The notes beneath the pieces were generated by a model. The model was given only the letters and a program-made list of their open reading frames with translations. It did no database searches and was not told the origin of the DNA. A DNA stretch of 64,000 nucleotides from Candidatus Omnitrophota bacterium (GTDB taxonomy: Bacteria > Omnitrophota > Omnitrophia > Omnitrophales > Aquincolibacteriaceae), in the NCBI GenBank assembly GCA_022711115.1, contig JAKLFP010000001.1, forward strand, positions 261,183 to 325,182, given 5' to 3'. Positions 1 through 64,000 of this stretch are shown piece after piece (positions within the stretch are counted from its first letter, which is position 1; the number at the start of each line of letters is the position of its first letter). Both the position numbers and the translations under genes were made by a program.

Positions 1-5
1 TTTGC

Positions 6-419
6 TTAAATCTTTTTCTTTTCCAGCAACTTCTGATCCCATGCGACTTGGCGGTTGGATGCCTTGATAGCAACCAGGTGACGCGCTCCCCTTCTCAGCA
101 AGAAAAGCACTGCGTAACATACGACCATAAATTTCATGAGGAACCAAAACAAATGAGGAAAAAATACCAAGACTGGGAGGGTCAAAATTAAGATCAAAAA
201 ATGGCGCATTAAAGTGGTCAGAACGGCCACGACATCGATAGTATCTACTAGGGTATTTTTTGTCATTTGGAAGTTTTTTATTTTGTGCGTTTGATCGGAT
301 TTCCCCCTCCGAACGAACACAAAACGATTTAAATGTACACGACCGATTGCATATTGACAAGGGCTCTGCTTAAAAAAAATGGCTTTCTTTCCCGATGGGA
401 CTACAAACTGAGCGCCCAT
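6..419 (-). CDS. hypothetical small hydrophobic protein (uncertain whether coding)
   Basis: 137-aa ORF with a long hydrophobic stretch (VVAVLTTLMRHFLILILTLPVLVFFPHLFWFL). No recognisable family. The alternative + strand frames are short. Confidence 0.2.
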   Translation of the reverse strand: MGAQFVVPSGKKAIFFKQSPCQYAIGRVHLNRFVFVRRGKSDQTHKIKNFQMTKNTLVDTIDVVAVLTTLMRHFLILILTLPVLVFFPHLFWFLMKFMVVCYAVLFLLRRGARHLVAIKASNRQVAWDQKLLEKKKI

Positions 420-518
420 TGTCTAAAAACACGATAAGCCCTCTGATTTAACTAGCAATTTCGATCTTTTTATAGCATGCTTCTCTGCTAAAGCTGGCCC
501 GAACTGCTTCTTCCCGTA

Positions 519-950
519 TCAGCGGCCAGAACGACCTTTGGCTTTCCGGTCTTTTCGTAATTCTTTTTTAGCACTGTGCAGTTGCTTTTTGTCTTGGCGC
601 ATTTGCCTGACGTTCTCTTGATGCATCGTCTTGAGCTGTGCCTGGAGCTCTTTAGTCTTTGCGGTATCTCCGGCTTTTCTGGCTTCCCGAATCTGCTCCC
701 TTAAGGCTTTTTCCTCAGACCGGGCCGCTTGAGCATTTGTTTTGATTTCATTTTTTCCAGTTTTAATTGTTTCTTTATCCTGAGCCAACTCTTCTTTCAA
801 AGTCGTTCCCTCATTGACGGCTGCCGCTGGAACGGTTTCCGCGGTACCGGTTGCCGCAGAAACAACCGTATCTTCCGCAAAAAGTGACGGCACGCTAAAC
901 AGGCCAACGTAAAAAAGAATCGCCACAAAAATCCAAAGTATCTTTTTCAT
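519..950 (-). CDS. secreted Lys/Glu/Gln-rich coiled-coil protein (possibly Skp/OmpH-like)
   Basis: N-terminal signal peptide (MKKILWIFVAILFYVGLFSVPSLFA), then a low-complexity charged helical region. Size and composition resemble periplasmic chaperones, but there is no diagnostic motif. Confidence 0.35.
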   Translation of the reverse strand: MKKILWIFVAILFYVGLFSVPSLFAEDTVVSAATGTAETVPAAAVNEGTTLKEELAQDKETIKTGKNEIKTNAQAARSEEKALREQIREARKAGDTAKTKELQAQLKTMHQENVRQMRQDKKQLHSAKKELRKDRKAKGRSGR

Positions 951-1074
951 TTTTTTATTTTCCTCCTGTTGGTTGTTTTCGAAAACTAAAATCTAAAATC
1001 GCTTCCGCTCTTTAAGAATGCCATCGTTGTCCCGACTTCCTTCTATTTCCAAAACCCGATGGGATACCCTCGGA

Positions 1075-3699
1075 TCAAACATTCAATACATCGCCGTTTT
1101 TCTTAAGGACCAACCCATGCCCCTTAACATCCACAAGCACCTGATCATTTCCCAAAATTTCATTTTTGATCAGTGCCTTTGCCAGACGTGTTTCCAGCTC
1201 CCGCTGCAAATATCGCTTAAGCGGTCTGGCTCCATACACAGGATCATAACCGTTTTGGACGATCAAGTCACGGGCCGCATCCGAAAGTTCGATCCAAATC
1301 TGCCTCTCGGTCAACCGTTTCCGCAGATCCTGCGTCAAAAGATCGATAATCTTCATCAATTCCAAGCGACTCAGGGGCTTGAAAAGAACGACCTCGTCGA
1401 CGCGATTTAGGAATTCGGGACGAAAGTGTGCGCGCAGTTCGTCCAGAACCTTTTTTTTCGTCTCTTCTTTGAGCACACCGCCCTGAGAGATATCTTCCAG
1501 AAGGTATTGCGAACCGATGTTACTCGTCATGATCACAACGGTGTTTTTGAAATCTACGGTCCTGCCCTGGGAGTCGGTCAAACGGCCGTCATCCAGAAGT
1601 TGCAGCAGAACGTTGAAAACATCATGGTGTGCCTTTTCAATTTCATCCAGCAGAATCACGCTATAGGGTTTCCGACGAACCGCTTCCGTCAACTGACCGC
1701 CTTCGTCGTACCCGACATAGCCCGGAGGCGCACCGATCAGCCTCGAAACGGTATGGCGTTCCATGTATTCGCTCATATCGATGCGAATCATATTTTCCTC
1801 ACTATCGAAAAGGGCCTCGGCCAAGGCCTTCGCCAGCTCCGTTTTCCCGACACCAGTCGGCCCTAAAAAGATAAAGGAACCAATAGGACGCCTCGGGTCC
1901 TTGATGCCGGCCCTTGCTCGAAGCACCGCATCCGCCACCCATTGAACGGCCTCGTCCTGTCCCACAATCCGGCGGTGAAGCACATCGTCCAAGTGCAGAA
2001 GCTTTTCCCTCTCGCCTTCCACAAGACGGGATACCGGAATTCCTGTCCATCGTGAGACGATCGCCGCGATTTCCTCTTCGGTGACTTCTTCGCGCAAAAG
2101 CTTTTTTTCATTAGGTTTTTTGGAAAGCGCTTTCTCCTCATCTTTAAGCTTTTTTTCGAGATCGGGTAATTTCCCATAACGAAGTTCGGCCACTTTACCC
2201 AAATCCCCTTTGCGCTCAAAGGCCTCGGTATCAAGCTTTGCTTTTTCGATCTGTTTGCGAAGCAAACGCAATCTCTGGATCGCCTGTTTCTCGGTTTCCC
2301 ACTGGGCTTGCATGGTCTTTTGTTTTTCCCGAAGATCGGCTAATTCTTGTTTAAGATCGTTCAGCCTGTCTTTGCTTGCCTTGTCCTTTTCTTTTTTTAA
2401 GGCCGTCTCCTCGATTTCAAGCTGCATCACGCGTCTTGAAACTTCGTCAAGCTCCGTCGGCATGGAGTCAATCTCGGTCCGGATCATGGCGCAGGCTTCA
2501 TCCACCAGATCAATCGCTTTATCGGGTAAAAACCGGTCCGAAATATAGCGATTGGACAAAACCGCGCTTGCGACAAGGGCATTGTCCTGAATTTTTACGC
2601 CGTGATGCACTTCATAACGCTCCTTGAGCCCGCGCAAAATCGAAATCGTATCTTCCACGGAAGGCGGGACCACCATGACAGGCTGAAAACGTCTTTCCAG
2701 CGCCGCGTCCTGTTCGATGTGCTTACGGTATTCGTCAAGCGTCGTGGCGCCGATGCAGTGAAGTTCTCCTCGCGCGAGCATCGGCTTCAGCATATTGCCC
2801 GCATCCATAGACCCTTCCGCCTTTCCGGCACCGACAATGGTATGAAGTTCATCGATAAAAAGAATGATCTGGCCGTTGCTTTTCTTGATCTCTTGCAACA
2901 CTGCCTTCAAACGTTCTTCAAATTCTCCGCGGTATTTTGCCCCCGCCACCAAGGATCCCATATCCAAAGCAAAAATAGCTTTGTCTTTTAAACCTTCCGG
3001 GACATCTCCCTTCACGATCCTTTGGGCCAGGCCTTCTACAATGGCTGTTTTCCCGACACCGGGCTCTCCGATGAGCACAGGGTTATTCTTTGTCTTACGT
3101 GAAAGGATCCGGATTACCCTTCTGATCTCCCCGTCCCGGCCGATCACCGGATCCAATTTTCCTTTCTTGGCCTGCGTCACAAGTTCCAACCCGTATTTTT
3201 GAAGCGCATCATAAGTCCCCTCCGGATCGGCGCTCGTCACGCGCTGATTTCCCCGTATGGCGGTCAGAGCCTGAAGAACTTTTTCTCTTGAGATATGAAA
3301 TTCCCTGAAGATTTTTCGTGAAGGAGTAGCGGCATCTTCATCGAGAAAGGAAAGAAGGATGTGCTCCACGGAAACATATTCGTCTTTAAGCTGTTTCGCT
3401 TCTTGTCCAGCTTTGAATAAAAGGGACTGAAGCCTCTGTGTGACGTAAATCTTTCCGATCTCAGTCCCCGCGCCGGAGATCCTAGGCATCCTCCCAAGTT
3501 CCTCCTCAAGATGTTCTTGGAAAGACTCGACAGAAACATCCATCTGCTGAAGCAACCGGGGAAAAAGACCCTCCGACTGGGTCACAAGCGCTTTCAGCAG
3601 GTGCTCCCCGTCAACTTGCTGGTGGCCATATTCCACGGCGATGCTTTGAGCCTGAGCAATCGCCTCTTGAGATTTCAGCGTAAACTTATCGAGATTCAT
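1075..3699 (-). CDS. clpB: ATP-dependent chaperone ClpB (Hsp104-type AAA+ disaggregase)
   Basis: N-terminus [21 protein letters not shown]. Two AAA+ modules with Walker A ([30 protein letters not shown]). Long coiled-coil middle domain. The start is set at the internal ATG preceded by GGAGAAGG; the track ORF extends 20 codons further upstream. Confidence 0.95.
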
Positions 3700-4165
3700 T
3701 GGAACCTTCTCCGTTTTCGGTTCAATCGAATGCCAAGGGATACAGCAAAGACCCGCCAAGGAACGCGTTGATCCTCCATTCCTCCGGCGAGTGCCTACTC
3801 TATTTTAGCTATTCACCCGCCATACCGCAACGGCGGATTACTCCGATCCGAAAAATATGGTTTGGGGGAAAAATTAAAAAATTTGTTCTGCCTTCCATAA
3901 ACTTCCACAACGGCTAGAACAGTATCTTGTGCCAGTCGGTATCAGCGCCCGATGGTCGTTGCCATGACATCTCAAAGGCGACTTACCTGTTCCTCCTGTT
4001 TTCCTCCCAAAGGAATCAAAAACCTTCTTGGATTTTTTCTCGTTTCCGATTATCCTGTTCATCGTATAGGTTCTTTTTTTGCGGATTTTCTTGGAAGAGT
4101 CATCCGCACCCAAAATTGTTTCTTTCAACTTTAAAATAAAAAAGCTGACTTAAAAACGAACATAT

Positions 4166-5011
4166 ATGAATGATCGAGACAGTTTCTATAAAATGGCGGG
4201 TGGCATTTTCAATCTTGTGGTCGGCTTGATCCTGCCTCTGGGTTGCCTCTTGCTCCGCTTTACCATCAGCGGCCAAATCAGCGGTCAGCCGTTTCCTGAT
4301 GCGCTATGGATCGAATTAAGAGACAACCTGTTTTTCTACATCTATTTATTCGCTAGTTCTATCCTGTCTTGCCTGCTTTTCGGTTTTTGCCTCAACTTTT
4401 TGAGAAATGAAACGTCGAAACAAATAAGGTCGTTGGAGAGTTTTCACAAAGTTTTAGAGCTTCGTCAAAATGACCTGCAAAACATCAACGATTCTCTAAA
4501 AAACCAGACGGTCATTGATTATCTGACCGGACTTTTCAATCGGCGGTATCTCTGGCTCGAACTTGAAAAAGAAGTGGAGCGGGCCAAGCGGCTAAAAGCT
4601 TTAAAGCATGTGCTAAGCGCTATCATGATTGACGTCGATAATTTCAAAGGCATCAATGACCGCCACGGCCACCAAGTCGGTGATTATGTCCTGCAGGAAG
4701 TCGCACAGCTTCTCAAACGCAGCATCAGAGTCATTGATCTTGTGGGACGTTATGGGGGCGACGAATTTCTGGTGATCCTTCCGGAAGCTAACGATATCAC
4801 AGTCCAGAAAGTCGCTGAGCGCATCCAAAGCAACGTCCATGATCTCACCCTCCGGTTTGCGGGAGAAGAATTAAAGGTCACGCTCAGCCTGGGAATTTCG
4901 ACGGTCGAATATATTGAAAGTTCGAATGATATCGATGTTCTTATTGAGAAAGCCGATCAATCCCTGCTTGCCGCAAAAAAGGGCGGAAAAGACAAAATCG
5001 TATCCGGCTAA
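4166..5011 (+). CDS. membrane-anchored diguanylate cyclase (GGDEF domain)
   Basis: Two N-terminal TM helices followed by a GGDEF domain: DxLTGLFNRRY, IMIDVDNFKGINDRHGH, RYGGDEFLVILPE. Confidence 0.85.
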   Translation: MNDRDSFYKMAGGIFNLVVGLILPLGCLLLRFTISGQISGQPFPDALWIELRDNLFFYIYLFASSILSCLLFGFCLNFLRNETSKQIRSLESFHKVLELRQNDLQNINDSLKNQTVIDYLTGLFNRRYLWLELEKEVERAKRLKALKHVLSAIMIDVDNFKGINDRHGHQVGDYVLQEVAQLLKRSIRVIDLVGRYGGDEFLVILPEANDITVQKVAERIQSNVHDLTLRFAGEELKVTLSLGISTVEYIESSNDIDVLIEKADQSLLAAKKGGKDKIVSG

Positions 5012-5041
5012 AATCCTCGGAATCTGTCCTCATATCCCCGT

Positions 5042-5839
5042 TCATCCTTGGTACTCCTTCCAAACGGCCTGAAGAGCATCAGCGGCACCCATTGAAATTT
5101 TAATGTCGACCAAGCCTGAGATGTCGGTTTTGTCCGGATTGATCTCGACGGTCGGTTTTCCGAAATGAGCGGCAAGGGTCATGGGATAGCGGATATACGG
5201 AAAAACGCTCGTCGTCCCGATGGAAAAATAGATGTCGAACATCTGACCAAGTTCACGTTCCATTTGATCGACTTTATGAGGCGGGAGACATTCTCCGAAA
5301 AAAACAACGTCGGGTCTGACAATGGTGCGGCACTCGGGACATCGCGGAGGAATGTCAAGGCCGTCGTAAGAGTCCACCCTCGTTTGCCATCCGCACCGCT
5401 CGCAAAGAATCTCATGCATATCGCCATGGATATCGATGACATTCTTTGAACCGGCCGCGTGGTGGAAGCCGTCGATGTTTTGAGTCAGGATCCAGACCCG
5501 CTCAAAATCCCGTTCCATTTCCGCCAGGATCTCATGAGCGCGGTTATGCTTGGCATGCCGGCACCTCCGTTCTATCTGGAAGAGATACTTCCAGGTAATC
5601 TCGGGTTTTTTCTGAAGCATCTCTCCTGCAAGCGCCGTCTCAATCGGAACTCCGTCTTCTGTGACTTTGTCATCATAGAGACCGCCCGTTCCTCTGTAAG
5701 TCGGCAAGCCGGAATCCGCAGATATCCCCGCTCCCGTGATGCATAAAATGCTTTTGCAGTTCCTGAGCAAGGCGGCCACTTTTTTGATCTGTGCACTTCT
5801 CATAGCTTTTGCTTTTCTTTGAAGATGTTGCGCCAGCAA
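5042..5839 (-). CDS. cobB: NAD-dependent protein deacylase, Sir2/CobB family
   Basis: GAGISADSGLPTYRG, QNIDGFHHAAG, HGDMH. Zn ribbon CERCGW...CPECRTIVRPDVVFFGE. The track start is a TTG; an ATG lies 12 codons downstream. Confidence 0.85.
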   Translation of the reverse strand: MLAQHLQRKAKAMRSAQIKKVAALLRNCKSILCITGAGISADSGLPTYRGTGGLYDDKVTEDGVPIETALAGEMLQKKPEITWKYLFQIERRCRHAKHNRAHEILAEMERDFERVWILTQNIDGFHHAAGSKNVIDIHGDMHEILCERCGWQTRVDSYDGLDIPPRCPECRTIVRPDVVFFGECLPPHKVDQMERELGQMFDIYFSIGTTSVFPYIRYPMTLAAHFGKPTVEINPDKTDISGLVDIKISMGAADALQAVWKEYQG

Positions 5840-6051
5840 AAGGTTCCCGCCCCCGCCGGGACAAAACCTTTGCGGCCTTTCGCGGATCCGAAATCCGTGG
5901 CTAAGTGGAAAGTTGAAAAAGTTTACGGACAGTCCCTTCGAATGAAGAAAGTAAGCGATTTTTTTGCTAGTTCAAAATGAAAATATATTCCGCCCCAGGA
6001 ACCATCGATTTTATAAAATCTTCCGGCTTGAAGAACGCACTTCTACTCGTC

Positions 6052-6483
6052 TTATGCCGGAGGATTGGGACGACCGCTTGCCTGGTTGATAAGAGCGCAT
6101 GCTTTTTGATTGTCCGCGGTTGAAAAAATCCCAACGATTTTGAAACCGTCCGAACTCGTACCATAGACAGATTCAACGTTGACGCCGTTTTGCCCAAGAA
6201 TCTTTGCGACCTCGGCCAAAGTCCCGACTTTGTTTTCAAATTCAACAATCAGGATTTCCCGTTCCTCAATTTGTGGGATAAAGTAGGCAATGCTTTCTTT
6301 CGTTTTTTTGAAATCATCCCCGGAGACGATCAGCCGGAGGTGACCCATCTCGCCTTCCGTATGCGCCGTCAGATGAACGATGAAAATGTTCTTTTGAGCC
6401 AAGGCGTAAATGATCCGACCGAGAAGCCCTGTTTCATCTTTGGCGACACAGTAGATTTCTTTCCCAAGAGTCGCTCGTGCCAT
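6052..6483 (-). CDS. tandem ACT-domain protein
   Basis: Two ACT-like beta-alpha-beta-beta-alpha-beta repeats: GLLGRIIYALAQKNIFIVHL and GTLAEVAKILGQNGVNVESV. GGAGCG RBS. Confidence 0.55.
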   Translation of the reverse strand: MARATLGKEIYCVAKDETGLLGRIIYALAQKNIFIVHLTAHTEGEMGHLRLIVSGDDFKKTKESIAYFIPQIEEREILIVEFENKVGTLAEVAKILGQNGVNVESVYGTSSDGFKIVGIFSTADNQKACALINQASGRPNPPA

Positions 6484-6560
6484 TATCGCTCCACTTGTTG
6501 AAAACTATTTTCCTTAAGATCAAGATTTTACCAGATGCAATAAACAACGGCCGTTTGACA

Positions 6561-8834
6561 CTACAGCTTGGTCGCGAGGGTTTGCTCCTCCTGAATTTTT
6601 TTTCGGACATTGTTGAAAAATTTCTTTGTCCCCCACACTTCTGGATCCCATTGATCTCCGATCTTCAGAAATAATGTGCGGGCGGTCTCAAAATCCCCAG
6701 CCCTATAAGCCGTTAACGCAAAATCATTTAAGTAATGATTAGATTTGGGAAAATCATTCGTAACTCTTTCATAAACCGCTTTTGTTTCTTTCCACGCAAC
6801 AGGATCTTTTTTGAAATATTCCTTGGTATCATCCCGGTAATACATTTCCCGGTGAGCATCAGCAAGAATCAGCGGGATAATGGTTTTGGGCGGGGCATTA
6901 CTGGCAGCCTCCCTCGCAAAAACAAACATTTGTTCACGGGAGCCATGCCACTTCGGCATTAAATAAGTTAATTTTAGAAGATAGGCCCTATAAGCCGTAG
7001 GGTCCACTTTAACGGCCTGTTGGAACCATTTTTCCATTTCAGCAAACTCCAGGCCTTGGCCTCTTGCAACGGTTAAAAGATTAATAGGGGCCCAAGGATC
7101 GTCTGGATTGAGTCCATACGCTTTGGTCAGATACTTTTGGGCTATCTCAAGGCGTTCACGATAGAGCCGGTATCCTTTGGACGTGACTGTTTTTGAAAAA
7201 CCGGCACCCCGGGCTTCCCAAGCATAATCAATATAGAAAATTCCTGCAACCAAGTTAGCAAAATGAGCATTGGGCCTTTGCTTCACCCATTTCTCGATTA
7301 GTTTTAAACGATCTCCAAGCGGTACTCCCATAGCTTTAGGAGCTACGAGTTTGTTGATTTCCTTACGAAATTCTGCGGAACCATCCTCGTCCTTCTTGTT
7401 TGCTTTCAGCAATACTGCTAACTGTGTTTCCAATTCATCATAGCGTCCCCTTTCCAACATCACATTCAGGTCATTCGGATTGACTTTCAGCGGCGCGTGG
7501 ACACTTTTCAAATAGGCTCGAACAAGTTTTTCGTGTTCCGCATGGGGAGCTAAGGTAAGGTAACGTTGGAAATAATGAATTGCGTTGGCAGTATCCCCTT
7601 TGACTTGATACGCCCTGGCAACTGCATGGTTATATTCCGGTTTTTCCGGCTCATATTCCAAGGCTTTTAGATAATAACGAATCGCTGATTCCTGATCTCC
7701 TTTATTAAAAAAATGAATCCCGATTGCATAAGCTGCATCACTCTCATCAGGATCCACGTAGAGTGCCGCTTTTTGAAATTTGTAGTAATTATCTTCATCA
7801 CGACGGGCATAATAATAAAATGTCCCCATATTCATCAGAGCAATAGAATAATCCGAGCATATCTGCAGGGCCATTTGATAATTTTTAAATGCTCTTTCTT
7901 TTTCGTTCAGCCGTTTTTCATTGCGACCACGGGTTAAGTAATTCCCGGACAATTCGGTCATGTCGCTTAAAATAGATTGTATACCCTTCAGGCGCAAGGC
8001 CGCCTGTGGGTCTGTTTTTTCTATTTCGGTTTTCAGAAGCTCCTTTAGATCAAGGTTCTTAAGACCATTGATGACGAGAGACGTTTCCGCTTTTTTAAGT
8101 AGCACCTCATCTGCTCGGGTTTTGGGATCGGTGAACAAAGCTATGATTTTTCGTAGCTTCTCAGAATCACCCGTTGCCCTGAAATCTGCCCAAAGAAGAT
8201 CCAGATCCTCTGCCGTCGCAATATTGGGCACGGCCTGGCCCGGTTGTTGAGCCTCTTGAACAATCGCATTGAGCCAATTTGAAGCTTCGACGCTTAAAGC
8301 AGTCCCCAACGCTTTGATTTCTTCGATCCTCTGAGGTTTTCCTTTTAAGGCCGTACTAAAAAAATGTTTGGTATAAGCGGCCGTTTGGGAGTCTTTAAGC
8401 AAGGCCGGATTTTTTAAAAAGGTTTTGAGATAAGCAGTGAGATTTTCTTCGTCGAAATTACGGTAATAATACAAAAGCGGCCAACGAGGGTCCTCCGGAA
8501 AGATCACAACATCGTTTTTTGTTGCGGGATGGTTCGTGTCCAACAGTTTCGCCAGAGCCTTTTTGAGGTTTTCATTGTTTTTGATCAACTGTATGCCAGG
8601 ATCGAGGGACGCTTCTGTTTTTTGCGTTTCCCGAACCTCACCAATCTCATCACGAGAAAAGGTAAGCACTACCCCGCTATAAAAACAATCAAATTGAACA
8701 AACTGGTCTGTCTTGTTAACAATTTTTCCGGAAACCGCATTGCCGGATTTGAAAATGATGGTATCGGCACAAAGAACGACTGGAAAAAGAAAATAAAAAA
8801 ACGTGCTGAGAACAATTCCTTTTCGGATGTTCAT
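6561..8834 (-). CDS. secreted tetratricopeptide (TPR) repeat protein
   Basis: Signal peptide (MNIRKGIVLSTFFYFLFPVVLCA) followed by multiple TPR-like W/Y/A/L-patterned repeats (AYAIGIHFFNKGDQESAIRYYLKALEYEP and similar). Confidence 0.7.
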   Translation of the reverse strand: MNIRKGIVLSTFFYFLFPVVLCADTIIFKSGNAVSGKIVNKTDQFVQFDCFYSGVVLTFSRDEIGEVRETQKTEASLDPGIQLIKNNENLKKALAKLLDTNHPATKNDVVIFPEDPRWPLLYYYRNFDEENLTAYLKTFLKNPALLKDSQTAAYTKHFFSTALKGKPQRIEEIKALGTALSVEASNWLNAIVQEAQQPGQAVPNIATAEDLDLLWADFRATGDSEKLRKIIALFTDPKTRADEVLLKKAETSLVINGLKNLDLKELLKTEIEKTDPQAALRLKGIQSILSDMTELSGNYLTRGRNEKRLNEKERAFKNYQMALQICSDYSIALMNMGTFYYYARRDEDNYYKFQKAALYVDPDESDAAYAIGIHFFNKGDQESAIRYYLKALEYEPEKPEYNHAVARAYQVKGDTANAIHYFQRYLTLAPHAEHEKLVRAYLKSVHAPLKVNPNDLNVMLERGRYDELETQLAVLLKANKKDEDGSAEFRKEINKLVAPKAMGVPLGDRLKLIEKWVKQRPNAHFANLVAGIFYIDYAWEARGAGFSKTVTSKGYRLYRERLEIAQKYLTKAYGLNPDDPWAPINLLTVARGQGLEFAEMEKWFQQAVKVDPTAYRAYLLKLTYLMPKWHGSREQMFVFAREAASNAPPKTIIPLILADAHREMYYRDDTKEYFKKDPVAWKETKAVYERVTNDFPKSNHYLNDFALTAYRAGDFETARTLFLKIGDQWDPEVWGTKKFFNNVRKKIQEEQTLATKL

Positions 8835-8911
8835 TTTTCAGCTCCCTTTTTTATAAAACCCACATGAAACGGGATGTTGTTGTTTCTGTGTGTGAGCTTA
8901 TCGTCCAATGA

Positions 8912-9436
8912 TTACTTTTTCTTTTTGGATTTTTTGGCGTTTTTGGAACTGGTTTTGGACTTTTTCTTTCTCGCGGAAGTTTCTTGCACCAGGGCAGGCA
9001 TCGAAGGTTTGGGCAGATTCGGTATTTTGATGCCGCTGGTGATATCCTTTGGCACATGGCCGGCCTTGCGGATTGCAAAGCATTCCGGACAGTAGACCGG
9101 GCGGCCTTCGCTGGGTTTGAAGGGAACTTTGCAACTTTTGCAGCAATCCGCACAGACGGCTTCATACAAAACCTTTTCCCGGGGACTGCGTTCCATTTGG
9201 GAATTTAGAACAGGATGCGGCGGCTGTTGCGCAGGACGCTGGACATTCTGGAGAAGAGACCTTATTTCCGATGGCAGGGATGAAGCCCGGCCAAGAATCT
9301 GATCCGTTTTTTTCTCTAACGTTTCAAGCCGTTCCACAAATTTTGTCATGACTGCTACTAGATCCGGCAACTCACTCCCTGCTGTGGACTTCCGGGATAA
9401 TTTTTTGGGTGTTTTTGCTTTTGTGCGCTTTTTCAT
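8912..9436 (-). CDS. Lys-rich zinc-ribbon protein (CxxC-x16/17-CxxC)
   Basis: Central CADCCKSCKVPFKPSEGRPVYCPECF four-Cys ribbon. Both termini are very Lys-rich (the C-terminus ends SARKKKSKTSSKNAKKSKKKK), suggesting nucleic-acid binding. Confidence 0.5.
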   Translation of the reverse strand: MKKRTKAKTPKKLSRKSTAGSELPDLVAVMTKFVERLETLEKKTDQILGRASSLPSEIRSLLQNVQRPAQQPPHPVLNSQMERSPREKVLYEAVCADCCKSCKVPFKPSEGRPVYCPECFAIRKAGHVPKDITSGIKIPNLPKPSMPALVQETSARKKKSKTSSKNAKKSKKKK

Positions 9437-9681
9437 AGAAGTCCTTTTTTAGTTCGATGACTGGAATTCGGGATTTTAAAGAGGTTTATAAATCGCGCAT
9501 TAAAATCTTTTATGCATCTGAGCCGGTTTTTGCAAGAATGTTTTCGTTTCAGAATCCGCTTCCCTGAATGGCCCGTAGTGATTTCTCATTAACTCCATCC
9601 TAAAACTAATGAGAGTCTACCTCTCCTTTTTCACCTAGGTATCAGCTTGCGGATTGCTATTTCAAAAAAAAGCGCTGCTTT

Positions 9682-9864
9682 TTAGGCTTTTCCGCTTTTC
9701 ACTAATTTTTCGGCTTCGAGCCAGATTTCAAGGTCTTTGCCTTGGACGCGACCCTTTTTTTCCCAAAGTTCTTTGGCTTTTTTCTGGATACGCGCAGTCA
9801 TTTCGGCATCCGAACATTTTGGCGTTGAAGTTTTATTCCATCCTAAATCACTGATCTTTGCCAT
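9682..9864 (-). CDS. DUF2934-like small protein
   Basis: 60 aa. Motif KELWEKKGRVQGKDLEIWLEAEK matches the DUF2934 signature. AGGAGG RBS. Confidence 0.5.
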   Translation of the reverse strand: MAKISDLGWNKTSTPKCSDAEMTARIQKKAKELWEKKGRVQGKDLEIWLEAEKLVKSGKA

Positions 9865-9909
9865 TATTGGTTCCTCCTTGGCTCTTTCGCCTGTTTAATC
9901 CTCATCTCC

Positions 9910-10302
9910 TCAAAAGAAAAGCCCCATGGTTAAAAGCGCGCCCCCTATGGCCGCAGAGCTCAACATCACGACCCGAAGCGCAAGCGGTTCGTTTACAAGG
10001 GCTATTAAAATCTCGCGCGATTTTTTATAAAAAAAAATCAGCGGCACTATTTTGACTAATCCGAGACTGAGAACGAGCGTCACGACGAATCCGTATATGC
10101 TCGCAGCTTTCCATAGCTCCATCCAAGTCCCTAACACCCAGAGCAATATCAAAAAACCAATTGCCGGCAGCCATTGGGGCCGTTTGTCAGGATAGATTTT
10201 TAAAAAGATATTTTCCCACTTTTTCTGAAAAAATACAACCCACAACCCGCCCAAAACCATCCACGCCCCAAGCAAGATGCTGAGAAATTTAAAATAGTTC
10301 AT
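9910..10302 (-). CDS. small integral membrane protein (3-4 TM)
   Basis: Hydrophobic helices with a Trp-rich interface. Separated by 1 nt from the upstream gene. Confidence 0.45.
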   Translation of the reverse strand: MNYFKFLSILLGAWMVLGGLWVVFFQKKWENIFLKIYPDKRPQWLPAIGFLILLWVLGTWMELWKAASIYGFVVTLVLSLGLVKIVPLIFFYKKSREILIALVNEPLALRVVMLSSAAIGGALLTMGLFF

Positions 10303-10303
10303 T

Positions 10304-10510
10304 TTACTTTTCTTCCCGCGCGGCGCTTTGTTTGCCGCACGACTTCATCTGTTTCCATCCTTCCACGATAACCGTCACGCCAACGACAAAAAAGGAAAGA
10401 AAACCGACCAATGCGAAAATTGCTTCCTGCAACGTCCCGGCCCAAAATGCACACCCGATGAATGCGAGTCCCGGTAAAAAATAGTTCAAAAAATATTTTG
10501 GAGATTTCAT
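10304..10510 (-). CDS. small integral membrane protein (2 TM)
   Basis: Two TM helices. The ATG start lies 12 nt after the upstream gene's stop; the track ORF uses an upstream TTG that overlaps the previous gene. Confidence 0.4.
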   Translation of the reverse strand: MKSPKYFLNYFLPGLAFIGCAFWAGTLQEAIFALVGFLSFFVVGVTVIVEGWKQMKSCGKQSAAREEK

Positions 10511-10521
10511 AAACTGCGGTT

Positions 10522-10968
10522 TCAAGAGTTCCTCTTTATCCAATCCTCATCGGGCAACGAAGGCTTAGGGTCGGGTTCTATAAAAGAAAAATTACACTGG
10601 GGGCAATGCCCTCTTTCTAACACTGATAGAGCAGACTTGTAAAGCCCTTTTACTGGTATTGAAAATATTTTCCCGCAAGCAGGACAAATCCCCAACAAAG
10701 TTTCAAAGCCCACTCCGATACCGATCATGATAAACGTCAGGATTATGATTTTATCATAGGATTGCGTATGAGCGCTGAGCTCATAAAAAAGAGGCACTGC
10801 AAAAATCAAAGCAGCTACGATTTCAAACGATCTTATAAAAAAACTTAGCCTTTTGTAGGGCGCCAGCTTAAGAGGCAACCGGATAATTTTACTCATGATA
10901 AATTGTTTTACTAAAAAAACAACCAGCATCCAAAAAACAACGGTCATTATCAAATAAATCAAGCACAT
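10522..10968 (-). CDS. membrane protein with a C-terminal zinc ribbon
   Basis: Three predicted TM helices, then CPACGKIF...x17...CPQCNFSF. AAAGGGGG RBS. Confidence 0.45.
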   Translation of the reverse strand: MCLIYLIMTVVFWMLVVFLVKQFIMSKIIRLPLKLAPYKRLSFFIRSFEIVAALIFAVPLFYELSAHTQSYDKIIILTFIMIGIGVGFETLLGICPACGKIFSIPVKGLYKSALSVLERGHCPQCNFSFIEPDPKPSLPDEDWIKRNS

Positions 10969-11134
10969 ACGGCGCCCCCTTTATCGATAAAGTTTATTGT
11001 TTCAAAAATGAGGAGCAACTGCAAGAAAGAAAACCCGTTAAATCCTTCGGCCAATTGACGATTCAAATGACAGGTTGCTTGCTTTTCAAAGACTTAACAA
11101 GTAGCATGGGCACATTTAAAAGGGAGCGGAATAG

Positions 11135-12013
11135 ATGGAAGAAGCACTTTTAGATGCATTAAAAGACACGCTAGCCATGGTCCCCTGGCTCTTCGGGATC
11201 CACGTTGCGCTTGAATTCTTTGCAAAAAAAACAGAGGACTTCACCACTGAGAAAATCAGCCATAGAGGCAGTTTAGCTCCTTTTCTCGGTGCGGTTTTCG
11301 GCTGTATACCGCAATGTGGTTTTTCGGTCATCGCTGCCACGCTTTATGCCCGACAATGCATTTCACTCGGAACACTCCTGGCCGTTTTTATTTCCACTTC
11401 CGATGAGGCTATCCCAGTCATTCTTTCTCAGCAAGACAAAGCCCCGCTAGTCTTTTGGTTCCTGCTAACAAAAGTCGTTATCGGAACTATCGCGGGATAT
11501 ACCATCGATAGTCTCATCAAAAAGCCACCCTCTGAAAAAACCCATCTTCCTCATGAACACATCATTCCCTCAGCCGGACATCAGCATTGCTCCTGCCATA
11601 CCCACCAGGGCAAGGAGGCCTGGTGGAAAAGATATCTGTTCATTCCGTGGAGGCATACCATCAGGATTTCTTTTTTCGTTTTCCTTGTCTGTCTGGGACT
11701 CAACATACTCCTCGAACATACCGGAGCGGAAAACCTCTCGCGATTTTTCTTTTCCAATACATTGTTTCAGCCTATCATGACCATACTGATTGGTTTGATC
11801 CCTAATTGTGCCGCATCTGTAATCATCACCGAGGTTTACTTGAAAGACAGTATCAGTTTTGGCTCAGCGATCGCTGGCCTTTGTGCAAGCGCGGGACTTG
11901 GTACGATTGTTCTTTTTAAAGAAAACAAAAATACGAGAGAAACTTTTCAAATTATCGGACTTTTAGCCGGCATCAGTCTTTTGGCTGGTTGGATTCTGAA
12001 TGTTATCGGATAA
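11135..12013 (+). CDS. putative 10-TM metal(loid) permease (ArsP_2-like)
   Basis: Polytopic. Conserved GCIPQCGFSV Cys pair in TM2. His/Cys-rich cytoplasmic loop HLPHEHIIPSAGHQHCSCHTHQG. AAGGGAG RBS. Immediately upstream of a CDF gene. Confidence 0.45.
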   Translation: MEEALLDALKDTLAMVPWLFGIHVALEFFAKKTEDFTTEKISHRGSLAPFLGAVFGCIPQCGFSVIAATLYARQCISLGTLLAVFISTSDEAIPVILSQQDKAPLVFWFLLTKVVIGTIAGYTIDSLIKKPPSEKTHLPHEHIIPSAGHQHCSCHTHQGKEAWWKRYLFIPWRHTIRISFFVFLVCLGLNILLEHTGAENLSRFFFSNTLFQPIMTILIGLIPNCAASVIITEVYLKDSISFGSAIAGLCASAGLGTIVLFKENKNTRETFQIIGLLAGISLLAGWILNVIG

Positions 12014-12030
12014 AACACGGGAATAACCGT

Positions 12031-12951
12031 ATGATGTTATTCAAAAAACAAGTAAAAACAACGATGCTAGAAAATTCTCAAAAACACAAGCAATGGGCCG
12101 CCAACAGCTCTGTCCTTGCCGCTGTGGGCCTTACCGCCTTCAAAATCGTGACCGGTTTTATAACAGGCAGTCTCGGCATTATTGCCGAGGCCGCTCACTC
12201 AGCCCTCGACTTTGTTGCCGCGGCCATGACAGCGATCGCAGTCCGCCTCTCGGGAAAGCCGGCGGACGACGAACACCCTTACGGACACGGCAAAATTGAA
12301 AATCTTTCCGCGCTTTTTGAAACATTGCTCCTCTTGGTCACCTGTTTCTGGATCATTACGGCCGCATTTCAACGGATCCATTCCGGCAAGATCGATATTG
12401 AAGTCAATATCTGGTCTTTTATCGTGATGTTCACTTCTATTATTGTGGATATCTCCAGGTCTCGCATGCTGTACAAAGCCGCTAAAAAGTATAACAGCCA
12501 GGCCCTCGAAGCTGACGCACTTCATTTCAGCACGGATATCTGGAGTTCTTTGGTGGTCATTCTGGGTCTTTTTTGCGTGAAACTCAGTGAGTGGTTCCCG
12601 GAATTAAAATTCCTGCATCTTGCGGATTCTTTTTCCGCCATCGGAGTTGGGATGATCGTGATCTTTCTCTGCATGAAATTGGGCATGCGGACAATCAGCG
12701 CTCTTTTGGATACCGCCCCCGCCGGGTTGGAACAAAAAGTCATCGCCGTGGTCGAGGTCATCCCCGGCGTTGTGGATTGCCATCATGTGCGGATCCGTTC
12801 CTCAGGACCGCATCTTTTCATTGATTTTCACGTCCTGGTGGATGGGAATCAATCCTTGCGTGACGCTCATAAATTAACCGAAGACATTGAACGCGCCGTC
12901 CAAAAAGTCGCACCCAATTCCGATGTCACAGTCCACCCTGAGCCGGATTGA
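12031..12951 (+). CDS. cation diffusion facilitator family divalent-metal efflux transporter
   Basis: AHSALDFVAAAMTAIAV...HPYGHGKIE, HFSTDIWSSLVVI, and a C-terminal cytoplasmic domain. Start chosen at the ATG after the previous gene's stop. Confidence 0.85.
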   Translation: MMLFKKQVKTTMLENSQKHKQWAANSSVLAAVGLTAFKIVTGFITGSLGIIAEAAHSALDFVAAAMTAIAVRLSGKPADDEHPYGHGKIENLSALFETLLLLVTCFWIITAAFQRIHSGKIDIEVNIWSFIVMFTSIIVDISRSRMLYKAAKKYNSQALEADALHFSTDIWSSLVVILGLFCVKLSEWFPELKFLHLADSFSAIGVGMIVIFLCMKLGMRTISALLDTAPAGLEQKVIAVVEVIPGVVDCHHVRIRSSGPHLFIDFHVLVDGNQSLRDAHKLTEDIERAVQKVAPNSDVTVHPEPD

Positions 12952-13133
12952 TCCAAAGCTCTAAAAACTCTTTGTCTCCACTGGAATCAAAATTTTAATG
13001 AATGCCAGTACCGCTTCACGCTTGCGAGAATGACATACGATTTTCGAGGATGCGTCTACTTAAGAAACTGCTTCTAAGTCTGCTCCCTTTTTTGTTCTAC
13101 ACACCCTTTGCGGGCAAATCTGCCCTTCAAACT

Positions 13134-13149
13134 TGGCATGCCTTTTGCT
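13134..13149 (+). promoter_or_regulatory. sigma-54 (-24/-12) promoter for amtB-glnK
   Basis: TGGCATG-CCTT-TTGCT matches the TGGCAC-N5-TTGCW consensus with exact GG/GC spacing, about 105 nt upstream of the amtB ATG. Confidence 0.55.
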
Positions 13150-13255
13150 CTACATATTTGTATAAATGGTCGATTTTATGAAATTTTTAGAAACTACAAA
13201 AATGTAGAACAAATTCGTCAAAAAACTTTAAAAATGACAAAAGAGGAGGAATCGG

Positions 13256-14584
13256 ATGAAAAACATAAGGAAGCTTTTATGGGGTCTAGCAGGATTCATT
13301 ATTCTGATGGGAGGATCTCGGGCAGCGATGGCCGAAGAAATTGCCGTTTCTCCCATAAATACCGGCGATACAGCATGGGTGTTGATCTGTGCGGGACTTG
13401 TATTTTTGATGACGCCGGGGCTTGCCTTTTTTTATGGAGGCCTGGTGCGTAAAAAAAATATGCTCTCTGTGTTGATGCAATGTTTCATGCTGGCAAGCAT
13501 CATCACGCTGCAATGGATTCTGTTCGGTTACAGCCTTTCGTTCGGCCCTGATATCAAAGGATTTATTGGCAGTTTAAGCTGGGCGGGACTTAACGGCGTC
13601 GGCGTAGTACCTTACGCGGATTACTCCGCAACGATCCCGCATCAGACTTTTATGATCTATCAAGCGATGTTCGCCATCATTACACCAGGTCTCATTCTGG
13701 GTGCCTTCGCGGAAAGAATGAAGTTCTCCTCTTTCTGCGTTTTCTCCCTTCTTTGGGCAACCATTGTTTATGATCCTGTGGCTCACTGGGTGTGGGGTGT
13801 CGGAGGATTCCTTCGCAATGCAGGCGCGCTTGACTTTGCGGGAGGCACCGTGGTCCATATCAACGCAGGAATTGCGGCCCTTGTGGCAGCTCTGATTTTA
13901 GGAAAGCGGAAAGGTTACCCGCAGCATATGTCCCCGCCTCACAATCTTCCGTTCGCTGTGTTAGGCGCCAGCATTTTGTGGTTCGGTTGGTTCGGTTTCA
14001 ACGGTGGAAGCGCTTTAGCCGCTAATGGCCTTGCGACAAGCGCTTTAGTGGCCACCCACGTTGCCGCTGCAGCCGCAGGCTTGACCTGGTCACTGTTGGA
14101 ATGGAAGTTTAATTCGAAGCCAACCATGCTGGGTATCATCACAGGGGCTGTCGCAGGACTCGTGGCCATCACCCCGGCCGCAGGATTTGTCAACGCGGTT
14201 GATTCAATCTGGATCGGGGCCGGCGTTTCAGTGATCTGCTATTTCTTCGTCGCCGTGGTGAAACCCAAACTCGGATATGATGATTCTTTGGATGCTTTCG
14301 GTGTCCACGGCGTCGGTGGCATTTGGGGAGCGCTAGCAACAGGTCTTTGGGCCAATAAAACGGTCAATGCTGCCGGAAACAACGGCCTTTTTTACGGAAA
14401 CCCGGGGCTTTTATTTGTCCAGCTCAAAGCGGTCCTGATCACTATCGTTTATTCGTTCATTTTCTCTTGGATCCTTTTGAAGATCGTCGATGCGATCATG
14501 GGATTGCGCGTCTCAGAGGAAGAAGAGCGGATCGGGTTGGACGTCACACAGCACCGCGAATCAGGTTACACTATCTTAGATTAA
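13256..14584 (+). CDS. amtB: ammonium transporter (Amt family)
   Basis: Signal peptide, 11 TM. Motifs DTAWVLICAGLVFLMTPGLAFFYGG and DFAGGTVVHINAGIAALV. GAGGAGGA RBS. Confidence 0.95.
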   Translation: MKNIRKLLWGLAGFIILMGGSRAAMAEEIAVSPINTGDTAWVLICAGLVFLMTPGLAFFYGGLVRKKNMLSVLMQCFMLASIITLQWILFGYSLSFGPDIKGFIGSLSWAGLNGVGVVPYADYSATIPHQTFMIYQAMFAIITPGLILGAFAERMKFSSFCVFSLLWATIVYDPVAHWVWGVGGFLRNAGALDFAGGTVVHINAGIAALVAALILGKRKGYPQHMSPPHNLPFAVLGASILWFGWFGFNGGSALAANGLATSALVATHVAAAAAGLTWSLLEWKFNSKPTMLGIITGAVAGLVAITPAAGFVNAVDSIWIGAGVSVICYFFVAVVKPKLGYDDSLDAFGVHGVGGIWGALATGLWANKTVNAAGNNGLFYGNPGLLFVQLKAVLITIVYSFIFSWILLKIVDAIMGLRVSEEEERIGLDVTQHRESGYTILD

Positions 14585-14602
14585 CCAGGGAGGAAAAGAG
14601 CC

Positions 14603-14944
14603 ATGAAATACATTATCGCAGTTATTCAGCCGGACCGGTTGGAAGAAGTCCTCCGAATCCTGGAAGAAAAAGAAATCCATCTGGTCACCGTATCGAGCGT
14701 TCTCGGAAGGGGCCGCCAGAAAGGAATTTCCGAAGTCTACCGGGGGCACAAGGAAGGCGGCAGGCTTCTGAAAAAAGTGAAACTCGAGATTGCCGTCAAC
14801 GAAGAGTTCGTGAAATCTACAGTGGACGCGATCAAGGAAGGCGCGCGGACCGGGCATATCGGAGACGGAAAAGTTTTTGTCCTGGATCTTCAGGAATGTT
14901 TCCGGATACGCACCGGAGAAACTGGAAAAGACGCAATCGGATAA
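14603..14944 (+). CDS. glnK: nitrogen regulatory protein P-II
   Basis: MKYIIAVIQPDRLEEV...RGHKE...GDGKVFV with a T-loop region. The amtB-glnK pairing is conserved. Confidence 0.9.
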   Translation: MKYIIAVIQPDRLEEVLRILEEKEIHLVTVSSVLGRGRQKGISEVYRGHKEGGRLLKKVKLEIAVNEEFVKSTVDAIKEGARTGHIGDGKVFVLDLQECFRIRTGETGKDAIG

Positions 14945-14965
14945 AAAATCTTTCTCCTTCAAATC

Positions 14966-15016
14966 TTTACCGCTGTTGAAAATCATCGGTCCTGATGATT
15001 CCAGCAGCGGTAAAGT
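14966..15016 (+). terminator. long imperfect hairpin downstream of glnK (putative terminator or attenuator)
   Basis: CTTTACCGCTGTTGAAAATCATC-ggtcc-GATGATTCCAGCAGCGGTAAAG two-segment stem. The following tract is pyrimidine-rich, not a clean U-run. Confidence 0.3.
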
Positions 15017-15094
15017 CTTCCCCCTTTCCCCTTTCTCGAGTTTGAGCTACAATAAATCAACATTTCAAGAATCTTCAAACTCTAAGGAGAAATC

Positions 15095-15178
15095 ATGGCA
15101 AAAAAAGCGAAAAAAGCTTCCAAGAAAAAAACAAAGAAAACAGCTAAAAAATCACGCTGCGGTTGCTGCTGCAGATAA
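15095..15178 (+). CDS. 27-aa Lys-rich peptide ending in a CGCCC cluster
   Basis: Strong RBS AAGGAGA 4 nt upstream. MAKKAKKASKKKTKKTAKKSRCGCCCR. Followed by a perfect hairpin. Confidence 0.4.
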   Translation: MAKKAKKASKKKTKKTAKKSRCGCCCR

Positions 15179-15190
15179 TCCACCTTCAAA

Positions 15191-15220
15191 CTGACGCGGT
15201 TCTTCTATAGACCGCGTCAG
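15191..15220 (+). terminator. perfect 10-bp hairpin (terminator or attenuator) between the two micro-ORFs
   Basis: CTGACGCGGT-tcttctatag-ACCGCGTCAG followed by TTGTCT. Confidence 0.35.
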
Positions 15221-15237
15221 TTGTCTGAGAGAATGTC

Positions 15238-15387
15238 ATGAAAAAAAAGGAAGATCCCGGTACAAAGAAACAAGGTTTTTTTTCCAGATGGCTGGAAAAG
15301 CTCGACAAAAAACTCGAAGAAAAAGCCAAAAAAAACGGCTGCGGGTGCTCCCCTAAGGATCAAAAGGGAGATTCATGCTGCGGCTGA
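15238..15387 (+). CDS. 49-aa Lys-rich peptide with a CGC...SCCG cysteine cluster
   Basis: [59 protein letters not shown]. The stop overlaps the start of the downstream permease. Confidence 0.35.
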
Positions 15388-16337
15388 CCGCCGACTGGAT
15401 TGTCTACTCTCTCTTACGGCTTCCTCCTGAGGCAAAATGGGCGGAAGCCGTTCATTTTTTTATTTATGATTCTGTCAAGATCCTGTCCTTGCTTTTCATA
15501 ATGATCGCGGGAATCGGCCTTCTCAGGACTTACCTGCCTCAGGAAAAACTTAAGGGCTGGCTCACTCAAAAAAAAGGGTGGGGAAATTTCTTTGCCGCTC
15601 TTTTCGGCGCGGTCACGCCTTTCTGTTCCTGTTCTTCCATCCCTATTTTTCTCAGCTTTCTAAAGGCAGGGATCCCTCTTGGGATTGGCTTCTCTTTTCT
15701 GATCACTTCCCCTCTAATCAACGAATATCTGGTCGTATTGATGTTTGGTTTTTTCGGCTGGAAGATCACGCTTGCCTATATTGCAAGCGGCATGATGATC
15801 GGCACCGCTTGCGGGTTCGTGATCGGAAAAATGCGGCTTGAAAAATATCTGGTACAGGATATGTTCCCTACTAGACCTGAGGAACAAGAGAGGAAAGATT
15901 TCCGGGGATTGTTGCCGCGAATCCGTTTCGGGATCCGCGAAGCCCTGCTGATCACCAAAAAACTATGGCCCTGGATCCTCCTCGGCGTGGGTGCCGGCGC
16001 TTTGATCCATAACTATGTGCCGGAACAAAGTATCCACACCGTAATGCAAAAAACCGGTTTTTGGGCTGTCCCGGCCGCAACGGTCCTCGGCGTTCCGATG
16101 TACGGAAGTTGTGCGGCGATCATTCCCATCGCCGTCGTCCTGTTCCAAAAAGGCGTGCCTCTCGGAACCGCGCTCGCTTTTATGATGGCTGTTGCGGCAT
16201 TGAGCCTGCCTGAAGCGATCATGTTGCGGAGAGCCATGAGACTCCATTTGATCGGCATTTTTTTCGGCGTCACAACACTTGCGATCATTTTCACGGGCTA
16301 TGCCTTCAATATCCTTCAAGGGATCCTTGCTCCATGA
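15375..16337 (+). CDS. DUF318 / ArsP-like permease with TPFCSCS motif
   Basis: [16 protein letters not shown] matches the TPFcSCSxxP signature of ArsP organoarsenical efflux permeases. 8-10 TM. Confidence 0.7.
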
Positions 16338-17065
16338 TAAATACAGAAACCACAAAGCATCCGGTTGTTTTTGAAGATGACCATCTCCTCATCATCAACA
16401 AACCCCACGGCGTGCTCTCTCACCCCAACCCAAATCACAAAACTTCCTCCGCCGCGTTCGAAGGAAATTATGATTTTGATGACCGCCGTTTTGACACTCC
16501 CCGGGGTCCTGTTTGGCTGATCCACCGTCTCGACCAGGACACTTCTGGAGTCCTTCTCGGGGTGAAAAATAAAAAGAGCGCACAGATTTGCCGTGAAACT
16601 TTTGAGCAGAGAAAGGTAGAAAAGGATTATCTTGCTCTTGTTTCCAGAAAACCCATGCCGCCGCAAGGCAAATGGAAAGATTCCTTGAAGGAACGCCGAA
16701 CCGGAAGTAGTGTTCGCGCGATGATCAGCCGTTCCGGTCCGCCCAATGCTTTTCTTGCTTATAGACTGAAAGAGTTTTTCCCGAAACTGAACCTCACCTT
16801 GCTGGAAATAAAGCTGGTCACCGGCAAGACGCATCAGATCCGGGTCCAGTCCGCCTGCCATGGACATTTCGTCGCCGGAGACAGGGTTTATGGAAATTTC
16901 GGACTTAACAAGGAACTGCGTCAGGCCATCGGTCTTAACCGTCTCTTCCTGCATGCCTGGCGGCTTGTGATCCGGCATCCTGTCACCAGTCAAATCCTTG
17001 AAGCAGAAGCGCCGTTGCCCGATGAGCTGGAAAAATGCTTGCTCGCGGCTTCTTTTAAAAAATGA
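16334..17065 (+). CDS. RluA-family RNA pseudouridine synthase (no S4 domain)
   Basis: Catalytic [12 protein letters not shown], KxYxALV, and the GKTHQIRVQ motif. ATGA overlap with the upstream permease. Confidence 0.85.
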
Positions 17066-18702
17066 AGCTGCTGCTTTTACAGCCTCCGGTCCAGGATTTT
17101 TATGAAACAGATGTCCGGCTTCAGCCGATCGGACTTGCGTATTTAAAAGCCGCCATCGCGCAACACCATCCGGACGTCCAAGTCCTCGTTAAAAACTATC
17201 ACCATGGCTGGGGCCGGAAAACGATCCCTCTGCCCAGGGAGTTTTCATACCTCAAAAAGTTCTACGCCAAAGACGATAAAAGTCCTTTTTCGACATTTCA
17301 CCATTATTATCATTTCGGCGCTGATTTTGACGCCATCGCCGAAGATGTCGCCGGGGAAAAACCCGACATCGTGGGGATTTCCATCCTCTTCGCGCCCTAC
17401 TACCGCGAAGCTGTTCGATGCGCCTCCGCGATCAAAAAGAAATGGCATGCTCCGATCTTGGCCGGAGGCTCTTTTGTTTCCACGATGCCGAAATTCATCC
17501 TTTCCCATCCGGACATTGATCTGATCATTCAGGGAGAAGGTGAACGCGCTTTGGTGGAATTCCTGACGGCTTTAAAGCGCGGCAAAGGTTTTCGAGAAAT
17601 CCCGGGACTTGGGTTCAAAAAAAACACGCGCTTATTCTTAAATCCGAGAAAAGAAAATTTTAAGATCGGAGAGCTCCCCTTCCCGGACCTTTCAGACCTT
17701 CACGAAAAACATTACCTTTTCGAAAAAAAACCTATGTGTTTCATCGTTGCGTCACGCGGGTGTCCCTATCGATGCTCTTTCTGTTCCGTCCATAAAACCT
17801 TCGGATCCCGCTACCGAAAACGCCCCTCGGAAAACATTCTTGAGGAAATGAAATCACGCTACCGCGCCGGATACAGAGTCTTTGATTTTGAAGATGATAA
17901 TTTCGCTTTGAATCGCGAAGAAACTATATCTCTCTGCGAAAAAATCGCCGCGGCGTTCCCGAAAAGAGACATTCAACTTTTGGCAATGAACGGCATCTGC
18001 TATTGGACGCTGGACAGGAAACTGTTGAAACAAATGCGGCAGGCCGGTTTCACGCACCTCAATCTATCTCTCGTCAGTACCAACGGGACTCTTCTTAAAG
18101 CTGTCCATCGGCCTCATTTTCTCAAAAAATACCGTTCCGTCGTCAAAGACGCGGCACGCCTCGGCTTCCGGATCGTTTCTTATCAGATCCTTGGCCTTCC
18201 CGGAGAAAGCCTGGATTCGATGATCAAAACCATGATCTGCAACGCGGGATTGCCTGTCCTTTTGGGAGCTTCTCCTTTTTATTTGATCCCAAACTCACCG
18301 ATCGCAAACGACATCGAGGCTGAGACCGAGGAAGATATCTTTAAAGCGCGTCTGACCTCTATGGCAATCGAGACACCTCAGTTCGACCGTTCTGATATTT
18401 ACACTCTTTTCATCACGACAAGGATTCTTAACTTTTTAAAAGGGATCCCGGTCCGTTCCAACAAGTGCTCCCTCCAAAAAGCTCTTGCCGTCGCTTCAAG
18501 ATCGGCCCCGAGGTCAATGGCAGGCGTTGAAATATTAAAAAAATTATGGCATGAAAAACAATTTTATGCCTTCACCGCGAAAGGGCCGGAGCCGCTGCCG
18601 GAATTCAAGACTAAGTTGTTTTTCCGCGTTTGGGATAAACTTGATAAAATAGTCACGTTAGAAAATAAAATCATAACCATCCGGAGGTCTAACAACAGAT
18701 GA
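17062..18702 (+). CDS. B12-binding-domain radical SAM protein (class B)
   Basis: N-terminal cobalamin-binding Rossmann-like region, then the rSAM cluster motif SRGCPYRCSFCSV. ATGA overlaps with both neighbours. Confidence 0.85.
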   Translation: MKLLLLQPPVQDFYETDVRLQPIGLAYLKAAIAQHHPDVQVLVKNYHHGWGRKTIPLPREFSYLKKFYAKDDKSPFSTFHHYYHFGADFDAIAEDVAGEKPDIVGISILFAPYYREAVRCASAIKKKWHAPILAGGSFVSTMPKFILSHPDIDLIIQGEGERALVEFLTALKRGKGFREIPGLGFKKNTRLFLNPRKENFKIGELPFPDLSDLHEKHYLFEKKPMCFIVASRGCPYRCSFCSVHKTFGSRYRKRPSENILEEMKSRYRAGYRVFDFEDDNFALNREETISLCEKIAAAFPKRDIQLLAMNGICYWTLDRKLLKQMRQAGFTHLNLSLVSTNGTLLKAVHRPHFLKKYRSVVKDAARLGFRIVSYQILGLPGESLDSMIKTMICNAGLPVLLGASPFYLIPNSPIANDIEAETEEDIFKARLTSMAIETPQFDRSDIYTLFITTRILNFLKGIPVRSNKCSLQKALAVASRSAPRSMAGVEILKKLWHEKQFYAFTAKGPEPLPEFKTKLFFRVWDKLDKIVTLENKIITIRRSNNR

Positions 18703-19178
18703 ATCTTAAAAAAATTGCCACGTTTTTATTTTTTTTATTGCTCTCTCACTCTGCCGGGATTGTGGGCTCTTTTTTTACCATCCCGGCCATTCCGGAATGG
18801 TATAACTTTTTGCAAAAACCTTCGCTGTCGCCTCCTAATTGGGTTTTCGCGCCAGTCTGGACAACACTCTTCACCCTCATGGCCCTAGCCGCTTATCTGG
18901 TTTGGAACAAGGGAATGAAAGAGCCTGCCGTGCGTTCCGCGCTTGCCTTCTTCCTAGCCCAGCTTGCGTTGAACAGCCTATGGTCATTCGTCTTTTTCGG
19001 ACTGCGCTCCCCTTTCTACGGTCTTCTTGAGATTTTTGTTCTCTGGATCGCGATTTTGATTACAATATTGCAATTTCTCAAGATCTCAAAACTGGCTGCC
19101 GCACTCATGATCCCTTATCTTCTTTGGGTGAGTTACGCGAGCGGGCTTAATCTCGGGATTTTTCTTTTGAACCGTTAG
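18699..19178 (+). CDS. tspO: TspO/MBR tryptophan-rich sensory protein
   Basis: 5-TM Trp-rich protein: PEWYNFLQKPSLSPPNWVFAPVWTTLFTLMALAAYLVW. Confidence 0.8.
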   Translation: MNLKKIATFLFFLLLSHSAGIVGSFFTIPAIPEWYNFLQKPSLSPPNWVFAPVWTTLFTLMALAAYLVWNKGMKEPAVRSALAFFLAQLALNSLWSFVFFGLRSPFYGLLEIFVLWIAILITILQFLKISKLAAALMIPYLLWVSYASGLNLGIFLLNR

Positions 19179-19211
19179 CATCCGTTTAAATAGAAAGTTC
19201 GGTGTTTTAGT

Positions 19212-19835
19212 ATGGAATGGTTTCATGAATTTTTTTCAAAACTTTATCATTTTGAAGAGCTGATCCGCTGGGGAGGGTATTTTATCCTCACAGCTATTGT
19301 TTTCGCGGAAACAGGGCTTCTCGCGGGGTTTTTTCTTCCCGGTGACTCGCTTCTTGTAACGGCGGGCCTTGTGGCAGCGGTAGATAACAACTTGAACATA
19401 TGGGTCCTGAACACTCTGCTCTGCGTTGCCGCAATTGCCGGCGACACAACAGGATACTGGATTGGTTATTATTTCGGTCCTAAATTATTCAATAAGGAAG
19501 ATTCCTTTTTCTTTCACAAGGATCACTTGTTACGTACTCAAAAATTTTATGAAAAACACGGCCCGAAAACCATTGTCCTTGCGCGCTTTGTGCCGATCAT
19601 AAGGACTTTCGCACCTACTGTGGCTGGTGCGGGCAAAATGAATTACAGAAAATTTCTTGCCTATAATGTACTTGGAGGGATCGGCTGGGTCATGAGTATG
19701 ACGCTTTTAGGGTACTTTCTCGGTCGTTCGATTCCCAACATTGAAAAAAAAGTTCATTGGGTCATTTTGATCGTGATCGTGCTGTCTCTTTTACCGATCC
19801 TCAGGGAGTGGCTTCACAGCCGCAAAAAATCCTGA
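19212..19835 (+). CDS. DedA / SNARE-associated family membrane protein
   Basis: ETGLLAGFFLPGDSLLVTAG, ARFVPIIRTFAPTVAG. Confidence 0.85.
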   Translation: MEWFHEFFSKLYHFEELIRWGGYFILTAIVFAETGLLAGFFLPGDSLLVTAGLVAAVDNNLNIWVLNTLLCVAAIAGDTTGYWIGYYFGPKLFNKEDSFFFHKDHLLRTQKFYEKHGPKTIVLARFVPIIRTFAPTVAGAGKMNYRKFLAYNVLGGIGWVMSMTLLGYFLGRSIPNIEKKVHWVILIVIVLSLLPILREWLHSRKKS

Positions 19836-19837
19836 TC

Positions 19838-20167
19838 ATGAGAGCCATTGCCCTATTAACAGTTTCCAATATTTTCATGACGGCCGCTTGGTACGGACAT
19901 CTCCGCTTCAAACATGCGACCCTGTGGAAGGTCATTCTGATCAGCTGGCTGATCGCTTTCGTGGAATATTGTTTTCAAGTCCCCGCAAACAGGATCGGGT
20001 CTTATCAGTTCTCGACCGCCCAGCTTAAAACCATCCAGGAAGTCATCACGCTGGTGGTCTTTTGCGGATTTTCCGTGCTTTATCTGAAGGAAGAGTTAAA
20101 ATGGAATTATCTTGTGGGATTCGGTTTGATGATCGCGGCTGTTTTCTTCGTTTTTAAAAAATGGTAA
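19838..20167 (+). CDS. small DMT-superfamily membrane protein (DUF486-like)
   Basis: 4-TM, 110 aa from the ATG just after the dedA stop. The track ORF extends upstream and overlaps dedA. Confidence 0.5.
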   Translation: MRAIALLTVSNIFMTAAWYGHLRFKHATLWKVILISWLIAFVEYCFQVPANRIGSYQFSTAQLKTIQEVITLVVFCGFSVLYLKEELKWNYLVGFGLMIAAVFFVFKKW

Positions 20168-20183
20168 CCCAAGGAAGATCCTT

Positions 20184-20927
20184 ATGGCACTAAGAGAAAC
20201 TTATGAAAAACAAGGCGCGTTCCTTTTCCGATGGCGCAGTTATATCCCTCTTCTGTTGATCCCTATTGTCTTCATCGCTCTGAGGGACCCTTCCTATTCC
20301 GCCCCGTCATTTGAGGGGTCTCTGGGCCGATGTTGGGATGCCTTTGCTATTCTGGTATCGTTGTCCGGGCTTATTGTGCGGGCGATGGTCGCGGGCTACG
20401 TGCCGCGTGGCACTTCCGGCCGCAACACTCTGACCCAGGTCGCTGAATCGCTGAACACAAAAGGCATGTACTCGATCGTCCGCAATCCGCTTTATCTTGG
20501 AAATTTTCTTATGATTTTCGGGATTTTCCTGTTCCTTCAAGTGTGGTGGTTTGTGATTCTTGGAAGTCTTCTCTTCTGGGTCTATTACGAGCGCATCATT
20601 TTCACTGAAGAGGAATTCCTTCGTAAAAAATTCGGGGAGCCTTACGTCGCATGGTCCAACAAAACGCCGGTTTTTATCCCCAATTTCAAGACCTGGCAAA
20701 AATCCGATCTTCCCTTCTCCTGGAAAACCGTTCTGCGCAGAGAGCATTCGAGCTTTTTCGGGATGGTCGCCGTATTCACGGTACTTGGGCTTATCTCGGA
20801 TCTTTTTATTGAACGCTGTGGAATCAGTCTTTTCTGGCTGATTTTTTTCGGCGGCGGTCTTTTGATTTATTCCGTTCTCCGTTTTTTAAAAAAGAAAACC
20901 CACCTGCTTGACATGGAAGGCAGATAA
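20184..20927 (+). CDS. isoprenylcysteine carboxyl / phospholipid methyltransferase family protein
   Basis: SIVRNPLYLGNFLMIFG...ERIIFTEEEFLRKKFGEPYVAW (ICMT/PEMT signature). Confidence 0.7.
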   Translation: MALRETYEKQGAFLFRWRSYIPLLLIPIVFIALRDPSYSAPSFEGSLGRCWDAFAILVSLSGLIVRAMVAGYVPRGTSGRNTLTQVAESLNTKGMYSIVRNPLYLGNFLMIFGIFLFLQVWWFVILGSLLFWVYYERIIFTEEEFLRKKFGEPYVAWSNKTPVFIPNFKTWQKSDLPFSWKTVLRREHSSFFGMVAVFTVLGLISDLFIERCGISLFWLIFFGGGLLIYSVLRFLKKKTHLLDMEGR

Positions 20928-20948
20928 TCATTTTCAGTGAGGTGACTT

Positions 20949-21515
20949 ATGAAGAAATCCATCGGTGCTAAAACCATCCTTTTTCCCACTCCGGTCCTCA
21001 TCGTTTGCACTTATGATGCCCAGGGTATCCCAAATGCCATGAATGTCGCTTGGGGCGGCATTGCAAGTTCGGAACCTCCGTGTGTTACGGTTTCTGTGAG
21101 AGAACCGCGAAAAACTTACGAAAATATTCTTTTAAAGAAGGCCTTCACGATCAATATCCCGTCGGAAAAATATATCAAAGAGGCTGATTATTTCGGAATT
21201 ATTTCCGGTAAAGCCGAGGACAAGTTTAAAACGACAGGATTGACCCCTGTGAAAAGCGATGTCGTGGATGCTCCATACATCAAGGAATTTCCTTTTGTGA
21301 TCGAATGCGTCCTCAAGGAAAGCCATAAACTCGGGATCCACACCCAATTCATCGGTGAGATTAAAGATGTCAAAGTGGATGAAGAAGCCTTGAACCCGAA
21401 AGGATTTCCTGACATCGAAAAAATGAAACCTTTCATGTTTGATCCCGGCACAAGCTCTTATTACGGCGCGGGGAAATTTCTCGGGCAAGCTTTCTCGATC
21501 GGTAAGAAAAAATAG
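20949..21515 (+). CDS. flavin reductase-like (FMN-binding split barrel) protein
   Basis: [29 protein letters not shown]. Confidence 0.7.
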
Positions 21516-21518
21516 TTT

Positions 21519-21893
21519 ATGGTTAAATGGCTCGGTTTGACGGCGGGTGGGGTCCTTGGAACTTTCGCCCGTTATTTCCTCTCCGGTTTTATTTACCGAA
21601 TCTTCGGAAGTCATTTCCCATTAGGAACGCTTGTCGTCAATCTCATCGGCTGTTTTCTGATCGGTTTTCTCGCTGTCCTTGCCGAAGAAAAATTCCTTTT
21701 GGGCCCAAATGCGAGAATATTCCTGATGATCGGGTTTTGCGGCGCTTTCACGACATTCTCAACACTCATTCTGGAAACTTCTAATCTTAGTAAAGTCGGA
21801 GAAAATCTTTACGCTTTTCTGAATATTGCTTTCAGTATTGTGCTGGGATTGTTCGTTTTCCGCCTCGGCGTATTGCTTGGAAAGGTGATTTAA
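21519..21893 (+). CDS. crcB: fluoride ion channel CrcB/FluC
   Basis: GGVLGTFARYFLS...GTLVVNLIGCFLIGFL...GFCGAFTTFSTL. Confidence 0.9.
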   Translation: MVKWLGLTAGGVLGTFARYFLSGFIYRIFGSHFPLGTLVVNLIGCFLIGFLAVLAEEKFLLGPNARIFLMIGFCGAFTTFSTLILETSNLSKVGENLYAFLNIAFSIVLGLFVFRLGVLLGKVI

Positions 21894-21904
21894 TCGGAGA
21901 TCTT

Positions 21905-22237
21905 ATGAAAATACCTTCGGAAGGAAAATTATTAAGGATTTTTATCGGCGAAGCGGATAAATGGCAGGGTAAACCGCTTTATGAATCTATCGTGCTCTTG
22001 GCTAAAAAAGAAGGCTTGGCCGGAGCGACTGTGCTCAAAGGCTGTATGGGTTTCGGTTGCAAGAGCCATATGCATACCGCAAAACTTCTCCGCCTTTCCG
22101 AGGACTTACCCATCGTTATTGAGATCGTCGATAGCGAAGAAAAAATTACCGGCTTTCTCTCACTTTTAGACCCGATGGTCAAAGAGGGACTGATCACACT
22201 CGAAAAGGCCAATGTGATCCTTTACCGGGCAGGTTGA
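21905..22237 (+). CDS. DUF190 (P-II-like) protein, the canonical crcB partner
   Basis: LLRIFIGEADKWQGKPLYESIVLLAKKEGLAGATVLKGCMGFG. Confidence 0.8.
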   Translation: MKIPSEGKLLRIFIGEADKWQGKPLYESIVLLAKKEGLAGATVLKGCMGFGCKSHMHTAKLLRLSEDLPIVIEIVDSEEKITGFLSLLDPMVKEGLITLEKANVILYRAG

Positions 22238-22848
22238 ACTCCCGCCTTTTTGGAAAGGCTTCGGCTGATCGACTGGTGCAGGGAATAAAGACAGCCGCAA
22301 TATTTCTGCTTGTAAAAATTTTCCTCCTGGGAAACGGATGCCATGAGTTCCGTCCCGCCGTGGAGTCTCCAGTTATAATCCCAATAAATCAGCTGCGAAA
22401 AAAAACGCGCTGCTTTTTCGCCCGCCCGGTTCACCTGAAGCAGGTCCTTCCAGCGCGAGATTCCCAAACTTGTTGCAAAAACCCGGAATCCGTTTTTTGA
22501 GGCATAAGCTGCCGTCTTGCCTAACCGCATTTCAAAACAAAGGGTGCAGCGTTCTCCCCTTTCAGGCGCATTTTCATATCCCTGAACAGTTTTCATCCAC
22601 TGCTCCGGATCAGGATCCTCGTCTACAAAAGGCACTTTTATTTTTTCGGCATAACGGATCACTTCTTCTTTGCGACGCCGGTATTCTTCCGCAGGATAGA
22701 TATTGGGATTGTAAAAAAAGACCGTCGGCTCCATACCGTTTTCGACGAGCCTTTTGAGGATAGAGCCCGAACACGGCGCGCAGCAAACATGGAGAAGAAT
22801 TTTTATTTCACCTTCAGGCAATTGAAGAAAGGAAGAATTTTTCATCAT
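22222..22848 (-). CDS. queH: epoxyqueuosine reductase QueH (DUF208)
   Basis: LLHVCCAPCS...CTLCFEMRL...KQKYCGC. Converges on the DUF190 gene and overlaps its 3' end. Confidence 0.85.
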   Translation of the reverse strand: MMKNSSFLQLPEGEIKILLHVCCAPCSGSILKRLVENGMEPTVFFYNPNIYPAEEYRRRKEEVIRYAEKIKVPFVDEDPDPEQWMKTVQGYENAPERGERCTLCFEMRLGKTAAYASKNGFRVFATSLGISRWKDLLQVNRAGEKAARFFSQLIYWDYNWRLHGGTELMASVSQEENFYKQKYCGCLYSLHQSISRSLSKKAGVQPAR

Positions 22849-22869
22849 AAACACTCCGAGCCGCGAAAA

Positions 22870-23127
22870 TCAAAGAATCCCGTCCAGCGGAATCGCTTCA
22901 TTTACAAGCATGAGGGGGATACCGTGGCAAACCGGATATAAAATTTTTTTATCCTCCCGGATCAGCCCTTCTTCGATAGTTTGTTTCACCACAAACCTGC
23001 CGCAATTTTGAAGTTTTCCTTTTTCGATTTTCTCATTGATTTTGTGAATCAGGGAAGGTTCCGCCGCTGAAAGCGCCTGCTTGGTTTCAGGACAACACAG
23101 GATTTTCAGTAATGTTTGCTTTATCAT
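22870..23127 (-). CDS. Trm112/YcaR-like small zinc protein (DUF343)
   Basis: MIKQTLLKILCCPETKQAL...YPVCHGIPLMLVNEAIPL. Start at the ATG with an AAGGGA RBS. Confidence 0.7.
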   Translation of the reverse strand: MIKQTLLKILCCPETKQALSAAEPSLIHKINEKIEKGKLQNCGRFVVKQTIEEGLIREDKKILYPVCHGIPLMLVNEAIPLDGIL

Positions 23128-23210
23128 GACGTTTCCCTTTTTATAAGAGCAAGACCATATTTTATCATTATCATTTTTTGAGAAAAAGTGGAACGAATTT
23201 TTCGGAAAGA

Positions 23211-25643
23211 TCAAACATTCTCTTCGTCAGATTCCTGATCCACAGGAGTGGCTTCCGTTAAATCTCCGGCCGGATTCGGTAAAAGGATTTCGCGAGGCTT
23301 GGCGCCATCTTGAGGACCGACGACGCCCGCGGCCTCCAATTGATCCACAACACGGGCTGCTCGCGAATATCCCAGCCTCAACCGTCTTTGCAGGAACGAG
23401 GTGGAAGCCTGCCGTGTTGTCAAAACAATCCGCTTGGCTTCTTCAAATATCTCATCCCGCTCCTGGGCGCTGATGTCCGCATTCCCGCTCTGGGCGGCCT
23501 GGATTTCTGTATGGTATTCCGGTTCTCCTTGTTTCGACACAAAATTCACGACGGAGTTGATCTCCTCCGGAACAATGAGCGATGCTTGACCGCGAACCAT
23601 TTTATCGCTCCCGGGCTGAATAAAAAGCATGTCCCCGCGACCCACGAGTCTTTCAGCCCCTTTGATGTCCAGGATCGTTCTGGAATCGATCGCGGAATTG
23701 ACTTTAAAAGCAATCCGGGCCGGCATATTGGCCTTGATGAGACCCGTAATCACATCCACTGAGGGGCGCTGGGTTGCCAAAATCAAATGGATCCCGACAG
23801 CGCGTGAAAGCTGGGCGAGACGGATAATTGCCGTTTCCACTTTATCCTGCGCCACCATCATCATGTCGGCAAGTTCATCCACAATAACCACGATCCTCGG
23901 AATAGTCGCCGGAATCACATGATCCGTATCCTTTGCCCCGGCAACCTGGATCTTGTCATCTTCCGAAAGTTCGCGGCTATTGAAAGCAGTAATGTCCCTC
24001 ACCCCGACGGCGGCAAAAAGACGGTAACGCCGTTCCATTTCCATCACAACCCAGTTGAGAGTATTCGCAGCTTTACGGACGTCCGTCACGACCGGCGATA
24101 GCATGTGCGGGATTTTGTTGTAAACCGCGAGCTCGACCATTTTAGGATCGATCATGACGATTTTCAGCTGGCTCGGTTTGCAATAGTAAAGCAGACCCGT
24201 AATGATGGAATTGATACAAACGGTTTTTCCGCTGCCCGTGGTCCCAGCAATGAGGATATGCGGCATGGACGCCAGTTCGGCGATCATCGTTTTTCCGCTG
24301 GTATCCTTGCCAAGAGCGAGCGGAAGAATATGTTTTTTCGACTGGAACTCGACCGTTTCGACCATCTCCCTCATAAAAATTGCGCGCGACACGGTGTTCG
24401 GGACTTCAAGCCCAACCGCGGATTTTCCAGGAATCGGAATCAGAAACCGGATACTCGTAGCTTTAAGGGCCATCGAAAGGTCGTTACCGTAAGATTCAAT
24501 GGTATTGACCTTCACGCCCGGGGCTGGCAAAAGTTCATAGCGCGTGATCACGGGGCCCTGCTCCACTTCCGTCACTTTAACTTCGATGCCGAATTCCGAA
24601 AGCGTTTGTTCGATGATTTTGGAATTTGCCGCAAGATCATCTCCGCCGATTTTTTCGCTCGGTGGCTTTCTTAAAAGTTCAGAGCTCGGAAATTCGTACT
24701 CCCGATCGGCTCCAGCGCTGGCTCCGATGATCCCTTCAAAGGGAGATTCGGCAGACGGCCCCTTCTCAAAGGGTCCCTTTTTTCCCTCGCCGTTTTCTTT
24801 GGAAACTGTCACGGATTTCGGGGCTTCAACCTGTTTCGGGGTTTTGGTCTTCAACTCGTCTTTCTTCAAAATTTCGGCTTTTCGGTCGAGTTCCGATTTG
24901 GCCTGAGGGGACTGGGGCTTATATTCGTAGGGCTTGATCTTTGTCTCAAGTTTCGCGATTTCTTCCGGCATTCTAGAAAAGGTTTTTTCCTTTTCTTTTC
25001 CTTTCGTCTCTTCGAACTTCCCATTTTTAGCCTGTTTTTCTTTGCCGCGCTGTGAAGGTTCTATCCATTTTTCAGTGGTTCTCCGAACTTTAGAGAATTT
25101 TCCGGATATCGCTTCAAAAAACGCCTGCACTTTTTCTATCACCAGCCGGAATAAGGGATAAAGAAGAAAATCCGTTGCAAGAAGCACTGAAAGAAGCAAT
25201 GCCGAACCCGCGAGGATATAACTTCCAAGAAGACCGAAATAACGCAAAAGATGATTACCAGCTACATACCCAAAGGCGCCTCCGTAAATGAACCGGTACT
25301 CGGGGCCCACCGTAATCGTCACCAGAGTAGCAAGCGATAAAAGGGCGATCGCAAGGCCGGAAAACTTAAAAAGTTTTCTTTCCGGCACTTTTTGAGAAAA
25401 AAAACATTGCGCCCAAAGCAGAAAAACAAACGGAATCACAAAAGCGCTGATGCCGAAAACAATAAAAAGCCCGAAGGCCAGATAAGCCCCAAAGACACCC
25501 GCATAATTCTGAACCGGAAAATTAACGCGTGAGGTGTAAAATGAGATGTCTTCTGTGTGATAGAAAAAAAGGCTTGCAAAAGTAAACAACCCGAGCAGAA
25601 GGAAAAAAACTCCCCAAATTTCGTTGATTCTTTCTTTTTTCAT
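23211..25643 (-). CDS. ftsK: DNA translocase FtsK
   Basis: N-terminal 4-TM region, a low-complexity linker, the motor domain (GTTGSGKT Walker A), and a C-terminal gamma/winged-helix domain. Confidence 0.95.
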   Translation of the reverse strand: MKKERINEIWGVFFLLLGLFTFASLFFYHTEDISFYTSRVNFPVQNYAGVFGAYLAFGLFIVFGISAFVIPFVFLLWAQCFFSQKVPERKLFKFSGLAIALLSLATLVTITVGPEYRFIYGGAFGYVAGNHLLRYFGLLGSYILAGSALLLSVLLATDFLLYPLFRLVIEKVQAFFEAISGKFSKVRRTTEKWIEPSQRGKEKQAKNGKFEETKGKEKEKTFSRMPEEIAKLETKIKPYEYKPQSPQAKSELDRKAEILKKDELKTKTPKQVEAPKSVTVSKENGEGKKGPFEKGPSAESPFEGIIGASAGADREYEFPSSELLRKPPSEKIGGDDLAANSKIIEQTLSEFGIEVKVTEVEQGPVITRYELLPAPGVKVNTIESYGNDLSMALKATSIRFLIPIPGKSAVGLEVPNTVSRAIFMREMVETVEFQSKKHILPLALGKDTSGKTMIAELASMPHILIAGTTGSGKTVCINSIITGLLYYCKPSQLKIVMIDPKMVELAVYNKIPHMLSPVVTDVRKAANTLNWVVMEMERRYRLFAAVGVRDITAFNSRELSEDDKIQVAGAKDTDHVIPATIPRIVVIVDELADMMMVAQDKVETAIIRLAQLSRAVGIHLILATQRPSVDVITGLIKANMPARIAFKVNSAIDSRTILDIKGAERLVGRGDMLFIQPGSDKMVRGQASLIVPEEINSVVNFVSKQGEPEYHTEIQAAQSGNADISAQERDEIFEEAKRIVLTTRQASTSFLQRRLRLGYSRAARVVDQLEAAGVVGPQDGAKPREILLPNPAGDLTEATPVDQESDEENV

Positions 25644-25678
25644 GATGGATAAAACCGGAAATTTAATTTATGAATGAA

Positions 25679-26143
25679 TTAATGACCTGTATGACCGAAA
25701 CCGCCGGCGCCCCGACTGGTTCCGTCTAGATTATCGACTACCTCGAGCTTGGCCTTTACCACCTGAGCAAGCACCATTTGAGCGATGCGCATACCACGGG
25801 TAATGGTAAAAGATTCTTTCCCGTGATTGATCACAATGACTTGAATCTCACCGCGGTAATCAGAATCGATCGTTCCAGGTGTGTTGAGAAGTGTGATACC
25901 GTGCTTGATCGCTAAACCACTGCGAGGCCGTATCTGAGCCTCCATATCTTTGGGAAGGGCGATGAGGATCCCTGTGGGGACAAGCGCACGATCCCCCGGT
26001 TGTAATATCACGGGATCGAGGCAAGCGGCCAAGAGATCAATACCGCTTGCACCCTCAGTCATATATTGCGGAAGAGCCAATCCTTCAAAATGAGGAAGCG
26101 TTTTCACAAGAACAGTTAATTGTTCTCTCACTTCGCTCTCCAT
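25679..26143 (-). CDS. dut: dUTP diphosphatase
   Basis: [37 protein letters not shown]. Confidence 0.9.
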
Positions 26144-26230
26144 ACTGTTTTTAGCACCGTTCTCTATATTTGATTTTAAGGGCTAAAAGCACTATCCGGT
26201 GAACCCTTACCACATAATGACTAAGCGTTA

Positions 26231-28414
26231 TTAGCGGCGGGAACGACCCCTGCCCCCGCGATCATCACGGTCACGTCTTGGCGGCGCTGCTTCGACAACC
26301 GTCCGTTGATCTTCAGGAAGAATCGGAAGGGGTTCTGTCATTGCCTGCTTGATACTCAGACTGATTTTGCCCCGCTCGTCAATGCTAAGAACCTTGACCT
26401 TGACCTTGTCACCAACGCGAAGATAATCCCCGGCGCTTTTGACAAACCCTTCCGTGATCTCGGACACATGACAAAGCCCGTCCTTACCCGGCAGGACTTC
26501 GCAGAACGCTCCGAACGGCATCAGTTTTTGGACCGTACTGTCGTAGATCTTACCGATCTCAGCATCTTCGGTCATGGACTGAATACGCGAGATGGCGGCT
26601 TCCGAAGATTCATTGCTGACCGCGGCAACAAACACGCGCCCATCATCTTCGATATCAATCTTAGCGCCCGTTTCTTCGACGATCTTCCGGATATTCTTGC
26701 CTCCAGGGCCGATCAGCATGCCGATCTTTTCTGGATCGATCTTGAGCGTGGTGATGCGCGGCGCATACTCCGACAATTCCTTCGGCGCTTGAATGCAATT
26801 CTGGATCAGATCCAGGATCTTGAAACGCCCCTGTTTTCCGTGATCAAAAGCCTCTTTGAGCTGATCCTCGGTGATCCCATCGATCTTCATGTCCATCTGG
26901 AGTGCAGTAAGCCCGTTCCGGGTTCCGGCAGCTTTAAAATCCATGTCCCCGAGATGGTCTTCAATGCCCGCAATATCCGTCAGCACTTTCCAGCGATTCT
27001 TATCTGTCACAAGTCCGATCGCAATACCCGCCACAGGGGCTTTGATAGGAACGCCGGCGTCTAAAAGCGCAAGCGTGCCGCCGCAAACAGTGGCCATCGA
27101 ACTGGACCCGTTGGATTCCATGATCTCAGAAACCAAACGAATCGTGTACGGAAAATCTTCGGCCGAAGGAATCACGGCTTCAAGCGATCGTGACGCAAGC
27201 GCTCCGTGACCGATCTCGCGGCGACCCGGTCCGCGATTCGGTTTGACCTCTCCGACACTATAGGAAGGAAAATTGTAGTGAAGCATAAAACGTTTGGTCT
27301 GTTCCCCTTCCAGCGCATCGATCCTCTGTTCATCATCCCCCGTACCAAGCGTCATCACGCTCAGGCTTTGTGTTTGACCTCGGGTAAAAAGTGACGAGCC
27401 ATGGGTTCTCGGCAAAATCCCGATCTCACATTTGATCGGACGGATATCCCGTTCCCCTCGGCCATCCGCACGCTTCCCTGTGGAGAGCATCACCTCACGG
27501 ATCTTCTCATGCTCAAGCTTTGCAAAAGCAATCTTCACAAGCGTTTCATTGAATCCTTCCGCGTTCTTATCGAATTGGGCGATGACCTTTTCATAAAGCT
27601 TTTTAAAAAAACCTTCCTGATCTTCTTTGGTCGGAAGGCCAAAAACTTTCGAGAATTCATTGCCGGCGATTTCGCGAACCTTCTGCATCATTTCCGCGGA
27701 AATCTCAATCGGTTTTACTGCCACCTTGGCTTTACCGGCTTTCTTTTTAAGTTCCACTTGAAGCTGAACCGTCTTTTTGATCGCCTCATGTCCAAACTTG
27801 ATCGCCTCAAACATTTTTTCTTCGGAAAGTTCTTTGGCACCAGCTTCAATCATCACTACTTTTTCGGCCGTTCCTGCGAGCACAAGGTCAAGATCGCCTG
27901 TGTCGAGTTCCTGCTGAGTAGGGTTGATGATCAGTTTTCCGTCTACCATACCGACCCGGACGGCACCAAGCGGTACTTCCAGCGGGATCTCGGAAATAAG
28001 AAGCGCGGTGGAAGCCGCGATCATGGAAAGAACCTCGGTCGGATTCTCACCGTCAAAAGAAAGCACGGCAACCGTGATTTGGACTTCATTAAGGTAATCT
28101 TCAGGGAAAAGAGGACGAAGCGGCCGATCGATCAGACGCGACGTCAGGACTTCCTTTTCCGTAGGCTTGCTTTCGCGTTTGAAATAACCGCCTGGGATCC
28201 TGCCGGCAGCGTAGGTGCGCTCGCGGTAATCCACGGTCAGCGGAAAAAAATCACGAATTTCGTCCGGTTCTCCGCCCGCGACTACAGCCGCAAATACCAC
28301 GGTCCCGCCGCATTGGACGGACACTGCACCGTGAGCTTGACGAGCCATATGACCTGTTTCGATAATGATTTCACGTTCACCGATCTGGGAACTGACTTTT
28401 TCTATTTTAAACAT
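26231..28414 (-). CDS. pnp: polynucleotide phosphorylase
   Basis: Two RNase PH domains, a KH domain and an S1 domain. Gly/Arg-rich C-terminal tail. Confidence 0.97.
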   Translation of the reverse strand: MFKIEKVSSQIGEREIIIETGHMARQAHGAVSVQCGGTVVFAAVVAGGEPDEIRDFFPLTVDYRERTYAAGRIPGGYFKRESKPTEKEVLTSRLIDRPLRPLFPEDYLNEVQITVAVLSFDGENPTEVLSMIAASTALLISEIPLEVPLGAVRVGMVDGKLIINPTQQELDTGDLDLVLAGTAEKVVMIEAGAKELSEEKMFEAIKFGHEAIKKTVQLQVELKKKAGKAKVAVKPIEISAEMMQKVREIAGNEFSKVFGLPTKEDQEGFFKKLYEKVIAQFDKNAEGFNETLVKIAFAKLEHEKIREVMLSTGKRADGRGERDIRPIKCEIGILPRTHGSSLFTRGQTQSLSVMTLGTGDDEQRIDALEGEQTKRFMLHYNFPSYSVGEVKPNRGPGRREIGHGALASRSLEAVIPSAEDFPYTIRLVSEIMESNGSSSMATVCGGTLALLDAGVPIKAPVAGIAIGLVTDKNRWKVLTDIAGIEDHLGDMDFKAAGTRNGLTALQMDMKIDGITEDQLKEAFDHGKQGRFKILDLIQNCIQAPKELSEYAPRITTLKIDPEKIGMLIGPGGKNIRKIVEETGAKIDIEDDGRVFVAAVSNESSEAAISRIQSMTEDAEIGKIYDSTVQKLMPFGAFCEVLPGKDGLCHVSEITEGFVKSAGDYLRVGDKVKVKVLSIDERGKISLSIKQAMTEPLPILPEDQRTVVEAAPPRRDRDDRGGRGRSRR

Positions 28415-28471
28415 GGGAATGATCCCCTTTCATTTAGATGGATTCCTAGAAAGACCAGAAAAATGGAGGAA

Positions 28472-28741
28472 TTATTTCCTCAAATCAAGGCGAGCGATAA
28501 TCTGCTGGTATTTTTCAGGATTCTCTTTGCGAAGGTGGTTCAGGAGCTTCTTGCGCCGGCTCACCATCTTGATAAGGCCATAACGCGAATGATGGTCTTT
28601 GACATTCTTTTCAAAATGTCCTGACAGGCCATTGATGCGCTCCGTAAGAAGTGCTATTTGCACCTCATCAGACCCTGAATCGTTCTTGGAAATTTTGTAC
28701 TTCGAAATAATTTCTTTCTTTTTTGTTTTTTCTAACGCCAT
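28472..28741 (-). CDS. rpsO: 30S ribosomal protein S15
   Basis: 89 aa. GSDEVQIALLTERINGLSGHF...HHSRYGLIKMVSRRKKLLNHL. Confidence 0.95.
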   Translation of the reverse strand: MALEKTKKKEIISKYKISKNDSGSDEVQIALLTERINGLSGHFEKNVKDHHSRYGLIKMVSRRKKLLNHLRKENPEKYQQIIARLDLRK

Positions 28742-28922
28742 ATTCTTTCTCTAACTCCTTGTTAGTCTTTGATTTACGTCGTTTTCCCTATAATTAGGAT
28801 TGCGCAAGTATACCTGATGCCCCCCTGATTTGTCCAGTACTGTGTCATTTTAAAATTTTAGTAATCCACGGTACTGACACTACAAATCCATGGAATTAAA
28901 ATTGATGCGGGACCAGATTTTC

Positions 28923-29939
28923 TTAATTTCCAAGTTCCCTCAAAATGGAGCTCTTCTTGTAATATCTTTGAGCAGTCCAAACATCTTTTTGGATAGCCGT
29001 TTTGAGCAATGCTTCCATTGCAAATCTTTTTTCGGGACGGAGAAACCGATGCAGGGCGATTTCCATCATTTCTCCATAAACTTTTCCTTCAAAATCCAGC
29101 AAATGAAGTTCGAGAACGGGTTTCGGGGTCTCTTTCTTCGGATAAGTCGGCCGTTTCCCAAAATTCATAACACCAGGCATCCAGGGAGGTAATAAAAGAT
29201 TCTTGTCCAAAGGCCCCTGGGAGAGGAACCATTTTCTGTTTGGCAAGAACCGGCCAGAGGCAACATAGACTCCAAGCGGCAGAAGGATGTCGGAATGCGG
29301 TTCAATGTTTGCGGTGGGAAACCCAAGATGAGCGCCATGGCCTTTGCCATGAACGATCTTGCCGACAATGCTGAATGGCCGGCCTAGACATTGCGCCACC
29401 TTTTCCACATCCCCTTTCATCAAAAGTTCACGAATCCAAGAACTGGAAACAATTTTTTTTCCGATCCTCACCGGCCCCATGCTTTTGAAAAAAAACTTGT
29501 TTTCCCTGGCAAGTTTTTCCATCAAAATTGTATCGCCTTTACGGGCATGCCCGAAATGTGCGTCATAGCCCATGCAGATCTCGAGAATATGGAGTTTTTT
29601 AACAAGAATTTTCTTTACAAAATCTTCCGGTGATATGGCGGAAAAGGCCGGCGTGAAAGACTGGAGAAAACAGACATCCATCCCGGCTTGTGCTAAATGA
29701 AAAAGTTTTTGTTCCATGCTGTGCAGGAGCAGGGGTTTCTGCTTGGGATGTAAAATACTGTGCGGATGTTGTCGAAAGGTCAGCACCGCGGCCTGGGCTT
29801 GATGCTTTTTCGCCTGTGAGACCACGTACTGAAGAAGTTTTTGATGCCCTAAGTGGAACCCGTCAAAATTTCCGAGCGCAAGAATAAGCCGCTGAGAGGT
29901 CCTGGCCTTATAATGTTGTAGGTCCGTTACAATTCGCAT
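28923..29939 (-). CDS. ribF: bifunctional riboflavin kinase / FAD synthetase
   Basis: LALGNFDGFHLGHQKL in the FAD-synthetase N-domain. GRPFSIVGKIVHGKGHG riboflavin kinase domain. Confidence 0.9.
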   Translation of the reverse strand: MRIVTDLQHYKARTSQRLILALGNFDGFHLGHQKLLQYVVSQAKKHQAQAAVLTFRQHPHSILHPKQKPLLLHSMEQKLFHLAQAGMDVCFLQSFTPAFSAISPEDFVKKILVKKLHILEICMGYDAHFGHARKGDTILMEKLARENKFFFKSMGPVRIGKKIVSSSWIRELLMKGDVEKVAQCLGRPFSIVGKIVHGKGHGAHLGFPTANIEPHSDILLPLGVYVASGRFLPNRKWFLSQGPLDKNLLLPPWMPGVMNFGKRPTYPKKETPKPVLELHLLDFEGKVYGEMMEIALHRFLRPEKRFAMEALLKTAIQKDVWTAQRYYKKSSILRELGN

Positions 29940-30651
29940 GATTGACCACAGAAGCGTTCAAGGGCAAAATCTTTTCGCGGAGCTGGGCTTCGGTAAAATT
30001 CTTCAGATCTTCGATCGTGACGCTTTGTTCAAGCTGGAACTTCCCGCTTCGTAGCCTGCGGAGATTCGCAAGCGTCGCATAACACCCTAAGGCATCGCCC
30101 AAATCATTGATCAAAGTTCTCAAATAGGTGCCTTTGGAGACGTGGGCAAAAAAATTTACAAAACGTCCTTCCTTTTTATCGAGACGAAAGCTAAAGACTG
30201 TCACAGGCCGGCCTTTCCGGGGAATTGTTTTCCCTTGCCGCGCAAGTTTATAAAGACGTGTTCCCTCATGTTTTAAAGCGGAAACCATGGGCGGCACTTG
30301 AACGATTTCACCTGTAAATTCTTTAGCCGCCTTCGCCTGGATTGCTTCAAGAGTAATATGTTCCCACGGAGCTTCAGCCACGATTTTTCCATGCCGGTCA
30401 TGAGAATCCGTCTGAATACCGAGCTCCATGACGCCGAGATATTCTTTATCACAAGAACTTAGCGGCATGGACTGTTTGGTTGCTTTCCCGAGAAGAAGCA
30501 CAAGCAGTCCGGTGGCAAGAGGATCGAGCGTTCCCGCATGGCCGACTTTTTTGATTCCAAAACGTCTGCGCACAAACGCGCACACATCATGAGAGGTCCA
30601 ATCTTCGGGTTTATCGACCAGGAGAACACCGTCGATAAAAGGAGAGGTCAT
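29908..30651 (-). CDS. truB: tRNA pseudouridine(55) synthase TruB
   Basis: GVLLVDKPEDWTSHDV...GHAGTLDPLATGLLVLLLGKATK. Confidence 0.9.
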   Translation of the reverse strand: MTSPFIDGVLLVDKPEDWTSHDVCAFVRRRFGIKKVGHAGTLDPLATGLLVLLLGKATKQSMPLSSCDKEYLGVMELGIQTDSHDRHGKIVAEAPWEHITLEAIQAKAAKEFTGEIVQVPPMVSALKHEGTRLYKLARQGKTIPRKGRPVTVFSFRLDKKEGRFVNFFAHVSKGTYLRTLINDLGDALGCYATLANLRRLRSGKFQLEQSVTIEDLKNFTEAQLREKILPLNASVVNHANCNGPTTL

Positions 30652-31008
30652 TTACGCGCCTTTTTCTTTTTCCTCAATTTTACGGAGGACTTGACCGATT
30701 TCAAAATCTTTATCCAGGGAATCGTCCAGCTCAAATTGAAGTTTGGGAGTATAGCGTAATTTTAACGCCACACTGACTTCCCTCTGGAGAAAACCCGCAG
30801 CACGCTTGAGCACTTGAAGCGTATCGTCTTTTTTCTTTTGATCTCCCATCACACTTAAAAAAACCACGGCAGATTTAAGATCCGCCGTAATCTTCACATG
30901 CATCACGGTGACAAATCCAAGACGCGGGTCTTTGACCCTCTCCAGAATAAGCTTACTAAGTTCCATCTGGAGCAAAGAAGCTACACGCTCTGTTCTTTTT
31001 CCTTGCAT
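30652..31008 (-). CDS. rbfA: ribosome-binding factor A
   Basis: RVASLLQMELSKLILERVKDPRLGFVTVMHVKITADLKSAVVF. Confidence 0.9.
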   Translation of the reverse strand: MQGKRTERVASLLQMELSKLILERVKDPRLGFVTVMHVKITADLKSAVVFLSVMGDQKKKDDTLQVLKRAAGFLQREVSVALKLRYTPKLQFELDDSLDKDFEIGQVLRKIEEKEKGA

Positions 31009-31046
31009 AAAACACCTTGTTTCATGGAAAAGGGGGAAGTTTAAAA

Positions 31047-33323
31047 TTATAATTTTGCGGCTAACTTATCGATCCGGTAAGATTCGACAATGTCGCCTTC
31101 ACGAAGGTCATTAAATCCCTCCAGGGAAAGGCCGCATTCATATCCTTCGGCAACCTCTTTTACATCGTCTTTAAAGCGCTTCAGCGAAGATAATTTCCCT
31201 TCAAAGATCACGACATTATCCCGGACAAGGCGCACGTAATGCTGTCTTGTGAGACGACCTTTCATGACAATGGCACCGCCGATCATTCCGACTTTTGAGG
31301 ATTTAAATATTTGGCGGATCTTCGTTTTGCCTTCGCTCACCTCTTTGAGCTCCGGCTCCAGGATCCCTTCCATGGCTTTGCAGATCTTTTCGACGGCATC
31401 ATAAATAATGCTGTAAAAATGAATGTCCACACCTTCTTTTTCAGCCAATGTCTGCGCCTTCGGATCGGCTTTCACATGAAAGCCGATGATAATGGCATCG
31501 GAAGCCGCAGCCAGCATGACGTCCGACTCGTTGATGCCGCCCACAATGCCATGAATCACCTGAAGCCGGCATTTGTCGGTGCTGAGCTTTTCCAGCGATT
31601 GTGACAATGCCTCGATAGACCCTTGCACATCCGCTTTGATGATGATCTTCAATTCCTTAAAGGCGCCTTCCGAGAGCTTGCTATATAAGCTTTCCAAAGA
31701 CATATGCTTCATAACGCCGCGCATCTGACGTTCGCGCAATTCCAGAGTTTTTTGCTCCGTGATCTTCTTGGCTGTTTTTTCATCTTCTACCGCATATAAA
31801 GTTTCGCCGGCTTCGGGCACGCCGTTCAAACCACCGAGTTCCACCGCATAAGCGGGCCCGGCTTCACGGACGGTTTTGCCACGGTCGTTTTTCATGACAC
31901 GGATGCGTCCCATATATTGCCCGGCAATCACCATATCCCCTTGTTTCAGCGTCCCTTTTTGAACAATCACGCTCGCCACCGGACCGCTTCCTTTGGAAAT
32001 ATGACTTTCGATCACGACACCCATCGCCAGCCGATCCGGATTCGCTTTGAGTTCCAAAACTTCGGCCTCAAGCAGAAGCATATCCAGCAATTCATCGATC
32101 CCTTTTCCTGTTTTGGCGGAAACCTTGACACAAATCGTTTTGCCGCCCCATTCTTCAGGAGCAAGCCCTATCTTTTGAAGTTCTCCCATCACCTTGGCAG
32201 GATTAGCAGAAGGAAGATCGATCTTGTTCATGGCGACTACGATCGGACATTTAGCTTCGCGGGCATGGTCGACCGCCTCAATGGTTTGCGGCATCACACC
32301 GTCATCGGCAGCCACTACCAGAATGACAATATCTGTTACATTCGCGCCGCGGGCACGCATGGCCGTAAAAGCTTCATGACCCGGCGTATCCAAAAAAGTA
32401 ACATGCCCTTTACCGGGAATATCCACCCCGTAAGCCCCGATATGCTGAGTAATGAATCCTTTTTCTTTAGCCGCCACATTTGTTTTGCGAATCGCATCCA
32501 AAAGCGAGGTCTTTCCATGATCCACATGTCCCATCATGGTCACTACCGGAGAACGTGGTTTCAGTTTTGCCGGAGACTCCTCCGCTTCACTGCGACGAAT
32601 TTCCTGGGTCTCATCTTCCACTTTTTTAATCACAATACCCATCGTTTCCGCGGCAGCATAAACAATCTCTTCATTCAAAAGCTGGTTCACATTCGCAAAA
32701 ATACCGATGCCCATGAGGGTTTTGATCAGTTCTGGAATTTTGCGATTCATTTTTTGCGCCAAATCTCCGACCGTGATCGGAAAACGAACATCGACCATTT
32801 GTTTCGCTGGAGGCGTCGGCGCGACCGGTTTCGGCGGTTCAGAAGACGACACGCCAACTTTTACTGCTTCAGAAGCTGTTTTTGGCTTGGGGGTTCCGGA
32901 AACGACCGCCGGGAACGGTGTTTTTACTTCGGGGTTTTTTTGTTCTACCGGCTTCGATTCTATTTTTTTCTCAACAACCGGAATCTCTGCGGTTTTTAAT
33001 TTTTCTTTTTTAACAGAAGCGGCCGGTGCCACAGTCCCTGGCGCCGCTTTTTTAGGAACGGAAAATTCTTCGGTGGGAGCCGTTGTTTTTACTTTTACTT
33101 TTTTTTCAACCGTTTTCTTTGTTTTCTTAGGAGGTTCTTCGACGCTGTTTTTTTTATCCTTTGACGAGGGGCTTGAAGCAGAAGTGGATTTCATATATTT
33201 TTGAATGACTTCTTCGCCAAGAAGAGCCATATGATTTGAAACTTGTACACCCTCTGTTTTGAGCTTAGCTATAAGTTCTTTACTTGTCACGCCTAATTGT
33301 TTAGCCAGTTCATGAACCCGCAT
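31047..33323 (-). CDS. infB: translation initiation factor IF-2
   Basis: N-terminus [23 protein letters not shown]-domain [12 protein letters not shown]...DTPGHEAF...NKID. Start set at the ATG 10 nt after the nusA stop; the track ORF begins 22 codons upstream inside nusA. Confidence 0.95.
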
Positions 33324-34545
33324 GTTCAGATCCCTCATTTTCCGCTGACGCTTCTTCCCCGTTTTCTCCCTCGTGCTTCTTTTCACCATTTTCTTCCGTA
33401 TTTGGAGGATTTTCGCTCAAAGGGTTTTTTTTGCCAATAGCTTTTTGAGCGGAAGCAATGACTTTCTCGGCGGTCTTTGTCCCGATCCCAGGGACCTTCG
33501 CCAACCCTTCAGCGTTCATTTTCAGAAGGTCCTTGATGGAATGAATCCCGGCATTTTTCAAAGATTCTTCGGTTTTCTCGCCAACCCCGTCCAGAGAACT
33601 CAGGGGAATCATCTGGCTCGTGCTGCGCACATCGAGTTCCCATCCGATAAGCTTTGAAGCAAGCCGCACATTCTGCCCTTTTTTTCCGATCGCAAGCGAA
33701 AGCTGATCATCCGCCACAAGGATTTCGGCTCTTTGTCTCTCGCGATCGATTCTGATCTCTTTAAGTTCTGCCGGCGCCATCGCATTTTTAATATAAACCT
33801 CCATGTCATCAGCATACCGGATAATATCGATCTTTTCCCCTCCAAGTTCTCTGACAATGCTCTTCACGCGTTGTCCGCGAACCCCCACACAGGATCCCAC
33901 GCAATCGATCTTGTCATCCTTGGATGTGACGGCGATCTTCGTCCGTGACCCGGCTTCACGCGCCACCGCTTTAATGATCACCACACCGTCATGAATCTCC
34001 GGAACTTCCATCTCAAAAAATTTTGTCACAAGATCGGGATGCGTCCTTGAAAGAATCACCTCGGGTCCTTTGGATGTTTTTTTCACCTCCATCACATAAG
34101 CGCGGACAATATGCCCTTGCTTAAAATTATCCAGGGGAGATTGTTCCCGGGCGGGTAGAATGCCTTCCGTTTTTCCAAAATCGAGGATGATGGATTTTTT
34201 TTCAACACGATGAACATTTCCGGAAACGATAACACCTTGTTTGTGGCTGAATTCTGTAAAAATAGAATCTCGTTCCGCTTCACGGATCTTCTGGATGATG
34301 ACCTGTTTGGCGGTCTGGGCCGCGATACGGCCGAAATGAGGATCATTGATCTCCTTGCCTTCGTTCAACACGCTGATGCGAAAGGTTCTTGGATCAATTT
34401 GAATCTCAAAAGTATCCGCTTTTTCCGGAAAGCTTTTGCGGCAGGCAGAAATAAGAGCATGACGGAGAGCTTCCAAAAGCACTTCTTTGGAAATACCTTT
34501 CTCTTTTTCTATATATTCCAGCGAAGACAACAAATCCTGTGACAT
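33310..34545 (-). CDS. nusA: transcription termination/antitermination factor NusA
   Basis: NTD, S1, two KH domains and a C-terminal acidic region. Confidence 0.95.
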   Translation of the reverse strand: MSQDLLSSLEYIEKEKGISKEVLLEALRHALISACRKSFPEKADTFEIQIDPRTFRISVLNEGKEINDPHFGRIAAQTAKQVIIQKIREAERDSIFTEFSHKQGVIVSGNVHRVEKKSIILDFGKTEGILPAREQSPLDNFKQGHIVRAYVMEVKKTSKGPEVILSRTHPDLVTKFFEMEVPEIHDGVVIIKAVAREAGSRTKIAVTSKDDKIDCVGSCVGVRGQRVKSIVRELGGEKIDIIRYADDMEVYIKNAMAPAELKEIRIDRERQRAEILVADDQLSLAIGKKGQNVRLASKLIGWELDVRSTSQMIPLSSLDGVGEKTEESLKNAGIHSIKDLLKMNAEGLAKVPGIGTKTAEKVIASAQKAIGKKNPLSENPPNTEENGEKKHEGENGEEASAENEGSEHAGS

Positions 34546-34580
34546 TTTGTCTCTTATTTCTCTCTTTTTCTGTTTTGAAG

Positions 34581-34608
34581 AAAAAAAAAAGTGGGTTAGC
34601 GCCCACTT
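34581..34608 (-). terminator. rho-independent terminator after the lpxL-like gene
   Basis: On the minus strand: AAGTGGGcgctaaCCCACTT followed by a 10-nt T-run. Confidence 0.6.
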
Positions 34609-34740
34609 CTTCTGCCTGCTAAAATTTAATGTAATTATTATAAGGAAAAAAGACGAAAAGTCAATAAAGGAGTCTTTGAAAAGGAAGAAATGATCGTCGT
34701 TCTATTTTCCTTAACTTATTGGTACTAAATAAGTTATCGA

Positions 34741-35673
34741 TCAAGAAGAGGATCCATTCACCTTACAAGGATTGACGTTTCTTTTTTTGGGTTCTCGCCA
34801 CCTTCGATGCGCCCAAAGCCAGTCGCCGGGTCTTTTGCGAACCTCCTCCTCGATCTTGGAAACATATTGTTGTGTATTCGCCAGCAAATCCGCCTTGAGA
34901 TCCCCTGTTTTGATAAGTGGAAACAATGGCCCATATTGAATCTTTGAGAGTCCGCTCTTATCGCGATAAAAAAAAGCGGGAAGTACTGGATACTCATATT
35001 TTAAAGCAAGCATGGCAGGCAGCGTGCTGGTAGAAGCCTTGTGACCGAAAAAATCCACCCAGACAGCACCTTGGCTCTCATGTTGATCAATGAGCACCGC
35101 CAAAATCCCGCTTTGCTTAAGAACTTGAATGGAAGCGCGGACCGCACCGGCTTTGTCAATGTTTTGAAGGTTCGCGGTTTCGCGCATGCCACGGATATAT
35201 TGATACAAATAAGGATTTTTCAGAGGCCGACCAACGGCATGGCAAAAAAGACTGTGTTTTTTGATCGGGATCGCCAACCACTCCCAGTTGCCAAAATGCG
35301 AAACAATGGCTATGAATCCACCTTTCTTCTCAACAGCCTCCAAAATCGCTTTCATGTCTGGAGGCTCAATATATTTATCAGGGTTCATCGTAACATCAGG
35401 TGTTCGGATGAATTCCAACCCGATCTTAAGCAGGTTCCTCATGGATGCTTCCGCGATTATGAGAAGTTCTTCTTCTCTTTTTTCATCTCCAAAGGCAAGC
35501 CTTAAGTTATCAAGCATGATCTTTCGCCGGATCCCCAAAATCCTGACGGCGAAAACACTCGCGATGTTTGCGATTTTATAGCTCACGCGAAGAGGAATGA
35601 GGCGAATCAGAAAAGCCGCGATCCGGAAAAGGAGATATTCAAGAAAAAAACAGATTTTTTTGAATGGTGTCAT
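34741..35673 (-). CDS. lipid A biosynthesis (Kdo)2-lipid IVA acyltransferase family (LpxL/HtrB-like)
   Basis: N-terminal TM, HxxxxD-type lysophospholipid acyltransferase fold (VSHFGNWEW). Confidence 0.7.
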   Translation of the reverse strand: MTPFKKICFFLEYLLFRIAAFLIRLIPLRVSYKIANIASVFAVRILGIRRKIMLDNLRLAFGDEKREEELLIIAEASMRNLLKIGLEFIRTPDVTMNPDKYIEPPDMKAILEAVEKKGGFIAIVSHFGNWEWLAIPIKKHSLFCHAVGRPLKNPYLYQYIRGMRETANLQNIDKAGAVRASIQVLKQSGILAVLIDQHESQGAVWVDFFGHKASTSTLPAMLALKYEYPVLPAFFYRDKSGLSKIQYGPLFPLIKTGDLKADLLANTQQYVSKIEEEVRKRPGDWLWAHRRWREPKKRNVNPCKVNGSSS

Positions 35674-35680
35674 ATACGCT

Positions 35681-35895
35681 CAGGGAGCGGGTAGCCTTAC
35701 TTCCAAATGAAACATAAATAAAACAACCGGGCAACCCCGTCCTTATCAAAATTAAAAAGGAGAACGGGGCAGTCCGTTCAAATTTAATAATCAATGGAGC
35801 GGGCAGCACATGATCTTATCGAATTCAGAAGGAGATCAGTGCAGCACCGCTTTTCCTATCTAAAAAAATATAATGAAAAAGCGGGCAGCGGGAAT
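35681..35895 (-). repeat. three degenerate copies of the tRNA-Gly 3' end at about 100-bp spacing
   Basis: gggagcgggtagcc at 35684. atcaatggagcgggcagc at 35790, 18/18 identical to the 3' end of the genuine tRNA plus 5 flanking nt. gcgggcagcgggaat at 35881. Confidence 0.4.
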
Positions 35896-35993
35896 ACTAA
35901 AGCCCTTGCTTTAGTACCGCAAACAGATCGAAACTTGTGGTTTCGATCTGCGGTCGAGGTTCTCTCCCCGCAGCCCGTTCAAAAAAATATCAA

Positions 35994-36067
35994 TGGAGCG
36001 GGCAGCGGGAATCGAACCCGCATGGTCAGCTTGGAAGGCTGAGACTTTACCATTAAGCTATGCCCGC
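35994..36067 (-). tRNA. tRNA-Gly (anticodon UCC)
   Basis: Hand-folded cloverleaf: acceptor GCGGGCA/TGCCCGC, D-arm GCTT/AAGT, anticodon stem TCAGC/GCTGA with loop CTTCCAA, T-arm GCGGG-TTCGATT-CCCGC, and an encoded CCA. Confidence 0.9.
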
Positions 36068-36165
36068 ACAAATTTAAAAAGCAGGGGGTATTGTAATCAA
36101 GGAACCGATGACACGCAAGTGATTGAAATGTCAGCCCATTTTTTCCCTTGCGAGAAAGAGCCGGA

Positions 36166-36765
36166 TCATAAGGGCTGCCGGCCCGAAAGCGCCCTCGCGA
36201 GAGTGGCTTGATCCGTGTATTCGATATGACTTCCGACCGGGATCCCGCGCGCGATACGCGTAATCTTGATTTTAAAAGGCTGTAAAATCCTGGCAAGATA
36301 AAGCGCGGTCGTATCGCCTTCGGTATTAGGATTGGTCGCTAGAATAATTTCTCGGATCTTGTTTTTCTTCACACGCTCTAAAAGGTCCTGGATACAGATC
36401 TGGTCAGGCCCGATACCGTCTAAAGGTGATAAAGCGCCGAGCAGCACATGATAAACGCCAGGATGATCCCCTGTTTTCTCGATTGCCACAACATCCTTCG
36501 GATCTTCAACCACGCAAACGATCCCTTGATCACGTCCCGGATCCGAGCAAATATGACAAATTTTCTGGTCGGAAAAATTGTGACAGATGCTACAGAAGAC
36601 AACACTTTCGCGGAGCTGTTTGATGAGCTCGCCAAGCGTCAGGACATCTTCCGGTTTGGTCTTTAAAAGATAAAATACGATCCGTTCCGCAGACCGTTTT
36701 CCGATGCCCGGCAATTTGGAAAGAGATTCGACCAATCGCGTCATCAGGTCCGAATAAGCTTTCAT
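36166..36765 (-). CDS. recR: recombination protein RecR
   Basis: HhH motif LPGIGKRSAERI, C4 zinc finger CSICHNFSDQKICHICSD, Toprim domain. ATG chosen as start; the track ORF begins at a TTG 5 codons upstream. Confidence 0.9.
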   Translation of the reverse strand: MKAYSDLMTRLVESLSKLPGIGKRSAERIVFYLLKTKPEDVLTLGELIKQLRESVVFCSICHNFSDQKICHICSDPGRDQGIVCVVEDPKDVVAIEKTGDHPGVYHVLLGALSPLDGIGPDQICIQDLLERVKKNKIREIILATNPNTEGDTTALYLARILQPFKIKITRIARGIPVGSHIEYTDQATLARALSGRQPL

Positions 36766-36806
36766 GAATTTAAAACCCAAATTTAGTTTTCATGGATAAG
36801 AACGGG

Positions 36807-38510
36807 TCATTCTCTCCGGATGATCTTGGCGCCGTCAAAGATCTCTAGAGCTTTCAAGACAATATCCGGAGTTTCTTTGTCTTTGGAGGTGGTCTCATTG
36901 CCCTCGGATGATTCTTGGGTCATTTCTTCCCGCTCCGTGACAACAAATTGCACACGTAACTTTTTACCAAGCACCTGAGTGAAGGCTTCTTCAACCACTT
37001 GTTTATTCGATTCTTTTTCCAGTGTCTCTTTATGAAAACGAAATTCGGACGGCAACCCCAACACGATAGTGGTTCCGTCCACCTCCACAGGTTCGGATTC
37101 TGCCAGAAAAAGGCTTGTGGACATGCGTTTGGCCTTCACATATTCGATCACCTGCGGCCAGAATTTTTCCACATCATTCAAAGTGAGACCGCCTTCTTGT
37201 TGAAGATTCTCGGAGGGCGGTTTTTGAGATGTTTTTTGCCTCAGGGGTTCCTGATTTTCACTGGTGGATACCGTTATTTTTATTTTAGGAGCTGGAGATT
37301 CCGAAATCTTAACGGTTTCTATCGGTCTTTGAGTTTTTTTTTCCATAACTTGTGTCGCGACCGCGATATTTCCTCGCCCGGCCGCAACATTCTGGACAAG
37401 CTCTTCCACCGACTTCAACCCATCAAGGTAAACAAGCTTAAGGAGCGCGGTTTCCACCAGCAGCTTGGGAGAGGCCACAGGCCGGCGCAGCTGATGCTGA
37501 AGGTTTTGCAGGATCGCAAGAGCTAAAAGAATCTCAGACTGTGAAAAAACATTCGCTTTTTTCCGGAGTTTTGCGATCATGTCCGCGTTTGCTTCAATCA
37601 GACCTTCAGCCTTGGCCGCGGTTTTGAGCACCGAGAGATGCCTGAAGATCTCAAAAAGTCCTTTCGCGAACTGGGCCAGATCGCCGCCGTCCTCATATAA
37701 TTTTTTGACAAGCTCAAAAATCTCATGACCTTTTTTCTCCCGGATCGCGGAAAGGACAGAAAGATAAACATCATCCGACGCGATCCCTAAAAGGGTCAGG
37801 ACATCCTCTTCCTTGATCTTGCCTTCCGAAAAACTCGCAAGCTGGTCCAGAAGACTTTCTGCATCGCGAAGGGCGCCTTCGGTCGACTTGGCGATCAGGA
37901 AAAGCGCGTTCTTGTCGTATTTGAGTTTTTCTTTCTGCGCGATCTTTTCCAGCTTTTCGACAGCCTCGGGAATGGGGATTCTTTTGAATTGAAACCGTTG
38001 GCAACGCGAAAGGATCGTGAGCGGCACCTTGTGCGATTCCGTGGTCGCAAAGATGAACTTTACATGCGCCGGCGGTTCCTCGAGAGTTTTTAAAAGCGCG
38101 TTGAACGCGTCCCCCGTCAAGGAATGGACTTCGTCGATGATGTAAATCTTGAAATTTCCGGCGGAAGGCTTGAATTTCACGTTTTCACGAAGCGTACGGA
38201 TCTCTTCGATGCCGCGATTGGAGGCGCCGTCGATCTCAAACACGTCCATGGAATTCCCCTGTTCGATCTCTTTACAGGAAGTGCATTTTCCGCAGGGTTT
38301 TTCCGTGGGGCCGTCTTTGCAATTGAGTGCCTTGGCAAGAATGCGCGCAGTGGATGTTTTTCCGACACCGCGTGGACCGGAAAAAAGAAAACTTTGCGGC
38401 ACACGCTCCTGGCGGATGGCATTCTTGAGCGTGGTGGTAATGGTCTCCTGCCCAACGACCTCTTCAAAAGTCTGCGGCCTGAATTTCCGTGCGAAAATCA
38501 AATAGTCCAT
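36807..38510 (-). CDS. dnaX: DNA polymerase III subunit gamma/tau
   Basis: GPRGVGKTSTARILAKALNC, Zn module CGKCTSCKEI, SRC motif. Confidence 0.95.
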   Translation of the reverse strand: MDYLIFARKFRPQTFEEVVGQETITTTLKNAIRQERVPQSFLFSGPRGVGKTSTARILAKALNCKDGPTEKPCGKCTSCKEIEQGNSMDVFEIDGASNRGIEEIRTLRENVKFKPSAGNFKIYIIDEVHSLTGDAFNALLKTLEEPPAHVKFIFATTESHKVPLTILSRCQRFQFKRIPIPEAVEKLEKIAQKEKLKYDKNALFLIAKSTEGALRDAESLLDQLASFSEGKIKEEDVLTLLGIASDDVYLSVLSAIREKKGHEIFELVKKLYEDGGDLAQFAKGLFEIFRHLSVLKTAAKAEGLIEANADMIAKLRKKANVFSQSEILLALAILQNLQHQLRRPVASPKLLVETALLKLVYLDGLKSVEELVQNVAAGRGNIAVATQVMEKKTQRPIETVKISESPAPKIKITVSTSENQEPLRQKTSQKPPSENLQQEGGLTLNDVEKFWPQVIEYVKAKRMSTSLFLAESEPVEVDGTTIVLGLPSEFRFHKETLEKESNKQVVEEAFTQVLGKKLRVQFVVTEREEMTQESSEGNETTSKDKETPDIVLKALEIFDGAKIIRRE

Positions 38511-38630
38511 GTGGTCTTTTCTTTAGCGTTATTGTATGAGTGCTTTCTGGAATGAGCGTCTATGATGCGGGAAAAATCCTGGATTTTCAACAAGTTCTTA
38601 TAAGAAAAAAGGGATGTGCCGAGAAACAAT

Positions 38631-39257
38631 CTACTTTTTAAATTGGAACGTTTTCAGGACATGCTCAAATACTGGCGTATAGTTGTCATACTGAGATCCT
38701 ATCGTTTCGAGCATTAACTCGTACAAACGACCCTTGCTTGTCAAATAAACTCGTATCCCTTTCAGCATAACCGGAGGGGCTTTCTCGCTAAACAGCGGAA
38801 AGGATTCATATTCATAAAGAGCCGAAACCGCTTTTTCCCCACCCACTTCTCGGGCTCCTTTATGGAGTACTTTAAATTTGGGTAGATTGGAATCCATTTT
38901 TAGATAAGCCTCCAGAAGATCGGGAGCGGTTTTCCCGCTTTCCAGCGGCCTTACGGTGGCATGAATAAGCGTCGTGAATCCATTTTCCGTATGAACAGGC
39001 CCGCGGAGATACACCAGATCGTATTTCTCCGTCCCACCCGAAACCTCCACAGGCGTCCAGCCCGTTTCAGGGTATTCAAATGTAAAATTGAGGGATGAAT
39101 TTTCGGCTTTGAACTGAACGTATTTCAGCATTATTTGACTCTGGCTGATTTTTTGGGCTTCCAGGAAATAAAATGTACATGCTCCCACTGTGATGGTCAC
39201 TATTATAACACCAAAAATCAGGAAGGGTTTTTTCCAGTTTTTTTTCTGCATGCTCAT
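38631..39257 (-). CDS. membrane-anchored hypothetical protein
   Basis: N-terminal TM (LIFGVIIVTITVGACTFYF) plus a roughly 170-aa extracytoplasmic domain. Last gene of the pilin-HExxH operon. Confidence 0.5.
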   Translation of the reverse strand: MSMQKKNWKKPFLIFGVIIVTITVGACTFYFLEAQKISQSQIMLKYVQFKAENSSLNFTFEYPETGWTPVEVSGGTEKYDLVYLRGPVHTENGFTTLIHATVRPLESGKTAPDLLEAYLKMDSNLPKFKVLHKGAREVGGEKAVSALYEYESFPLFSEKAPPVMLKGIRVYLTSKGRLYELMLETIGSQYDNYTPVFEHVLKTFQFKK

Positions 39258-39278
39258 AAGGTCCTCATCCGATTTTGA

Positions 39279-40430
39279 TCAGTATTCCGGTAAATTATAT
39301 TGTGCATACCATTCGCGAACTTTAACCTTTGCCGCGGCTGAATCCTTGAGAGTGCCGTCATCATTCGCGAATGGACTCGCTTGACCATCAACGCGATCTC
39401 CTAACCCTGAGGCGTCAAAGACTTGGTTCGGAGGTTTTTTTAAATCCATCCAGATCTGGGCCGCTGTTGCAAAAGCGGTATACTCATCGTCAATGGTACC
39501 ATTAAGCGAATCCCCGGAGCGTTCATTTCCCAATAAGTCATTCGGGACACCATATTGTAATGAAGGATACGGAAAGAGTTTGTGTTTACTCCAATCATCT
39601 TGCCATACAGCATGTTTGGTTTCATGCGCCAGTACATATGCCGCCGCATATTGATTGCTTTGCAGTTCGGTGCTCAATACGATGGTACTTGGGACGGTAC
39701 CATAACAGACTCCCCAATTACCCGCTCCAGCATCACCAAACGAAACTGCTACATTATTTGAACGAATAAAATCGGCAAGGTGAGTGCCTGACACCATACC
39801 GGGGATACTCAACGCGGCTGTTGAGGTTGCTAAAATATCGAGGACCTGCTCGATGTCATCTGTATAACCATCAAAAGACGGCAAAGAAGGTGGGGGCGTC
39901 AGAACAAAATCAGGCCTCATCTCCCTCCCCCCTCCACCGCTAATAGTACCGCCCCCAAAGCCTATCCCGCCCCCACCGCTACCACTATTCCCCCCGTTTC
40001 CGCCGGAACCTGAACTCCTCCCGCCGCCGTCCGAAGAAGGATAATTGACAAAACCATCTTTATTGATCCCGAACTCCTGAAGCCAATTATTGAGAGACTC
40101 GATAGGCGTTGCTAAGGCAAGAAAATCTTCTTCGGATGCGTTAATAATCTTGTAGTTGTAGAATTTATTGCCTTCGATCAAAAGCCCCAAAGCCGACTTG
40201 ATGGCTGTTTCATCTGCTGCCGCCAAAAATTTCCCGAGCACGCCATGGATCACGTGCTCTGCGGAACGAATCGCCCCAAGGGTCCGAACCGCTTCCGTTT
40301 CCTTTGCTTTTTTAACCTGCCCGACCATGCGCGGAATAATCAAAAAAGCTACGAAGGTAATGATCGCGGCCGCGATCAATAATTCTACCAATGTGAACCC
40401 TTTTTTAAGCCGCCTGTTTTTTCTTTTCAT
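39279..40430 (-). CDS. type IV pilin-like protein fused to a DUF4157-like HExxH metallopeptidase-like domain
   Basis: Prepilin N-terminal cleavage/methylation site KGFTLVELLIAAAIITF. Gly/Ser-rich linker (SSDGGGRSSGSGGNGGNSGSGGGGIGFGGG). C-terminal domain with LAHETKHAVWQDD. Confidence 0.6.
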   Translation of the reverse strand: MKRKNRRLKKGFTLVELLIAAAIITFVAFLIIPRMVGQVKKAKETEAVRTLGAIRSAEHVIHGVLGKFLAAADETAIKSALGLLIEGNKFYNYKIINASEEDFLALATPIESLNNWLQEFGINKDGFVNYPSSDGGGRSSGSGGNGGNSGSGGGGIGFGGGTISGGGGREMRPDFVLTPPPSLPSFDGYTDDIEQVLDILATSTAALSIPGMVSGTHLADFIRSNNVAVSFGDAGAGNWGVCYGTVPSTIVLSTELQSNQYAAAYVLAHETKHAVWQDDWSKHKLFPYPSLQYGVPNDLLGNERSGDSLNGTIDDEYTAFATAAQIWMDLKKPPNQVFDASGLGDRVDGQASPFANDDGTLKDSAAAKVKVREWYAQYNLPEY

Positions 40431-41748
40431 CCTTATTCCCGCTCATGACTTCTTCCAGTATTTTTTTGTTCTGGGCTGCCTCTTTTAAATGGGGATCCAG
40501 CGCTAAAGCCTTGTCCCATTCCTTAAAAGCGTTATCGACATCGCCTAAAAAAGCATGAGCCAGTCCGGCATTGGCGTGAGCTTTGGCATAACGATCATTG
40601 ATTGAAAAAATCTTTTGAAAGACCTCGAGCGCTTTTTGAGGTTGATTTATTTTAAGATAAAAAAGGCCCATGTCGTTTTGAAGTGCAAGGTCGCTCGGAT
40701 CTTTCCTTAATAATTGTTCATAATAAGAGATTGCTTTGGCGGAGTCCTTTTTTTGGGTAAACGTTTGGGCTAATCCGTAAATTGCACCAGGATTTTGGGG
40801 GTCTTTTTCCAGAGCTTGCTGAAAGCTCATTTCGGCTCGATCCCATTCTTTTTTCCCAAAATAAAGCTGGCCAAGACCAAGTAAGGCCTGCGGATCGTTA
40901 GGATCCCGGGACAAGGCTTCTTGATACTGGATCTCGGCCTGAGCGTAATCTTTCCGCAAACGCAAGATTTCTGCTCTATGGAGATATGCCCGCGGAATGG
41001 GAGCCGGGCTCTCGATCAAACGCTCCGTAATGATCCACGCCTGATCCAATGCCCCTGCCTGGATGAATGCCGCCGCGGCATTGCAACTGGCAATGGTGTC
41101 ATTTTTCTGGCCCAATTCTTCAAATAGTTTTGCAGATGCCAAGTAATCGCCTGCCATATAAAGGCAAAAAGCGAGATTCCGTTTGAAGGTGAGTTCATGG
41201 GGCTTGAGTGTGACGAGTTTTTGATAATAAGGAATGGCTTTTTGATACTGTTTTTCGGTTTCATAAAAATGGGCGGCATTCTGAAGCAGATCGATATTGT
41301 CGGGTGTTTGTTCCAAGGCCTTTAGAAAATTCGCCTCCGCATTGGCAGGGATCTTCGCAGCGGCATAGGCACTTCCAAGGTTCGCATAAATAACCGCATT
41401 CATCGTCTGAGGACCCAACGCCTTATGAAAAGAGTCGGCGGCCTCAAGAAACTTGCCTTCCTTGTAAAGCGCAACGCCTTTGGTGAAATGGACCTGGTTG
41501 CCGGAGACCTCAAGAAACTCTGTCTGGGAACCGCGCCAGATCATTTCGACATCGCTCCGCGGGATCTTGACTTTGCCGCCTTTGGCTTCGACGGTCAAAA
41601 AATCATCTCTTTCTTTCAAGATTTTTGTTTCTATGACATTGCCGTTTTTGAGCTTGATAATCTCGGCTTTGACTGTTTGAGTGGATAAGAAAAGAGAGAA
41701 ACATAAGAGAAGAAAAAATAATTTTTGGATTTTTTGAATTTTGTTCAA
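40405..41748 (-). CDS. secreted TPR-repeat protein
   Basis: Signal peptide, then at least 8 TPR units. TTG start with GGAGAA RBS. Overlaps the pilin-like gene by 26 nt. Confidence 0.7.
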   Translation of the reverse strand: MNKIQKIQKLFFLLLCFSLFLSTQTVKAEIIKLKNGNVIETKILKERDDFLTVEAKGGKVKIPRSDVEMIWRGSQTEFLEVSGNQVHFTKGVALYKEGKFLEAADSFHKALGPQTMNAVIYANLGSAYAAAKIPANAEANFLKALEQTPDNIDLLQNAAHFYETEKQYQKAIPYYQKLVTLKPHELTFKRNLAFCLYMAGDYLASAKLFEELGQKNDTIASCNAAAAFIQAGALDQAWIITERLIESPAPIPRAYLHRAEILRLRKDYAQAEIQYQEALSRDPNDPQALLGLGQLYFGKKEWDRAEMSFQQALEKDPQNPGAIYGLAQTFTQKKDSAKAISYYEQLLRKDPSDLALQNDMGLFYLKINQPQKALEVFQKIFSINDRYAKAHANAGLAHAFLGDVDNAFKEWDKALALDPHLKEAAQNKKILEEVMSGNKDEKKKQAA

Positions 41749-41862
41749 ATGGTTCTCCGTTTCGTACGACTGTGTTGATTCAAAAAACGGGAAATCCCTG
41801 ATCGTTCCTGATCTTTTATTTCCCCGAATAAGATAGGGGAAACTTTTTTATTTATCAAGCCT

Positions 41863-43023
41863 TTAGAACTTCAACTTTTTGAAGCTTTTTGTGTCTTGGG
41901 AAGAAGGCAATAAAATCGGTGCCTCTTTCGTCAAGTACTGCGCAAGAATCGTAGAGACTAAAAAGGAACCGCCGGCATTAAAATGACAGTCATCAAAAAA
42001 AAGATCGGGATCTTTAGGTAATAACTTGGCCAGATCCACACATTCGGCCTTGAGCCCCGCGCAAACATCCAACATCGCCTGGTTATACATCGCCATCGTT
42101 TCTCGAAGAACGCTTACGGAATAATATTTTTTGCATTGGTCGCCAAAACCCGCTTCGGCCCAACCGAACCATAAGGTGTTTTTTTCTTTTTCCGTCAGAT
42201 GCTCCATCCACTTGGTGGGCTGCGTCACAAGGATCGGCCGGGCACCTCTTTGCCGAACCATGGTGACCCATAAGTACAACGCCTCTTTGTAGCTTTGCAA
42301 TTTTTCTTCCATGGGAGGCATCGCATCAACCAGAATCGCCTTTTCCCGGTCTTTTGCCCTCAAACTATAGGAAACCGGGCCTGAACCTTGATCCAATTTT
42401 CGATCCACAAAAAGCCTGTTTTTTACCACCCTATACAATTGCCATAAAGCTGTTTTTTCATAAAAAGGAACGGGCTTCACCTCTTGTTTTTGGGGTGGGG
42501 CCTCCAGCGGAATCGCCAAAGCTATGGACAGGTCGTTGATCCCGGTAAGAAGAAGGATGGCATCGATAAACGGGAACTGGTTGAGTAAAAGTTCACTGTC
42601 GCGGATGTGATCCCTGACGATCGTTCCGCTTCTGCCGACATTGCCGACCCAGATGCGGTATCCTTGCTGGTTCACGATTTTTTGTGTGAGGTACGGCCAA
42701 GCTTCTTCATTATCAAGAAACAGACATTCGGTCGTGCTGCCGCCGACCGTAAGGATGTGATAATTCTGGTAAGGTGAAAATTCATCTCCGCGAATACCTT
42801 TCGAATTGACGGAATATCTTTTTTTACCAATAGACGTTCTAAAGGTCTTTTCAAGGTGCGGCTTCAGAATATAACGATCTTCAAGAGGCTCCGTATCTTT
42901 TACAGGGGCTTTCAGAAGCATCACCTTCCCTGCGATCATTTCGCTAAGGACCAACGCAAGGGCCAATCCTCCCAAGACCAGGCAAGCTTTGATGATGCTT
43001 TCCCTAAAGAAAGAAGGTTTCAT
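41863..43023 (-). CDS. membrane-anchored SGNH/GDSL-type hydrolase or acyl-transferase (AlgX/PatB-like)
   Basis: N-terminal TM. Block I TVGGSTTEC. C-terminal DDCHFN (DxxH). Confidence 0.55.
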   Translation of the reverse strand: MKPSFFRESIIKACLVLGGLALALVLSEMIAGKVMLLKAPVKDTEPLEDRYILKPHLEKTFRTSIGKKRYSVNSKGIRGDEFSPYQNYHILTVGGSTTECLFLDNEEAWPYLTQKIVNQQGYRIWVGNVGRSGTIVRDHIRDSELLLNQFPFIDAILLLTGINDLSIALAIPLEAPPQKQEVKPVPFYEKTALWQLYRVVKNRLFVDRKLDQGSGPVSYSLRAKDREKAILVDAMPPMEEKLQSYKEALYLWVTMVRQRGARPILVTQPTKWMEHLTEKEKNTLWFGWAEAGFGDQCKKYYSVSVLRETMAMYNQAMLDVCAGLKAECVDLAKLLPKDPDLFFDDCHFNAGGSFLVSTILAQYLTKEAPILLPSSQDTKSFKKLKF

Positions 43024-43059
43024 TCAAATTCCTTTTTAGGCGAATTTTTGAAAAAATCG

Positions 43060-44331
43060 CTAACCTTTAGCATCTTTTTTCCCTGTTCCAGCGAGATCCG
43101 CCTGATAACAATCTTCCGGCAATAGTTTGAACTGCGGGCTATTGAATGTATCGATATAAGCCCGCGCCCATAAGGCATACCCTTTAGGGTTAAAGTGGGG
43201 ATCGTTCATGTAATAATAAACATCCTGCGTCGTATTCCGGATAAACGGTTCCAAAGCAGCCACGCTGTCCAGGTAAGGAACATTGTATTTTTTTGCGAGA
43301 TGTTCGATCTCCTCATGCGGCCTTTTGGACCAGACTCTTTGCTGCTGCGGTCCGGAAAAAAGGAATTGCCCATAATACGGTGTCCCGGACAATAACAGTT
43401 TCACATGGTTTGCCTGGCAAAGTTTGATGATCTTTTCCAGCATGCCCATCGTAAAAGCAACATTTCCACGGGTTTGCGCGTCCCATTCGGGCTTGCACCA
43501 CGACCAGCGGGGATAAAACTGCACCAGTCCCTTGCGAAGCACCATAGAACGCCAGTGTTCTTCCTCTTTTTCCTTGGATTGGTCCACTCTGTGAAATTTC
43601 TTCAACAGCCAGTTGTATAAATGAGAATATTGATATAAAAACAGGATCCCTCGCCGCAGCCATGTCGCCTTCACAGGCCCCTTTTCAGTATCAATGAACA
43701 ATTGATAATAAATGTTCGTCGGCGATGCGGCAAAAGGCTCTCCCTTCTTATCATAAAGCAGCTTCTGACGGTATTTCCAGTCGTCATAATCATCCGACAT
43801 ATCGACATTAACCACCACGACATCGGGCTGATATTTGAGAAGATAATATTTGATGTTGAGGTAATAAATGACCGGCGAGTAACTGACCGTCCCGGTATTG
43901 ATCACTTCAAATTGATAACCGGTTTTTTTGTATCGCTCGTTCAGGGCCTGCCCCACCAAACTCGGAACCGACTGACCCATGGGACAAGTCCCCTCCACAA
44001 AGGAATCTCCCACATAAAAAATGCGATAGATTCCTTTGGGTTTTTTAAGGGAAATGTCATGGTCTTCAACCCACCCTTGTGCGTTATAAAAATGCACGTA
44101 AGGTTTCTTAAATTCGGGGTTGCTGGATTGCCACCCGCTGACCGTGGATTTGGAATGAGGCCGCCACGCATGATTGAGCTGAAAATGCTCAAACGTGTTA
44201 TGATCCATTTGGGGAAAGAACAAAGCAAACATAAGCTCCGCAAAAAGAAAGATCGCGACCGTCACACCCATCGCGGTTAAGCCTGCTAAAAACCATGAAA
44301 AAAAATTATTATTTCTTTCCGTTATAGGCAT
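43060..44331 (-). CDS. membrane-anchored SGNH/GDSL-type hydrolase, paralogue of the neighbour
   Basis: N-terminal TM. FYVGDSFVEG (GDS block). NDPHFNPKGY (DxxH). Confidence 0.6.
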   Translation of the reverse strand: MPITERNNNFFSWFLAGLTAMGVTVAIFLFAELMFALFFPQMDHNTFEHFQLNHAWRPHSKSTVSGWQSSNPEFKKPYVHFYNAQGWVEDHDISLKKPKGIYRIFYVGDSFVEGTCPMGQSVPSLVGQALNERYKKTGYQFEVINTGTVSYSPVIYYLNIKYYLLKYQPDVVVVNVDMSDDYDDWKYRQKLLYDKKGEPFAASPTNIYYQLFIDTEKGPVKATWLRRGILFLYQYSHLYNWLLKKFHRVDQSKEKEEEHWRSMVLRKGLVQFYPRWSWCKPEWDAQTRGNVAFTMGMLEKIIKLCQANHVKLLLSGTPYYGQFLFSGPQQQRVWSKRPHEEIEHLAKKYNVPYLDSVAALEPFIRNTTQDVYYYMNDPHFNPKGYALWARAYIDTFNSPQFKLLPEDCYQADLAGTGKKDAKG

Positions 44332-44404
44332 AGTTTCTTTTTTAAAAAGGAGGGACTGTTATTCTAAAATTTACTTATATAGAAAATATAACTATAAAAA
44401 AATA

Positions 44405-44494
44405 TGGCGGAGAGGGGGAGATTCGAACTCCCGAACCGCTTGCGCGGTTAACAGTTTTCGAGACTGCCGCAATCGACCACTCTGCCACCTCTCC
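44405..44494 (-). tRNA. tRNA-Ser (anticodon CGA)
   Basis: Hand-folded: acceptor GGAGAGG/CCTCTCC, anticodon stem GCAGT/ACTGT with loop CTCGAAA, long variable arm CCGCGCAAGCGG, T-arm GGGAG-TTCGAAT-CTCCC, and an encoded CCA. Confidence 0.9.
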
Positions 44495-44496
44495 AC

Positions 44497-44766
44497 TCAC
44501 GAATCGTCATTTCGACTGAGAATACCAAAACGTTCCTTCAATAGCCGGCGTCCCTGACCCGTCTTAAAGAAATTTTCTCTTTGCCTTGCTGCCGTATAAT
44601 CAGTACAACTTTCTTCAAAAACCAACCGCCATGGTCGACCTGCTTTCGTAGATCGCGTTCTCCCGGCATTGTGGGCCATGAATCGCAAATCAGCATTATT
44701 TTCACGGCTAGAACCAATGTAAAACTTCTTCGTTTTTTCACTGATCAGGACATAAATACAAGCCAT
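44497..44766 (-). CDS. small GIY-YIG nuclease (YhbQ/COG2827-like)
   Basis: IYVLISEKTKKFYIGSSRENNADLRFMAHNAG...RPWRLVFEE. The stop codon lies 2 nt from the tRNA-Ser 5' end. Confidence 0.8.
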   Translation of the reverse strand: MACIYVLISEKTKKFYIGSSRENNADLRFMAHNAGRTRSTKAGRPWRLVFEESCTDYTAARQRENFFKTGQGRRLLKERFGILSRNDDS

Positions 44767-44827
44767 AGATTCATTTTATCTTAGCCAGTTTTTCCGCCGA
44801 AGGCGGACCCGCCAAGCTTTGTGGCGG

Positions 44828-44895
44828 GCGAGACTGCCGCAATCGACCACTCTGCCACCTCTCCACTCACGAACCGCCACCTCGAATGAGAATAC
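44828..44895 (-). repeat. partial duplicate of the tRNA-Ser 5' half (nt 1-35) plus about 35 nt of upstream flank
   Basis: cgagactgccgcaatcgaccactctgccacctctccactcacgaa is identical to 44459-44503. Similarity continues degenerately to gagaatacc, including a relic ...FGIL... ORF end. Confidence 0.6.
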
Positions 44896-45132
44896 CAAAG
44901 TGTTTTTTCTATGCTATTCAAAAAGGATTCCTGAAATTATACGGGTTTCCATCCTTTTTGCAAAACACATATGCTTTATTGCTGCCTTGCGGCAATGTTC
45001 CTTCTGTCTTCGAAATGCTTTTATGCATCAGGACGTGTTGCGTGCTGCCTGTTCCGAAAACAGCGGGTGAAAACCCGAATCTTGGTTTGTGTACAAAAAG
45101 GTGAAACAGGATTATTTCCTGCAGTGAAATGC

Positions 45133-45753
45133 TTAAAAAAGAAACGGCAAAAGCCGCCAGCGCACTTGTTTAACGTAGGCCTGATATTCGGGATCCTGCA
45201 AAAGCATTTTTTCTTCGGCAAAAATCCGGAGAATCTGGCTAAGCAAGCACAATACGGCAACTAATCCATTATAAAGACTCGGCTGATTGATGATATAGCC
45301 TATACTGAAAATCTGATAGCTGGCATAGAGGGGATGCCGTACCCAACGGTACATCCCTCCCCGCTGGATCGCGCGATTAGCAGGAAGCATCCCAAAAGAA
45401 CGGTTAAGCGAAATAATCGCCGCGATCGTAAGCAAGCTTCCGATGATCTGCACCACAGTTGCGATCAGGCTGGTCCCGGCAGCTGTCGTTCGTATGAACA
45501 ACAGTATCGAAAAACTGCCCAAAAAAGAAGTAATAATATCCATCAAGCTCCAGGAAGTGGTCTTTGCGGCTTTACGGAAAACGGCAAAAACAAAAAAAAG
45601 AACCGCTTGTAAGATCAGAAGAGACTCGGAAATTTGCTGCCATCCTGTTAACCCCCAGACCTGCAGGCTATGCCCATAGATCCAAAAGGAAAAAAGAACT
45701 CCCCATGTGGTCCCACTTAGAATAAAACCCATTTTTTTAAATGCCGTTTGCAT
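45133..45753 (-). CDS. isoprenylcysteine carboxyl / phospholipid methyltransferase family protein
   Basis: MYRWVRHPLYASYQIFSIGYII...RIFAEEKMLLQDPEYQAY. Start at the ATG with a GGAG RBS. Confidence 0.7.
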   Translation of the reverse strand: MQTAFKKMGFILSGTTWGVLFSFWIYGHSLQVWGLTGWQQISESLLILQAVLFFVFAVFRKAAKTTSWSLMDIITSFLGSFSILLFIRTTAAGTSLIATVVQIIGSLLTIAAIISLNRSFGMLPANRAIQRGGMYRWVRHPLYASYQIFSIGYIINQPSLYNGLVAVLCLLSQILRIFAEEKMLLQDPEYQAYVKQVRWRLLPFLF

Positions 45754-45957
45754 CTTTTTCTCCTGATCCATTTCAACTCGGCATTGCCGCCCAACGGCAT
45801 GACGCTTAAAGACATTCCTTAAGACACGGCCTGTTAGACAAGCGCCGGTAGCACGCAAGAAAAACTTACACCTTGGGATTTGAAAAAAATTACAAGATCA
45901 GAAAATGTAAAAATCAGGAGGCATTTTAATTTCTGACCCCGAATTTTAAAAAAAGTT

Positions 45958-46323
45958 TCAAGACGGCTGGAGAGTATCGCCCACCTTCAGGTCGATTTTT
46001 TCAAGGCTCCCTGCGGGAAGTTCCACCACGGAGTAAGCATTCCAAACGACAGGCCCCAACCGATTGCGTTGAAAATGATGCGTGAGCTTCACAACCTGAC
46101 CTGCTTTGGTCAAATAGATCACATCAATCGCGTATCTCATCCCTAGCGAATGAATGGAATCGCATGGGACCAGCCAAAGGCCGTGTCCCGGCAACAGCTG
46201 ATCCGTAAAAAGCAACCCACGCATCCTGGAAAAAGGGGTTTTCGCAATCTTCAGGTTTTCCACAACAACTTCCCGGGTACGTGCCGTTATCAGCTTCATC
46301 GTATCCCCTTTCATCTTAAGCAT
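45958..46323 (-). CDS. DUF192 (COG1430) domain protein
   Basis: SRMRGLLF...GLWLVPCDSIHSLGMRYAIDVIYL. Its start overlaps the tadC stop. Confidence 0.6.
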   Translation of the reverse strand: MLKMKGDTMKLITARTREVVVENLKIAKTPFSRMRGLLFTDQLLPGHGLWLVPCDSIHSLGMRYAIDVIYLTKAGQVVKLTHHFQRNRLGPVVWNAYSVVELPAGSLEKIDLKVGDTLQPS

Positions 46324-47131
46324 TTTTGGCTGTATTTATTTTTTCTAAAAAAGGAATGATATTTAAAACAGAAGGCCCTATAAGCACGACAAAAATAGAC
46401 GGCATAATCAAAAAAGCGAGCGGGAATAATAATTTGATTGGTAATTTTAAGATCTTTTCACGCGTCCGAATACGAATCGTTTCCCTCAATAAAGCACTGT
46501 GATTTCTTAACGTATCGCTCAGCTTCATGCCCAGTTTTTCGGATTCAATGAGCGTAATGACAAAGGATTTTATATCCGGAACTTTGGTTCTATTGGCAAA
46601 ATTTCGAAAGGCATCTTCCGCAGGAAGCCCCACATTGATCTCGTAAAAGGTATAGCGCAATTCATTCGATAAAGGGGTTCCCTTCGTCTCTTCTGCTAAA
46701 CGGACCAGAGATGCATTGAGAGACATACCCGCCTCAAGGCAGACAACCAGAAGATCTAAAGTGGTCGGCAAGGCCTCTTCAATCAAGCGTCGATAGCGAC
46801 GGACCATATAAATTTTCAAAAAAAGTTTTAGCGATAGCCCTGCCAAAATAGCCATGAGAAGTTTTATGGCCACCGGTCCGGAAGCAGGAGCTGCTTGCTG
46901 CCACAAAATCGCAAAAAATATCGGGATACCTAAAAAAAGAAGATTTTCAATGTAGAATTTATGGGGTGAAATATGCGCGGCTTTTAAAACCTCCTCTTTA
47001 TATTGTTTCGCAGACGTCAAGATGCTTAAACGTTCCTGAAAGCGGTCTTTTTGGGCGGTGGATGTCAAAAATGACCAAACTCCCAATCCGACCGCAAGGC
47101 TAAACAACACGATCACAATCGCGAATATCAT
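46316..47131 (-). CDS. tadC: Flp pilus assembly protein TadC (T2SS-F domain)
   Basis: Polytopic GspF-like domain. Position after tadB. Confidence 0.8.
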   Translation of the reverse strand: MIFAIVIVLFSLAVGLGVWSFLTSTAQKDRFQERLSILTSAKQYKEEVLKAAHISPHKFYIENLLFLGIPIFFAILWQQAAPASGPVAIKLLMAILAGLSLKLFLKIYMVRRYRRLIEEALPTTLDLLVVCLEAGMSLNASLVRLAEETKGTPLSNELRYTFYEINVGLPAEDAFRNFANRTKVPDIKSFVITLIESEKLGMKLSDTLRNHSALLRETIRIRTREKILKLPIKLLFPLAFLIMPSIFVVLIGPSVLNIIPFLEKINTAKNA

Positions 47132-47146
47132 TTTCTCCTCTTACGC

Positions 47147-48112
47147 TTAAAAGGGAATTCTCAAATTGACCATTTTCTTTACGATCAAGGCCCCCATCAC
47201 CATCATCACCAGCGCAATCGTAACAAGATTGCGTCCGACTTCATTTTCAAACAAGGGCTTTAAATAACCCGGATTTAATAGGTTCAGGATCAAGGCAACA
47301 ACAAACGGTGCCGTAGAAATAATCCAACCGCTTAGCCGCGCCTGAGCTGTTAAAGCTTTCAGCTCCTTGCGCATGACCACACGCGCTGTGATGGTGGCTT
47401 CCAATTTGCTCATGAGTTCTGAAAGATTTCCGCCGGACTCCTGCTGGATGGCAACTCCGACCACAAAGGTTTTGGTGTCTTTGCTTCTTATTCGCTTGTA
47501 AAGCCCCGCAAGCGCATGCGCCATACTTTCTCCCATTTGCAGTTCGCCTACCACCGTTTGAAATTCTTTATTGATCGGATAGGGAGCATCATGGGAAACT
47601 CTTTCAAACGCGCTGGAGATACCAAGGCCAATCCCCACCGCCCCCCGTATGATCTGCAAAGCCATGGGAAAATGCTGGTCGAAAAGATCGACATATCTCG
47701 CATAACGATAGGTCAGAATACCGCTTGGCACAAAAAAAAGCGCCAGTGCCGCCGCGGGAACGGCAATGATATTGGGGATATGCGCTCTAACCAAAATAAG
47801 ATATAAGAACAAAGCTCCGATGAGCGAAATGAGCACAAAAACGCTCACCGAAATGCCCCATCCGCTAGCCTTAAGCATGAGATTAATCTTCGAGAAAAAA
47901 GCCTGTCGCAATAGAATTGCATTCAGTGCGCGTATGTCACTGTATTGGTGTTTCTTTTCAACCTCAAGATGCCCTTTCTTTTTTTTCTCTTCAACTTGTC
48001 CTTCAAAACGCTTTTGCAGAAAGGCCGCATCTCCCGCTGTTTTATCCAACAGGAAAAAAGTAATAAAAAAAACGGATCCGGCCAACAGCGCGGCTAAAAT
48101 AATAAATATCAT
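47147..48112 (-). CDS. tadB: Flp pilus assembly protein TadB (T2SS-F domain)
   Basis: GspF-like membrane domain downstream of cpaF. Confidence 0.8.
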   Translation of the reverse strand: MIFIILAALLAGSVFFITFFLLDKTAGDAAFLQKRFEGQVEEKKKKGHLEVEKKHQYSDIRALNAILLRQAFFSKINLMLKASGWGISVSVFVLISLIGALFLYLILVRAHIPNIIAVPAAALALFFVPSGILTYRYARYVDLFDQHFPMALQIIRGAVGIGLGISSAFERVSHDAPYPINKEFQTVVGELQMGESMAHALAGLYKRIRSKDTKTFVVGVAIQQESGGNLSELMSKLEATITARVVMRKELKALTAQARLSGWIISTAPFVVALILNLLNPGYLKPLFENEVGRNLVTIALVMMVMGALIVKKMVNLRIPF

Positions 48113-48124
48113 GAGGGTCTCGTT

Positions 48125-49441
48125 TTAAAGTGGTTTCAAAATTCGGCTTAAAAATTTTGGTCTTACTGGGGAGAAAACAAACTGACCGATCACCCTTCCT
48201 TTTTCATCAACCCCCTTTTCCTCGAATTGCATCACATCCTGAAGGCTGACGACGTCTCCTTCCATCCCCACGACCTCTGAGATCGATGAAATTTTCCTAG
48301 TTCCATCGGAATAACGTTTGATCTGGATCAAAAGATGCAATGCCGAAGCAATCTGGCGGATAATCGATAAATGAGTCAGATTGGCATTTCCAAGCAGCAC
48401 CATCGTTTCAATACGGCTCAATGCATCCCTTGGCGTATTGGCATGAACGGTGGTGAGCGAACCCTCATGCCCCGTATTCATCGCCTGCAACATATCCAAC
48501 GCCTCTTCGCCACGGCATTCGCCGATAATAATGCGGTCAGGACGCATACGTAGCGCATTGCGCAACAAATCCCGCTGGGAAACCCGCCCTTTGCCTTCCA
48601 CATTCGCGGGACGTGTTTCCAGACGGACCACATGCTGCTGCTGCAGTTGAAGCTCGGCAGCATCCTCAATGGTAATAATACGTTCTGTGTTCGAGATATG
48701 TGCCGAAAGGACATTTAAAAGGGTTGTTTTTCCCGTTCCTGTACCCCCGGAGATCAAAACATTTAATTTGCTTTCGACAGCGAGTTTGAGACACTCCGCC
48801 ACTTTATCATTCAGCGACCCGAGATGGAGAAGATCCTGAACCTTAAGAGGATCCTTTTTGAAACGACGGATGGAAAGCACGGGACCGTTCAGTGCCAGGG
48901 GTGGAATGATCGCATTGACACGTGATCCATCCGCAAGCCGTGCGTCAACCATGGGCGATGCCTCATCCACACGCCGTCCCACCGCCGCCACGATACGGTT
49001 AATGACATGCCTCAAATGCGTGTCATCCTTGAAGGTAATACCTGTCAGGATCAATTTCCCACGCTCTTCAACATAGACCTGTTTGTAACCATTGACCAGT
49101 ATTTCATCGATGGAAGATTTTGCCAGCAGAGGTTCAAGAGGCCCGAGGCCAAAGGTTTCATTTACGATTTCCTTGATAAGATCAGCTTGCTGGTAAGCAT
49201 TCAGGGCGACCTTTTCTTCTCCCACGATTTTTTTTACAAGCTCCGCAACCTGGTCACGCGCGTCATTGGCCGGAAGTTTATTGATCGCTTCAAGATCCAG
49301 ACGTTCAATGAGCTTCTGATGCAAGCGGAATTTCAGATTGTGGAAAAAAATATTTTGCCCTATTTCCCCGACGATTGGCTGAAAACCGGAAGCGCTTTCG
49401 CTGTGGGCGGATATTTGCTTTAGCCGGTCCGCGAGACTCAT
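48125..49441 (-). CDS. cpaF: Flp pilus assembly secretion ATPase CpaF/TadA
   Basis: [15 protein letters not shown] Walker A, Asp box, Walker B, His box (VirB11/GspE family). Confidence 0.95.
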
Positions 49442-50646
49442 GGATGGATCACCTTCTTAAGCGCTTGTTTGAATCCCAAAAACATCCGCATGTCTTTTTT
49501 TTCGGATTGGAAATCAGCTTCAATCTTTTTTGCGAAGTCTTTAAACTGAGCATTCAAAGGAGATCCGTGCGCGGCGTTAATAATCGCCTGTCCCATATTG
49601 ACGCTTTGACATGCGCCGGCATAGTCATTGCTGAAAAAGTGCGCGAAATTATACCTCAAAATTTCTTTTGCCTTGGACAGGTTGATGGCTTCGTATTTGG
49701 AGCTATAACGATTGATAATGATTTTTATCTTTTCAGGTGAGTATTTCAACTGCTCAAGAAATTCAAGGCACCGTGAAGCGCTTCTCAAGGAAATAAGTTC
49801 CAAGGTGCTTGTGATGAAGATATGGCACGAATTATCAATAATGGAAATCAACTGGTCGGTCAGACGGTAACCTCCGTCGATAAAAATATAATCAAAATAA
49901 ACCATAAAAGCATCGAGCATCTTTTCAATGATCGGGGATGTCAATTGTTCGATGTCTTCAATTCTTGCGGGCGCCGGTAAAATGGAAATCCCGTGTTCGG
50001 TCGGCGGCAAAACCCCGCGCAAATATTTATCATCAACACGGTCAATATTGTGAGAAATATCCATTAAAGAAAACTCGGGTTTGTAATTTAGAAAGAAGGG
50101 GATGTCACCCGCCTGAAGCGCCATGTCCCATAGCAGAACCCGCTTTTTGGTAAGTTTCGCTACGCTGATGGCAGTATTGACAGTGACAAAAGTGTTCCCC
50201 ACACCGCCTTTAAAATTAAGGAAGGTGTATACCTTCCCCAGTTTCCTCGAACTTTGCGGCGTCCCGCTCCGTCGAAACCGCTGTATCACTTTCAGGATTT
50301 CTTTTTCCTGAACCGGAAGTTCGATAAAATCCCGCATCCCGTACTTCACGAACTGAAGCGCATGAGGTTTAAGCTCGGGGGTCAGGATTCCCACAAGAGG
50401 AACGATATCACCCACCTTTTCCAGTTTGGAAATCAAATGCTGTAGCTCTTCATCGGAAAACGATCCGAAATCCACCAGGATCAACTGAGGGCCGTAGCGT
50501 AAAAACATTTCCTCTGTGGTTATTTTAAGCGGGCACAGGTCGAGTTTGCAACCGGATTCCGGATGTTTCCGGAAAAACTCTTCAAGGGTTTGCGCGTTTT
50601 TATAATCATTTGAAAAAATAATGGCGTTGATTTTCTGTACTTCCAT
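49438..50646 (-). CDS. cpaE: CpaE/TadZ-like pilus localisation ATPase
   Basis: N-terminal receiver-like domain plus a ParA/MinD-like domain with the deviant Walker A FLNFKGGVGNTFVT. Confidence 0.8.
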   Translation of the reverse strand: MEVQKINAIIFSNDYKNAQTLEEFFRKHPESGCKLDLCPLKITTEEMFLRYGPQLILVDFGSFSDEELQHLISKLEKVGDIVPLVGILTPELKPHALQFVKYGMRDFIELPVQEKEILKVIQRFRRSGTPQSSRKLGKVYTFLNFKGGVGNTFVTVNTAISVAKLTKKRVLLWDMALQAGDIPFFLNYKPEFSLMDISHNIDRVDDKYLRGVLPPTEHGISILPAPARIEDIEQLTSPIIEKMLDAFMVYFDYIFIDGGYRLTDQLISIIDNSCHIFITSTLELISLRSASRCLEFLEQLKYSPEKIKIIINRYSSKYEAINLSKAKEILRYNFAHFFSNDYAGACQSVNMGQAIINAAHGSPLNAQFKDFAKKIEADFQSEKKDMRMFLGFKQALKKVIHP

Positions 50647-50668
50647 AATTTCTCCTATGCTTGCTTTT

Positions 50669-52273
50669 TTAGCCTACAAGCGAGAATGGAACGAATAAAC
50701 TTATTTCATCGAAAATCTTCTGCAACGCGGCTTGAATTTTCGCAATATTGTTGGTGTCTTTAATATGATAATGCTCCTCAAGCCCCGAATATTGCGCGAT
50801 CAGGTCAAACAGCAGCTTCGTTGTCTTCTGCTGTTGTGTTGATCCGCCAAGATCCCCGAAAGTGATCGGGTAAACACGGATATTCTGTTCGATCGCCTTC
50901 GTTGCCTGCGCAAGGGTATAATTCCGGGCTAACGCCAATTCCGCCGCCGTTGCTTCCGATCCAAAACATTCGACTGCGCCACCGGGTGTTTTGGGTGCGC
51001 AGTTAGGCAATCCGTCCGTAAACACAATAATGACCGAAATGCTTCTCGAGGAAGTAGCGCTGCTGGTAATACCGCCGGCCGCGGTAAGGATCGCATCTCC
51101 GATATTGGTGTTTCCGTGGGGAATCGCAATAGGGCCGAGAAATTGTTCTATCGCCGGATCATAAGCTGCTGTGCCGTTATACTTATAGACAGGATTGGTG
51201 ACAACGGTCGCATCAGGAAGAGTAATAGGATCGGCCCGAATAAGGTTATGATAAAGCTCGCTATTGTTGAAAAGCGGCGTAAAAACGTTGTTTATATTGT
51301 CCTCCGTGACCGGGATCAGCGCAGGCCCCGACAATTTTTGGGTAACATGGCTTGCAAAATAATAAACCCCCGCCATATCCCCCAGATCACTCTCAGCGAT
51401 CAAGCCTTCCAAAAAATCAAGCGATGAATTCAGAACCACTTGTAAAGGCTGCGGGTATAAGGGAGGATTCGGTGCCGGAGCTAAAGGGCTAAAAAGCATC
51501 GGAAAGGACGTGCTAAAAGTCGGACGGCTGATAAAACTCTCCGTCTGCGGCCACACAGGATTGGGGGCGGTTATTTTGCCTGTACCATCCATCGTGGTCG
51601 TTCGAGGATAGCTGATATCATCCATGGAACCGGAATTGTCGATGACGAGCGCGAAATTGCGCGGGCTGAGCGAAGAAACGGAATTACGCGAAAAAGAAAG
51701 GCTTGCCACCCCGCAAATGTTCCCGAAAAAAGTCTGCACAGCGCCCCCTCCCATGCGAGTGACATGCACACGAAACGCCGTAATATCATGCAGCCCGATG
51801 CCTCCGCCCAGTAAATCTGCTGTCCGATCCGTAAACAACAGATTATGGGGATGGCCCGGCTTTTCATGGTAGGGATTCGTGTTGGTTAAATCAAACGTAC
51901 CGAATTGAAGCGAGATGGTCATGTCGGGATTATTACTAAGAACCTTGCTTTTGGCCATGACAGCCTCAGTGGTATCTTGCGTTCTCTTTCTGATTTTTTT
52001 GATGACGGTGAGATCACTTAGATTCTGCCCCGCTTTGGCCGCAGCGCGCATCTCGGTAAGAAAACTGGCCGCGGCAGTTAAGGCTCCCGAATCCGCTATG
52101 GATTTTAATTCCGTGGAAACGACCATGACGGCAGAGAGATCCACAGCAAGGGCCGCAAGCCCCAGTGCCGCCACCATCATCGCAATGCTATAAACCAAAA
52201 GCATTCCTTTAGCATTCTTTAAAACAAAAAATAATCTAGATATCGTAGAAATTGATCCTGTTTTGCGTTTCAT
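50669..52273 (-). CDS. TadG-like pilus-associated protein with vWA domain
   Basis: TadE/G-like N-terminal hydrophobic segment (LLVYSIAMMVAALGLAALAVDLS). vWA MIDAS motif VIDNSGSMDD. Confidence 0.65.
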   Translation of the reverse strand: MKRKTGSISTISRLFFVLKNAKGMLLVYSIAMMVAALGLAALAVDLSAVMVVSTELKSIADSGALTAAASFLTEMRAAAKAGQNLSDLTVIKKIRKRTQDTTEAVMAKSKVLSNNPDMTISLQFGTFDLTNTNPYHEKPGHPHNLLFTDRTADLLGGGIGLHDITAFRVHVTRMGGGAVQTFFGNICGVASLSFSRNSVSSLSPRNFALVIDNSGSMDDISYPRTTTMDGTGKITAPNPVWPQTESFISRPTFSTSFPMLFSPLAPAPNPPLYPQPLQVVLNSSLDFLEGLIAESDLGDMAGVYYFASHVTQKLSGPALIPVTEDNINNVFTPLFNNSELYHNLIRADPITLPDATVVTNPVYKYNGTAAYDPAIEQFLGPIAIPHGNTNIGDAILTAAGGITSSATSSRSISVIIVFTDGLPNCAPKTPGGAVECFGSEATAAELALARNYTLAQATKAIEQNIRVYPITFGDLGGSTQQQKTTKLLFDLIAQYSGLEEHYHIKDTNNIAKIQAALQKIFDEISLFVPFSLVG

Positions 52274-54158
52274 TGCCTGTGCCCTGCCCTTCCCCAACAA
52301 CCTCTTTTTGGATTCTTTCCTTGGCCTTCTTGGCCTTTTCTTTCTCCAGCTCTTCAGCTTTCCTGGCCTCTTTTTTCTTTCGTTCTTCGGTTTTCTTAAT
52401 CTCTTTCTTTGCCCGTTCTTCGGCTTTCTTAACCTCTTTCTTGGCGCGTTCTTCTGCTTTTTTGGCTTCTTTCGCCGCCTTTGCCGCGGCTTTTTTATCT
52501 TTTTCCGTTAAACGTCTGGCATCCTTATCCTCAAATTCCTTTGCCAGCGCTTTCTTGTAAGCGAGTGCGTCCGCTTTTTCAGCAGCCTTCCTGTCACGTA
52601 ATTCCTGCTGGGCTTTCAGATATTCCTGGCGCAATTCATCACGTTTGATTGTGCGGTCCGAAATACCTAATCCGGATTTGCGTTCATTTTCATAACGCGT
52701 GAGATATTCTTCCATAGCCAATGCCTTTGCGATCTCGAAGGGCGGCTCCGGAATTTCATTCATAGTAAACAACGGGTCCTCTCTCTTTAGGTCTCTGAGA
52801 TCAAAACTTTCCTTTTGGAGATCCACGATATGCGGCGTAATAAAGATCACCAGCTCAACGCTCGCGTGTTCGCTCGATTTGCTTGAGAAAAGCTTGCCGA
52901 GCAAAGGAATCTTCCGAAAACCGGGCACTCCGGAATCTGTATTGGTATTTCGATCCGCAATAATTCCGCCGATCACAAACGTTGTATCGTTATTGATTTC
53001 AACTACCGTATTGGCCTTCCGGCTGGTAATCGCGGGAATATTAAACCCGTTAGCGATAATACCATTCGCCTGGTCCAGTTCGCTGATCTCGGTTTGAAGA
53101 TCAAAACGGATCCTGTTGTTGTCTAAAATAGAGGGCGTATAAGTCAGCTTGGTACCGTATTCTTTATAAGTGACGTCCGTGGTATTGGAAGTCACCTGCG
53201 GGATAGGAAATTCTCCTCCGACAAGGAGATGGGCTTTGGAGCCATCCCGAACAAGAATATTCGGCTTGGCCAAAACTTTAACCCAACTTTCATTCTCAAG
53301 TAATCTGACGACCGCACCGCCCCACCAATTTTTGCTGTGATAGGAGCCCGTCCAAGTGGTTTTCGTGCCATCCTCCGGAAGAGCTAGAACAATATCTTGA
53401 TGATCGTCAGAAACCTTAGACATGACAGGCCCTAATCCACCGGGCATGAATGTCATCCCGAATTTTTCAGCAAGATACGCACCGTCAATGCTGAACTCAT
53501 TGTCCTTGGAGCGACTGATCTCAATGACCCGGATTTCCAAGAGGATCTGCTTTGCTTCATTGACTGTCACGATGCTAGCGCTGTCTTTGGAAAAGGCTTG
53601 CGACGTTTCCGCGATCTGTTTTTGCATCTCCACGGTATCGACATTGCCGCGGACCACATAACCTTTTTCGGTCGGAAAAACATCCACCTTGTTCTGCGGG
53701 GCGATCTTTGCCAAAGCCTCTTTCAAAACGGTCGGATCGCCAACGGAGGTCACATTGTACACATAGATGTCCCCGGCCTTGTCCCAAACCAGAAGGTTGG
53801 CCGCGCCTTTTGTTTTAGTGGAGATCAAGACCTCCTGCTTATTAACGACTGCGACATCTGCGACATCGGGTGCGGAAATGGCCACACGGCCCACTTCCCG
53901 GTTGAAATGAATCACATGGCTGTTCCCGCTGATGATCTGCAGGTCGCTCTTGCCGACAACTTTATTTTCACTCCACGCAGGTTCTTCGACAGCAGCCGGA
54001 AGGGACTGGGTTTCCTTGTTCTTTGAAAAAGCATCGGACGAAGGACCGGAAACCGGGACATTCTGAGGCGCGTCAGGAACGACTGCCACGCAAATCCCTG
54101 TAAAAGCGAAATTGGCGATAAGTAGAAAGATTCCAAACTTTTTAAGTAAAGTCTTCAT
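52236..54158 (-). CDS. rcpA: Flp pilus secretin RcpA/CpaC with a Lys/Glu/Ala-rich C-terminal extension
   Basis: Signal peptide, BON-like N-domains, secretin core (VVEINNDTTFVIGGII...PLLGKLFS). C-terminal KKAEERAKKE-type repeats. Confidence 0.9.
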   Translation of the reverse strand: MKTLLKKFGIFLLIANFAFTGICVAVVPDAPQNVPVSGPSSDAFSKNKETQSLPAAVEEPAWSENKVVGKSDLQIISGNSHVIHFNREVGRVAISAPDVADVAVVNKQEVLISTKTKGAANLLVWDKAGDIYVYNVTSVGDPTVLKEALAKIAPQNKVDVFPTEKGYVVRGNVDTVEMQKQIAETSQAFSKDSASIVTVNEAKQILLEIRVIEISRSKDNEFSIDGAYLAEKFGMTFMPGGLGPVMSKVSDDHQDIVLALPEDGTKTTWTGSYHSKNWWGGAVVRLLENESWVKVLAKPNILVRDGSKAHLLVGGEFPIPQVTSNTTDVTYKEYGTKLTYTPSILDNNRIRFDLQTEISELDQANGIIANGFNIPAITSRKANTVVEINNDTTFVIGGIIADRNTNTDSGVPGFRKIPLLGKLFSSKSSEHASVELVIFITPHIVDLQKESFDLRDLKREDPLFTMNEIPEPPFEIAKALAMEEYLTRYENERKSGLGISDRTIKRDELRQEYLKAQQELRDRKAAEKADALAYKKALAKEFEDKDARRLTEKDKKAAAKAAKEAKKAEERAKKEVKKAEERAKKEIKKTEERKKKEARKAEELEKEKAKKAKERIQKEVVGEGQGTGNETQNRINFYDI

Positions 54159-54928
54159 ACCTTCACCTTTTCCTTCTTAACTCCGCGATAAAGTTCGATC
54201 TCTGTTTGCTCCGGAAGTATGGGAATGATGGATGTTTGTTTCGTACCGACAATTTCATCAAGGCGCATGTAGGTGTCTTTCACGTCGCGCTCGGAAAACG
54301 GCCGTATACTGATGTCCAATTTGCCCTTTTTCATGGCATAGGCCATGATTTCCGCGCCTTCGGGCGTCACCGCCAGAGTCACAGTGACGGTTGAACCTCC
54401 TGGCATCCCTCCCGCCTGGGCCCCTGCTTGTTTCATCGGAGCCGCTTTCATCACCAGTATGTTTTTCATAATGGTCTTTGTCTCAAATTCCTTGGCGGAG
54501 GTATCCGTAAAAACAACATCCACACGTCTGCCAAATTTGAGGAGCCTCAGGGCGTCTTCTGAAATAGGCAAGCTTACCGTGGTCGCACGATAACCTTCGG
54601 GAATCATATTGGCAATATTGTCTGTTTCGTCCGCGAGATCAAAGCTCCTGATAACATTCCCCCGTTGAACGGCATTGCGAAGATTTTGTCCCACCACCGG
54701 CGCCAACTCCGTAAAGGCAGTGCTCAACTCTGTCCCTTTCGGCATCAACAGCAAACTGACATCGGTCTTTCCGATCGTATCCCCGATATCCAGATCCCGA
54801 ACGGCTGTCGCCACAAGAATGGCTTTAGGATCTTTTTTCAACTCGTTGAAGACATGGAAAATAACTCCCAGTGTCAGCAGGGCACATAGTACCGAAAGAA
54901 AAAAAATGGATCTTGAAGATAGTCTCAT
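54155..54928 (-). CDS. cpaB: Flp pilus assembly protein CpaB/RcpC
   Basis: N-terminal TM plus a SAF domain (AVRDLDIGDTIGKTDV). ATG chosen as start; the track uses a TTG two codons upstream. Confidence 0.85.
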   Translation of the reverse strand: MRLSSRSIFFLSVLCALLTLGVIFHVFNELKKDPKAILVATAVRDLDIGDTIGKTDVSLLLMPKGTELSTAFTELAPVVGQNLRNAVQRGNVIRSFDLADETDNIANMIPEGYRATTVSLPISEDALRLLKFGRRVDVVFTDTSAKEFETKTIMKNILVMKAAPMKQAGAQAGGMPGGSTVTVTLAVTPEGAEIMAYAMKKGKLDISIRPFSERDVKDTYMRLDEIVGTKQTSIIPILPEQTEIELYRGVKKEKVKV

Positions 54929-54977
54929 AGGCAACCTCTACGGTGCTCAAAGTGTTCAGGGGTTTGATGAATAAAAC

Positions 54978-56699
54978 TTATCCTTCGAATTTGCATGAAT
55001 CATCATCCGGATAAACAATACATAATTCTTCTTGACTGCAACTGCTGCGGTCTAACCGGCAAAGTTGGTTCGTCCCACAACGGGCATGATCATAGAGGCA
55101 GCAAGCGTCACTCTCTCCCCTTATCGTGCAGCGTTGTTCCAGAGTACATCCCGTGTTATATAATCGGCAGTTTTGTTCCTGAGTACAGTATGTCGCATTC
55201 AGCTGACACCGCTGATCGGGCGTACAACCGATACCGTAATACAGACATTCTTGCGTCTGTGTGCATCCAGTATGATAAATAGTACATTCCTGATCTTGAG
55301 TACATCCCGTGTGATAATACTGGCATTCCTGCGTCTGCGAGCATCCAGAGTGATAAATAGTACATTCCTGAAGCTGTGTACACCCTGTATGATTCAATCG
55401 GCAATTCTGCTCTTGGGTGCAATAGGTTGCATTCAGCTGACACCGCTGATCGGGCGTACAGCCAATATTGTGATACAGACATTCCTGCTCTTGAATACAT
55501 CCCGTGTGGTAATATTGGCATTCCTGCTCTTGAGTACATCCCGTGTGATAATACTGGCATTCCTGCGGTTGCGTGCATCCAGAGTGATAAATAGTACATT
55601 CCTGAAGCTGTGTACACCCTGTATGATTCAATCGGCAATTCTGCTCTTGGGTGCAATAGGTTGCATTCAGCTGACACCGCTGATCGGGCGTACAACCACT
55701 ATTGTAATACAGGCATTTCTGCTCCTGCGTACATCCCACATTATTCAATCGGCAGTTCTGTTCCTGAGAACATTCTTCTCCATGGATATCGCATAACTGG
55801 TCATCCGTACACCCTGTATGATAGTAGGAGCATTCCTGAAGTTGCGTGCATCCAGAGTGATAAATAGTACATTCCTGAAGCTGTGTACACCCTGTATGAT
55901 TCAATCGGCAATTCTGCTCTTGGGTGCAATACGTTGAATTAAGCTGACAACGCTGATCGGGAAGACAATTTACATTGAGAAGCAAGCATCGTTGATCCTG
56001 GGTGCATTCATTCCTTACCAAACAACATGCATCGCTTTCCCCACGGATGGTGCAAAGCTCTTCCTGGGTGCATAAGTCAGGATCGGTGGCGCATGTGCAA
56101 ATGCCCGTAAGATCGCAAAGTCTCTGAGGATCCGTCACCTCCTCCTCGCCTGGTCCTGTATCGACAGGGAGTTTTAAATTGATATTTCCGGATTCTGTGC
56201 TTTTCTCTACAAAAGCCGAAGAGCTGACCCGGGTCGTCAGGGTACTGAGTCCCCAGGAAGGCGGAAGAAAAGCGGTCGTAAAAATAGTTATTTGCCGGGA
56301 AATATTGACCTGCAGAGGATTATCCTTGATCGCCCCCGGCGTTCCGTTGACTCCGGGAACAAGAATTTCAATCCCGTTTCCAGTAGCCGGGGGAGCACTA
56401 AGTCCGCCGACCAAAGCAAGGCTGGCTGTGATACGCGCCGTACAATCATTGATCGCCGCTTGGATCGCTGCTTCCTTAGTGATCCCCAAAGGGGGAGTGT
56501 AGTTGGGATTAAGCCTAGGGTCTGTAGCAAGCATCCTCGCTTCATCGCGGGCAATATTGTTGATAGTGTTCCGGGTGGTTAACGAATGGCCTGCATCAAT
56601 AATCATAAGGCTTAAAGCAAGCAGCACAGGAATCGCCAGCACCGTTTCCACAAGCGCTTGTCCTAGTTGCCTCTTACCTCGAACCCCCCTCTGAAACAT
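54978..56699 (-). CDS. TadE-like pseudopilin fused to about 25 tandem 13-aa di-cysteine repeats
   Basis: N-terminus GQALVETVLAIPVLLALSLMIIDAGH (TadE/TadF-like). From about residue 194 to the C-terminus the protein is Cys-rich. The regular repeats are CTQEQNCRLNHTG, CTQLQECTIYHSG and CTPDQRCQLNATY. Confidence 0.7.
   Translation of the reverse strand: MFQRGVRGKRQLGQALVETVLAIPVLLALSLMIIDAGHSLTTRNTINNIARDEARMLATDPRLNPNYTPPLGITKEAAIQAAINDCTARITASLALVGGLSAPPATGNGIEILVPGVNGTPGAIKDNPLQVNISRQITIFTTAFLPPSWGLSTLTTRVSSSAFVEKSTESGNINLKLPVDTGPGEEEVTDPQRLCDLTGICTCATDPDLCTQEELCTIRGESDACCLVRNECTQDQRCLLLNVNCLPDQRCQLNSTYCTQEQNCRLNHTGCTQLQECTIYHSGCTQLQECSYYHTGCTDDQLCDIHGEECSQEQNCRLNNVGCTQEQKCLYYNSGCTPDQRCQLNATYCTQEQNCRLNHTGCTQLQECTIYHSGCTQPQECQYYHTGCTQEQECQYYHTGCIQEQECLYHNIGCTPDQRCQLNATYCTQEQNCRLNHTGCTQLQECTIYHSGCSQTQECQYYHTGCTQDQECTIYHTGCTQTQECLYYGIGCTPDQRCQLNATYCTQEQNCRLYNTGCTLEQRCTIRGESDACCLYDHARCGTNQLCRLDRSSCSQEELCIVYPDDDSCKFEG
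55090..55940. repeat. tandem 39-bp coding repeats with a higher-order unit of about 234 bp, inside the TadE-like gene
   Basis: Near-identical DNA blocks, e.g. ggtgcaataggttgcattcagctgacaccgctgatcgggcgtaca, recur at about 55420, 55650 and 55190. The reverse-strand ORFs in the track are repeat artefacts. Confidence 0.8.
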
Positions 56700-56725
56700 T
56701 TTATTCTACCTCTCATTCTCAAATT

Positions 56726-57304
56726 TTAGTCGAGCGAAGGCGCCGGCATGGGTTGGGGAAGAGGTGCAACAGAAGCCACAAACTGGGGCATGGTAATTGT
56801 CGAAGTGATCTGTCTCGCCGCCAAAGTCGGTATTAAGGAACCCCTCCCCAGAACATTACTAACCATTTGAGACACCGTTATAGTAACGAGTTTTGTGCTC
56901 TCTCCACCCTGCTTTTGCGCTGGTATAGTGCTCGTGCTGATCGTAATGGTGGGAGCGTTAGCTCCCGTCAAACCCATATTGGTCAAAATCTGGTTCATAC
57001 ATCCCAAGATGTAGGCATTGCCACCCGCTCCTTCGGGATTTTTGGTCATACTGGCAATGCGGGCCCCTTCCCGTGCCACCTGCGTCATCTCATGCAGTCT
57101 AAAGATTACCTGCGATAAATCAAAAATCCCCGCAAACATGAGGATATACATCGTGCTGCACACGAGGAGTTCCACAAGAACTTGACCGCGTGTATGATTT
57201 TTTTTCCTTCTTATAAGCACCTCTTTGACTGCCCCATTATTTTTTTCCATCTCCCCCACTAAGCCGTCTGAAATTTTACAGCAACGGCGTCCTTCCCCTC
57301 TCAT
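56726..57304 (-). CDS. TadE/TadF-like pseudopilin
   Basis: HTRGQVLVELLVCSTMYILMFAGIFDLSQV TadE-like N-terminal segment. The start is uncertain (alternative ATG at 57250). Confidence 0.65.
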   Translation of the reverse strand: MRGEGRRCCKISDGLVGEMEKNNGAVKEVLIRRKKNHTRGQVLVELLVCSTMYILMFAGIFDLSQVIFRLHEMTQVAREGARIASMTKNPEGAGGNAYILGCMNQILTNMGLTGANAPTITISTSTIPAQKQGGESTKLVTITVSQMVSNVLGRGSLIPTLAARQITSTITMPQFVASVAPLPQPMPAPSLD

Positions 57305-57427
57305 TGCGAAACACCCTCACCATGGTGTCTAAGCCTTCCTCACCTCTTGATGAGGAAGGCTTGTCGCTTTGGCAACCGTTTCAACGATCACCCCACCATG
57401 TTAAGCGACAAAAAACAACCGCGTTTT

Positions 57428-57577
57428 TTAAAAAGTCGCGGCAAGCCAGGTCGAAAGCCAGTTAAACGCAGCAGTAATTTGACCCGAAAACGCTGTTACT
57501 GCAACGATCACGACCACCGCAACCAACCCGATGATCAATAAATATTCAACTAACCCTTGCCCCTTTTGATTCTTCAT
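57428..57577 (-). CDS. flp: Flp family type IVb pilin (49 aa, not in the ORF track)
   Basis: MKNQKGQGLVEYLLIIGLVAVVVIVAVTAFSGQITAAFNWLSTWLAATF. Canonical G/xxxxEY prepilin processing motif plus a hydrophobic stem. GGGGGA RBS. Confidence 0.8.
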   Translation of the reverse strand: MKNQKGQGLVEYLLIIGLVAVVVIVAVTAFSGQITAAFNWLSTWLAATF

Positions 57578-57950
57578 TGCTTGATCCCCCTTTTTATTTT
57601 TACTTTTATTTTCATTACTTTTATTTTTATCTCTGAAGCTATTACAAATATAACCAAATGTTTTTAAAATACAAGTCTTTGCTTCAAATATTTAATAAGT
57701 GTAATCTATTATTATTACTAACTATATATATAAAAAATACTCATACCTTAGCTTGTTATAGCAAAAATATTTTTATTTTTATGAATTTTTAAAAAGTTCC
57801 TGTATTTGGCCATACATAAAAAAACAATAAATAGTTAACATCCATAACTCCTGAAAACAAGAAAGTCTTTGTCTATCCTTAAGGGAATCGACAATATTTG
57901 AAAATTATTGAGTATTTTATTGGCTAAAAATGAGGCTGGGGTTAAAAAGG
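57578..57950 (-). promoter_or_regulatory. AT-rich leader/promoter region upstream of flp
   Basis: About 370 bp, markedly AT-rich relative to the rest of the window. Contains the direct repeat TTACTTTTATTTT-cat-TTACTTTTATTTTT immediately 5' of the RBS. Confidence 0.4.
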
Positions 57951-58128
57951 TCACGTCCACAAGCCCCTTGTGGCATTTACAAGCCGTCTTTCAAAACAAA
58001 ATTTCTCTTTTCCTTTAAGGGCCACAGCCGTCGCACCATGTTCAGCTTCAGTGTAATAACGAATTGCCCTGGTGATTTGCGTAAAAGAAAGTGAATGGTT
58101 TTTGGGAGGACAGTTGCGGCTGGAAAAA

Positions 58129-59901
58129 TTAATCGTTCTCGGTGCAGACGCGGTTTTTACCGGCTCTCTTGGCTTTATAGAGAGCCTCGTCCACGCGGTG
58201 CACCATCGGGTCCGGCACATTTTCTCCGGAATGAAGTGTGGCAACGCCCAGGCTGATCGTCACCGGAATATTTTTTTCTTCCCATTCGAATTTCATTTTC
58301 TCAATTTCTGAACGAAGGCGTTCGGCTGTACACTGCGCCGCTTCTGTCAGGCCTGCCTTGCGAAGCATGATAATGAATTCCTCGCCTCCGTAGCGGGCCG
58401 CAAAATCGATTTCCCGAAAGGGACGCCGCTTGCGGATATGGCTGAGAAGGACCGAAGCTGTTTTTTTCAAAACCATGTCCCCGGCAGGATGACCATAAGT
58501 GTCGTTGATCTTTTTGAAATTATCGATATCAAAAAGGATAATCGAAAGGGGCTCCTTGCGAACACTTGCCTCACGAACAATCTGGTTCATGATCACACGA
58601 AAATGGCGGATCACGTAGAGTCCGGTGAGCCCGTCGCGGGTGGCCAGATGAAACAGATGTGTTTTTTCCCGGGCGGCCGTGATTTGGACATAGATCGCCG
58701 AAAAAACAAAAAGGCAAAAAATAAGAAGCAACGGGTAGACCCCATAAAACCAGTAATGCGCTTTATAAAAGATCAGAAAACAGAAGAGGAACCAACCGAT
58801 CCCGAGCAGAAGCCCGGAAAGAAGAGACAGGGCGCCTCTTAACAGGATGAATAAAATGGACGCCAGCAAGCCAATACCGATCAGGCAAAGGATATTCAGC
58901 CAAAAGGGTGCCGGCCGGATCCAGTGCCCGGTCATGGCGGCGTTCATGATGTCTGCATAAACGCCAAGCGCCGGATAGGAAACATCAAACGGCGTCGTTT
59001 TAAATTCCGCCTGATTTTTGGCAACAAGCCCGACCATGCATATTTTCCCCGCGATCTTTTTGGGATCAATGACAGGTTTTAGCCCATCCCGGATCGCGTA
59101 AAAACTGTGGATCAGATCCGAAGAGCTGTAGCGCGCGATCCTTTCGCCCCATCCCCCCGTCCACGGAATGATGACTTTCCCATGATGATCGCCCCAGGCA
59201 ACCCAGTCTTTGGGTAGTGGGATCCTTTTTTTGAGAAAATCATATGCGGCAGGAAGAACAAAAAACGGATAAGTCTCCGTCCCATAACTCAAAAAAGGAT
59301 TGAACCGCCTCAAAATCCCGTCGGGATCTGCGGGCAGTTCGCGATGCCCGATGGCTTGTGCGTGATCTTTTATTTTCGGAAGCGCATGAACCCATGTCAT
59401 TTTTCCCTCGCCTTGATCCAGAACCACGGGCATTCCATGGATCCAGAATTTTCTTTCCTTCTGCGGTTTCAGGTCTACGGGCAAATAAACAGGCGTTGTG
59501 ATCCGTGCAAAAACCTGCGAAAGATCCCTATCCTCTTTGGGGTCGGTGGGTTCGGAAAAATTAAAATCAAGAACGATCGCGGCCGCTTTCCATTCATCCA
59601 ATAAACGCAGCATGGCGGCATGATAACTGCGCGGCCAAGGCCACGGTCCTATCTCATCCAGCACCGTTTCGGAGATCTCAATAAGAACGATATCCCGGCT
59701 GAACTGTGTTGAATGGGCGAATTTCATGAAGGTATCCAGAACGATATGCTCCAGACGATCCAATTGATGAAATGCCAGCAGAAAAACAAAAGCGGCGATA
59801 ATGGCGAGGTAGGTTCCGAAACGAAGCCAGCCCCGATAGCGGCGGGAACGGCTGCGGCCAAATAATTTTTCGGTCGTTTCAGTCGTCTCGTGAGAATCCA
59901 T
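58129..59901 (-). CDS. CHASE2-sensor diguanylate cyclase (CHASE2-TM-GGDEF)
   Basis: Periplasmic CHASE2 (VLIEISETVLDEIGPWPWPRSYHAAMLRLL), 3 TM, GGDEF (RYGGEEFIIML). Confidence 0.85.
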   Translation of the reverse strand: MDSHETTETTEKLFGRSRSRRYRGWLRFGTYLAIIAAFVFLLAFHQLDRLEHIVLDTFMKFAHSTQFSRDIVLIEISETVLDEIGPWPWPRSYHAAMLRLLDEWKAAAIVLDFNFSEPTDPKEDRDLSQVFARITTPVYLPVDLKPQKERKFWIHGMPVVLDQGEGKMTWVHALPKIKDHAQAIGHRELPADPDGILRRFNPFLSYGTETYPFFVLPAAYDFLKKRIPLPKDWVAWGDHHGKVIIPWTGGWGERIARYSSSDLIHSFYAIRDGLKPVIDPKKIAGKICMVGLVAKNQAEFKTTPFDVSYPALGVYADIMNAAMTGHWIRPAPFWLNILCLIGIGLLASILFILLRGALSLLSGLLLGIGWFLFCFLIFYKAHYWFYGVYPLLLIFCLFVFSAIYVQITAAREKTHLFHLATRDGLTGLYVIRHFRVIMNQIVREASVRKEPLSIILFDIDNFKKINDTYGHPAGDMVLKKTASVLLSHIRKRRPFREIDFAARYGGEEFIIMLRKAGLTEAAQCTAERLRSEIEKMKFEWEEKNIPVTISLGVATLHSGENVPDPMVHRVDEALYKAKRAGKNRVCTEND

Positions 59902-60010
59902 GATCCGAAATTTTACAGTATTTTAAAGGAAAGAGCCAGCAAAGGCATTTATGCCCAAGGCGTACGGTGTCTTCGATACTGCTTTTCTTCTTTACCGAAC
60001 TCCGCAGGTC

Positions 60011-63000
60011 TTACGAACAACCCATACTGTTGCCGCAATTAAGACATTTGTAGCAGGAACCGCTCCGGACCGTCACATGACCGCAGTTCGTGCAAAACGG
60101 CGCGTCCCCCATCATGTTGGCAAGATGTTCATTCGCTGCCGATGTACCGGCAAAGGCATTTTCTTTTTTGAATTCTTTGCCGGAAAGGGATGCGTGTTTT
60201 TCCGGGAGAGATTTCTCTTCAGGAGAAAGGATCAAGCGGCCTGGATTCCCAGAGGCATTTTTATGAAGCTGCGTGTCTTGAGGATCCGGCGGGACCTGGA
60301 TAAATTCTGTCAGCCCGAGATATTCCATACCCAAAACGCGAAAAATATAATCCACGATCGAAGTGGCGTATTTGATGTTCGGATGATCCACGAATCCTTG
60401 AGGTTCAAAACGCGTGAACGTGAAGACATTGACGAATTCCTCCAGAGGCACACCGTATTGAAGTCCCAGCGATACCGCGATGGCAAAACAGTTCATCATG
60501 GAACGAAATGCGGCGCCTTCTTTGTGAATATCGACGAAAATCTCCCCCAACTGCCCGTCCGCATATTCCCCTGTCCTGAGATAGATCTTTTGTCCGCCGA
60601 CGCGGGCTTCTACGGTAATACCGGCCCGTTTTTTGGGAAGGCGTTTTCGCTCGAGAGCTTGAGGATGTTCTGCAGAGATCTCCCTTTTCTTTTCCGTTTT
60701 TTCGTCACTAGATTTGGTATTCAGAGGCTGGGAAAGCTTGCACCCGTCCCGGTAAAGAGCCACAGCCTTGAGTCCCATTTTCCAGGCTTCCACATAGATT
60801 TTTTCGATCTCCTCGACGGTGCTTTCATGCGGAAGATTGACGGTCTTGGAAATGGCCCCGGAGATAAACGGCTGTGCCGCAGCCATCATGCGAATATGCG
60901 TCATAGGCTCCAGAAAACGTTTGCCGTACCTGCCACATTGATTGGCGCAATCAAAAACAGAAAGGTGTTCCGGGTTGAGATGAGGCGCTCCTTCTATAGT
61001 CATCGTCCCGCAAACTATTTTGTTCGCTTCTTCGATTTCCGCTTTTGAGAAACCGAGTGCTTCCAAAACAGAAAAACGCGGGTGATGGTAATCCACGGGC
61101 TTGAAACCAAGCCGCTGAAGTGTTTCTTCCCCAAGTGTCCATTGGGTGAATGCAAAATTCAGATCGAAGATGGCCGGCAGCATGGCTTCGATCTTGTTTA
61201 ATTCCTCAACCGTAAAACCTTTCTCGGTCAGATTTTCGCGATTAATCCAAGGCGTGCCTTCAAGGCGCGAAGTCCCCTGGATATATTCCGCAATATCCCG
61301 AATTTCACTTTCCGAATACCCCAGCCGCCGAAGCGCTGGAGGGACCGATTGATTGATGATCTTGAAATAACCGCCCCCCGCGAGTTTTTTGAATTTGACC
61401 AGCGCAAAGTCCGGTTCGATCCCGGTCGTATCACAATCCATCAAAAGCCCTATCGTTCCGGTCGGCGCAATGACGGAAACTTGGGCATTTCGAAAACCGT
61501 ATTGCTTGCCAAGCCGCAGTGCCTGATCCCAATCCTCCTGAGCCGCAGTTAAAATATCCTGCCAGCAATGTTCCTTTGAGATCCGGCTTACGGCAACTTG
61601 ATGTTTTTCAATAACACGCAGCATTGATTCCTTGTTTTGTTCATAATCCGGAAACGGTCTTTTTTCTGCGGCGATCTCTGCGGAAATGGCATACGCATGG
61701 CCTGTGAGAATCGCTGTGATCGCCCCGCAAACCGCGTAGGCCTTGGGACTGTCATAAGGAATGCCGCTGACCATCAAAAGACTGCCGAGATTGGCATAGC
61801 CAAGACCCAGAGGACGATACTTGTGGCTGTTCCTGGCAAGCACTTCGTTAGGATAAGATGCGTAATCCACAATGATTTCCATCGCGGTCATGTATACACG
61901 AATGGTATGACGGAATCCTTCGATGTCAAAACTGCCGTCCGGCTTCAGATATTTTATGACATTGATCGAAGCGAGATTGCAGGCTGAGTCATCGAGAAAC
62001 ATAAATTCCGAACAGGGATTGGACGCATGGATCCGGTCCGTCTTCGCGCAGGTGTTCCACTCATTGATCGTGGTGTCAAACTGAACTCCCGGATCCGCGC
62101 AGGCCCAGGCGGCATAAGAAACTTGATGCATCAGGTCACGGGCTGACAGGGTTTCACACACTTCTCCTGTCGTGCGGAACCGCGTCTGCCATTGCCCGTC
62201 ACTGAGATAGGCCTGCATGAATTCATCCGAAATACGAACGGAGTTATTGGAATTCTGACCCGCAACGGTTTTATAGGCTTCTCCGTTGAAATCCGAGGGA
62301 TAACCGGCCGCGATCAGTGCCGCAACTTTTTTTTCTTCTTTTACTTTCCAATTAATAAAATCCAAAATCTCGGGATGATCGAGATCGAGACAGACCATTT
62401 TCGCGGCACGCCGCGTTGTCCCGCCGGACTTGGTGGCCCCTGCCCCGCGATCCAAAACTTCCAGAAAGGACATCAATCCCGACGAGGTCCCGCCGCTTGA
62501 AAGTTTTTCTTGCCGGCCGCGGAGTTTTGAAAAATTGGTGCCGGTCCCGGAGCCGAATTTAAAAAGCCTGGCTTCATTTTTCAGCAGATCGAAAATGGAC
62601 ATCAGATCATCCTGCACGGATTGAATAAAACACGCGGAACATTGAGGATGGGAGTAAGAGTCCGCGGTGCGCTGGATGGTATCGGTTTTAGGGTCCCAAA
62701 AATAATTGCCGCCGCTTCCCTCAATGCCGTAAAGATCCAAGCCGCAGTTAAACCATACCGGGGAATTGAAAGCACATTTCTGTGTGATGAGGAGGTGTGA
62801 AAGTTCCTCTTCAAAAATCTGGGCGTCTTCCGGAGTTTTAAAATAACCGCCGATTTTTTCACCTGCCACACGGATCGAATGGGCAATGCGATAGACCACT
62901 TGGCGGACACTTGTTTCGGACCCTGTTTCGGGAACACCGGCTTTTCGGAAATATTTTGAAACCACGATGTCGGTCGCTAGCTGGCTCCATGTTTCCGGCA

Positions 63001-63181
63001 CTTCCACATTTTCCATTTTAAAAACCACGGAGCCATCCGGATTCGTGATCACCGAACTGCGGCGAGCATATGGCATCTCATCCAACGGAGATATCCCTTC
63101 TTTTGTAAAAAACCGCCCAAAGATGAGCCCCTTCCCCGCCGGCACTGTCCCATGAGATAATTTTGATTTTGCTGATTTCAT
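60011..63181 (-). CDS. nrdJ: adenosylcobalamin-dependent ribonucleotide reductase, class II
   Basis: 1056 aa. Active-site Cys/Asn/Glu region ([10 protein letters not shown]). C-terminal Zn finger [21 protein letters not shown]. No intein-sized insertion. Confidence 0.95.
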
Positions 63182-63214
63182 AAAATCCCTCTCGCTCGAA
63201 TGATTCCTAAAAAT

Positions 63215-63260
63215 ACCACATATTGTTGTTTACTTTATTAATATATACCATATATAGAAA
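63215..63260 (-). promoter_or_regulatory. candidate tandem NrdR boxes upstream of nrdJ
   Basis: Two AT-rich imperfect palindromes, ACCACATATTGTTGTT and ATACCATATATAGAAA, with centres 30 bp apart, 35-80 nt upstream of the ATG. They resemble the acaCwAtATaTwGtgt consensus. Confidence 0.3.
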
Positions 63261-63425
63261 TTCATTGCCATTAAATATTCTCCCGTAGATCCTTTCTCGC
63301 TTCCCTGCGACGATGCTAATTTTTGCTTTCATTGAATCTTACAGAGACATGACGCGGTGCCCATCATTTATCTTCAGATATCGCTAAAAGCGTTCCTGTC
63401 TTGTGATGCACCGATGCTTTAAAAT

Positions 63426-64000
63426 TCATTTTCCAATACAAAATTCGGAAAAAATAACATCCAAGAGGTCTTCAGAATAAATCTCGCCCGTTAATTCTCT
63501 AAGCGCCTCCAAAGCTGCGCGAACATCCAGAGTTATAAATTCAAAAGACATTTTTTTTTGGAAAGATGCCTCTGCGCGCTGTAAGGCTTCCAGCGCATTT
63601 TCCAGAGCGACTTTGTGTCTCAGCTTGGTAATCTGTTCGCCGCCTTCCGATGTTTCCTTTTCTAGAAAATGGATCATTCTCTGCTCGAGTTCCTTGAAGC
63701 CATGGCGTGTTTTAGATGAAATGCGAATCCATGGCTCGCCGCCGCCCAATGCCTCAAGGGATTTCTGTTCCATTTTTGTGGGGAGATCTGATTTATTCAT
63801 GACCGGAATCAATCTTTTTTCTTTCGGAATCTTTTGAAAGACATGCCGGTCAGCATCCTCTAAAGGCCGCGATTGATCCACCACATAGAGCACCACATGG
63901 CTTTCATGAATCGCCTGGAGCGTCTTTTCCATGCCGAGTTTATCGAGTGGGTGCTCCGGCGTGGAAATAAGCCCGGCTGTATCACGAAGACGAATATAAA
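63426..64000 (-). CDS. mnmE: tRNA modification GTPase MnmE (C-terminal part; the 5' end lies beyond the window edge)
   Basis: G-domain motifs (PVMNKSDL) and the hallmark C-terminus DLLDVIFSEFCIGK. Confidence 0.85.
   Translation of the reverse strand, partial: YIRLRDTAGLISTPEHPLDKLGMEKTLQAIHESHVVLYVVDQSRPLEDADRHVFQKIPKEKRLIPVMNKSDLPTKMEQKSLEALGGGEPWIRISSKTRHGFKELEQRMIHFLEKETSEGGEQITKLRHKVALENALEALQRAEASFQKKMSFEFITLDVRAALEALRELTGEIYSEDLLDVIFSEFCIGK

Follow-up and report, generated by a model that had tools for sequence, protein, structure and literature searches.

All five ORFs listed in the initial annotation were located, co-directional, on the minus strand of the 64-kb stretch of DNA (the window), from an uncultured member of the Omnitrophota, that was analyzed. 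Read in the direction of transcription, they encode two membrane-anchored SGNH/GDSL hydrolases (SGNH-1, 43060..44331, and SGNH-2, 41863..43023), a 447-residue secreted or periplasmic TPR protein (40405..41748; TPR_2, E = 1.3e-40, and related families), a modular type IV pilin that carries a zincin domain at its C-terminus (the pilin-zincin; 39279..40430, 383 residues plus the stop codon), and a 208-residue membrane-anchored PsbP-like protein (38631..39257) whose gene begins 21 nt after the pilin gene ends. A tRNA-Ser(CGA) gene (44405..44494, also on the minus strand) was identified using ARAGORN and Rfam. No minus-strand terminators were found between the co-directional genes; weak evidence points to a promoter-like site within the 114 nt that precede the TPR gene.

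The N-terminus of the pilin-zincin was read directly from the sequence. An 11-residue leader, MKRKNRRLKKG (residues 1–11; 40398..40430, minus strand), ends in Gly at position −1 and is followed by FTLVELLIAAAII, placing Phe at +1 and Glu at +5, ahead of a hydrophobic stretch. Two profiles exceeded their cutoffs in this region: Pfam's N_methyl (26.7 bits v. 21.2, residues 6–30) and NCBIfam's IV_pilin_GFxxxE (TIGR02532; 20.5 v. 16.3, residues 9–30). By these sequence features, the leader is a genuine class III (prepilin) signal peptide, as had been claimed. It was retained in every one of the 18 orthologues that had an intact N-terminus. In a full-length model (pLDDT 77.8), the pilin module (residues 12–128; 40047..40397) was predicted to contain a hydrophobic α1-N segment bearing the Glu at +5, a long α1 helix (the helix spanning residues 14–65), and a small, four-stranded β head (residues 91–128). 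The top matches to this module in a Foldseek search of the PDB were the type IV pilins PilA4 (6xxd; probability 1.0, TM-score 0.63), PilV, and PilE. It is followed by a flexible, Gly/Ser-rich linker of about 50 residues (129–180; 39891..40046), which had pLDDT values below 50 and is thus predicted to be disordered; a G/S-rich run of 19–42 residues was found in all orthologues, and in some of them an FN3-like insert, a domain of the extracellular type, follows the linker. The leader, the model, the Foldseek matches, and the alignments are all consistent with the original description of a pilin with a putative Zn-metallopeptidase domain attached via a flexible linker. Mean pairwise identity among the orthologues was 62% for the pilin carrier and 33% for the zincin cargo, as would be expected if the pilin module has to fit an assembly machine.

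The C-terminal domain (residues 181–383, ca. 200 residues; 39282..39890) contains the stretch LAHETKHAVWQDD at residues 267–279, and within it the HExxH motif H269-E270-T-K-H273 (39612..39626), which was invariant in alignments A1, A2, A4, and A5. The residues H269, E270, and H273 were the same in all 18 orthologues; in an alignment of 130 diverse relatives, these three and E316 were the only invariant columns. Judged from these alignments, the HExxH sequence is no chance motif. E316 (39483..39485) is part of an (S/T)IDxEY motif and, in a model of the C-terminal domain alone, is located in a helix (139–156 in the numbering of that model) that follows the active-site helix; it is a candidate third zinc ligand.

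The zincin module of the pilin-zincin carries no Pfam or InterPro signature, and no peptidase family scored above threshold in the Pfam profile search of the window protein. Among the 130 relatives, every significant Pfam match over the zincin region was to a metallopeptidase family. The closest profile was DUF6782 (PF20573, a putative metallopeptidase), which matched 22 of them (best E = 1.4e-8); the others were SprT-like, M48, MPTase-PolyVal, and Tox-MPTase4, the last a weak match in two relatives, with no Tox-MPTase family matched above cutoff. The DUF6782 matches were centered on HExxH, covered the sheet and active-site-helix region, and spanned just the first 100 or so of the 241 profile positions. 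However, neither the window protein nor its Omnitrophota orthologues matched DUF6782 at all, so the link is a transitive one via distant relatives; DUF6782 is itself uncharacterized, and no mention of it was found in a literature search. The closeness to DUF4157 (eCIS_core, PF13699) proposed in the initial annotation did not hold: at 13.3 bits (E = 0.098), the window protein stayed short of the cutoff of 22, and none of the 130 relatives matched at E ≤ 0.01. Both are zincin-like, and the likeness is restricted to a short motif around xLAHExxHxxQ. Gluzincins and minigluzincins (the thermolysin-like clan, M48, M35 deuterolysin, proabylysin/projannalysin, and the botulinum light chains) are among the closest known systems. 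On the strength of its sequence features (HExxH and a downstream Glu), the C-terminal domain is assigned to an undescribed, gluzincin-type zincin family that is peptidase-like, with presumed activity.

The wider zincin-domain family comprised 204 cluster representatives, and carriers were counted for 161. About half of the family (ca. 70 of the 161) are carried by T4P-type pilins and about 12% (ca. 19 of the 161) by Flp/Tad (Flp/TadE)-type subunits. At least four representatives had WXG100 (T7SS) carriers, and other relatives had signal peptides. At one locus (L017), at least four pilin-like genes with class-III-type leaders stand in a row, and the last of them encodes the domain. Its occurrence behind WXG100 modules, pilins, and other carriers is the behavior of a secreted effector.

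The genes flanking the pilin-zincin gene are conserved with it. The TPR gene overlaps the start of the pilin gene by 26 nt, and its product has, on reading of the sequence, a Sec-type signal peptide, in agreement with the earlier description of an overlapping, co-directional, secreted TPR protein. It was immediately upstream of the pilin gene, mostly overlapping it, at nine syntenic loci and in one unrelated context (L014), and was missing at another (L016). In each of three independent contexts (the syntenic loci, L014, and L016), the PsbP-like gene came directly 3′ of the one for the pilin-zincin. The PsbP match of the window protein had E = 1e-3; PsbP_2 matched six of the nine orthologues of this protein, with a best E of 4.4e-7. 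Reciprocally, a pilin-zincin gene preceded every PsbP-like homologue checked; in L019 this was confirmed from the sequence itself, and in one further contig from the size and position of the gene. The PsbP-like partner was observed with the Omnitrophota clade, to whose loci the survey of neighboring genes was confined. Much of the synteny involves housekeeping genes (dnaX, recR) and was seen among related genomes; independent support for the linkage comes solely from the L014 and L016 contexts. The conserved unit consists of the TPR protein, the pilin-zincin, and the membrane-anchored PsbP-like protein; the first and last of these had been correctly named as companions.

This unit excludes the two SGNH genes. 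Their products have N-terminal hydrophobic anchors and match Lipase_GDSL_2 (45.3 and 36.3 bits v. a cutoff of 32.9); to this extent, the annotation of two paralogous, membrane-anchored SGNH enzymes is correct. Paralogy was not detectable by BLASTP (E = 0.1), leaving only the superfamily in common. Both genes were absent at all nine syntenic Omnitrophota loci and at two loci in other contexts. In relatives with both features visible, tRNA-Ser(CGA) ends 0–300 nt before the TPR gene. In its ancestral state, the cassette was bounded upstream by this tRNA gene, which is also a local hotspot for integration. In the window, the space between the two is occupied by the SGNH pair; L011 has a tyrosine-integrase element at this position, and the tRNA gene of L019 is directly adjoined by an integrase. 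The SGNH genes are an unrelated accessory insertion outside the conserved cassette, and the suggestion that they are functional partners is not borne out.

A search for filament machinery in the window detected no PilD, T4aP, or T2SS genes, the sole machinery being a Tad locus that encodes its own Flp pilin, which has a different type of leader. Among Omnitrophota, T4aP and Tad systems are widespread and have been tied to a predatory or symbiotic lifestyle (PMC10066038). That a pilin should present a functional module is established: Raynaud et al. (2021; PMC8179133) described modular pilins such as Streptococcus sanguinis PilB with its vWA module, along with predicted peptidase modules (IPR012902-S74 and IPR012902-M26). 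A pseudopilin joined to a peptidase is hence less unusual than had been supposed; the novelty is in the zincin module, which lacks a database signature and would escape that census. The carrier/effector logic is the same, with filament presentation predicted. Yet the pilin-zincin has a long, disordered linker rather than a short loop and a conserved two-gene entourage, and its module occurs also on Flp/TadE-type subunits. A second parallel is found in Acinetobacter CpaA/CpaB and the Lif/LipB foldases. CpaA is a metallopeptidase cargo of the T2SS that depends on CpaB, a TM-anchored chaperone whose gene lies 22 bp downstream (PMC4713064). The two arrangements share a gene, no more than about 20 nt downstream of that for the metallopeptidase, whose product combines a single N-terminal TM helix with a periplasmic domain. 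Unlike CpaA, which is a free T2SS substrate, the putative peptidase here is covalently fused to a pilin, and its partner has a PsbP-like (Mog1/PsbP) domain rather than an SRPBCC or Lif fold, such that a chaperone role is putative. Overall, the zincin family is new and its carriers, modular pilins, are of a known kind; we infer both activity and display.

The best explanation, which we hold to be somewhat probable, is that the gene encodes a modular type IV pilin carrying a tethered, Zn-dependent, peptidase-like domain on a filament, with dedicated accessory proteins. The pilin-zincin would be inserted into the inner membrane by Sec, and its leader would be cut by a prepilin peptidase of the PilD type, the gene for which would lie at another place in the genome. 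Incorporation of the pilin module into a T4aP or a T2SS-like pseudopilus, probably at the tip of this type IV filament or close to it, would take the tethered enzyme across the outer membrane and keep it in contact with anything that the pilus reaches; its targets could plausibly be the envelope or the surface proteins of prey or host cells, or those of a biofilm matrix. By analogy, the TPR protein (translationally coupled and periplasmic) and the PsbP-like protein may be dedicated accessory factors. The latter could most readily be a chaperone and/or an inhibitor in the periplasm, maintaining the zincin in an inactive, export-competent state up to the point of assembly, in the manner of membrane-anchored T2SS chaperones encoded beside their cargo; this role is a guess from analogy, as the fold is unlike those of known T2SS chaperones (SRPBCC, Lif).

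The protein might instead be a periplasmic, inner-membrane-anchored protease, its class III signal and pilin head serving only as an anchor or a short pseudopilus subunit. Together with the TPR protein and the PsbP-like protein, it would then act within the periplasm in a housekeeping capacity, on substrates of the envelope or of pilus biogenesis. Both partners are predicted to be periplasmic or membrane-anchored, the cassette in most genomes lies in stable synteny amid housekeeping genes (dnaX, recR, nusA, infB), and filament machinery of the matching type is not nearby. A mere anchor would not need a complete and strongly conserved pilin head, though, and the long tether and FN3-like inserts are typical of surface-exposed proteins; the carriers of the domain's relatives (Flp-type subunits, WXG100 modules, signal peptides) likewise point to an exported effector. 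We regard this explanation as unlikely. Also quite unlikely is an antagonistic pair in which the zincin is a toxin delivered on the pilus to neighboring or prey cells and the PsbP-like protein confers immunity in the producer's periplasm. As in polymorphic toxins with metallopeptidase effectors (Tox-MPTase fused to WXG100, LXG, or other carriers), the same C-terminal domain family occurs behind WXG100 and other trafficking N-termini, including pilins; the cargo diverges rapidly, a small gene directly downstream accompanies the effector gene across contexts, and there are the two weak Tox-MPTase4 matches. Unlike those toxins, the Omnitrophota genes are syntenic, single chromosomal copies in a housekeeping neighborhood, with the same domain in all orthologues, no C-terminal cassette swapping, and no orphan immunity arrays, and the would-be immunity gene was seen, among the loci surveyed, with the Omnitrophota clade only.

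Two further explanations concern the chemistry and the extent of the system. The HExxH domain could be a metal-dependent enzyme of some other sort, such as a ChlH-like HExxH oxygenase, or it could be an adhesin on display that binds without catalysis. This is improbable: nearly all of its other structural neighbors, and all of its Pfam neighbors, are peptidases; the invariance of the catalytic Glu of HExxH and of the gluzincin-type downstream Glu in 130 sequences argues for catalysis over binding; and an oxygenase dependent on oxygen and a co-substrate would be implausible outside the cell in a largely anaerobic lineage. The five-gene operon originally envisaged, with a DUF4157-type peptidase on a pseudopilin and two SGNH enzymes modifying O-acyl groups on polysaccharide, can claim real SGNH domains and co-directional genes with short gaps in which no minus-strand terminator was found. 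It is nonetheless very hard to credit, given the sub-threshold DUF4157 score and its absence from every relative, the lack of SGNH genes at any related locus, their location at a tRNA-Ser integration hotspot, and, weakly, the promoter-like site before the TPR gene.

For the organisms themselves, the modular pilin with its tethered, peptidase-like domain suggests that Omnitrophota, which are tiny and possibly predatory, may hold an enzyme out on a pilus.

The interval 38631-44331 of the window contains five co-directional minus-strand open reading frames, laid out exactly as the initial annotation had described them. Read in the direction of transcription, they encode SGNH-1 (43060-44331; 423 aa), SGNH-2 (41863-43023; 386 aa), a TPR protein (40405-41748; 447 aa) that carries about eight TPR repeats behind a Sec-type signal peptide, the protein termed here the pilin-zincin (39279-40430; 383 aa), and a PsbP-like protein (38631-39257; 208 aa) with one N-terminal TM segment. 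There is a 26-nt overlap between the start of the pilin-zincin gene and the TPR stop, and the PsbP-like gene starts 21 nt past the pilin-zincin stop; these last three genes are referred to as the cassette. Downstream of it, dnaX and recR lie on the same strand. Upstream are tRNA-Ser(CGA), a GIY-YIG gene, an ICMT-like gene, DUF192 and a complete Tad locus, as well as a CHASE2-GGDEF gene and a class II ribonucleotide reductase. A promoter/terminator scan returned a weak promoter-like site ahead of the TPR gene, within the gap of 114 nt, and detected no terminator on the minus strand; such a scan is weak evidence and does not settle where operons begin and end.

The N-terminal half of the pilin-zincin was found to be a genuine prepilin, as had been claimed, and not a generic TM anchor. 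The protein begins with MKRKNRRLKKG followed by FTLVELLIAAAIITFVAFLII, which places Gly at -1, Phe at +1 and Glu at +5 ahead of a hydrophobic stretch; this start (MKRKNRRLKKG, then FTLVELLIAAAII) has the form of a class III signal peptide. The leader scored above the cutoff with both PF07963 (26.7 bits; cutoff 21.2) and TIGR02532 (20.5; cutoff 16.3). A full-length AlphaFold model was computed from an 18-sequence alignment (pLDDT 77.8). In it, residues 14-128 form a predicted pilin module in which a 50-residue alpha1 helix (14-65) is packed on a four-stranded sheet (strands 91-128), i.e. the lollipop fold of type IV pilins. When the model was compared to the PDB using Foldseek, the best match was PilA4 of T. 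thermophilus (6xxd; prob 1.0, TM 0.63), and the pilin part also matched PilV, PilE and a Shewanella pilin (entries 5v23, 4noa and 4d40). Assignment as a Flp/Tad pilin or a TadE/F pseudopilin was ruled out, because the leader, GFTLVE, is of the T4a/T2SS type and not of the G/xxxxEY type. Residues 129-180, the flexible Gly/Ser tether, have pLDDT values below 50, and a well-predicted C-terminal domain lies beyond them. Among orthologs, the mean pairwise identity of the pilin module is 62%, compared to 33% for the C-terminal domain.

Among 5.8 billion proteins, 18 homologs were identified. A search with a profile of the C-terminal domain, carried out in a 1.84-billion-protein library at E ≤ 1e-3, yielded 204 cluster representatives. 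In the 130-sequence alignment of representatives, the only invariant columns are the catalytic-type residues H269, E270, H273 and E316, the first three of which are also invariant in the 18 orthologs. Two other motifs mark the family: (N/D)SIDQEY, which surrounds E316, and LPEY at the C-terminus. A second model, covering residues 175-383 and based on this deep alignment, was confident (pLDDT 88.9, pTM 0.88). Its elements follow the order of two helices, a three-stranded sheet, a long helix containing HExxH (86-111 in the model) and a second long helix bearing E316; a mixed beta-sheet lies ahead of the active-site helix, as in the zincin fold. Being invariant and located on the next long helix, E316 is a candidate third zinc ligand. 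Because of the four invariant residues and the confident model, the C-terminal domain is assigned as a zincin with predicted ligands of the gluzincin type and no close characterized relative. A profile search of PDB sequences with the domain gave nothing significant (snapalysin, E 0.5; selecase, E 1.5), Foldseek found only weak zincin matches in the PDB for the C-terminal part of the full-length model, and the viral structures of BFVD gave only weak matches (IrrE, SprT and M48).

Two further features of the C-terminal half were noted. The LPEY tail (39282-39293, minus strand in the window) is conserved at the C-terminal end across the family alignments (A1-A5), with Y375 invariant; as the zymogens of minigluzincins suggest by analogy, this tail might fill the active-site cleft. 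In about half of the Omnitrophota orthologs, an extra FN3-like domain of approximately 100 residues (PTNVT.T.NDGWL...YxVYR...CYQV) is situated between linker and zincin (related proteins P0008-P0011 and P0013-P0017, and positions 3454-4989 of the related contig L019); an FN3-type Pfam match was weak and occurred in only one relative.

The initial annotation had placed the HExxH domain close to DUF4157. This membership was abandoned because the window protein scores under the cutoff for eCIS_core/DUF4157 (PF13699; 13.3 bits, cutoff 22, E 0.098) and none of the 130 relatives match at E ≤ 0.01. The score for the YgjP-like family was 12.7. In a Pfam scan that covered all 130 aligned relatives, matches were obtained to N_methyl (51 relatives), DUF6782 (22), ComP_DUS (14), SprT-like (7), T2SSG (6), WXG100 (4), MPTase-PolyVal (3), M48 (3), Tox-MPTase4 (2) and DUF4157 (0). 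For DUF6782 (PF20573, cutoff 27 bits), the best E among the distant relatives was 1.4e-8, and neither the window protein nor its C-terminal domain matched. This uncharacterized family is the nearest described one, by a transitive tie at superfamily level; no mention of it was found in the literature searched.

As to whether the prepilin leader is always retained, the answer depends on the breadth of the family considered: all Omnitrophota orthologs with an intact N-terminus have it, together with the Gly/Ser linker and the C-terminal domain, but the wider domain family also features other N-termini. By a rule-based reading of 161 family sequences, about 70 (about half of the cluster representatives) possess T4-pilin-type N-termini, and about 19 (about 12%) possess leaders of the Flp/TadE type, in which G-x4-E-Y/F is combined with a hydrophobic helix. 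WXG100 N-termini, i.e. T7SS carriers, occur in at least 4. One group has coiled-coil N-termini, several sequences have plain signal peptides, and many are fragments. When the diverse C-terminal-domain profile (A5) was run against contig-borne proteins, 11 matches were found on short contigs (including L017 and L018). On the short metagenomic contig L017 (positions 29-3311), four or more pilin-like genes whose leaders are of class III type (Flp/TadE-like; KKAQSLIEY..., KAQATLEV..., NKAQSLIEL... and KGQSTLEL...) follow one another, and the zincin domain is borne by the last; the region looks like a minor-pilin cluster with an enzyme-bearing subunit at its end. On these sequence comparisons, the zincin domain behaves as a putative exported effector module, grafted repeatedly onto filament subunits.

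Some smaller observations pertain to these carriers. A truncated upstream gene of L017 has a post-helix VYVKRGLQG motif in common with the pilin-like genes. Examples of WXG100-fused zincins are P0138, P0154 and P0060, and the domain follows a conserved coiled-coil region at the N-terminus in P0052, P0061, P0088, P0102, P0131, P0144 and P0150. Fusion to WXG100 and coiled-coil N-termini suggests a general secreted effector domain.

Nine distinct syntenic loci, on contigs labeled Candidatus Omnitrophota, have the order (CHASE2-GGDEF), (GIY-YIG), tRNA-Ser(CGA), TPR, pilin-zincin, PsbP-like, dnaX, recR, usually with an overlap between the TPR and pilin genes. Taken alone, this synteny is a weak sign of functional linkage, because housekeeping genes are included. 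Divergent homologs in two unrelated contexts offer independent support. One locus (L014), with riboflavin and PEMT genes on its flanks, has a TPR gene (288 aa), a pilin-zincin gene and a 203-aa gene; the other (L016) has a pilin-zincin gene and a 205-aa gene beside succinyl-CoA ligase, with no TPR gene. The 203-aa and 205-aa products match the profile of the 208-aa family with 76 and 196 bits, respectively. In the reciprocal test, the PsbP-like family was found to have 16 homologs, all of about 200-210 aa. Two of these were looked up, and in both cases the gene ahead of the PsbP-like one, where the pilin-zincin would be expected, is large; translation identifies it as a pilin-zincin in L019, and on the second contig the correspondence is one of gene size and order only. 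The unrelated contexts and the reciprocal test thus point to the pilin-zincin and its membrane-anchored PsbP-like partner as the robust unit, usually with the TPR gene before it. Of the neighborhood first proposed for the pilin-zincin, conservation therefore holds for the TPR and PsbP-like genes but not for the SGNH pair, which is absent from related loci.

The PsbP designation derives from orthologs: PsbP_2 is matched by 6 of the 9 orthologs of the 208-aa protein (best E 4.4e-7), DcrB matches are weak, and the window protein itself scores 19.6 bits with PsbP, under the cutoff of 23.5. The PsbP-like profile found nothing significant in the PDB; the EagT6/PA0094 match, at E about 1, carries no weight. 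In the TPR protein, the N-terminal 60 or so residues after the signal peptide form a small domain, conserved among orthologs, that weakly matches NCBIfam Lepto_7_Nterm (LA_0442/LA_0875; 36.4 bits, cutoff 43). The CHASE2-GGDEF diguanylate cyclase gene (58129-59901, minus strand) is a conserved upstream neighbor in four related loci (L001, L003, L005 and L009), and in one relative a response-regulator gene is located directly ahead of the TPR gene; such neighbors may reflect c-di-GMP control. Genes for PEMT/ICMT-family membrane methyltransferases are present in the window at 45133-45858 (minus strand) and 20184-20927 (plus strand), and another (5216-5938 in L014) adjoins the cassette there. This proximity may be a coincidence or a link to prenyl/lipid modification.

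The SGNH identity of the two upstream genes was borne out: both exceed the PF13472 (Lipase_GDSL_2) cutoff of 32.9 bits (45.3 for SGNH-1, 36.3 for SGNH-2), both products have N-terminal hydrophobic membrane anchors, and the GDS(x) block I and D-x-x-H blocks can be read from the sequences as VGDSFVEG...NDPHF and VGGSTTEC...DDCHF. They had also been called paralogous; this was rejected, as BLASTP between them gave E = 0.1 and their likeness is limited to superfamily motifs. The suggestion that they are polysaccharide O-acyl modification partners is likewise unsupported, as their co-occurrence with the pilin-zincin is not conserved: SGNH matches were found in 0 of 13 related loci and in none of L014, L016, L019 and the P0179 contig. 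The pair (41863-44331) lies exactly between tRNA-Ser(CGA) (44405-44494, minus strand) and the TPR gene; the distance from this tRNA to the TPR start is 0-300 nt in relatives. At the same tRNA-Ser junction, a tyrosine integrase is part of a 5.7-kb element on one related contig (L011, 921-6700), and on L019 (924-2114) an integrase abuts tRNA-Ser. No convincing att-like direct repeats were found around the SGNH pair. The tRNA-Ser(CGA) upstream of the cassette is a predicted integration hotspot, and the SGNH pair, judged from comparative gene order only, is a putative islet within it. A false lead, namely SGNH genes as cassette members, was thereby removed.

The pilus machinery in the window is of the Tad type only. 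The Tad/Flp locus (46316-57577, minus strand) encodes Flp, two TadE-like proteins, RcpC, a secretin, a TadG-like VWA protein, TadZ/CpaE, CpaF, TadB and TadC, and is followed by DUF192 and the ICMT-like gene. Its Flp pilin (57428-57577, minus strand; 49 aa) has the leader KGQGLVEYLLI, and no A24 prepilin peptidase gene was seen in the locus. In relatives, the block of Tad, DUF192 and ICMT-like genes is absent between the GGDEF gene and tRNA-Ser. The Tad locus was dropped as the default displaying machine for three reasons: its leader type is different, it includes a Flp of its own, and no Tad locus accompanies the gene in relatives. A PilD-type peptidase and T4P or T2SS machinery had been sought as the means of display; no PilD, PilB/C/Q or Gsp genes are present in the 64-kb window. 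A matching T4P-type machine elsewhere in the genome is plausible, because most T4aP components are common in most Omnitrophota classes (Seymour et al., PMC10066038). The same authors linked Tad systems to a predatory or parasitic lifestyle (PMC10066038).

In the model that we favor, the leader of the pilin-zincin would be cleaved by PilD, and the protein would join a T4P or pseudopilus, such that the tethered zincin is presented outside the cell and may act on surfaces that the pilus contacts. Before assembly, the role of a periplasmic chaperone or inhibitor could fall to the PsbP-like protein, perhaps together with the TPR protein. This role is proposed because of the analogy to CpaA/CpaB, a T2SS metallopeptidase and the TM-anchored chaperone on which it depends, whose gene lies 22 bp downstream (PMC4713064). 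Compared to the CpaB/Lif class of chaperones, the PsbP-like protein has a single N-terminal TM anchor, and its gene is spaced 21 nt from that of its putative cargo and adjacent to it in three contexts; its predicted fold differs from SRPBCC and Lif.

Three other explanations were weighed against this model. The most credible is that the pilin-zincin is a purely periplasmic, anchored protease, which would keep the zincin assignment and the partner genes and dispense with display on a filament. Next in credibility is a toxin-immunity pair. Both overlap the favored model and are not sharply separated from it. That the domain is a non-proteolytic HExxH enzyme is the least credible of the three. 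On a broader reading, which we regard as rather unlikely, a sizeable undescribed zincin family would prefer type IV filament carriers, Omnitrophota pili would be enzyme delivery devices whose protease, flexibly tethered at the filament, breaches or remodels the host or prey surface, and a dedicated periplasmic PsbP-like inhibitor-chaperone and a TPR adaptor would control loading. If true, proteins would be delivered here by a route that differs both from classical T2SS secretion and from modular pilins of the adhesin type, and this would extend to other largely uncultured bacteria besides Omnitrophota.

The main known role of modular pilins is that of adhesins. To our knowledge, enzymatic pilin modules have so far been only predictions from database signatures. 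Modular pilins as such are established, and InterPro architectures have led to the prediction of peptidase modules, namely S74 and M26 (PMC8179133). New here are a zincin family that has no database signature and comprises about 200 clusters at 50% identity, the occurrence of the same module on subunits of the T4P type as well as the Flp/Tad type, the long tether, and the faithfully linked PsbP-like partner. For annotation, the gain would be a defined new zincin family, HExxH...SIDQEY...LPEY. A peptidase-like module unrecognized by databases recurs on two classes of type IV filament subunit and on T7SS carriers. Omnitrophota are ultra-small, are suspected to be predators or parasites, and have not been grown alone by anybody. 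If the zincin is pilus-presented, catalysis at a distance would join the functions of type IV filaments, and these ultra-small bacteria would have a concrete molecular tool for attacking or attaching to other cells.

Follow-up and report, generated by a model that had tools for sequence, protein, structure and literature searches.

A Tad pilus operon of a Candidatus Omnitrophota bacterium with a cysteine-repeat modular pilin and a terminal DUF192 gene

Can a Tad pilus operon without a prepilin peptidase gene, bracketed by a diguanylate cyclase gene and a DUF192 gene, be functional, and which of its parts set it apart? The question is raised by a locus at positions 45958-59901 of the window, the whole 64-kb stretch of DNA analysed here, whose source is a Candidatus Omnitrophota MAG, in agreement with the NCBI protein names. 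Judged by its genes, the locus is a real, intact Tad (type IVc) pilus locus. The explanation that we consider probable as a whole is a functional Tad operon, in which the A24 peptidase would be unlinked, a cysteine module would sit at the pilus tip, DUF192 would be an accessory and the cyclase an incidental neighbour.

Gene content and prepilin processing

Gene calls and Pfam searches, which confirmed each assignment, placed all genes of the locus on the minus strand in the order CHASE2-GGDEF, flp, tadE, second TadE-like gene, cpaB, rcpA, tadG-VWA, tadZ, cpaF, tadB, tadC and DUF192. The eleven operon genes from flp to DUF192 were intact, tightly packed and free of frameshifts, as the original prediction had stated for flp to tadC. 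The parts that mark a Tad system were found: the major pilin Flp with a G/XXXXEY site (49 aa; 57428-57577; Pfam Flp_Fap, PF04964, E 1.5e-8, and Class_IIIsignal), TadE/TadF pilins, CpaB/RcpC (54155-54934; RcpC and SAF), the RcpA secretin (640 aa; 52236-54158; Secretin and T2SS-T3SS_pil_N), a TadG-like protein with VWA (50669-52300; Tad, PF13400, and VWA), the ParA-like ATPase TadZ/CpaE (49438-50646; AAA_31, CbiA and ParA), the motor ATPase CpaF/TadA (48125-49441; T2SSE, E 3e-64) and a platform split into TadB (47147-48112) and TadC (46316-47131), each with a single T2SSF domain. The start of TadG was uncertain, alternative gene calls giving 511, 534 or 543 aa. CpaF was 52-59% identical to CpaF proteins of many phyla, and TadZ had about 22 clade relatives at an identity of at least 43%. 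The locus had been called complete, which is true in a relative sense, since Pfam annotation revealed no evident gene for the non-core components TadD or RcpB in or beside the operon. A TPR protein that was not conserved in relatives was encoded at 40405-41748, some 4 kb beyond the operon on its downstream side.

The same eleven-gene layout, from flp to DUF192, was found in six related contigs (L086, L088, L163, L164, L165 and L166), the TadZ proteins of which were just 44-60% identical. Together with the window these form the seven clade loci used below, and a broad sample comprised 80 Tad loci, 49 of them with full flanks. From the loci compared, the operon subtype so far appears tied to Omnitrophota. 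Tad loci have already been published for this phylum, and the one of Velamenicoccus archaeovorus is expressed (PMC10066038).

All three prepilins of the operon shared the processing motif G/Q-x-L-V-E with Glu5 (G/QGLVEY, G/QVLVEL and G/QALVET). In Flp, the leader MKNQKG was followed by QGLVEY with Glu5 present, so that the canonical G/xxxxEY site originally ascribed to it was borne out, and KGQ[GS][LM]VEY was conserved among the flp genes of the clade. The Flp leader was unusually short, 6 aa compared with 13-25 aa in relatives. The first TadE-like minor pilin (192 aa, or 174 aa from the NCBI start; 56726-57304; Pfam TadE) carried the site HTRG/QVLVE, and a second, 573-aa pilin carried LG/QALVE.

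No A24 peptidase was detected by Pfam on any multi-TM ORF of the window, and a custom HMM, built from 25 TadV genes of other Tad loci and with four of its matches confirmed as PF01478, gave a best window match of only E 0.92 when run with --max against six-frame ORFs of at least 40 aa. None was encoded in a further 10 kb past each window end, about 84 kb being covered in all, nor in the loci of the six clade relatives. The reported absence of a TadV/CpaA peptidase from the locus was therefore confirmed, but its reading as a notable anomaly was not, because a nearby A24 gene was also absent in 11 of the 49 diverse loci with full flanks (22%) and in all six relatives, and because there is a precedent: the Bdellovibrio tad loci lack TadV, and the unlinked T4aP PilD was shown experimentally to cleave Flp1 (bioRxiv 10.64898/2026.07.08.737194). 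In addition, the window encoded a classical G/FTLVE pilin-like protein (KKG/FTLVELLIAAAII), and since this protein is present, an A24 enzyme should exist elsewhere in the genome.

With no peptidase in 84 kb and an Flp leader so much shorter than those of relatives, the locus might instead be a decaying or non-piliating remnant that has lost its peptidase, or Flp might be used unprocessed with its 6-aa leader. We regard this as very improbable, as all eleven genes are undamaged and closely spaced, each of the three pilins retains the conserved cleavage motif with Glu5, and the peptidase-less layout has been kept across relatives in which TadZ has diverged to 44-60% identity, which points to purifying selection.

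Flanking genes and transcript features

The CHASE2-GGDEF protein (590 aa; 58129-59901; Pfam CHASE2 and GGDEF, E 1e-40 and 3e-38) contained the motif REIDFAARYGGEEF at residue 505, in which a GGEEF active site is preceded five residues upstream by an RxxD I-site (PF00990, E 3e-38), and from these motifs it is predicted to be an active-looking enzyme. As had been described, its gene lay directly upstream of the AT-rich flp leader and on the same strand. This position had been taken to imply c-di-GMP control. In such a model, the cyclase would sense an extracellular signal and, through c-di-GMP, control the operon or the machine at the level of CpaF, TadZ or the flp leader. The intact active site and I-site are consistent with such control, as is a second GGDEF gene in the window at 4166-5011, from which it follows that the organism uses c-di-GMP; Caulobacter offers a known case of Tad pili under c-di-GMP control. 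However, the cyclase lay upstream of flp in this species' contigs only and in none of the five relatives with a visible upstream flank (L086, L088, L163, L164 and L165), and among the 80 loci of the broad sample a GGDEF gene was found nearby in just one, on the downstream side, so that the conserved cyclase-tad synteny proposed as a check failed. The absence of synteny weighs little by itself against a regulatory link in this one species, because diguanylate cyclases act in trans. No c-di-GMP riboswitch or other Rfam match was found in the 551-nt leader, no PilZ domain was found in any operon protein by Pfam, and a regular expression search found no MshEN motif in CpaF. Control of the operon by c-di-GMP was thus unsupported and we consider it unlikely, although receptors of types other than riboswitch, PilZ and MshEN could exist. 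On the gene order compared here, the cyclase is an upstream neighbour rather than a conserved member of the operon.

The AT-rich intergenic region with the flp leader (57578-58128) had a GC content of 0.387 and probably provides flp with a sigma-70-type promoter of its own, TTGTAT-N16-TATATT, which lies about 75 nt ahead of the flp ATG, with AAAGGGGGA as the RBS. Relatives also had long spacers upstream of flp (328-763 nt), in which only the RBS was conserved. Downstream of flp, the flp-tadE intergenic RNA (57305-57427) was highly structured, with an MFE of -53.1 kcal/mol (z -5.4; 0 of 200 shuffles equally stable) and a perfect 14-bp hairpin; as a stabiliser or an attenuator, it probably determines the level of flp transcript relative to that of the genes downstream.

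The DUF192 gene (45958-46323) at the other end of the operon was assigned by PF02643 with 61.6 bits against a gathering cut-off of 27 (E 8e-17). Its ATG at 46323 would give a 121-aa protein with an 8-nt overlap with tadC, and the ATG at 46299, which is preceded by the better Shine-Dalgarno sequence AAAGGGGA and is the choice of NCBI, would give a 113-aa protein starting 16 nt past the tadC stop. The claimed translational coupling to tadC was therefore upheld as to tight spacing, which holds with either start, but the start is ambiguous and an overlap results only from 46323. Conserved linkage of DUF192 to tad genes, a further proposed check, held: DUF192 directly followed tadC in all seven clade loci, with gaps of -14 to +16 nt, and it was present in 21 of the 49 diverse Tad loci; the gap was at most 464 nt in 28 of the 32 loci measured. 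These copies came from Acidobacteriota, Verrucomicrobiota, Gemmatimonadota, Chloroflexota, Bacillota and Omnitrophota, and the Tad-linked proteins were small and soluble, without a membrane segment, no signal peptide or N-terminal hydrophobic segment being found in any copy examined.

Since DUF192 has no assigned function and is present, without A24, in every one of the seven loci of this operon type, the operon might be self-sufficient, with DUF192 or another product replacing TadV as a non-A24 prepilin peptidase. Prepilins are cleaved on the cytoplasmic side of the membrane by polytopic aspartic proteases (TadV, PilD), unlike which the Tad-linked DUF192 proteins are soluble. Moreover, A24 was also encoded in 17 of the 21 DUF192-bearing broad loci, and because the two usually occur together, DUF192 is not a stand-in for the peptidase; the genome needs an A24 enzyme for its G/FTLVE protein in any case. 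A peptidase role of DUF192 is therefore extremely unlikely, and guilt by association suggests instead a role on the platform or motor side.

Independently, tad operons with a DUF192 gene close to their 3' end have been noted in Bulleidia extructa and Helcococcus ovis (PMC12786226). DUF192 is not mentioned in the paper on the Bdellovibrio Tad system (bioRxiv 10.64898/2026.07.08.737194) or in that on Omnitrophota (PMC10066038). The family (PF02643, COG1430) includes the structures 3PJY and 3M7A, of unknown function, and the copy in the window had no sequence-level match in the PDB. The crystallised DUF192 proteins are described as signal-peptide-bearing or periplasmic (PMC3608174), in contrast to the Tad-linked copies.

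The cysteine-repeat pilin, the secretin tail and a proposed working

The most unusual gene of the locus is that of the 573-aa minor pilin (54978-56699), which had been overlooked in the original prediction. There, two tadE-like genes had been listed, and both products do have a TadE N-terminus, but in the second the Pfam TadE match was confined to residues 13-55 and the pilin domain (residues 1-190) was followed by a 380-aa cysteine-rich module. The protein thus had the make-up of a modular type 4 pilin, with a pilin N-terminus (class III signal, hydrophobic helix and Glu5) and an unrelated C-terminal module. After residue 190 it contained 60 Cys. Residues 232-517 (55149-56006) formed an array of 22 perfect, in-phase 13-residue repeats, C-x5-C-x6, with the consensus C-T-Q-[ED]-Q-x-C-x-[LYI]-[YN]-[HN]-[TS]-G, a Cys spacing of strictly 6,7,6,7 and an invariant Gln at position 5. 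The array was assembled from 234-nt super-repeats (TRF periods of 39, 78 and 234 nt; 2.5-2.9 copies at 82-88%) and had the cap motif CTxE[EQ][LR]CTIRGESDACC on both sides. The repeat module was poor in hydrophobic residues (12% AVILMFW), and it had no Pfam match in a scan at E up to 10 and no PDB sequence match by phmmer. AlphaFold gave conflicting models of it, helical with a pLDDT of 53.6 and stranded with a 13-residue period with a pLDDT of 38.1, both too low to use.

Homologues with the same N-terminal domain and Cys repeats were found at four of the related loci (L163-L166) and in six other sequences (P0016-P0019, P0039 and P0042). Across this family the pilin domain was 35-52% identical to that of the window protein, and the C-terminal module differed in length and sequence, from about 250 to about 1000 aa; one relative of 1171 aa had 158 Cys, over twice the number here. 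On these comparisons the Cys-repeat modular pilin is a rare family without a Pfam model. The word cysteine does not occur in the text of one Omnitrophota paper.

The beetle antifreeze proteins (Tenebrio, Dendroides) consist of 12-13-residue CTxSxxCxxAxT coils that form a disulfide-cored beta-helix. As a lead, the repeats here resemble them in the 12-13-residue period, the two Cys at i and i+6, the Thr after the first Cys and the near absence of hydrophobic core residues. However, no similarity was seen at the level of profiles, since neither the Pfam scan with E values of up to 10 nor phmmer against the PDB gave an insect antifreeze match, and Gln at position 5 is not known to be part of the beetle motif.

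The secretin also carried an extension. A Lys/Glu/Ala-rich repeat tail of 110 aa had been reported, and the charged repeat tail is indeed present, but the extension was longer, about 180 aa (52239-52778). In it, a conserved PRPPFE..ALAxEE..RYEN segment preceded a K/E/A/R-rich tail with three 11-aa repeats, which correspond to three 33-nt tandem repeats; the last 140 aa were 67% K/E/A/R. Charged secretin tails of 123-129 aa were found in the relatives L086 and L088, and a tail of 331 aa in an Acidobacteriota locus.

In the functional operon that we favour, flp would have a promoter to itself within the AT-rich leader, and the very stable hairpin after flp would lift pilin transcript levels over those of the machinery genes. 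The three prepilins would be cleaved by an A24 peptidase encoded elsewhere, most likely of the PilD type as in Bdellovibrio, which the genome must presumably already have for its G/FTLVE protein. CpaF, on the TadB/TadC platform and positioned by TadZ, would polymerise Flp through the RcpA/CpaB channel, and assembly would be primed by a complex at the tip, made up of TadE, TadG-VWA and the modular pilin of 573 aa. By analogy, the modular pilin could sit at the pilus tip, where its cysteine-stapled repeats would offer a contact surface for host, prey or substrate; because Glu5 is kept, a place along the fibre would be possible too. DUF192 would be a small cytoplasmic accessory, made together with TadC and acting on the platform or motor side, and the CHASE2-GGDEF cyclase would merely happen to lie upstream in this species.

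What would be new here are two conserved, barely described parts, DUF192 at the operon end and the Cys-repeat, putative tip pilin, the missing peptidase and the cyclase being ordinary or incidental. The array may represent a disulfide-stapled rod or solenoid of a kind not described before, carried on a TadE/F-type pilin, and DUF192 may have gone unrecognised as a cytoplasmic accessory that belongs to the core of a widespread Tad subtype. That both parts represent new biology is a tentative joint claim, which we hold to be possible rather than likely. If true, the Cys-repeat array would be the business end of this subtype's Tad pilus and, being variable in length, could act as a probe or adhesin in contacts with host or prey.

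Comparison with known systems

The locus shares with the tad loci of Aggregatibacter (flp-tadV-rcpCAB-tadZABCDEFG) and Caulobacter (pilA-cpaA-K) the Flp G/XXXXEY site and the TadE/F cleavage motif, RcpC/CpaB, RcpA, TadZ, TadA/CpaF and TadG, as well as the split TadB/TadC platform with one T2SSF domain each. It differs from them in that no tadV lies in or near the locus, no rcpB or tadD is evident and the minor-pilin genes directly follow flp instead of standing at the 3' end, and also in the 380-aa Cys-repeat module, the charged secretin tail and DUF192 as the last gene. Bdellovibrio bacteriovorus and V. archaeovorus likewise have Tad machines, in predatory or parasitic lineages, and the TadB and TadC of Omnitrophota group with Bdellovibrionales homologues (PMC10066038). 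In Bdellovibrio, however, the tad genes are scattered over several loci and include a TadZ-TadA fusion, whereas those of the present locus are united in a single compact operon.

Modular and tip-located minor pilins are an established concept (PMC10191384). PilB and PilC of Streptococcus sanguinis likewise combine a pilin N-terminus (class III signal, Glu5) with a grafted, unrelated C-terminal module, which in PilB and PilC is adhesive (PMC10191384), and in such modular type 4 pilins the grafted module is presumed to be displayed on the filament. Unlike that of PilB/PilC, the module here consists of tandem 12-13-residue two-Cys repeats and is carried by a TadE/F-type (T4cP) pilin.

Gene content of the Tad operon and its surroundings

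All large ORFs of 45958-59901 were located on the minus strand in the ORF map, and each gene assigned to the Tad locus in the original prediction was matched by Pfam. These genes encoded a CHASE2-GGDEF protein (58129-59901), a Flp pilin of 49 aa (57428-57577), two proteins with a TadE N-terminus (56726-57304, and 54978-56699 with 573 aa), CpaB/RcpC (54155-54934), a secretin (52236-54158), TadG with a VWA domain (50669-52300), TadZ (49438-50646), CpaF (48125-49441), TadB and TadC with a single T2SSF domain each (47147-48112 and 46316-47131), and a DUF192 protein (45958-46323). Tad loci of Omnitrophota have already been published, with TadBC and RcpA genes in 74 of 116 Velamenicoccia species and with the Tad locus of Velamenicoccus archaeovorus expressed in co-culture (PMC10066038), so that the locus, taken as a whole, is of a known kind. 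What distinguishes it is an eleven-gene operon subtype, linked to date with Omnitrophota, that ends in a conserved DUF192 gene and includes a hypervariable Cys-repeat modular minor pilin.

The label “Omnitrophota-type” for this subtype is a putative one, based on the annotation of the window itself and on TadZ similarity. Among the matches listed by the genome search with CpaF, identities were 52-59% and only other phyla were represented, none of them Omnitrophota; these loci were reused as the background sample (80 Tad loci). The search of metagenomes with the TadZ clade alignment returned only distant TadZ proteins (22-36% identity) and no member of the clade. The TadZ pattern scan missed the JGI contig Ga0209507_1001882, which carries an identical TadZ, and its negatives need caution. 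One of the six related loci of the same operon type, L164, contained three tandem flp genes (L164:3662-4190) and, in the secretin position, a single ORF of 1051 aa (L164:6835-9990) with matches to Secretin and to VWA; it resembles an RcpA-TadG fusion or an unbroken read-through.

The region immediately downstream (41863-45858, minus strand) encoded an ICMT/PEMT-like membrane methyltransferase, a tRNA-Ser(CGA) (44405-44494) with a GIY-YIG ORF of 89 aa directly next to it (44497-44766), and two paralogous GDSL-family hydrolases. None of these neighbors was conserved beside tad in the relatives, and the methyltransferase was ruled out as a pilin-modifying partner because it adjoined the operon in no relative. 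A second PEMT-like gene (20184-20927) was found in a plus-strand cluster at 11135-20927 together with ArsP-type permeases, a CDF cation efflux protein, an Amt ammonium transporter, TspO and DMT_6. This membrane transport cluster is unrelated to the pilus.

The Cys-repeat minor pilin and the secretin tail

The two TadE-like genes of the original prediction both proved to have TadE N-termini, but the second, passed over as plain TadE-like, encodes a protein of 573 aa with a Cys-repeat module. Its pilin domain comprised residues 1-190, and the remainder contained 60 cysteines. Residues 232-517 consisted of 22 in-phase repeats of 13 residues with a strict Cys spacing of 6,7,6,7 and the consensus C-T-Q-[ED]-Q-x-C-x-[LYI]-[YN]-[HN]-[TS]-G, in which C1, Q5, and C7 were invariant, and a CTxE..CTIRGESDACC motif was present on both sides of the array. 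At the DNA level, the array was organized in 234-nt super-repeats with 82-88% identity. This gene was interrupted by a contig break in two independent short-read assemblies of the species (L003 and L004), at their position 1 (about 55460 of the window). These breaks were likely caused by the super-repeats, so that the copy number in the assembly of the window may be inexact.

A Cys-repeat gene occupied the second-pilin position at every locus of the operon type. The lengths of the encoded proteins were 456, 470, 525, 543, and 573 aa; an incomplete copy exceeded 515 aa, and the longest, with 158 Cys, had 1171 aa, so that the repeat module of this operon type spans a roughly four-fold range of lengths. 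In some copies, inserted DxDxDG motifs resembling thrombospondin type 3 separated the pilin domain from the repeats; the 1171-aa homologue (L163:2290-5805) has such calcium-binding-like motifs.

The family is rare. A word-indexed search of 5.8 billion proteins yielded four relatives (32-34% identity), each carrying TadE at its N-terminus. The repeat module, searched exhaustively with HMMER against 1.84 billion cluster representatives, gave 54 weak matches, of which two were TadE-fused relatives and the others were mostly large proteins with 26-residue periods. Patterns from the Cys-pilin alignment were matched in metagenomes, with no relative confirmed. The profile search with the N-terminal pilin domain returned no matches, although the four relatives share this domain, and the census of the family is therefore incomplete. 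No Pfam model matched the Cys module at E values up to 10, and the sequence search of the PDB found no match for it or for DUF192. AlphaFold models of the full pilin with six sequences (pLDDT 53.6) and of the cap with 11 repeats from a single sequence (pLDDT 38.1) were too low in confidence to be used and contradicted each other. The period of the module, its i/i+6 cysteines and its lack of a hydrophobic core recall the beetle antifreeze β-helices, a likeness that we regard as tentative.

Modular and tip-located minor pilins are a reviewed concept (PMC10191384). By analogy, we propose that the Cys-repeat module would be displayed at the pilus tip together with TadE and TadG-VWA. The hypervariable pilin, in its proposed position, would offer a concrete molecule for testing host recognition. 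Omnitrophota are uncultured ultra-small bacteria thought to live by predation or parasitism, and few candidate contact organelles besides the Tad pilus have been proposed for them.

The secretin extended about 180 residues beyond the secretin domain, comprising a PRPPFE..ALAxEE..RYEN segment kept in the relatives and then a charged tail with 67% K/E/A/R and three 11-aa repeats. A charged tail recurred in the relatives, where it was shorter (123-129 aa), and in an Acidobacteriota locus of the broad sample. The RcpA secretin of that locus (L025:6260-8689) had a C-terminal tail of 331 aa with 53% K/E/A/R, showing that long charged secretin tails recur outside Omnitrophota. The charged tail is thus a recurrent but variable feature, enlarged in the window by tandem duplication.

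The upstream cyclase and the flp leader

The CHASE2-GGDEF enzyme looks active from its motifs, a GGEEF site preceded at five residues by an RxxD I-site. Its position upstream of flp had been taken to imply c-di-GMP control of the pilus, but adjacency is the sole basis of this link, and relatives do not share it. In the five whose upstream flank was visible, the genes at this position were unrelated (a CoA ligase, an ABC transporter, Ysc84, ZnuA, and a hydrolase/MarR pair). When the GGDEF and CHASE2 halves were searched against every fetched locus, matches were confined to the species of the window and to one Acidobacteriaceae locus, in which the gene lies downstream. No Rfam family, the c-di-GMP riboswitches included, matched the 551-nt AT-rich leader at gathering or relaxed thresholds; Pfam found no PilZ domain in the operon proteins, and CpaF had no MshEN motif. 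Since cyclases act in trans, c-di-GMP may possibly still control the Tad operon or its machine, but the claim as made is unsupported and would leave current understanding unchanged. A second, stand-alone GGDEF protein of 281 aa (4166-5011, plus strand, E = 4e-44) was also encoded in the window, and diguanylate cyclases are thus not rare in this genome.

The flp leader aligned poorly across the relatives, with no conserved element except the RBS, and the consensus scan for promoters and terminators gave counts no higher than in shuffles. A plausible sigma-70-type promoter was predicted about 75 nt upstream of flp, suggesting that flp may have a promoter of its own. The flp-tadE spacer (123 nt, about 57305-57430, minus strand) had a minimum free energy of -53.1 kcal/mol (z = -5.4) and contained a perfect 14-bp hairpin, GCCUUCCUCAUCAAGAGGUGAGGAAGGC. 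In the relatives L086 and L088 this spacer was only about 25 nt, indicating that the folded element is specific to the window's species. The fold would fit a common organization, with stabilization or partial termination of the pilin transcript before the machinery genes.

DUF192 and prepilin processing

The predicted linkage of DUF192 to tadC was borne out in all six relatives, where DUF192 followed tadC at -14 to +8 nt. In the window, the better-supported start codon, ATG 46299 with a Shine-Dalgarno sequence, lies 16 nt past tadC, and the alternative ATG 46323 overlaps tadC by 8 nt. DUF192 was also present in 21 of the 49 background loci with full flanks (at least 8 kb upstream and at least 5 kb downstream of cpaF) and in 24 of the 66 whose downstream flank reached 4 kb or more. 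In nearly all cases it shared the strand of the tadB-tadC pair and stood directly 3' of it. These loci belonged mostly to Acidobacteriota, and also to Verrucomicrobiia, Gemmatimonas, Caldilineaceae, and Pelotomaculum. Among the 21 full-flank loci with DUF192, 17 also encoded a prepilin peptidase of the A24 family (PF01478, including TadV and PilD), which ruled out DUF192 as a replacement for the peptidase. Crystallized members of the DUF192 family have been described as exported, whereas no signal peptide or membrane segment was found in any of the Tad-linked copies. We read DUF192 as a putative conserved cytoplasmic accessory of one Tad subtype. The searchable literature contained nothing on the link beyond one brief remark that tad operons of Bulleidia and Helcococcus have DUF192 at their end (PMC12786226). 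In a cross-phylum sample, about 40% of the loci had DUF192 immediately behind tadC, which makes it a cheap, testable candidate for a missing component of the machine.

Flp carried the processing site MKNQKG/QGLVEY, and the two minor pilins carried the same motif (HTRG/QVLVE and QLG/QALVE) with Glu5 kept in all three, so that the operon encodes three prepilin peptidase substrates. The predicted lack of TadV/CpaA was confirmed, with no A24 gene in the 64-kb window or in the 10 kb past either end. Pfam detected no A24 domain among the window ORFs with at least three predicted TM segments, which were only transporters, TspO, CrcB-like and methyltransferase proteins, and an HMM built from 25 TadV-like genes inside other Tad loci (four of its matches were checked as PF01478) gave a best E value of 0.92 at maximum sensitivity against all six-frame ORFs of at least 40 aa. 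As an anomaly, however, this lack did not stand. A24 was nearby in 38 of the 49 full-flank background loci and missing from 11 (22%), and it was absent from all six relatives of the operon type.

A protein of 383 aa (39279-40430, minus strand) carried a classical type IV prepilin signal, KKG/FTLVELLIAAAII, followed by a Gly/Ser-rich linker and a C-terminal domain without annotation; its neighbors encoded a weakly PsbP-like protein (38631-39257) and a TPR protein of 447 aa (40405-41748). Given this signal, a PilD-type enzyme should be encoded elsewhere in the genome. Most likely, the peptidase acting on the pilins of the window would be shared and unlinked. The missing peptidase would leave current understanding unchanged, as the pattern is already known. 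The Tad system of Bdellovibrio has the same arrangement: its tad loci are without TadV, and Flp1 is cleaved by the unlinked PilD of the T4aP (bioRxiv 10.64898/2026.07.08.737194).

What the first reader, a model, noticed from the sequence alone, without database searches (positions are those of the whole stretch)
54978..56699. Tad pseudopilin carrying about 25 tandem 13-residue di-cysteine repeats
The second minor-pilin gene of the Tad locus starts as an ordinary TadE-like protein. After about residue 194 it becomes a roughly 380-residue array of C-x5-C-x6 units (CTQEQNCRLNHTG, CTQLQECTIYHSG, CTPDQRCQLNATY and variants). These are organised in 6-unit (about 234 bp) higher-order repeats that are almost identical at the DNA level. 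TadE/TadF pseudopilins are normally about 150-200 aa with no appended domain. An array of about 50 regularly spaced cysteines on a pilus-associated subunit suggests a disulfide-stabilised, metal-binding or adhesive tip module. The near-identical DNA repeats also make the gene a likely hotspot for recombinational length variation.
Basis: seen in the sequence. Interest (0 to 1): 0.85.

Follow-up and report, generated by a model that had tools for sequence, protein, structure and literature searches.

The report
Cysteine-repeat tail on Tad minor pilin
A small pilus-tip-type protein of an uncultured Omnitrophota bacterium carries a 380-residue tail made of 13-residue units with two cysteines each. 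The tail belongs to no described protein family and probably forms a stiff, disulfide-braced rod at the tip of an adhesion pilus.

Summary
ORF 54978-56699 (-) encodes a 573-aa protein. Residues 1-194 are a TadE-type pseudopilin. Residues 195-573 hold 60 cysteines in strict C-x5-C-x6 spacing: 22 in-register 13-aa units plus degenerate caps. The units are grouped into 234-bp higher-order repeats. The gene sits in a complete chromosomal Tad operon of a Candidatus Omnitrophota MAG.

It is a real, constrained gene. A sister strain differs mostly at synonymous sites. Independent assemblies give the identical protein. Six orthologues in the same operon slot also carry Cys-rich tails. All seven tails have an even cysteine count, which favours disulfides over metal binding.

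The tail matches nothing in Pfam, NCBIfam or PDB sequences. Two AlphaFold runs were low-confidence and disagreed with each other. Period-2 conservation (Q-x-C-x-hydrophobic) favours a β-rich stack or solenoid. That would be analogous to beetle antifreeze β-helices, but the tail is not a member of that family.

The repeat tracts are mosaic: 0/117 differences next to 25/117. Paralogues are more alike than orthologues, so array turnover is recent. Copy-number variation itself was not shown.

Best reading: a disulfide-braced rod on a pilus-tip minor pilin. This is a new variant of the known "customised Tad tip" theme.

The parts
54978..56699 (-). Whole gene: 573-aa TadE-like pseudopilin with a Cys-repeat tail. 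The stop codon is 54978-54980.
   Evidence: ORF. SD-like GAGAGG lies upstream of the ATG. The identical protein is found on 5 long contigs from several assemblies.
56661..56699 (-). Predicted class-III (prepilin) leader, aa 1-13, ending in G13. Predicted cleavage is G|QALVE, with Glu at +5.
   Evidence: Sequence. G13, Q14, A15 and E18 are invariant across orthologues. Cleavage itself is inferred.
56535..56663 (-). TadE motif / hydrophobic alpha1N segment (aa 13-55).
   Evidence: Pfam PF07811, E=1.1e-7, 32.3 bits against a cut-off of 22.9.
56118..56699 (-). N-terminal pilin-like domain (aa 1-194). It is 37-51% identical to the six orthologues and contains one Cys (C86) that the orthologues lack.
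   Evidence: Alignments A1 and A2. tblastn against orthologous loci. Cys counts.
54981..56117 (-). Cys-rich tail (aa 195-573): 60 Cys, acidic (pI about 4.6).
   Evidence: No match in Pfam, NCBIfam or PDB sequences.
55110..55967 (-). Perfect-register array of 22 units of 13 aa with C-x5-C-x6 spacing (aa 245-530).
55695..55967 (-). Higher-order copy 1 (aa 245-335): 7 units.
   Evidence: Exact repeats at a 273-bp offset. Alignment A3.
55461..55694 (-). Higher-order copy 2 (aa 336-413): 6 units, A-F.
55227..55460 (-). Higher-order copy 3 (aa 414-491): 6 units. Units A-C are identical at DNA level to copy 2; units D-F are 79% identical.
55110..55226 (-). Partial copy 4 (aa 492-530). Its A-B units differ from copy 3 at 15/78 nt, in 12 synonymous and 2 non-synonymous codons.
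55575..55694 (-). First arm of the longest exact DNA repeat (120 bp).
55341..55460 (-). Second arm of the 120-bp exact repeat.
56022..56072 (-). N-terminal cap unit CTQEELCTIRGESDACC (aa 210-226). This 'ancestral' unit type is shared with all orthologues.
55098..55148 (-). C-terminal cap unit CTLEQRCTIRGESDACC (aa 518-534). The conserved C-terminus ...C-x-VYPD-x3-CKxEG follows it.
57428..57577 (-). Flp major pilin (49 aa; motif G|LVEY).
   Evidence: Pfam Flp_Fap annotation on the same gene.
56726..57304 (-). First, short TadE-like pseudopilin (192 aa, or 174 aa from an alternative start).
54155..54934 (-). RcpC/CpaB.
52236..54158 (-). RcpA/CpaC secretin.
50669..52300 (-). TadG-like large minor pilin with a VWA domain. 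It is the probable third member of the tip complex.
   Evidence: Tad PF13400 and VWA PF00092.
45958..50646 (-). TadZ, TadA (CpaF), TadB, TadC and a DUF192 gene: the rest of the operon.
   Evidence: The same order is found in orthologous loci.

Best explanation
The gene encodes a TadE/TadF-class minor pilin of a complete chromosomal Tad (Flp) pilus operon in a Candidatus Omnitrophota bacterium. A 380-residue C-terminal module has been grafted onto its pilin-like N-terminal domain.

Shown here:
- The architecture of the protein and its operon context.
- A small orthologous family in which this one subunit always carries a Cys-rich tail.
- Purifying selection on the tail.
- Recent amplification or gene conversion of a 6-unit, 234-bp block in this lineage.

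Inferred:
- The leader is cut after G13 by a prepilin peptidase.
- The hydrophobic alpha1N helix joins the short TadE and the VWA-bearing TadG in the priming complex that ends up at the pilus tip. This follows the model proposed for TadE/F/G and KilL/M/N.
- The 60 tail cysteines are oxidised in the periplasm to about 30 disulfides.
- The 13-aa units stack into a thin, rigid, protease-resistant, β-rich rod. If it is a solenoid with a 4.8 Å rise per unit, it would be roughly 12-13 nm long.
- The rod is narrow enough to leave through the secretin ahead of the fibre. It presents ladders of Tyr/His/Asn and Thr/Gln side chains for contact with a surface or host cell.
- In-frame recombination between near-identical blocks can change rod length and surface.
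For: TadE motif, leader and operon position.

Organism: Candidatus Omnitrophota MAG GCA_035390585.1. The region is housekeeping chromosome and includes a lipid A acyltransferase and a secretin, so the cell is a diderm with a periplasm.

Family: P0001-P0004, P0023 and P0027 all lie in the same slot, Flp-TadE-X-CpaB-CpaC-TadG-TadZ-TadA-TadB-TadC-DUF192. TadA is 68-75% identical across these loci. Other Tad proteins of the locus that were counted (Flp, short TadE, CpaB, CpaC, TadG) have 0-4 Cys.

Cysteine parity: tail Cys counts are 60, 52, 54, 54, 56, 38 and 26, all even. Assuming equal odds of odd and even, this would happen by chance in 1 of 128 cases.

Selection:
- Window versus sister strain: 17 synonymous and 3 non-synonymous codon differences in the tail, 28 and 10 in the 5' part.
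- Diverged paralogous units: 12 synonymous versus 2 non-synonymous.

Structure: conservation alternates with period 2 across unit positions 3-9. Q5, C7 and hydrophobic 9 are conserved; positions 4, 6 and 8 are variable. Q-x-C-x-V/M recurs in P0023. The single-sequence AF2 model places one strand per unit, and its weak structural neighbours are mostly β-solenoids or other parallel repeat folds.

Turnover: 0/117 next to 25/117 nt differences, and paralogous 120-bp and 91-bp tracts with no difference against 5.3-5.7% orthologous divergence. P0023 and P0001 have no DNA-level repeats.

Literature: Tad minor pilins are modelled as tip complexes with variable modules and many predicted disulfides (PMC12075869). 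Tad systems in Omnitrophota are linked to host-dependent lifestyles (PMC10066038).
Against: - No confident structure was obtained. AF2 with a 5-sequence alignment gave mean pLDDT 53 and one short helix per unit. AF2 on the tail alone gave pLDDT 43 and β-strands. Foldseek found nothing significant.
- Disulfide formation is inferred only. No Dsb or VKOR gene lies in the 64-kb window. Many Omnitrophota live without oxygen.
- Tip location is by analogy. In the published models the distal module sits on TadG/KilN, not on the TadE/F-like subunit.
- No prepilin peptidase gene was found in the operon.
- Copy-number variation was not observed, because short-read contigs of the sister strain break at the array.
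- The exact number of higher-order copies in this assembly cannot be verified without reads.
Confidence: 0.5

Rival explanations
1. The tail is a metal-binding or redox module. The thiolates, together with His and Tyr, bind metal ions or relay electrons. The pilus subunit would then serve metal capture, detoxification or extracellular electron transfer rather than acting as a disulfide-braced rod.
For: The tail is 16% Cys and has 14 His and 24 Tyr. Half of the units carry a recurring H-x2-C-x5-C pattern. Cation-efflux and ArsP-type transporters lie elsewhere in the window. Conductive pilins have been predicted in some Omnitrophota (PMC10066038). The habitat may be anoxic, which disfavours disulfides.
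Against: Spacing is almost exclusively 6/7, with no CxxC, CxC or CxxCH motifs and only two CC pairs. His11 is present in only 11 of 22 units and is absent from the P0023 units. An even Cys count in all 7 tails is expected for full disulfide pairing but not for metal sites. There is no match to metallothionein or cytochrome families.
Confidence: 0.1
2. The tail is real but does not sit at the tip. It is a bulky periplasmic or outer-membrane-proximal element, such as a stopper, anchor or length/retraction controller that stays at the secretin. This would resemble a low-abundance pilin that blocks or triggers retraction.
For: In type IVb pili a large minor pilin (TcpB) controls both initiation and retraction (PMC5207764). 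Tad systems lack a retraction ATPase, so another control element would be plausible. The published tip models put the distal module on TadG, which here already has a VWA domain.
Against: Minor pilins that prime assembly end at the tip in all current models. The family-wide conservation of a long, thin repeat architecture, and the surface-position variability at unit positions 4, 6 and 8, fit an exposed element better.
Confidence: 0.12
3. The regular array, or at least its copy number, is an artefact of short-read assembly (repeat collapse or expansion), or the ORF is a chance frame through a non-coding DNA repeat.
For: The contig comes from a metagenome assembly at about 9x coverage. Exact repeats of 120, 91 and 84 bp are present. 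The Logan short-read contigs of a sister strain break exactly at the array in 4 samples.
Against: The identical 573-aa protein is carried on contigs of different lengths (361,822 and 521,238 bp) from different assembly sources. The repeat units are multiples of 39 bp and stay in frame for 1.1 kb. Synonymous changes dominate between strains and between old paralogues. Orthologues with diverged DNA keep the Cys pattern. The sister-strain fragments encode the same flanks and the same unit types. The existence of the array is therefore secure; only the exact copy number is open.
Confidence: 0.05
4. The tail is an ice-binding or mineral-binding surface of the beetle antifreeze type: a flat Thr-rich face on a disulfide-braced β-helix.
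For: It has the same Cys(i)-Cys(i+6) spacing, a 12/13-residue period and a Thr next to Cys, as in TCTxSxNCxxAx (PMC8038014). An ice-binding β-helix (FfIBP) is among the weak Foldseek neighbours.
Against: Sequence and profile searches of the PDB found nothing at E<=10, and no Pfam insect-AFP hit appeared. The TxT face is interrupted (T-G-C-T-Q). Conserved positions follow period 2, not the in/out period 3 of TmAFP. The positions equivalent to the inward Ser/Ala carry variable or bulky residues.
Confidence: 0.03

Closest known systems
TadE/TadF pseudopilins of Tad (Flp) pili (Pfam PF07811)
   Same: N-terminal TadE motif above the Pfam threshold. A short leader ending in Gly, with Glu at +5 and a hydrophobic helix. 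The gene lies between flp and rcpC/cpaB in a complete tad operon.
   Different: It is 573 aa, whereas the other TadE-type proteins retrieved here are 129-192 aa. A 380-aa, 60-Cys repeat module follows the pilin-like domain and has no family assignment.
Tip complexes of Tad/Kil minor pilins (KilL/KilM/KilN; TadE/TadF/TadG), Herrou et al. 2025, PMC12075869
   Same: Three minor-pilin-like genes lie in the locus, one of them a large TadG-like protein with a C-terminal module (VWA). The shared concept is a pilus tip customised by variable appended domains that are rich in predicted disulfides.
   Different: Here the long appended module is on the TadE/F-like subunit, and it is a regular tandem repeat rather than a globular domain. 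Kil tips are reported as restricted to Myxococcota. Heterotrimer formation was not tested here.
Large minor pilins of type IVb pili (CofB of ETEC CFA/III, TcpB of Vibrio cholerae)
   Same: A pilin domain followed by extra C-terminal domains. CofB is described as located at the pilus tip, and TcpB initiates pilus assembly and retraction (PMC6048534 and PMC5207764).
   Different: No sequence similarity to any PDB chain was found. The pilus class differs (Tad/IVc). The tail here is a Cys-repeat array, not a β-repeat/lectin-like domain (the latter is from my own knowledge of the CofB structures).
Beetle hyperactive antifreeze proteins (TmAFP/DcAFP): 12- or 13-residue repeats forming a disulfide-braced right-handed β-helix
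   Same: Tandem 12/13-residue units, two Cys per unit spaced i and i+6, and Thr adjacent to Cys. One intra-coil disulfide per unit would give a thin rod (PMC8038014).
   Different: No detectable sequence or profile similarity. The conservation periodicity differs, and bulky residues sit where TmAFP has inward Ser/Ala. The array here is 22-27 units against 6-11 in the AFPs. The fold is unconfirmed. This is an analogy at most.
Orthologous Cys-rich second pseudopilins P0001-P0004, P0023 and P0027 (uncharacterised, from metagenomes)
   Same: Same operon slot. The N-terminal domain is 37-51% identical. They share cap motifs (LC-x5-CTC..., CTxEELCTIR..., C-x-VYPD-x3-CKVEG) and have even Cys counts. 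P0023 also has 12/13-aa di-Cys units with Q-x-C-x-hydrophobic.
   Different: P0001-P0004 have irregular Cys-rich tails with many CC doublets. P0023 and P0027 add DxDxDG (TSP3-like) linkers. None has DNA-level tandem repeats. Only the window lineage has the amplified, regular 13-mer array.

Membership tests
TadE/TadF-type Tad pseudopilin (PF07811) | N-terminal TadE motif scoring above the Pfam gathering threshold | tested here: met
   PF07811 at aa 13-55, 32.3 bits against a cut-off of 22.9, E=1.1e-7.
TadE/TadF-type Tad pseudopilin (PF07811) | Prepilin-type leader ending in Gly, Glu at +5 and a hydrophobic alpha1N segment | tested here: met
   MFQRGVRGKRQLG|QALVETVLAIPVLL. G13, Q14, A15 and E18 are invariant in orthologues.
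TadE/TadF-type Tad pseudopilin (PF07811) | Encoded inside a tad locus together with flp, rcpC/cpaB, secretin, tadZ, tadA, tadB and tadC | tested here: met
   The order is conserved in 4 other loci.
TadE/TadF-type Tad pseudopilin (PF07811) | Cleavage by the TadV/CpaA prepilin peptidase and a requirement for pilus biogenesis | not testable with these tools
   No peptidase gene was recognised in the operon. An experiment is needed.
TadE/TadF-type Tad pseudopilin (PF07811) | Small single-domain protein (about 130-200 aa) | tested here: not met
   573 aa, with a 380-aa appended module. The neighbouring TadE is 174-192 aa, and generic TadE hits are 129-150 aa.
Tad/Kil minor-pilin tip complexes (PMC12075869) | A set of TadE-, TadF- and TadG-like minor pilins in or near the locus, at least one with a variable C-terminal module | tested here: met
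   TadE (56726-57304), this gene, and TadG with VWA (50669-52300).
Tad/Kil minor-pilin tip complexes (PMC12075869) | Confident predicted heterotrimer held by a bundle of alpha1N helices | not testable with these tools
   No multimer prediction was available. The monomer models were low confidence.
Tad/Kil minor-pilin tip complexes (PMC12075869) | Numerous intramolecular disulfides | tested here: inconclusive
   Even Cys counts in all 7 tails are consistent with this. No structural or chemical evidence exists.
Beetle AFP-type disulfide-braced β-helix (TCTxSxNCxxAx) | Tandem 12/13-residue units with Cys at i and i+6 | tested here: met
   Strict 6/7 alternation of Cys gaps over 22 units. AFP features are taken from PMC8038014.
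Beetle AFP-type disulfide-braced β-helix (TCTxSxNCxxAx) | Sequence or profile similarity to the AFP repeat | tested here: not met
   phmmer and an HMM profile against all PDB sequences gave 0 hits at E<=10. Pfam at E<=10 gave no AFP family.
Beetle AFP-type disulfide-braced β-helix (TCTxSxNCxxAx) | Period-3 in/out pattern with small inward residues (C, S, C, A) | tested here: not met
   Conserved positions are 1, 5, 7 and 9 (period 2). The equivalents of the inward Ser/Ala are the variable position 4 and Tyr/Asn at position 10.
Beetle AFP-type disulfide-braced β-helix (TCTxSxNCxxAx) | β-helical fold | tested here: inconclusive
   The AF2 single-sequence model has one strand per unit and weak, mostly β-solenoid neighbours, but pLDDT is 43. 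The other AF2 run gave helices at pLDDT 53.
Metallothionein-like or other thiolate metal-binding proteins | Clustered CxC, CxxC or CC motifs | tested here: not met
   Gaps are 6 or 7 apart from a few exceptions at the caps. There are only two CC pairs and one CxC.
Type IVb large minor pilins (CofB/TcpB) | Sequence homology to CofB or TcpB | tested here: not met
   Searches of PDB sequences (which, to my knowledge, include CofB and TcpB) with both halves of the protein gave no relevant hit at E<=10.

The most novel reading that the evidence does not exclude
The 13-residue di-cysteine units form a previously undescribed disulfide-braced solenoid or stack fold. This fold acts as a length-adjustable 'spear tip' on the Tad pilus of ultra-small, host-dependent Omnitrophota. 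The rod is the first element to touch, and perhaps penetrate, the envelope of a host or prey cell. In-frame recombination between its near-identical 234-bp blocks tunes its reach and surface between strains.
Probability: 0.2. Interest if true: 0.8.

Novelty: new variant of a known kind. Interest (0 to 1): 0.6.

Why it matters
Tad pili are the attachment and contact organelles of many pathogens and bacterial predators. They have been singled out as a hallmark of the suspected parasitic or predatory lifestyle of Omnitrophota, a phylum with no pure cultures.

What the tip of such a pilus looks like, and what it touches, is largely unknown. Recent work proposes that minor pilins carry interchangeable modules at the tip. 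This gene offers a concrete and unusual candidate module:
- It has 60 cysteines in a crystalline 13-residue register.
- It belongs to no described family.
- It is conserved at protein level, yet its DNA is being actively reshuffled.

If the module is a disulfide-braced rod, it would be a new minimal repeat fold. It would give a handle, through an antibody or tag target, for finding the hosts of these bacteria. It would also be an example of repeat-number evolution acting on a pilus tip.

The finding is also a practical warning. Short-read assemblies break or may mis-count exactly at this gene.

Tried and rejected
1. Family and structure databases. The tail matched nothing in Pfam, in NCBIfam (E<=1), or in PDB sequences by phmmer and by a higher-order-repeat profile (both at E<=10).

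2. Structure prediction.
- AlphaFold2 on the full length with a 5-sequence alignment gave pLDDT 53 and helical units.
- AlphaFold2 on the tail alone gave pLDDT 43 and β units.
- The two are mutually inconsistent, so I treat the fold as unresolved.
- Foldseek searches with both models gave no hit below E about 1.

3. Word-indexed search with a profile of the N-terminal domain. It returned only two generic short TadE proteins and missed the known orthologues. The candidate list was swamped by the hydrophobic helix, so this search was uninformative.

4. JGI metagenome scan with the same profile. None of the 35 loci encodes a Cys-rich tail.

5. GTDB species-representative scan. Only the MAG carrying P0001 was found. 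The family is rare, or the window's genome is not among the representatives.

6. HMMER search of 1.84 billion representatives with the tail. There were 53 hits.
- Most are unrelated 26-aa GCTDxxAxNY...DDGSC repeats, 24-aa four-Cys repeats (P0006), or low-complexity eukaryote-like proteins (P0008, P0017). I rejected these as convergent composition.
- Only P0023 and P0027 are true relatives.

7. Hits to P0023 are nearly all thrombospondin-type-3 (DxDxDG) linker matches, not matches to the tail.

8. I considered building a pseudo-alignment of shifted repeat units to feed AlphaFold. I rejected this because MAFFT would re-register the rows onto their true positions.

9. An N-glycosylation reading of the recurrent N-x-T was rejected. 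The acidic residue at -2 that the bacterial PglB sequon requires (from my own knowledge) is absent.
Full report
**1. What is in the sequence**

The minus-strand ORF 54978..56699 is intact and encodes 573 aa. A GAGAGG ribosome-binding-like sequence lies upstream of its ATG. Pfam places a TadE motif (PF07811) at aa 13-55, above the curated threshold, and nothing else. NCBIfam finds nothing.

The protein has 61 cysteines. One is at aa 86 and 60 lie between aa 195 and 569. From C232 to C524 the gaps between successive cysteines alternate 6, 7, 6, 7 without a single exception.

This defines 22 in-register 13-residue units (aa 245-530). Their consensus is C-T-Q-x-Q-E-C-x-[L/Y/I]-[Y/N]-[H/N]-T-G, and C1, Q5 and C7 are invariant. 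Less regular cap units lie on both sides. They include two copies of CT-x-E-x-x-CTIRGESDACC, at aa 210-226 and aa 518-534.

At DNA level, Tandem Repeats Finder reports a 234-bp period (2.5 copies at 88%, 2.9 copies at 82%, score 892). This is the strongest tandem repeat in the window.
- There are 60 cysteines, not about 50.
- There are 22 perfect units plus about 5 degenerate ones.
- The first higher-order copy has 7 units, not 6 (273-bp offset).
- The copies are mosaic rather than uniformly near-identical. Units A-C of copies 2 and 3 differ at 0 of 117 nt, while units D-F differ at 25 of 117 nt. The longest exact repeats are 120, 91 and 84 bp.

**2. Context and organism**

The gene lies in a complete Tad/Flp operon, all on the minus strand:

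| Gene | Coordinates | Note |
|---|---|---|
| Flp pilin | 57428-57577 | 49 aa |
| short TadE | 56726-57304 | |
| this gene | 54978-56699 | |
| RcpC/CpaB | 54155-54934 | |
| secretin | 52236-54158 | |
| TadG-like minor pilin | 50669-52300 | carries a VWA domain |
| TadZ, TadA/CpaF, TadB, TadC, DUF192 | 45958-50646 | |

A CHASE2-GGDEF diguanylate cyclase lies directly upstream.

The rest of the window is ordinary chromosome. It encodes ClpB, PNPase, IF-2, NusA, FtsK, DnaX, RecR, a lipid A acyltransferase and a B12-dependent ribonucleotide reductase.

Exact-sequence look-ups identify the source as a Candidatus Omnitrophota MAG: GCA_035390585.1, contig DAOOUA010000002.1, which is the same as ENA ERZ761563 NODE_20.

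**3. Is it real?**

Four lines of evidence say yes.
- The identical 573-aa product is recorded on five long contigs from several sources. Contig lengths include 361,822 and 521,238 bp, so they come from different assemblies.
- A sister strain with about 5.5% nucleotide divergence, seen in four Logan assemblies (ERR7850082-85), carries the same gene. Its codon differences are 28 synonymous and 10 non-synonymous in the 5' 771 nt. In the last 351 nt, which lie wholly inside the Cys-rich tail, they are 17 synonymous and 3 non-synonymous.
- Older paralogous units inside the gene show the same signature. Examples are 15/78 nt differences in 12 synonymous and 2 non-synonymous codons, and cap units with 18/51 nt differences in 12 synonymous and 3 non-synonymous codons.
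- Orthologues with unrelated DNA keep the cysteine pattern (see section 4).

The array is therefore a translated sequence under selection. It is not a chance frame through a DNA repeat.

What cannot be verified here is the exact number of higher-order copies. The short-read contigs of the sister strain stop at nt 771, exactly where the first exact repeat begins. They resume inside the last D unit.

**4. Relatives**

A word-indexed search of 5.8 billion proteins found only four homologues, P0001-P0004 (525-543 aa, 32-34% identity overall). A full HMMER scan of 1.84 billion cluster representatives with the tail alone added two more, P0023 (456 aa) and P0027 (379 aa).

All six have these features:
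- The same conserved pilin-like N-terminal domain (37-51% identity; invariant G13, Q14, A15, E18).
- A Cys-rich tail, with no cysteine in the first 185 residues.

Every locus that could be read has the same gene order: Flp, short TadE, Cys-rich TadE, CpaB, secretin, TadG, TadZ, TadA, TadB, TadC, DUF192. TadA is 68-75% identical to the window's TadA.

The Cys-rich tail is therefore a stable trait of the second pseudopilin in one small Tad operon clade. It is not common. One GTDB species representative out of 185,579 carries it.

The tails differ in regularity:
- P0001-P0004 are irregular, with many CC doublets.
- P0023 has 12/13-residue di-Cys units much like the window's (C-T-S-S-D-Q-R-C-L-V-R-N-E), but no DNA-level repeat.
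- P0001 likewise has no DNA-level repeat.

The repeat architecture is thus old at protein level. The window lineage has recently re-amplified it.

The other HMMER hits are unrelated Cys-repeat proteins with 24- or 26-residue periods, or low-complexity sequences.

**5. Disulfides or metal?**

The tail cysteine counts in the seven family members are 60, 52, 54, 54, 56, 38 and 26, all even. Full pairing into disulfides predicts this; metal sites do not. Assuming equal odds of odd and even, the chance of seven even counts is 1/128.

The spacing is also wrong for thiolate clusters. There is no CxxC, there is one CxC and there are two CC. The His at unit position 11 is neither universal in the array nor conserved in P0023.

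The protein is exported by a pilin-type leader into the periplasm of a diderm cell, as the secretin and the lipid A acyltransferase indicate. Oxidative folding is possible there. No Dsb-type gene lies in the window, however, and the rest of the genome was not available to me.

I therefore favour about 30 disulfides. This is an inference.

**6. Fold**

No family or solved structure matches the tail by sequence. Two AlphaFold2 runs gave low confidence and contradicted each other:
- With the five-sequence family alignment: mean pLDDT 53, with one short helix per unit starting after Thr2.
- With the tail alone: mean pLDDT 43, with one β-strand per unit at positions 7-12. Its Foldseek neighbours are non-significant and are mostly β-solenoids or other parallel repeat folds: TPS domains, left-handed β-helices, a tailspike, leucine-rich repeats and an ice-binding β-helix.

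Independent of these models, conservation within the unit alternates with period 2 from position 3 to position 9. The entropies are 1.19, 2.02, 0, 1.91, 0, 2.38 and 1.55, and position 9 is always L, I or Y. The same Q-x-C-x-hydrophobic core recurs in P0023.

That is the signature of a β-strand with one buried face (Gln, Cys, hydrophobic), not of a helix. My best guess is a stack or solenoid of 13-residue β units braced by one disulfide per unit. I hold this guess with moderate-to-low confidence. At 4.8 Å per unit such a rod would be about 12-13 nm long and only about 2 nm wide.

The closest known analogue is the beetle antifreeze β-helix. It has 12-residue TCTxSxNCxxAx coils, occasional 13-mers, and a Cys2-Cys8 disulfide in every coil (PMC8038014).

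The Cys i/i+6 spacing, the period and the adjacent Thr are the same. Membership fails on three counts:
- There is no sequence or profile similarity.
- The in/out periodicity is different.
- Bulky or variable residues sit where TmAFP has inward Ser/Ala.

**7. How it probably works**

TadE, TadF and TadG are thought to prime assembly. In AlphaFold models they form a spearhead-shaped complex at the pilus tip. Its exposed end is a variable C-terminal module, and it contains many predicted intramolecular disulfides. In Myxococcus, interchangeable tips of this kind decide which prey are recognised and killed (PMC12075869). In type IVb pili, large minor pilins with extra domains (CofB, TcpB) have analogous tip and assembly-initiation roles.

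The Omnitrophota locus has the same three ingredients: a short TadE, this protein and a TadG with a VWA domain. Tad systems in Omnitrophota have been linked to predatory or parasitic, host-dependent lifestyles (PMC10066038).

My proposed sequence of events is as follows.
- The leader is removed after G13.
- The alpha1N helix joins the priming complex.
- The oxidised tail leaves through the secretin ahead of the fibre, as a thin rigid rod beside the VWA domain.
- The rod acts as a spacer, probe or adhesive surface.

All of these steps are inferred. The architecture, the family, the selection and the operon context are shown.

**8. Repeat dynamics**

Units A-C of copies 2 and 3, and units B-C of copy 1, are identical over 120 and 91 bp. 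Orthologous sequence in the sister strain differs at 5.3-5.7% of sites. At that divergence, a 120-bp tract with no difference has a probability of about 0.001.

The paralogous tracts were therefore duplicated or homogenised after the two strains separated. The sharp switch from 0% to 21% divergence inside one repeat block is typical of gene conversion or unequal crossing-over. One copy also has 7 units instead of 6.

A difference in copy number between strains has not been seen.

**9. Novelty and verdict**

I found no description of this protein family or repeat in the searchable literature or in the domain libraries.

The general principle, that Tad tips are customised by modules on minor pilins, is known. 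The subunit that carries the module here, the tandem di-cysteine 13-mer architecture, the host phylum and the ongoing amplification are new. I rate it a new variant of a known kind, with interest 0.6.

It is a well-defined and clearly unusual object in a biologically topical setting. Its fold and function still rest on inference.

Noticed in passing
window 52236-52800 (minus strand); tandem repeat at 52351-52460: The RcpA/CpaC secretin (640 aa) ends in a roughly 190-aa Lys/Glu/Ala-rich tail (…KKAEERAKKEVKKAEERAKKEIKKTEERKKKE…). Part of it is encoded by a 33-bp tandem repeat (3.3 copies, 79-89% matches). Orthologous secretins are shorter (544-585 aa), so the charged tail appears lineage-specific.
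   Followed up: partly
window 58129-59901 (minus strand): A CHASE2-GGDEF diguanylate cyclase lies directly upstream of the flp gene. It is kept in that position in the sister strain (L009-L011). This hints at c-di-GMP control of the Tad pilus.
   Followed up: no
window 45958-46323 (minus strand); L001, L004, L005, L008: A DUF192 gene closes the Tad operon in the window and in the four loci that extend to the operon end (L001, L004, L005, L008). It is an uncharacterised but consistently linked component.
   Followed up: no
window 39279-44331 (minus strand): A 383-aa protein with a type IV pilin N-methylation motif (PF07963) sits next to a TPR protein and two GDSL-family lipase/acylhydrolase proteins, a few kb downstream of the Tad operon. 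This may be a second pilin-like secreted or surface system.
   Followed up: no
P0023 aa 170-205 and P0027 aa 180-195 (L004 about 5500-5610): Two orthologues insert DxDxDG (thrombospondin type 3-like, calcium-binding) motifs between the pilin domain and the Cys repeats. The window protein has a plain acidic linker (…PVDTGPGEEEVTDPQR…) instead.
   Followed up: partly
P0008 (366 aa, from the representative library): A eukaryote-like protein carries about 13 near-perfect copies of CIQPRDCIQSDSG, with the same C-x5-C-x6 13-residue register. It has no pilin domain. This is probably convergent or a translated minisatellite.
   Followed up: no
L009-L012 ends and L008 start (sister strain, Logan assemblies ERR7850082-85): In all four samples the contig stops at nt 771 of the gene. 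The only downstream contig fetched (L008, a contig recorded in 4 samples) resumes 351 nt before the stop. Short-read de Bruijn assemblies systematically lose the repeat array, so members of this family are probably under-counted in metagenome protein catalogues.
   Followed up: yes
window 56726-57304 (minus strand): The start of the first TadE is ambiguous. It is 192 aa from the first ATG but is annotated as 174 aa in GenBank (HOW58653.1). The predicted G|QVLVE cleavage site is the same in both.
   Followed up: no
window 55156-55796, both strands: Long alternative-frame ORFs (179 aa on the minus strand, 207 aa on the plus strand) run through the repeat array. They are by-products of the periodic DNA and could be mis-called as genes.
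   Followed up: partly
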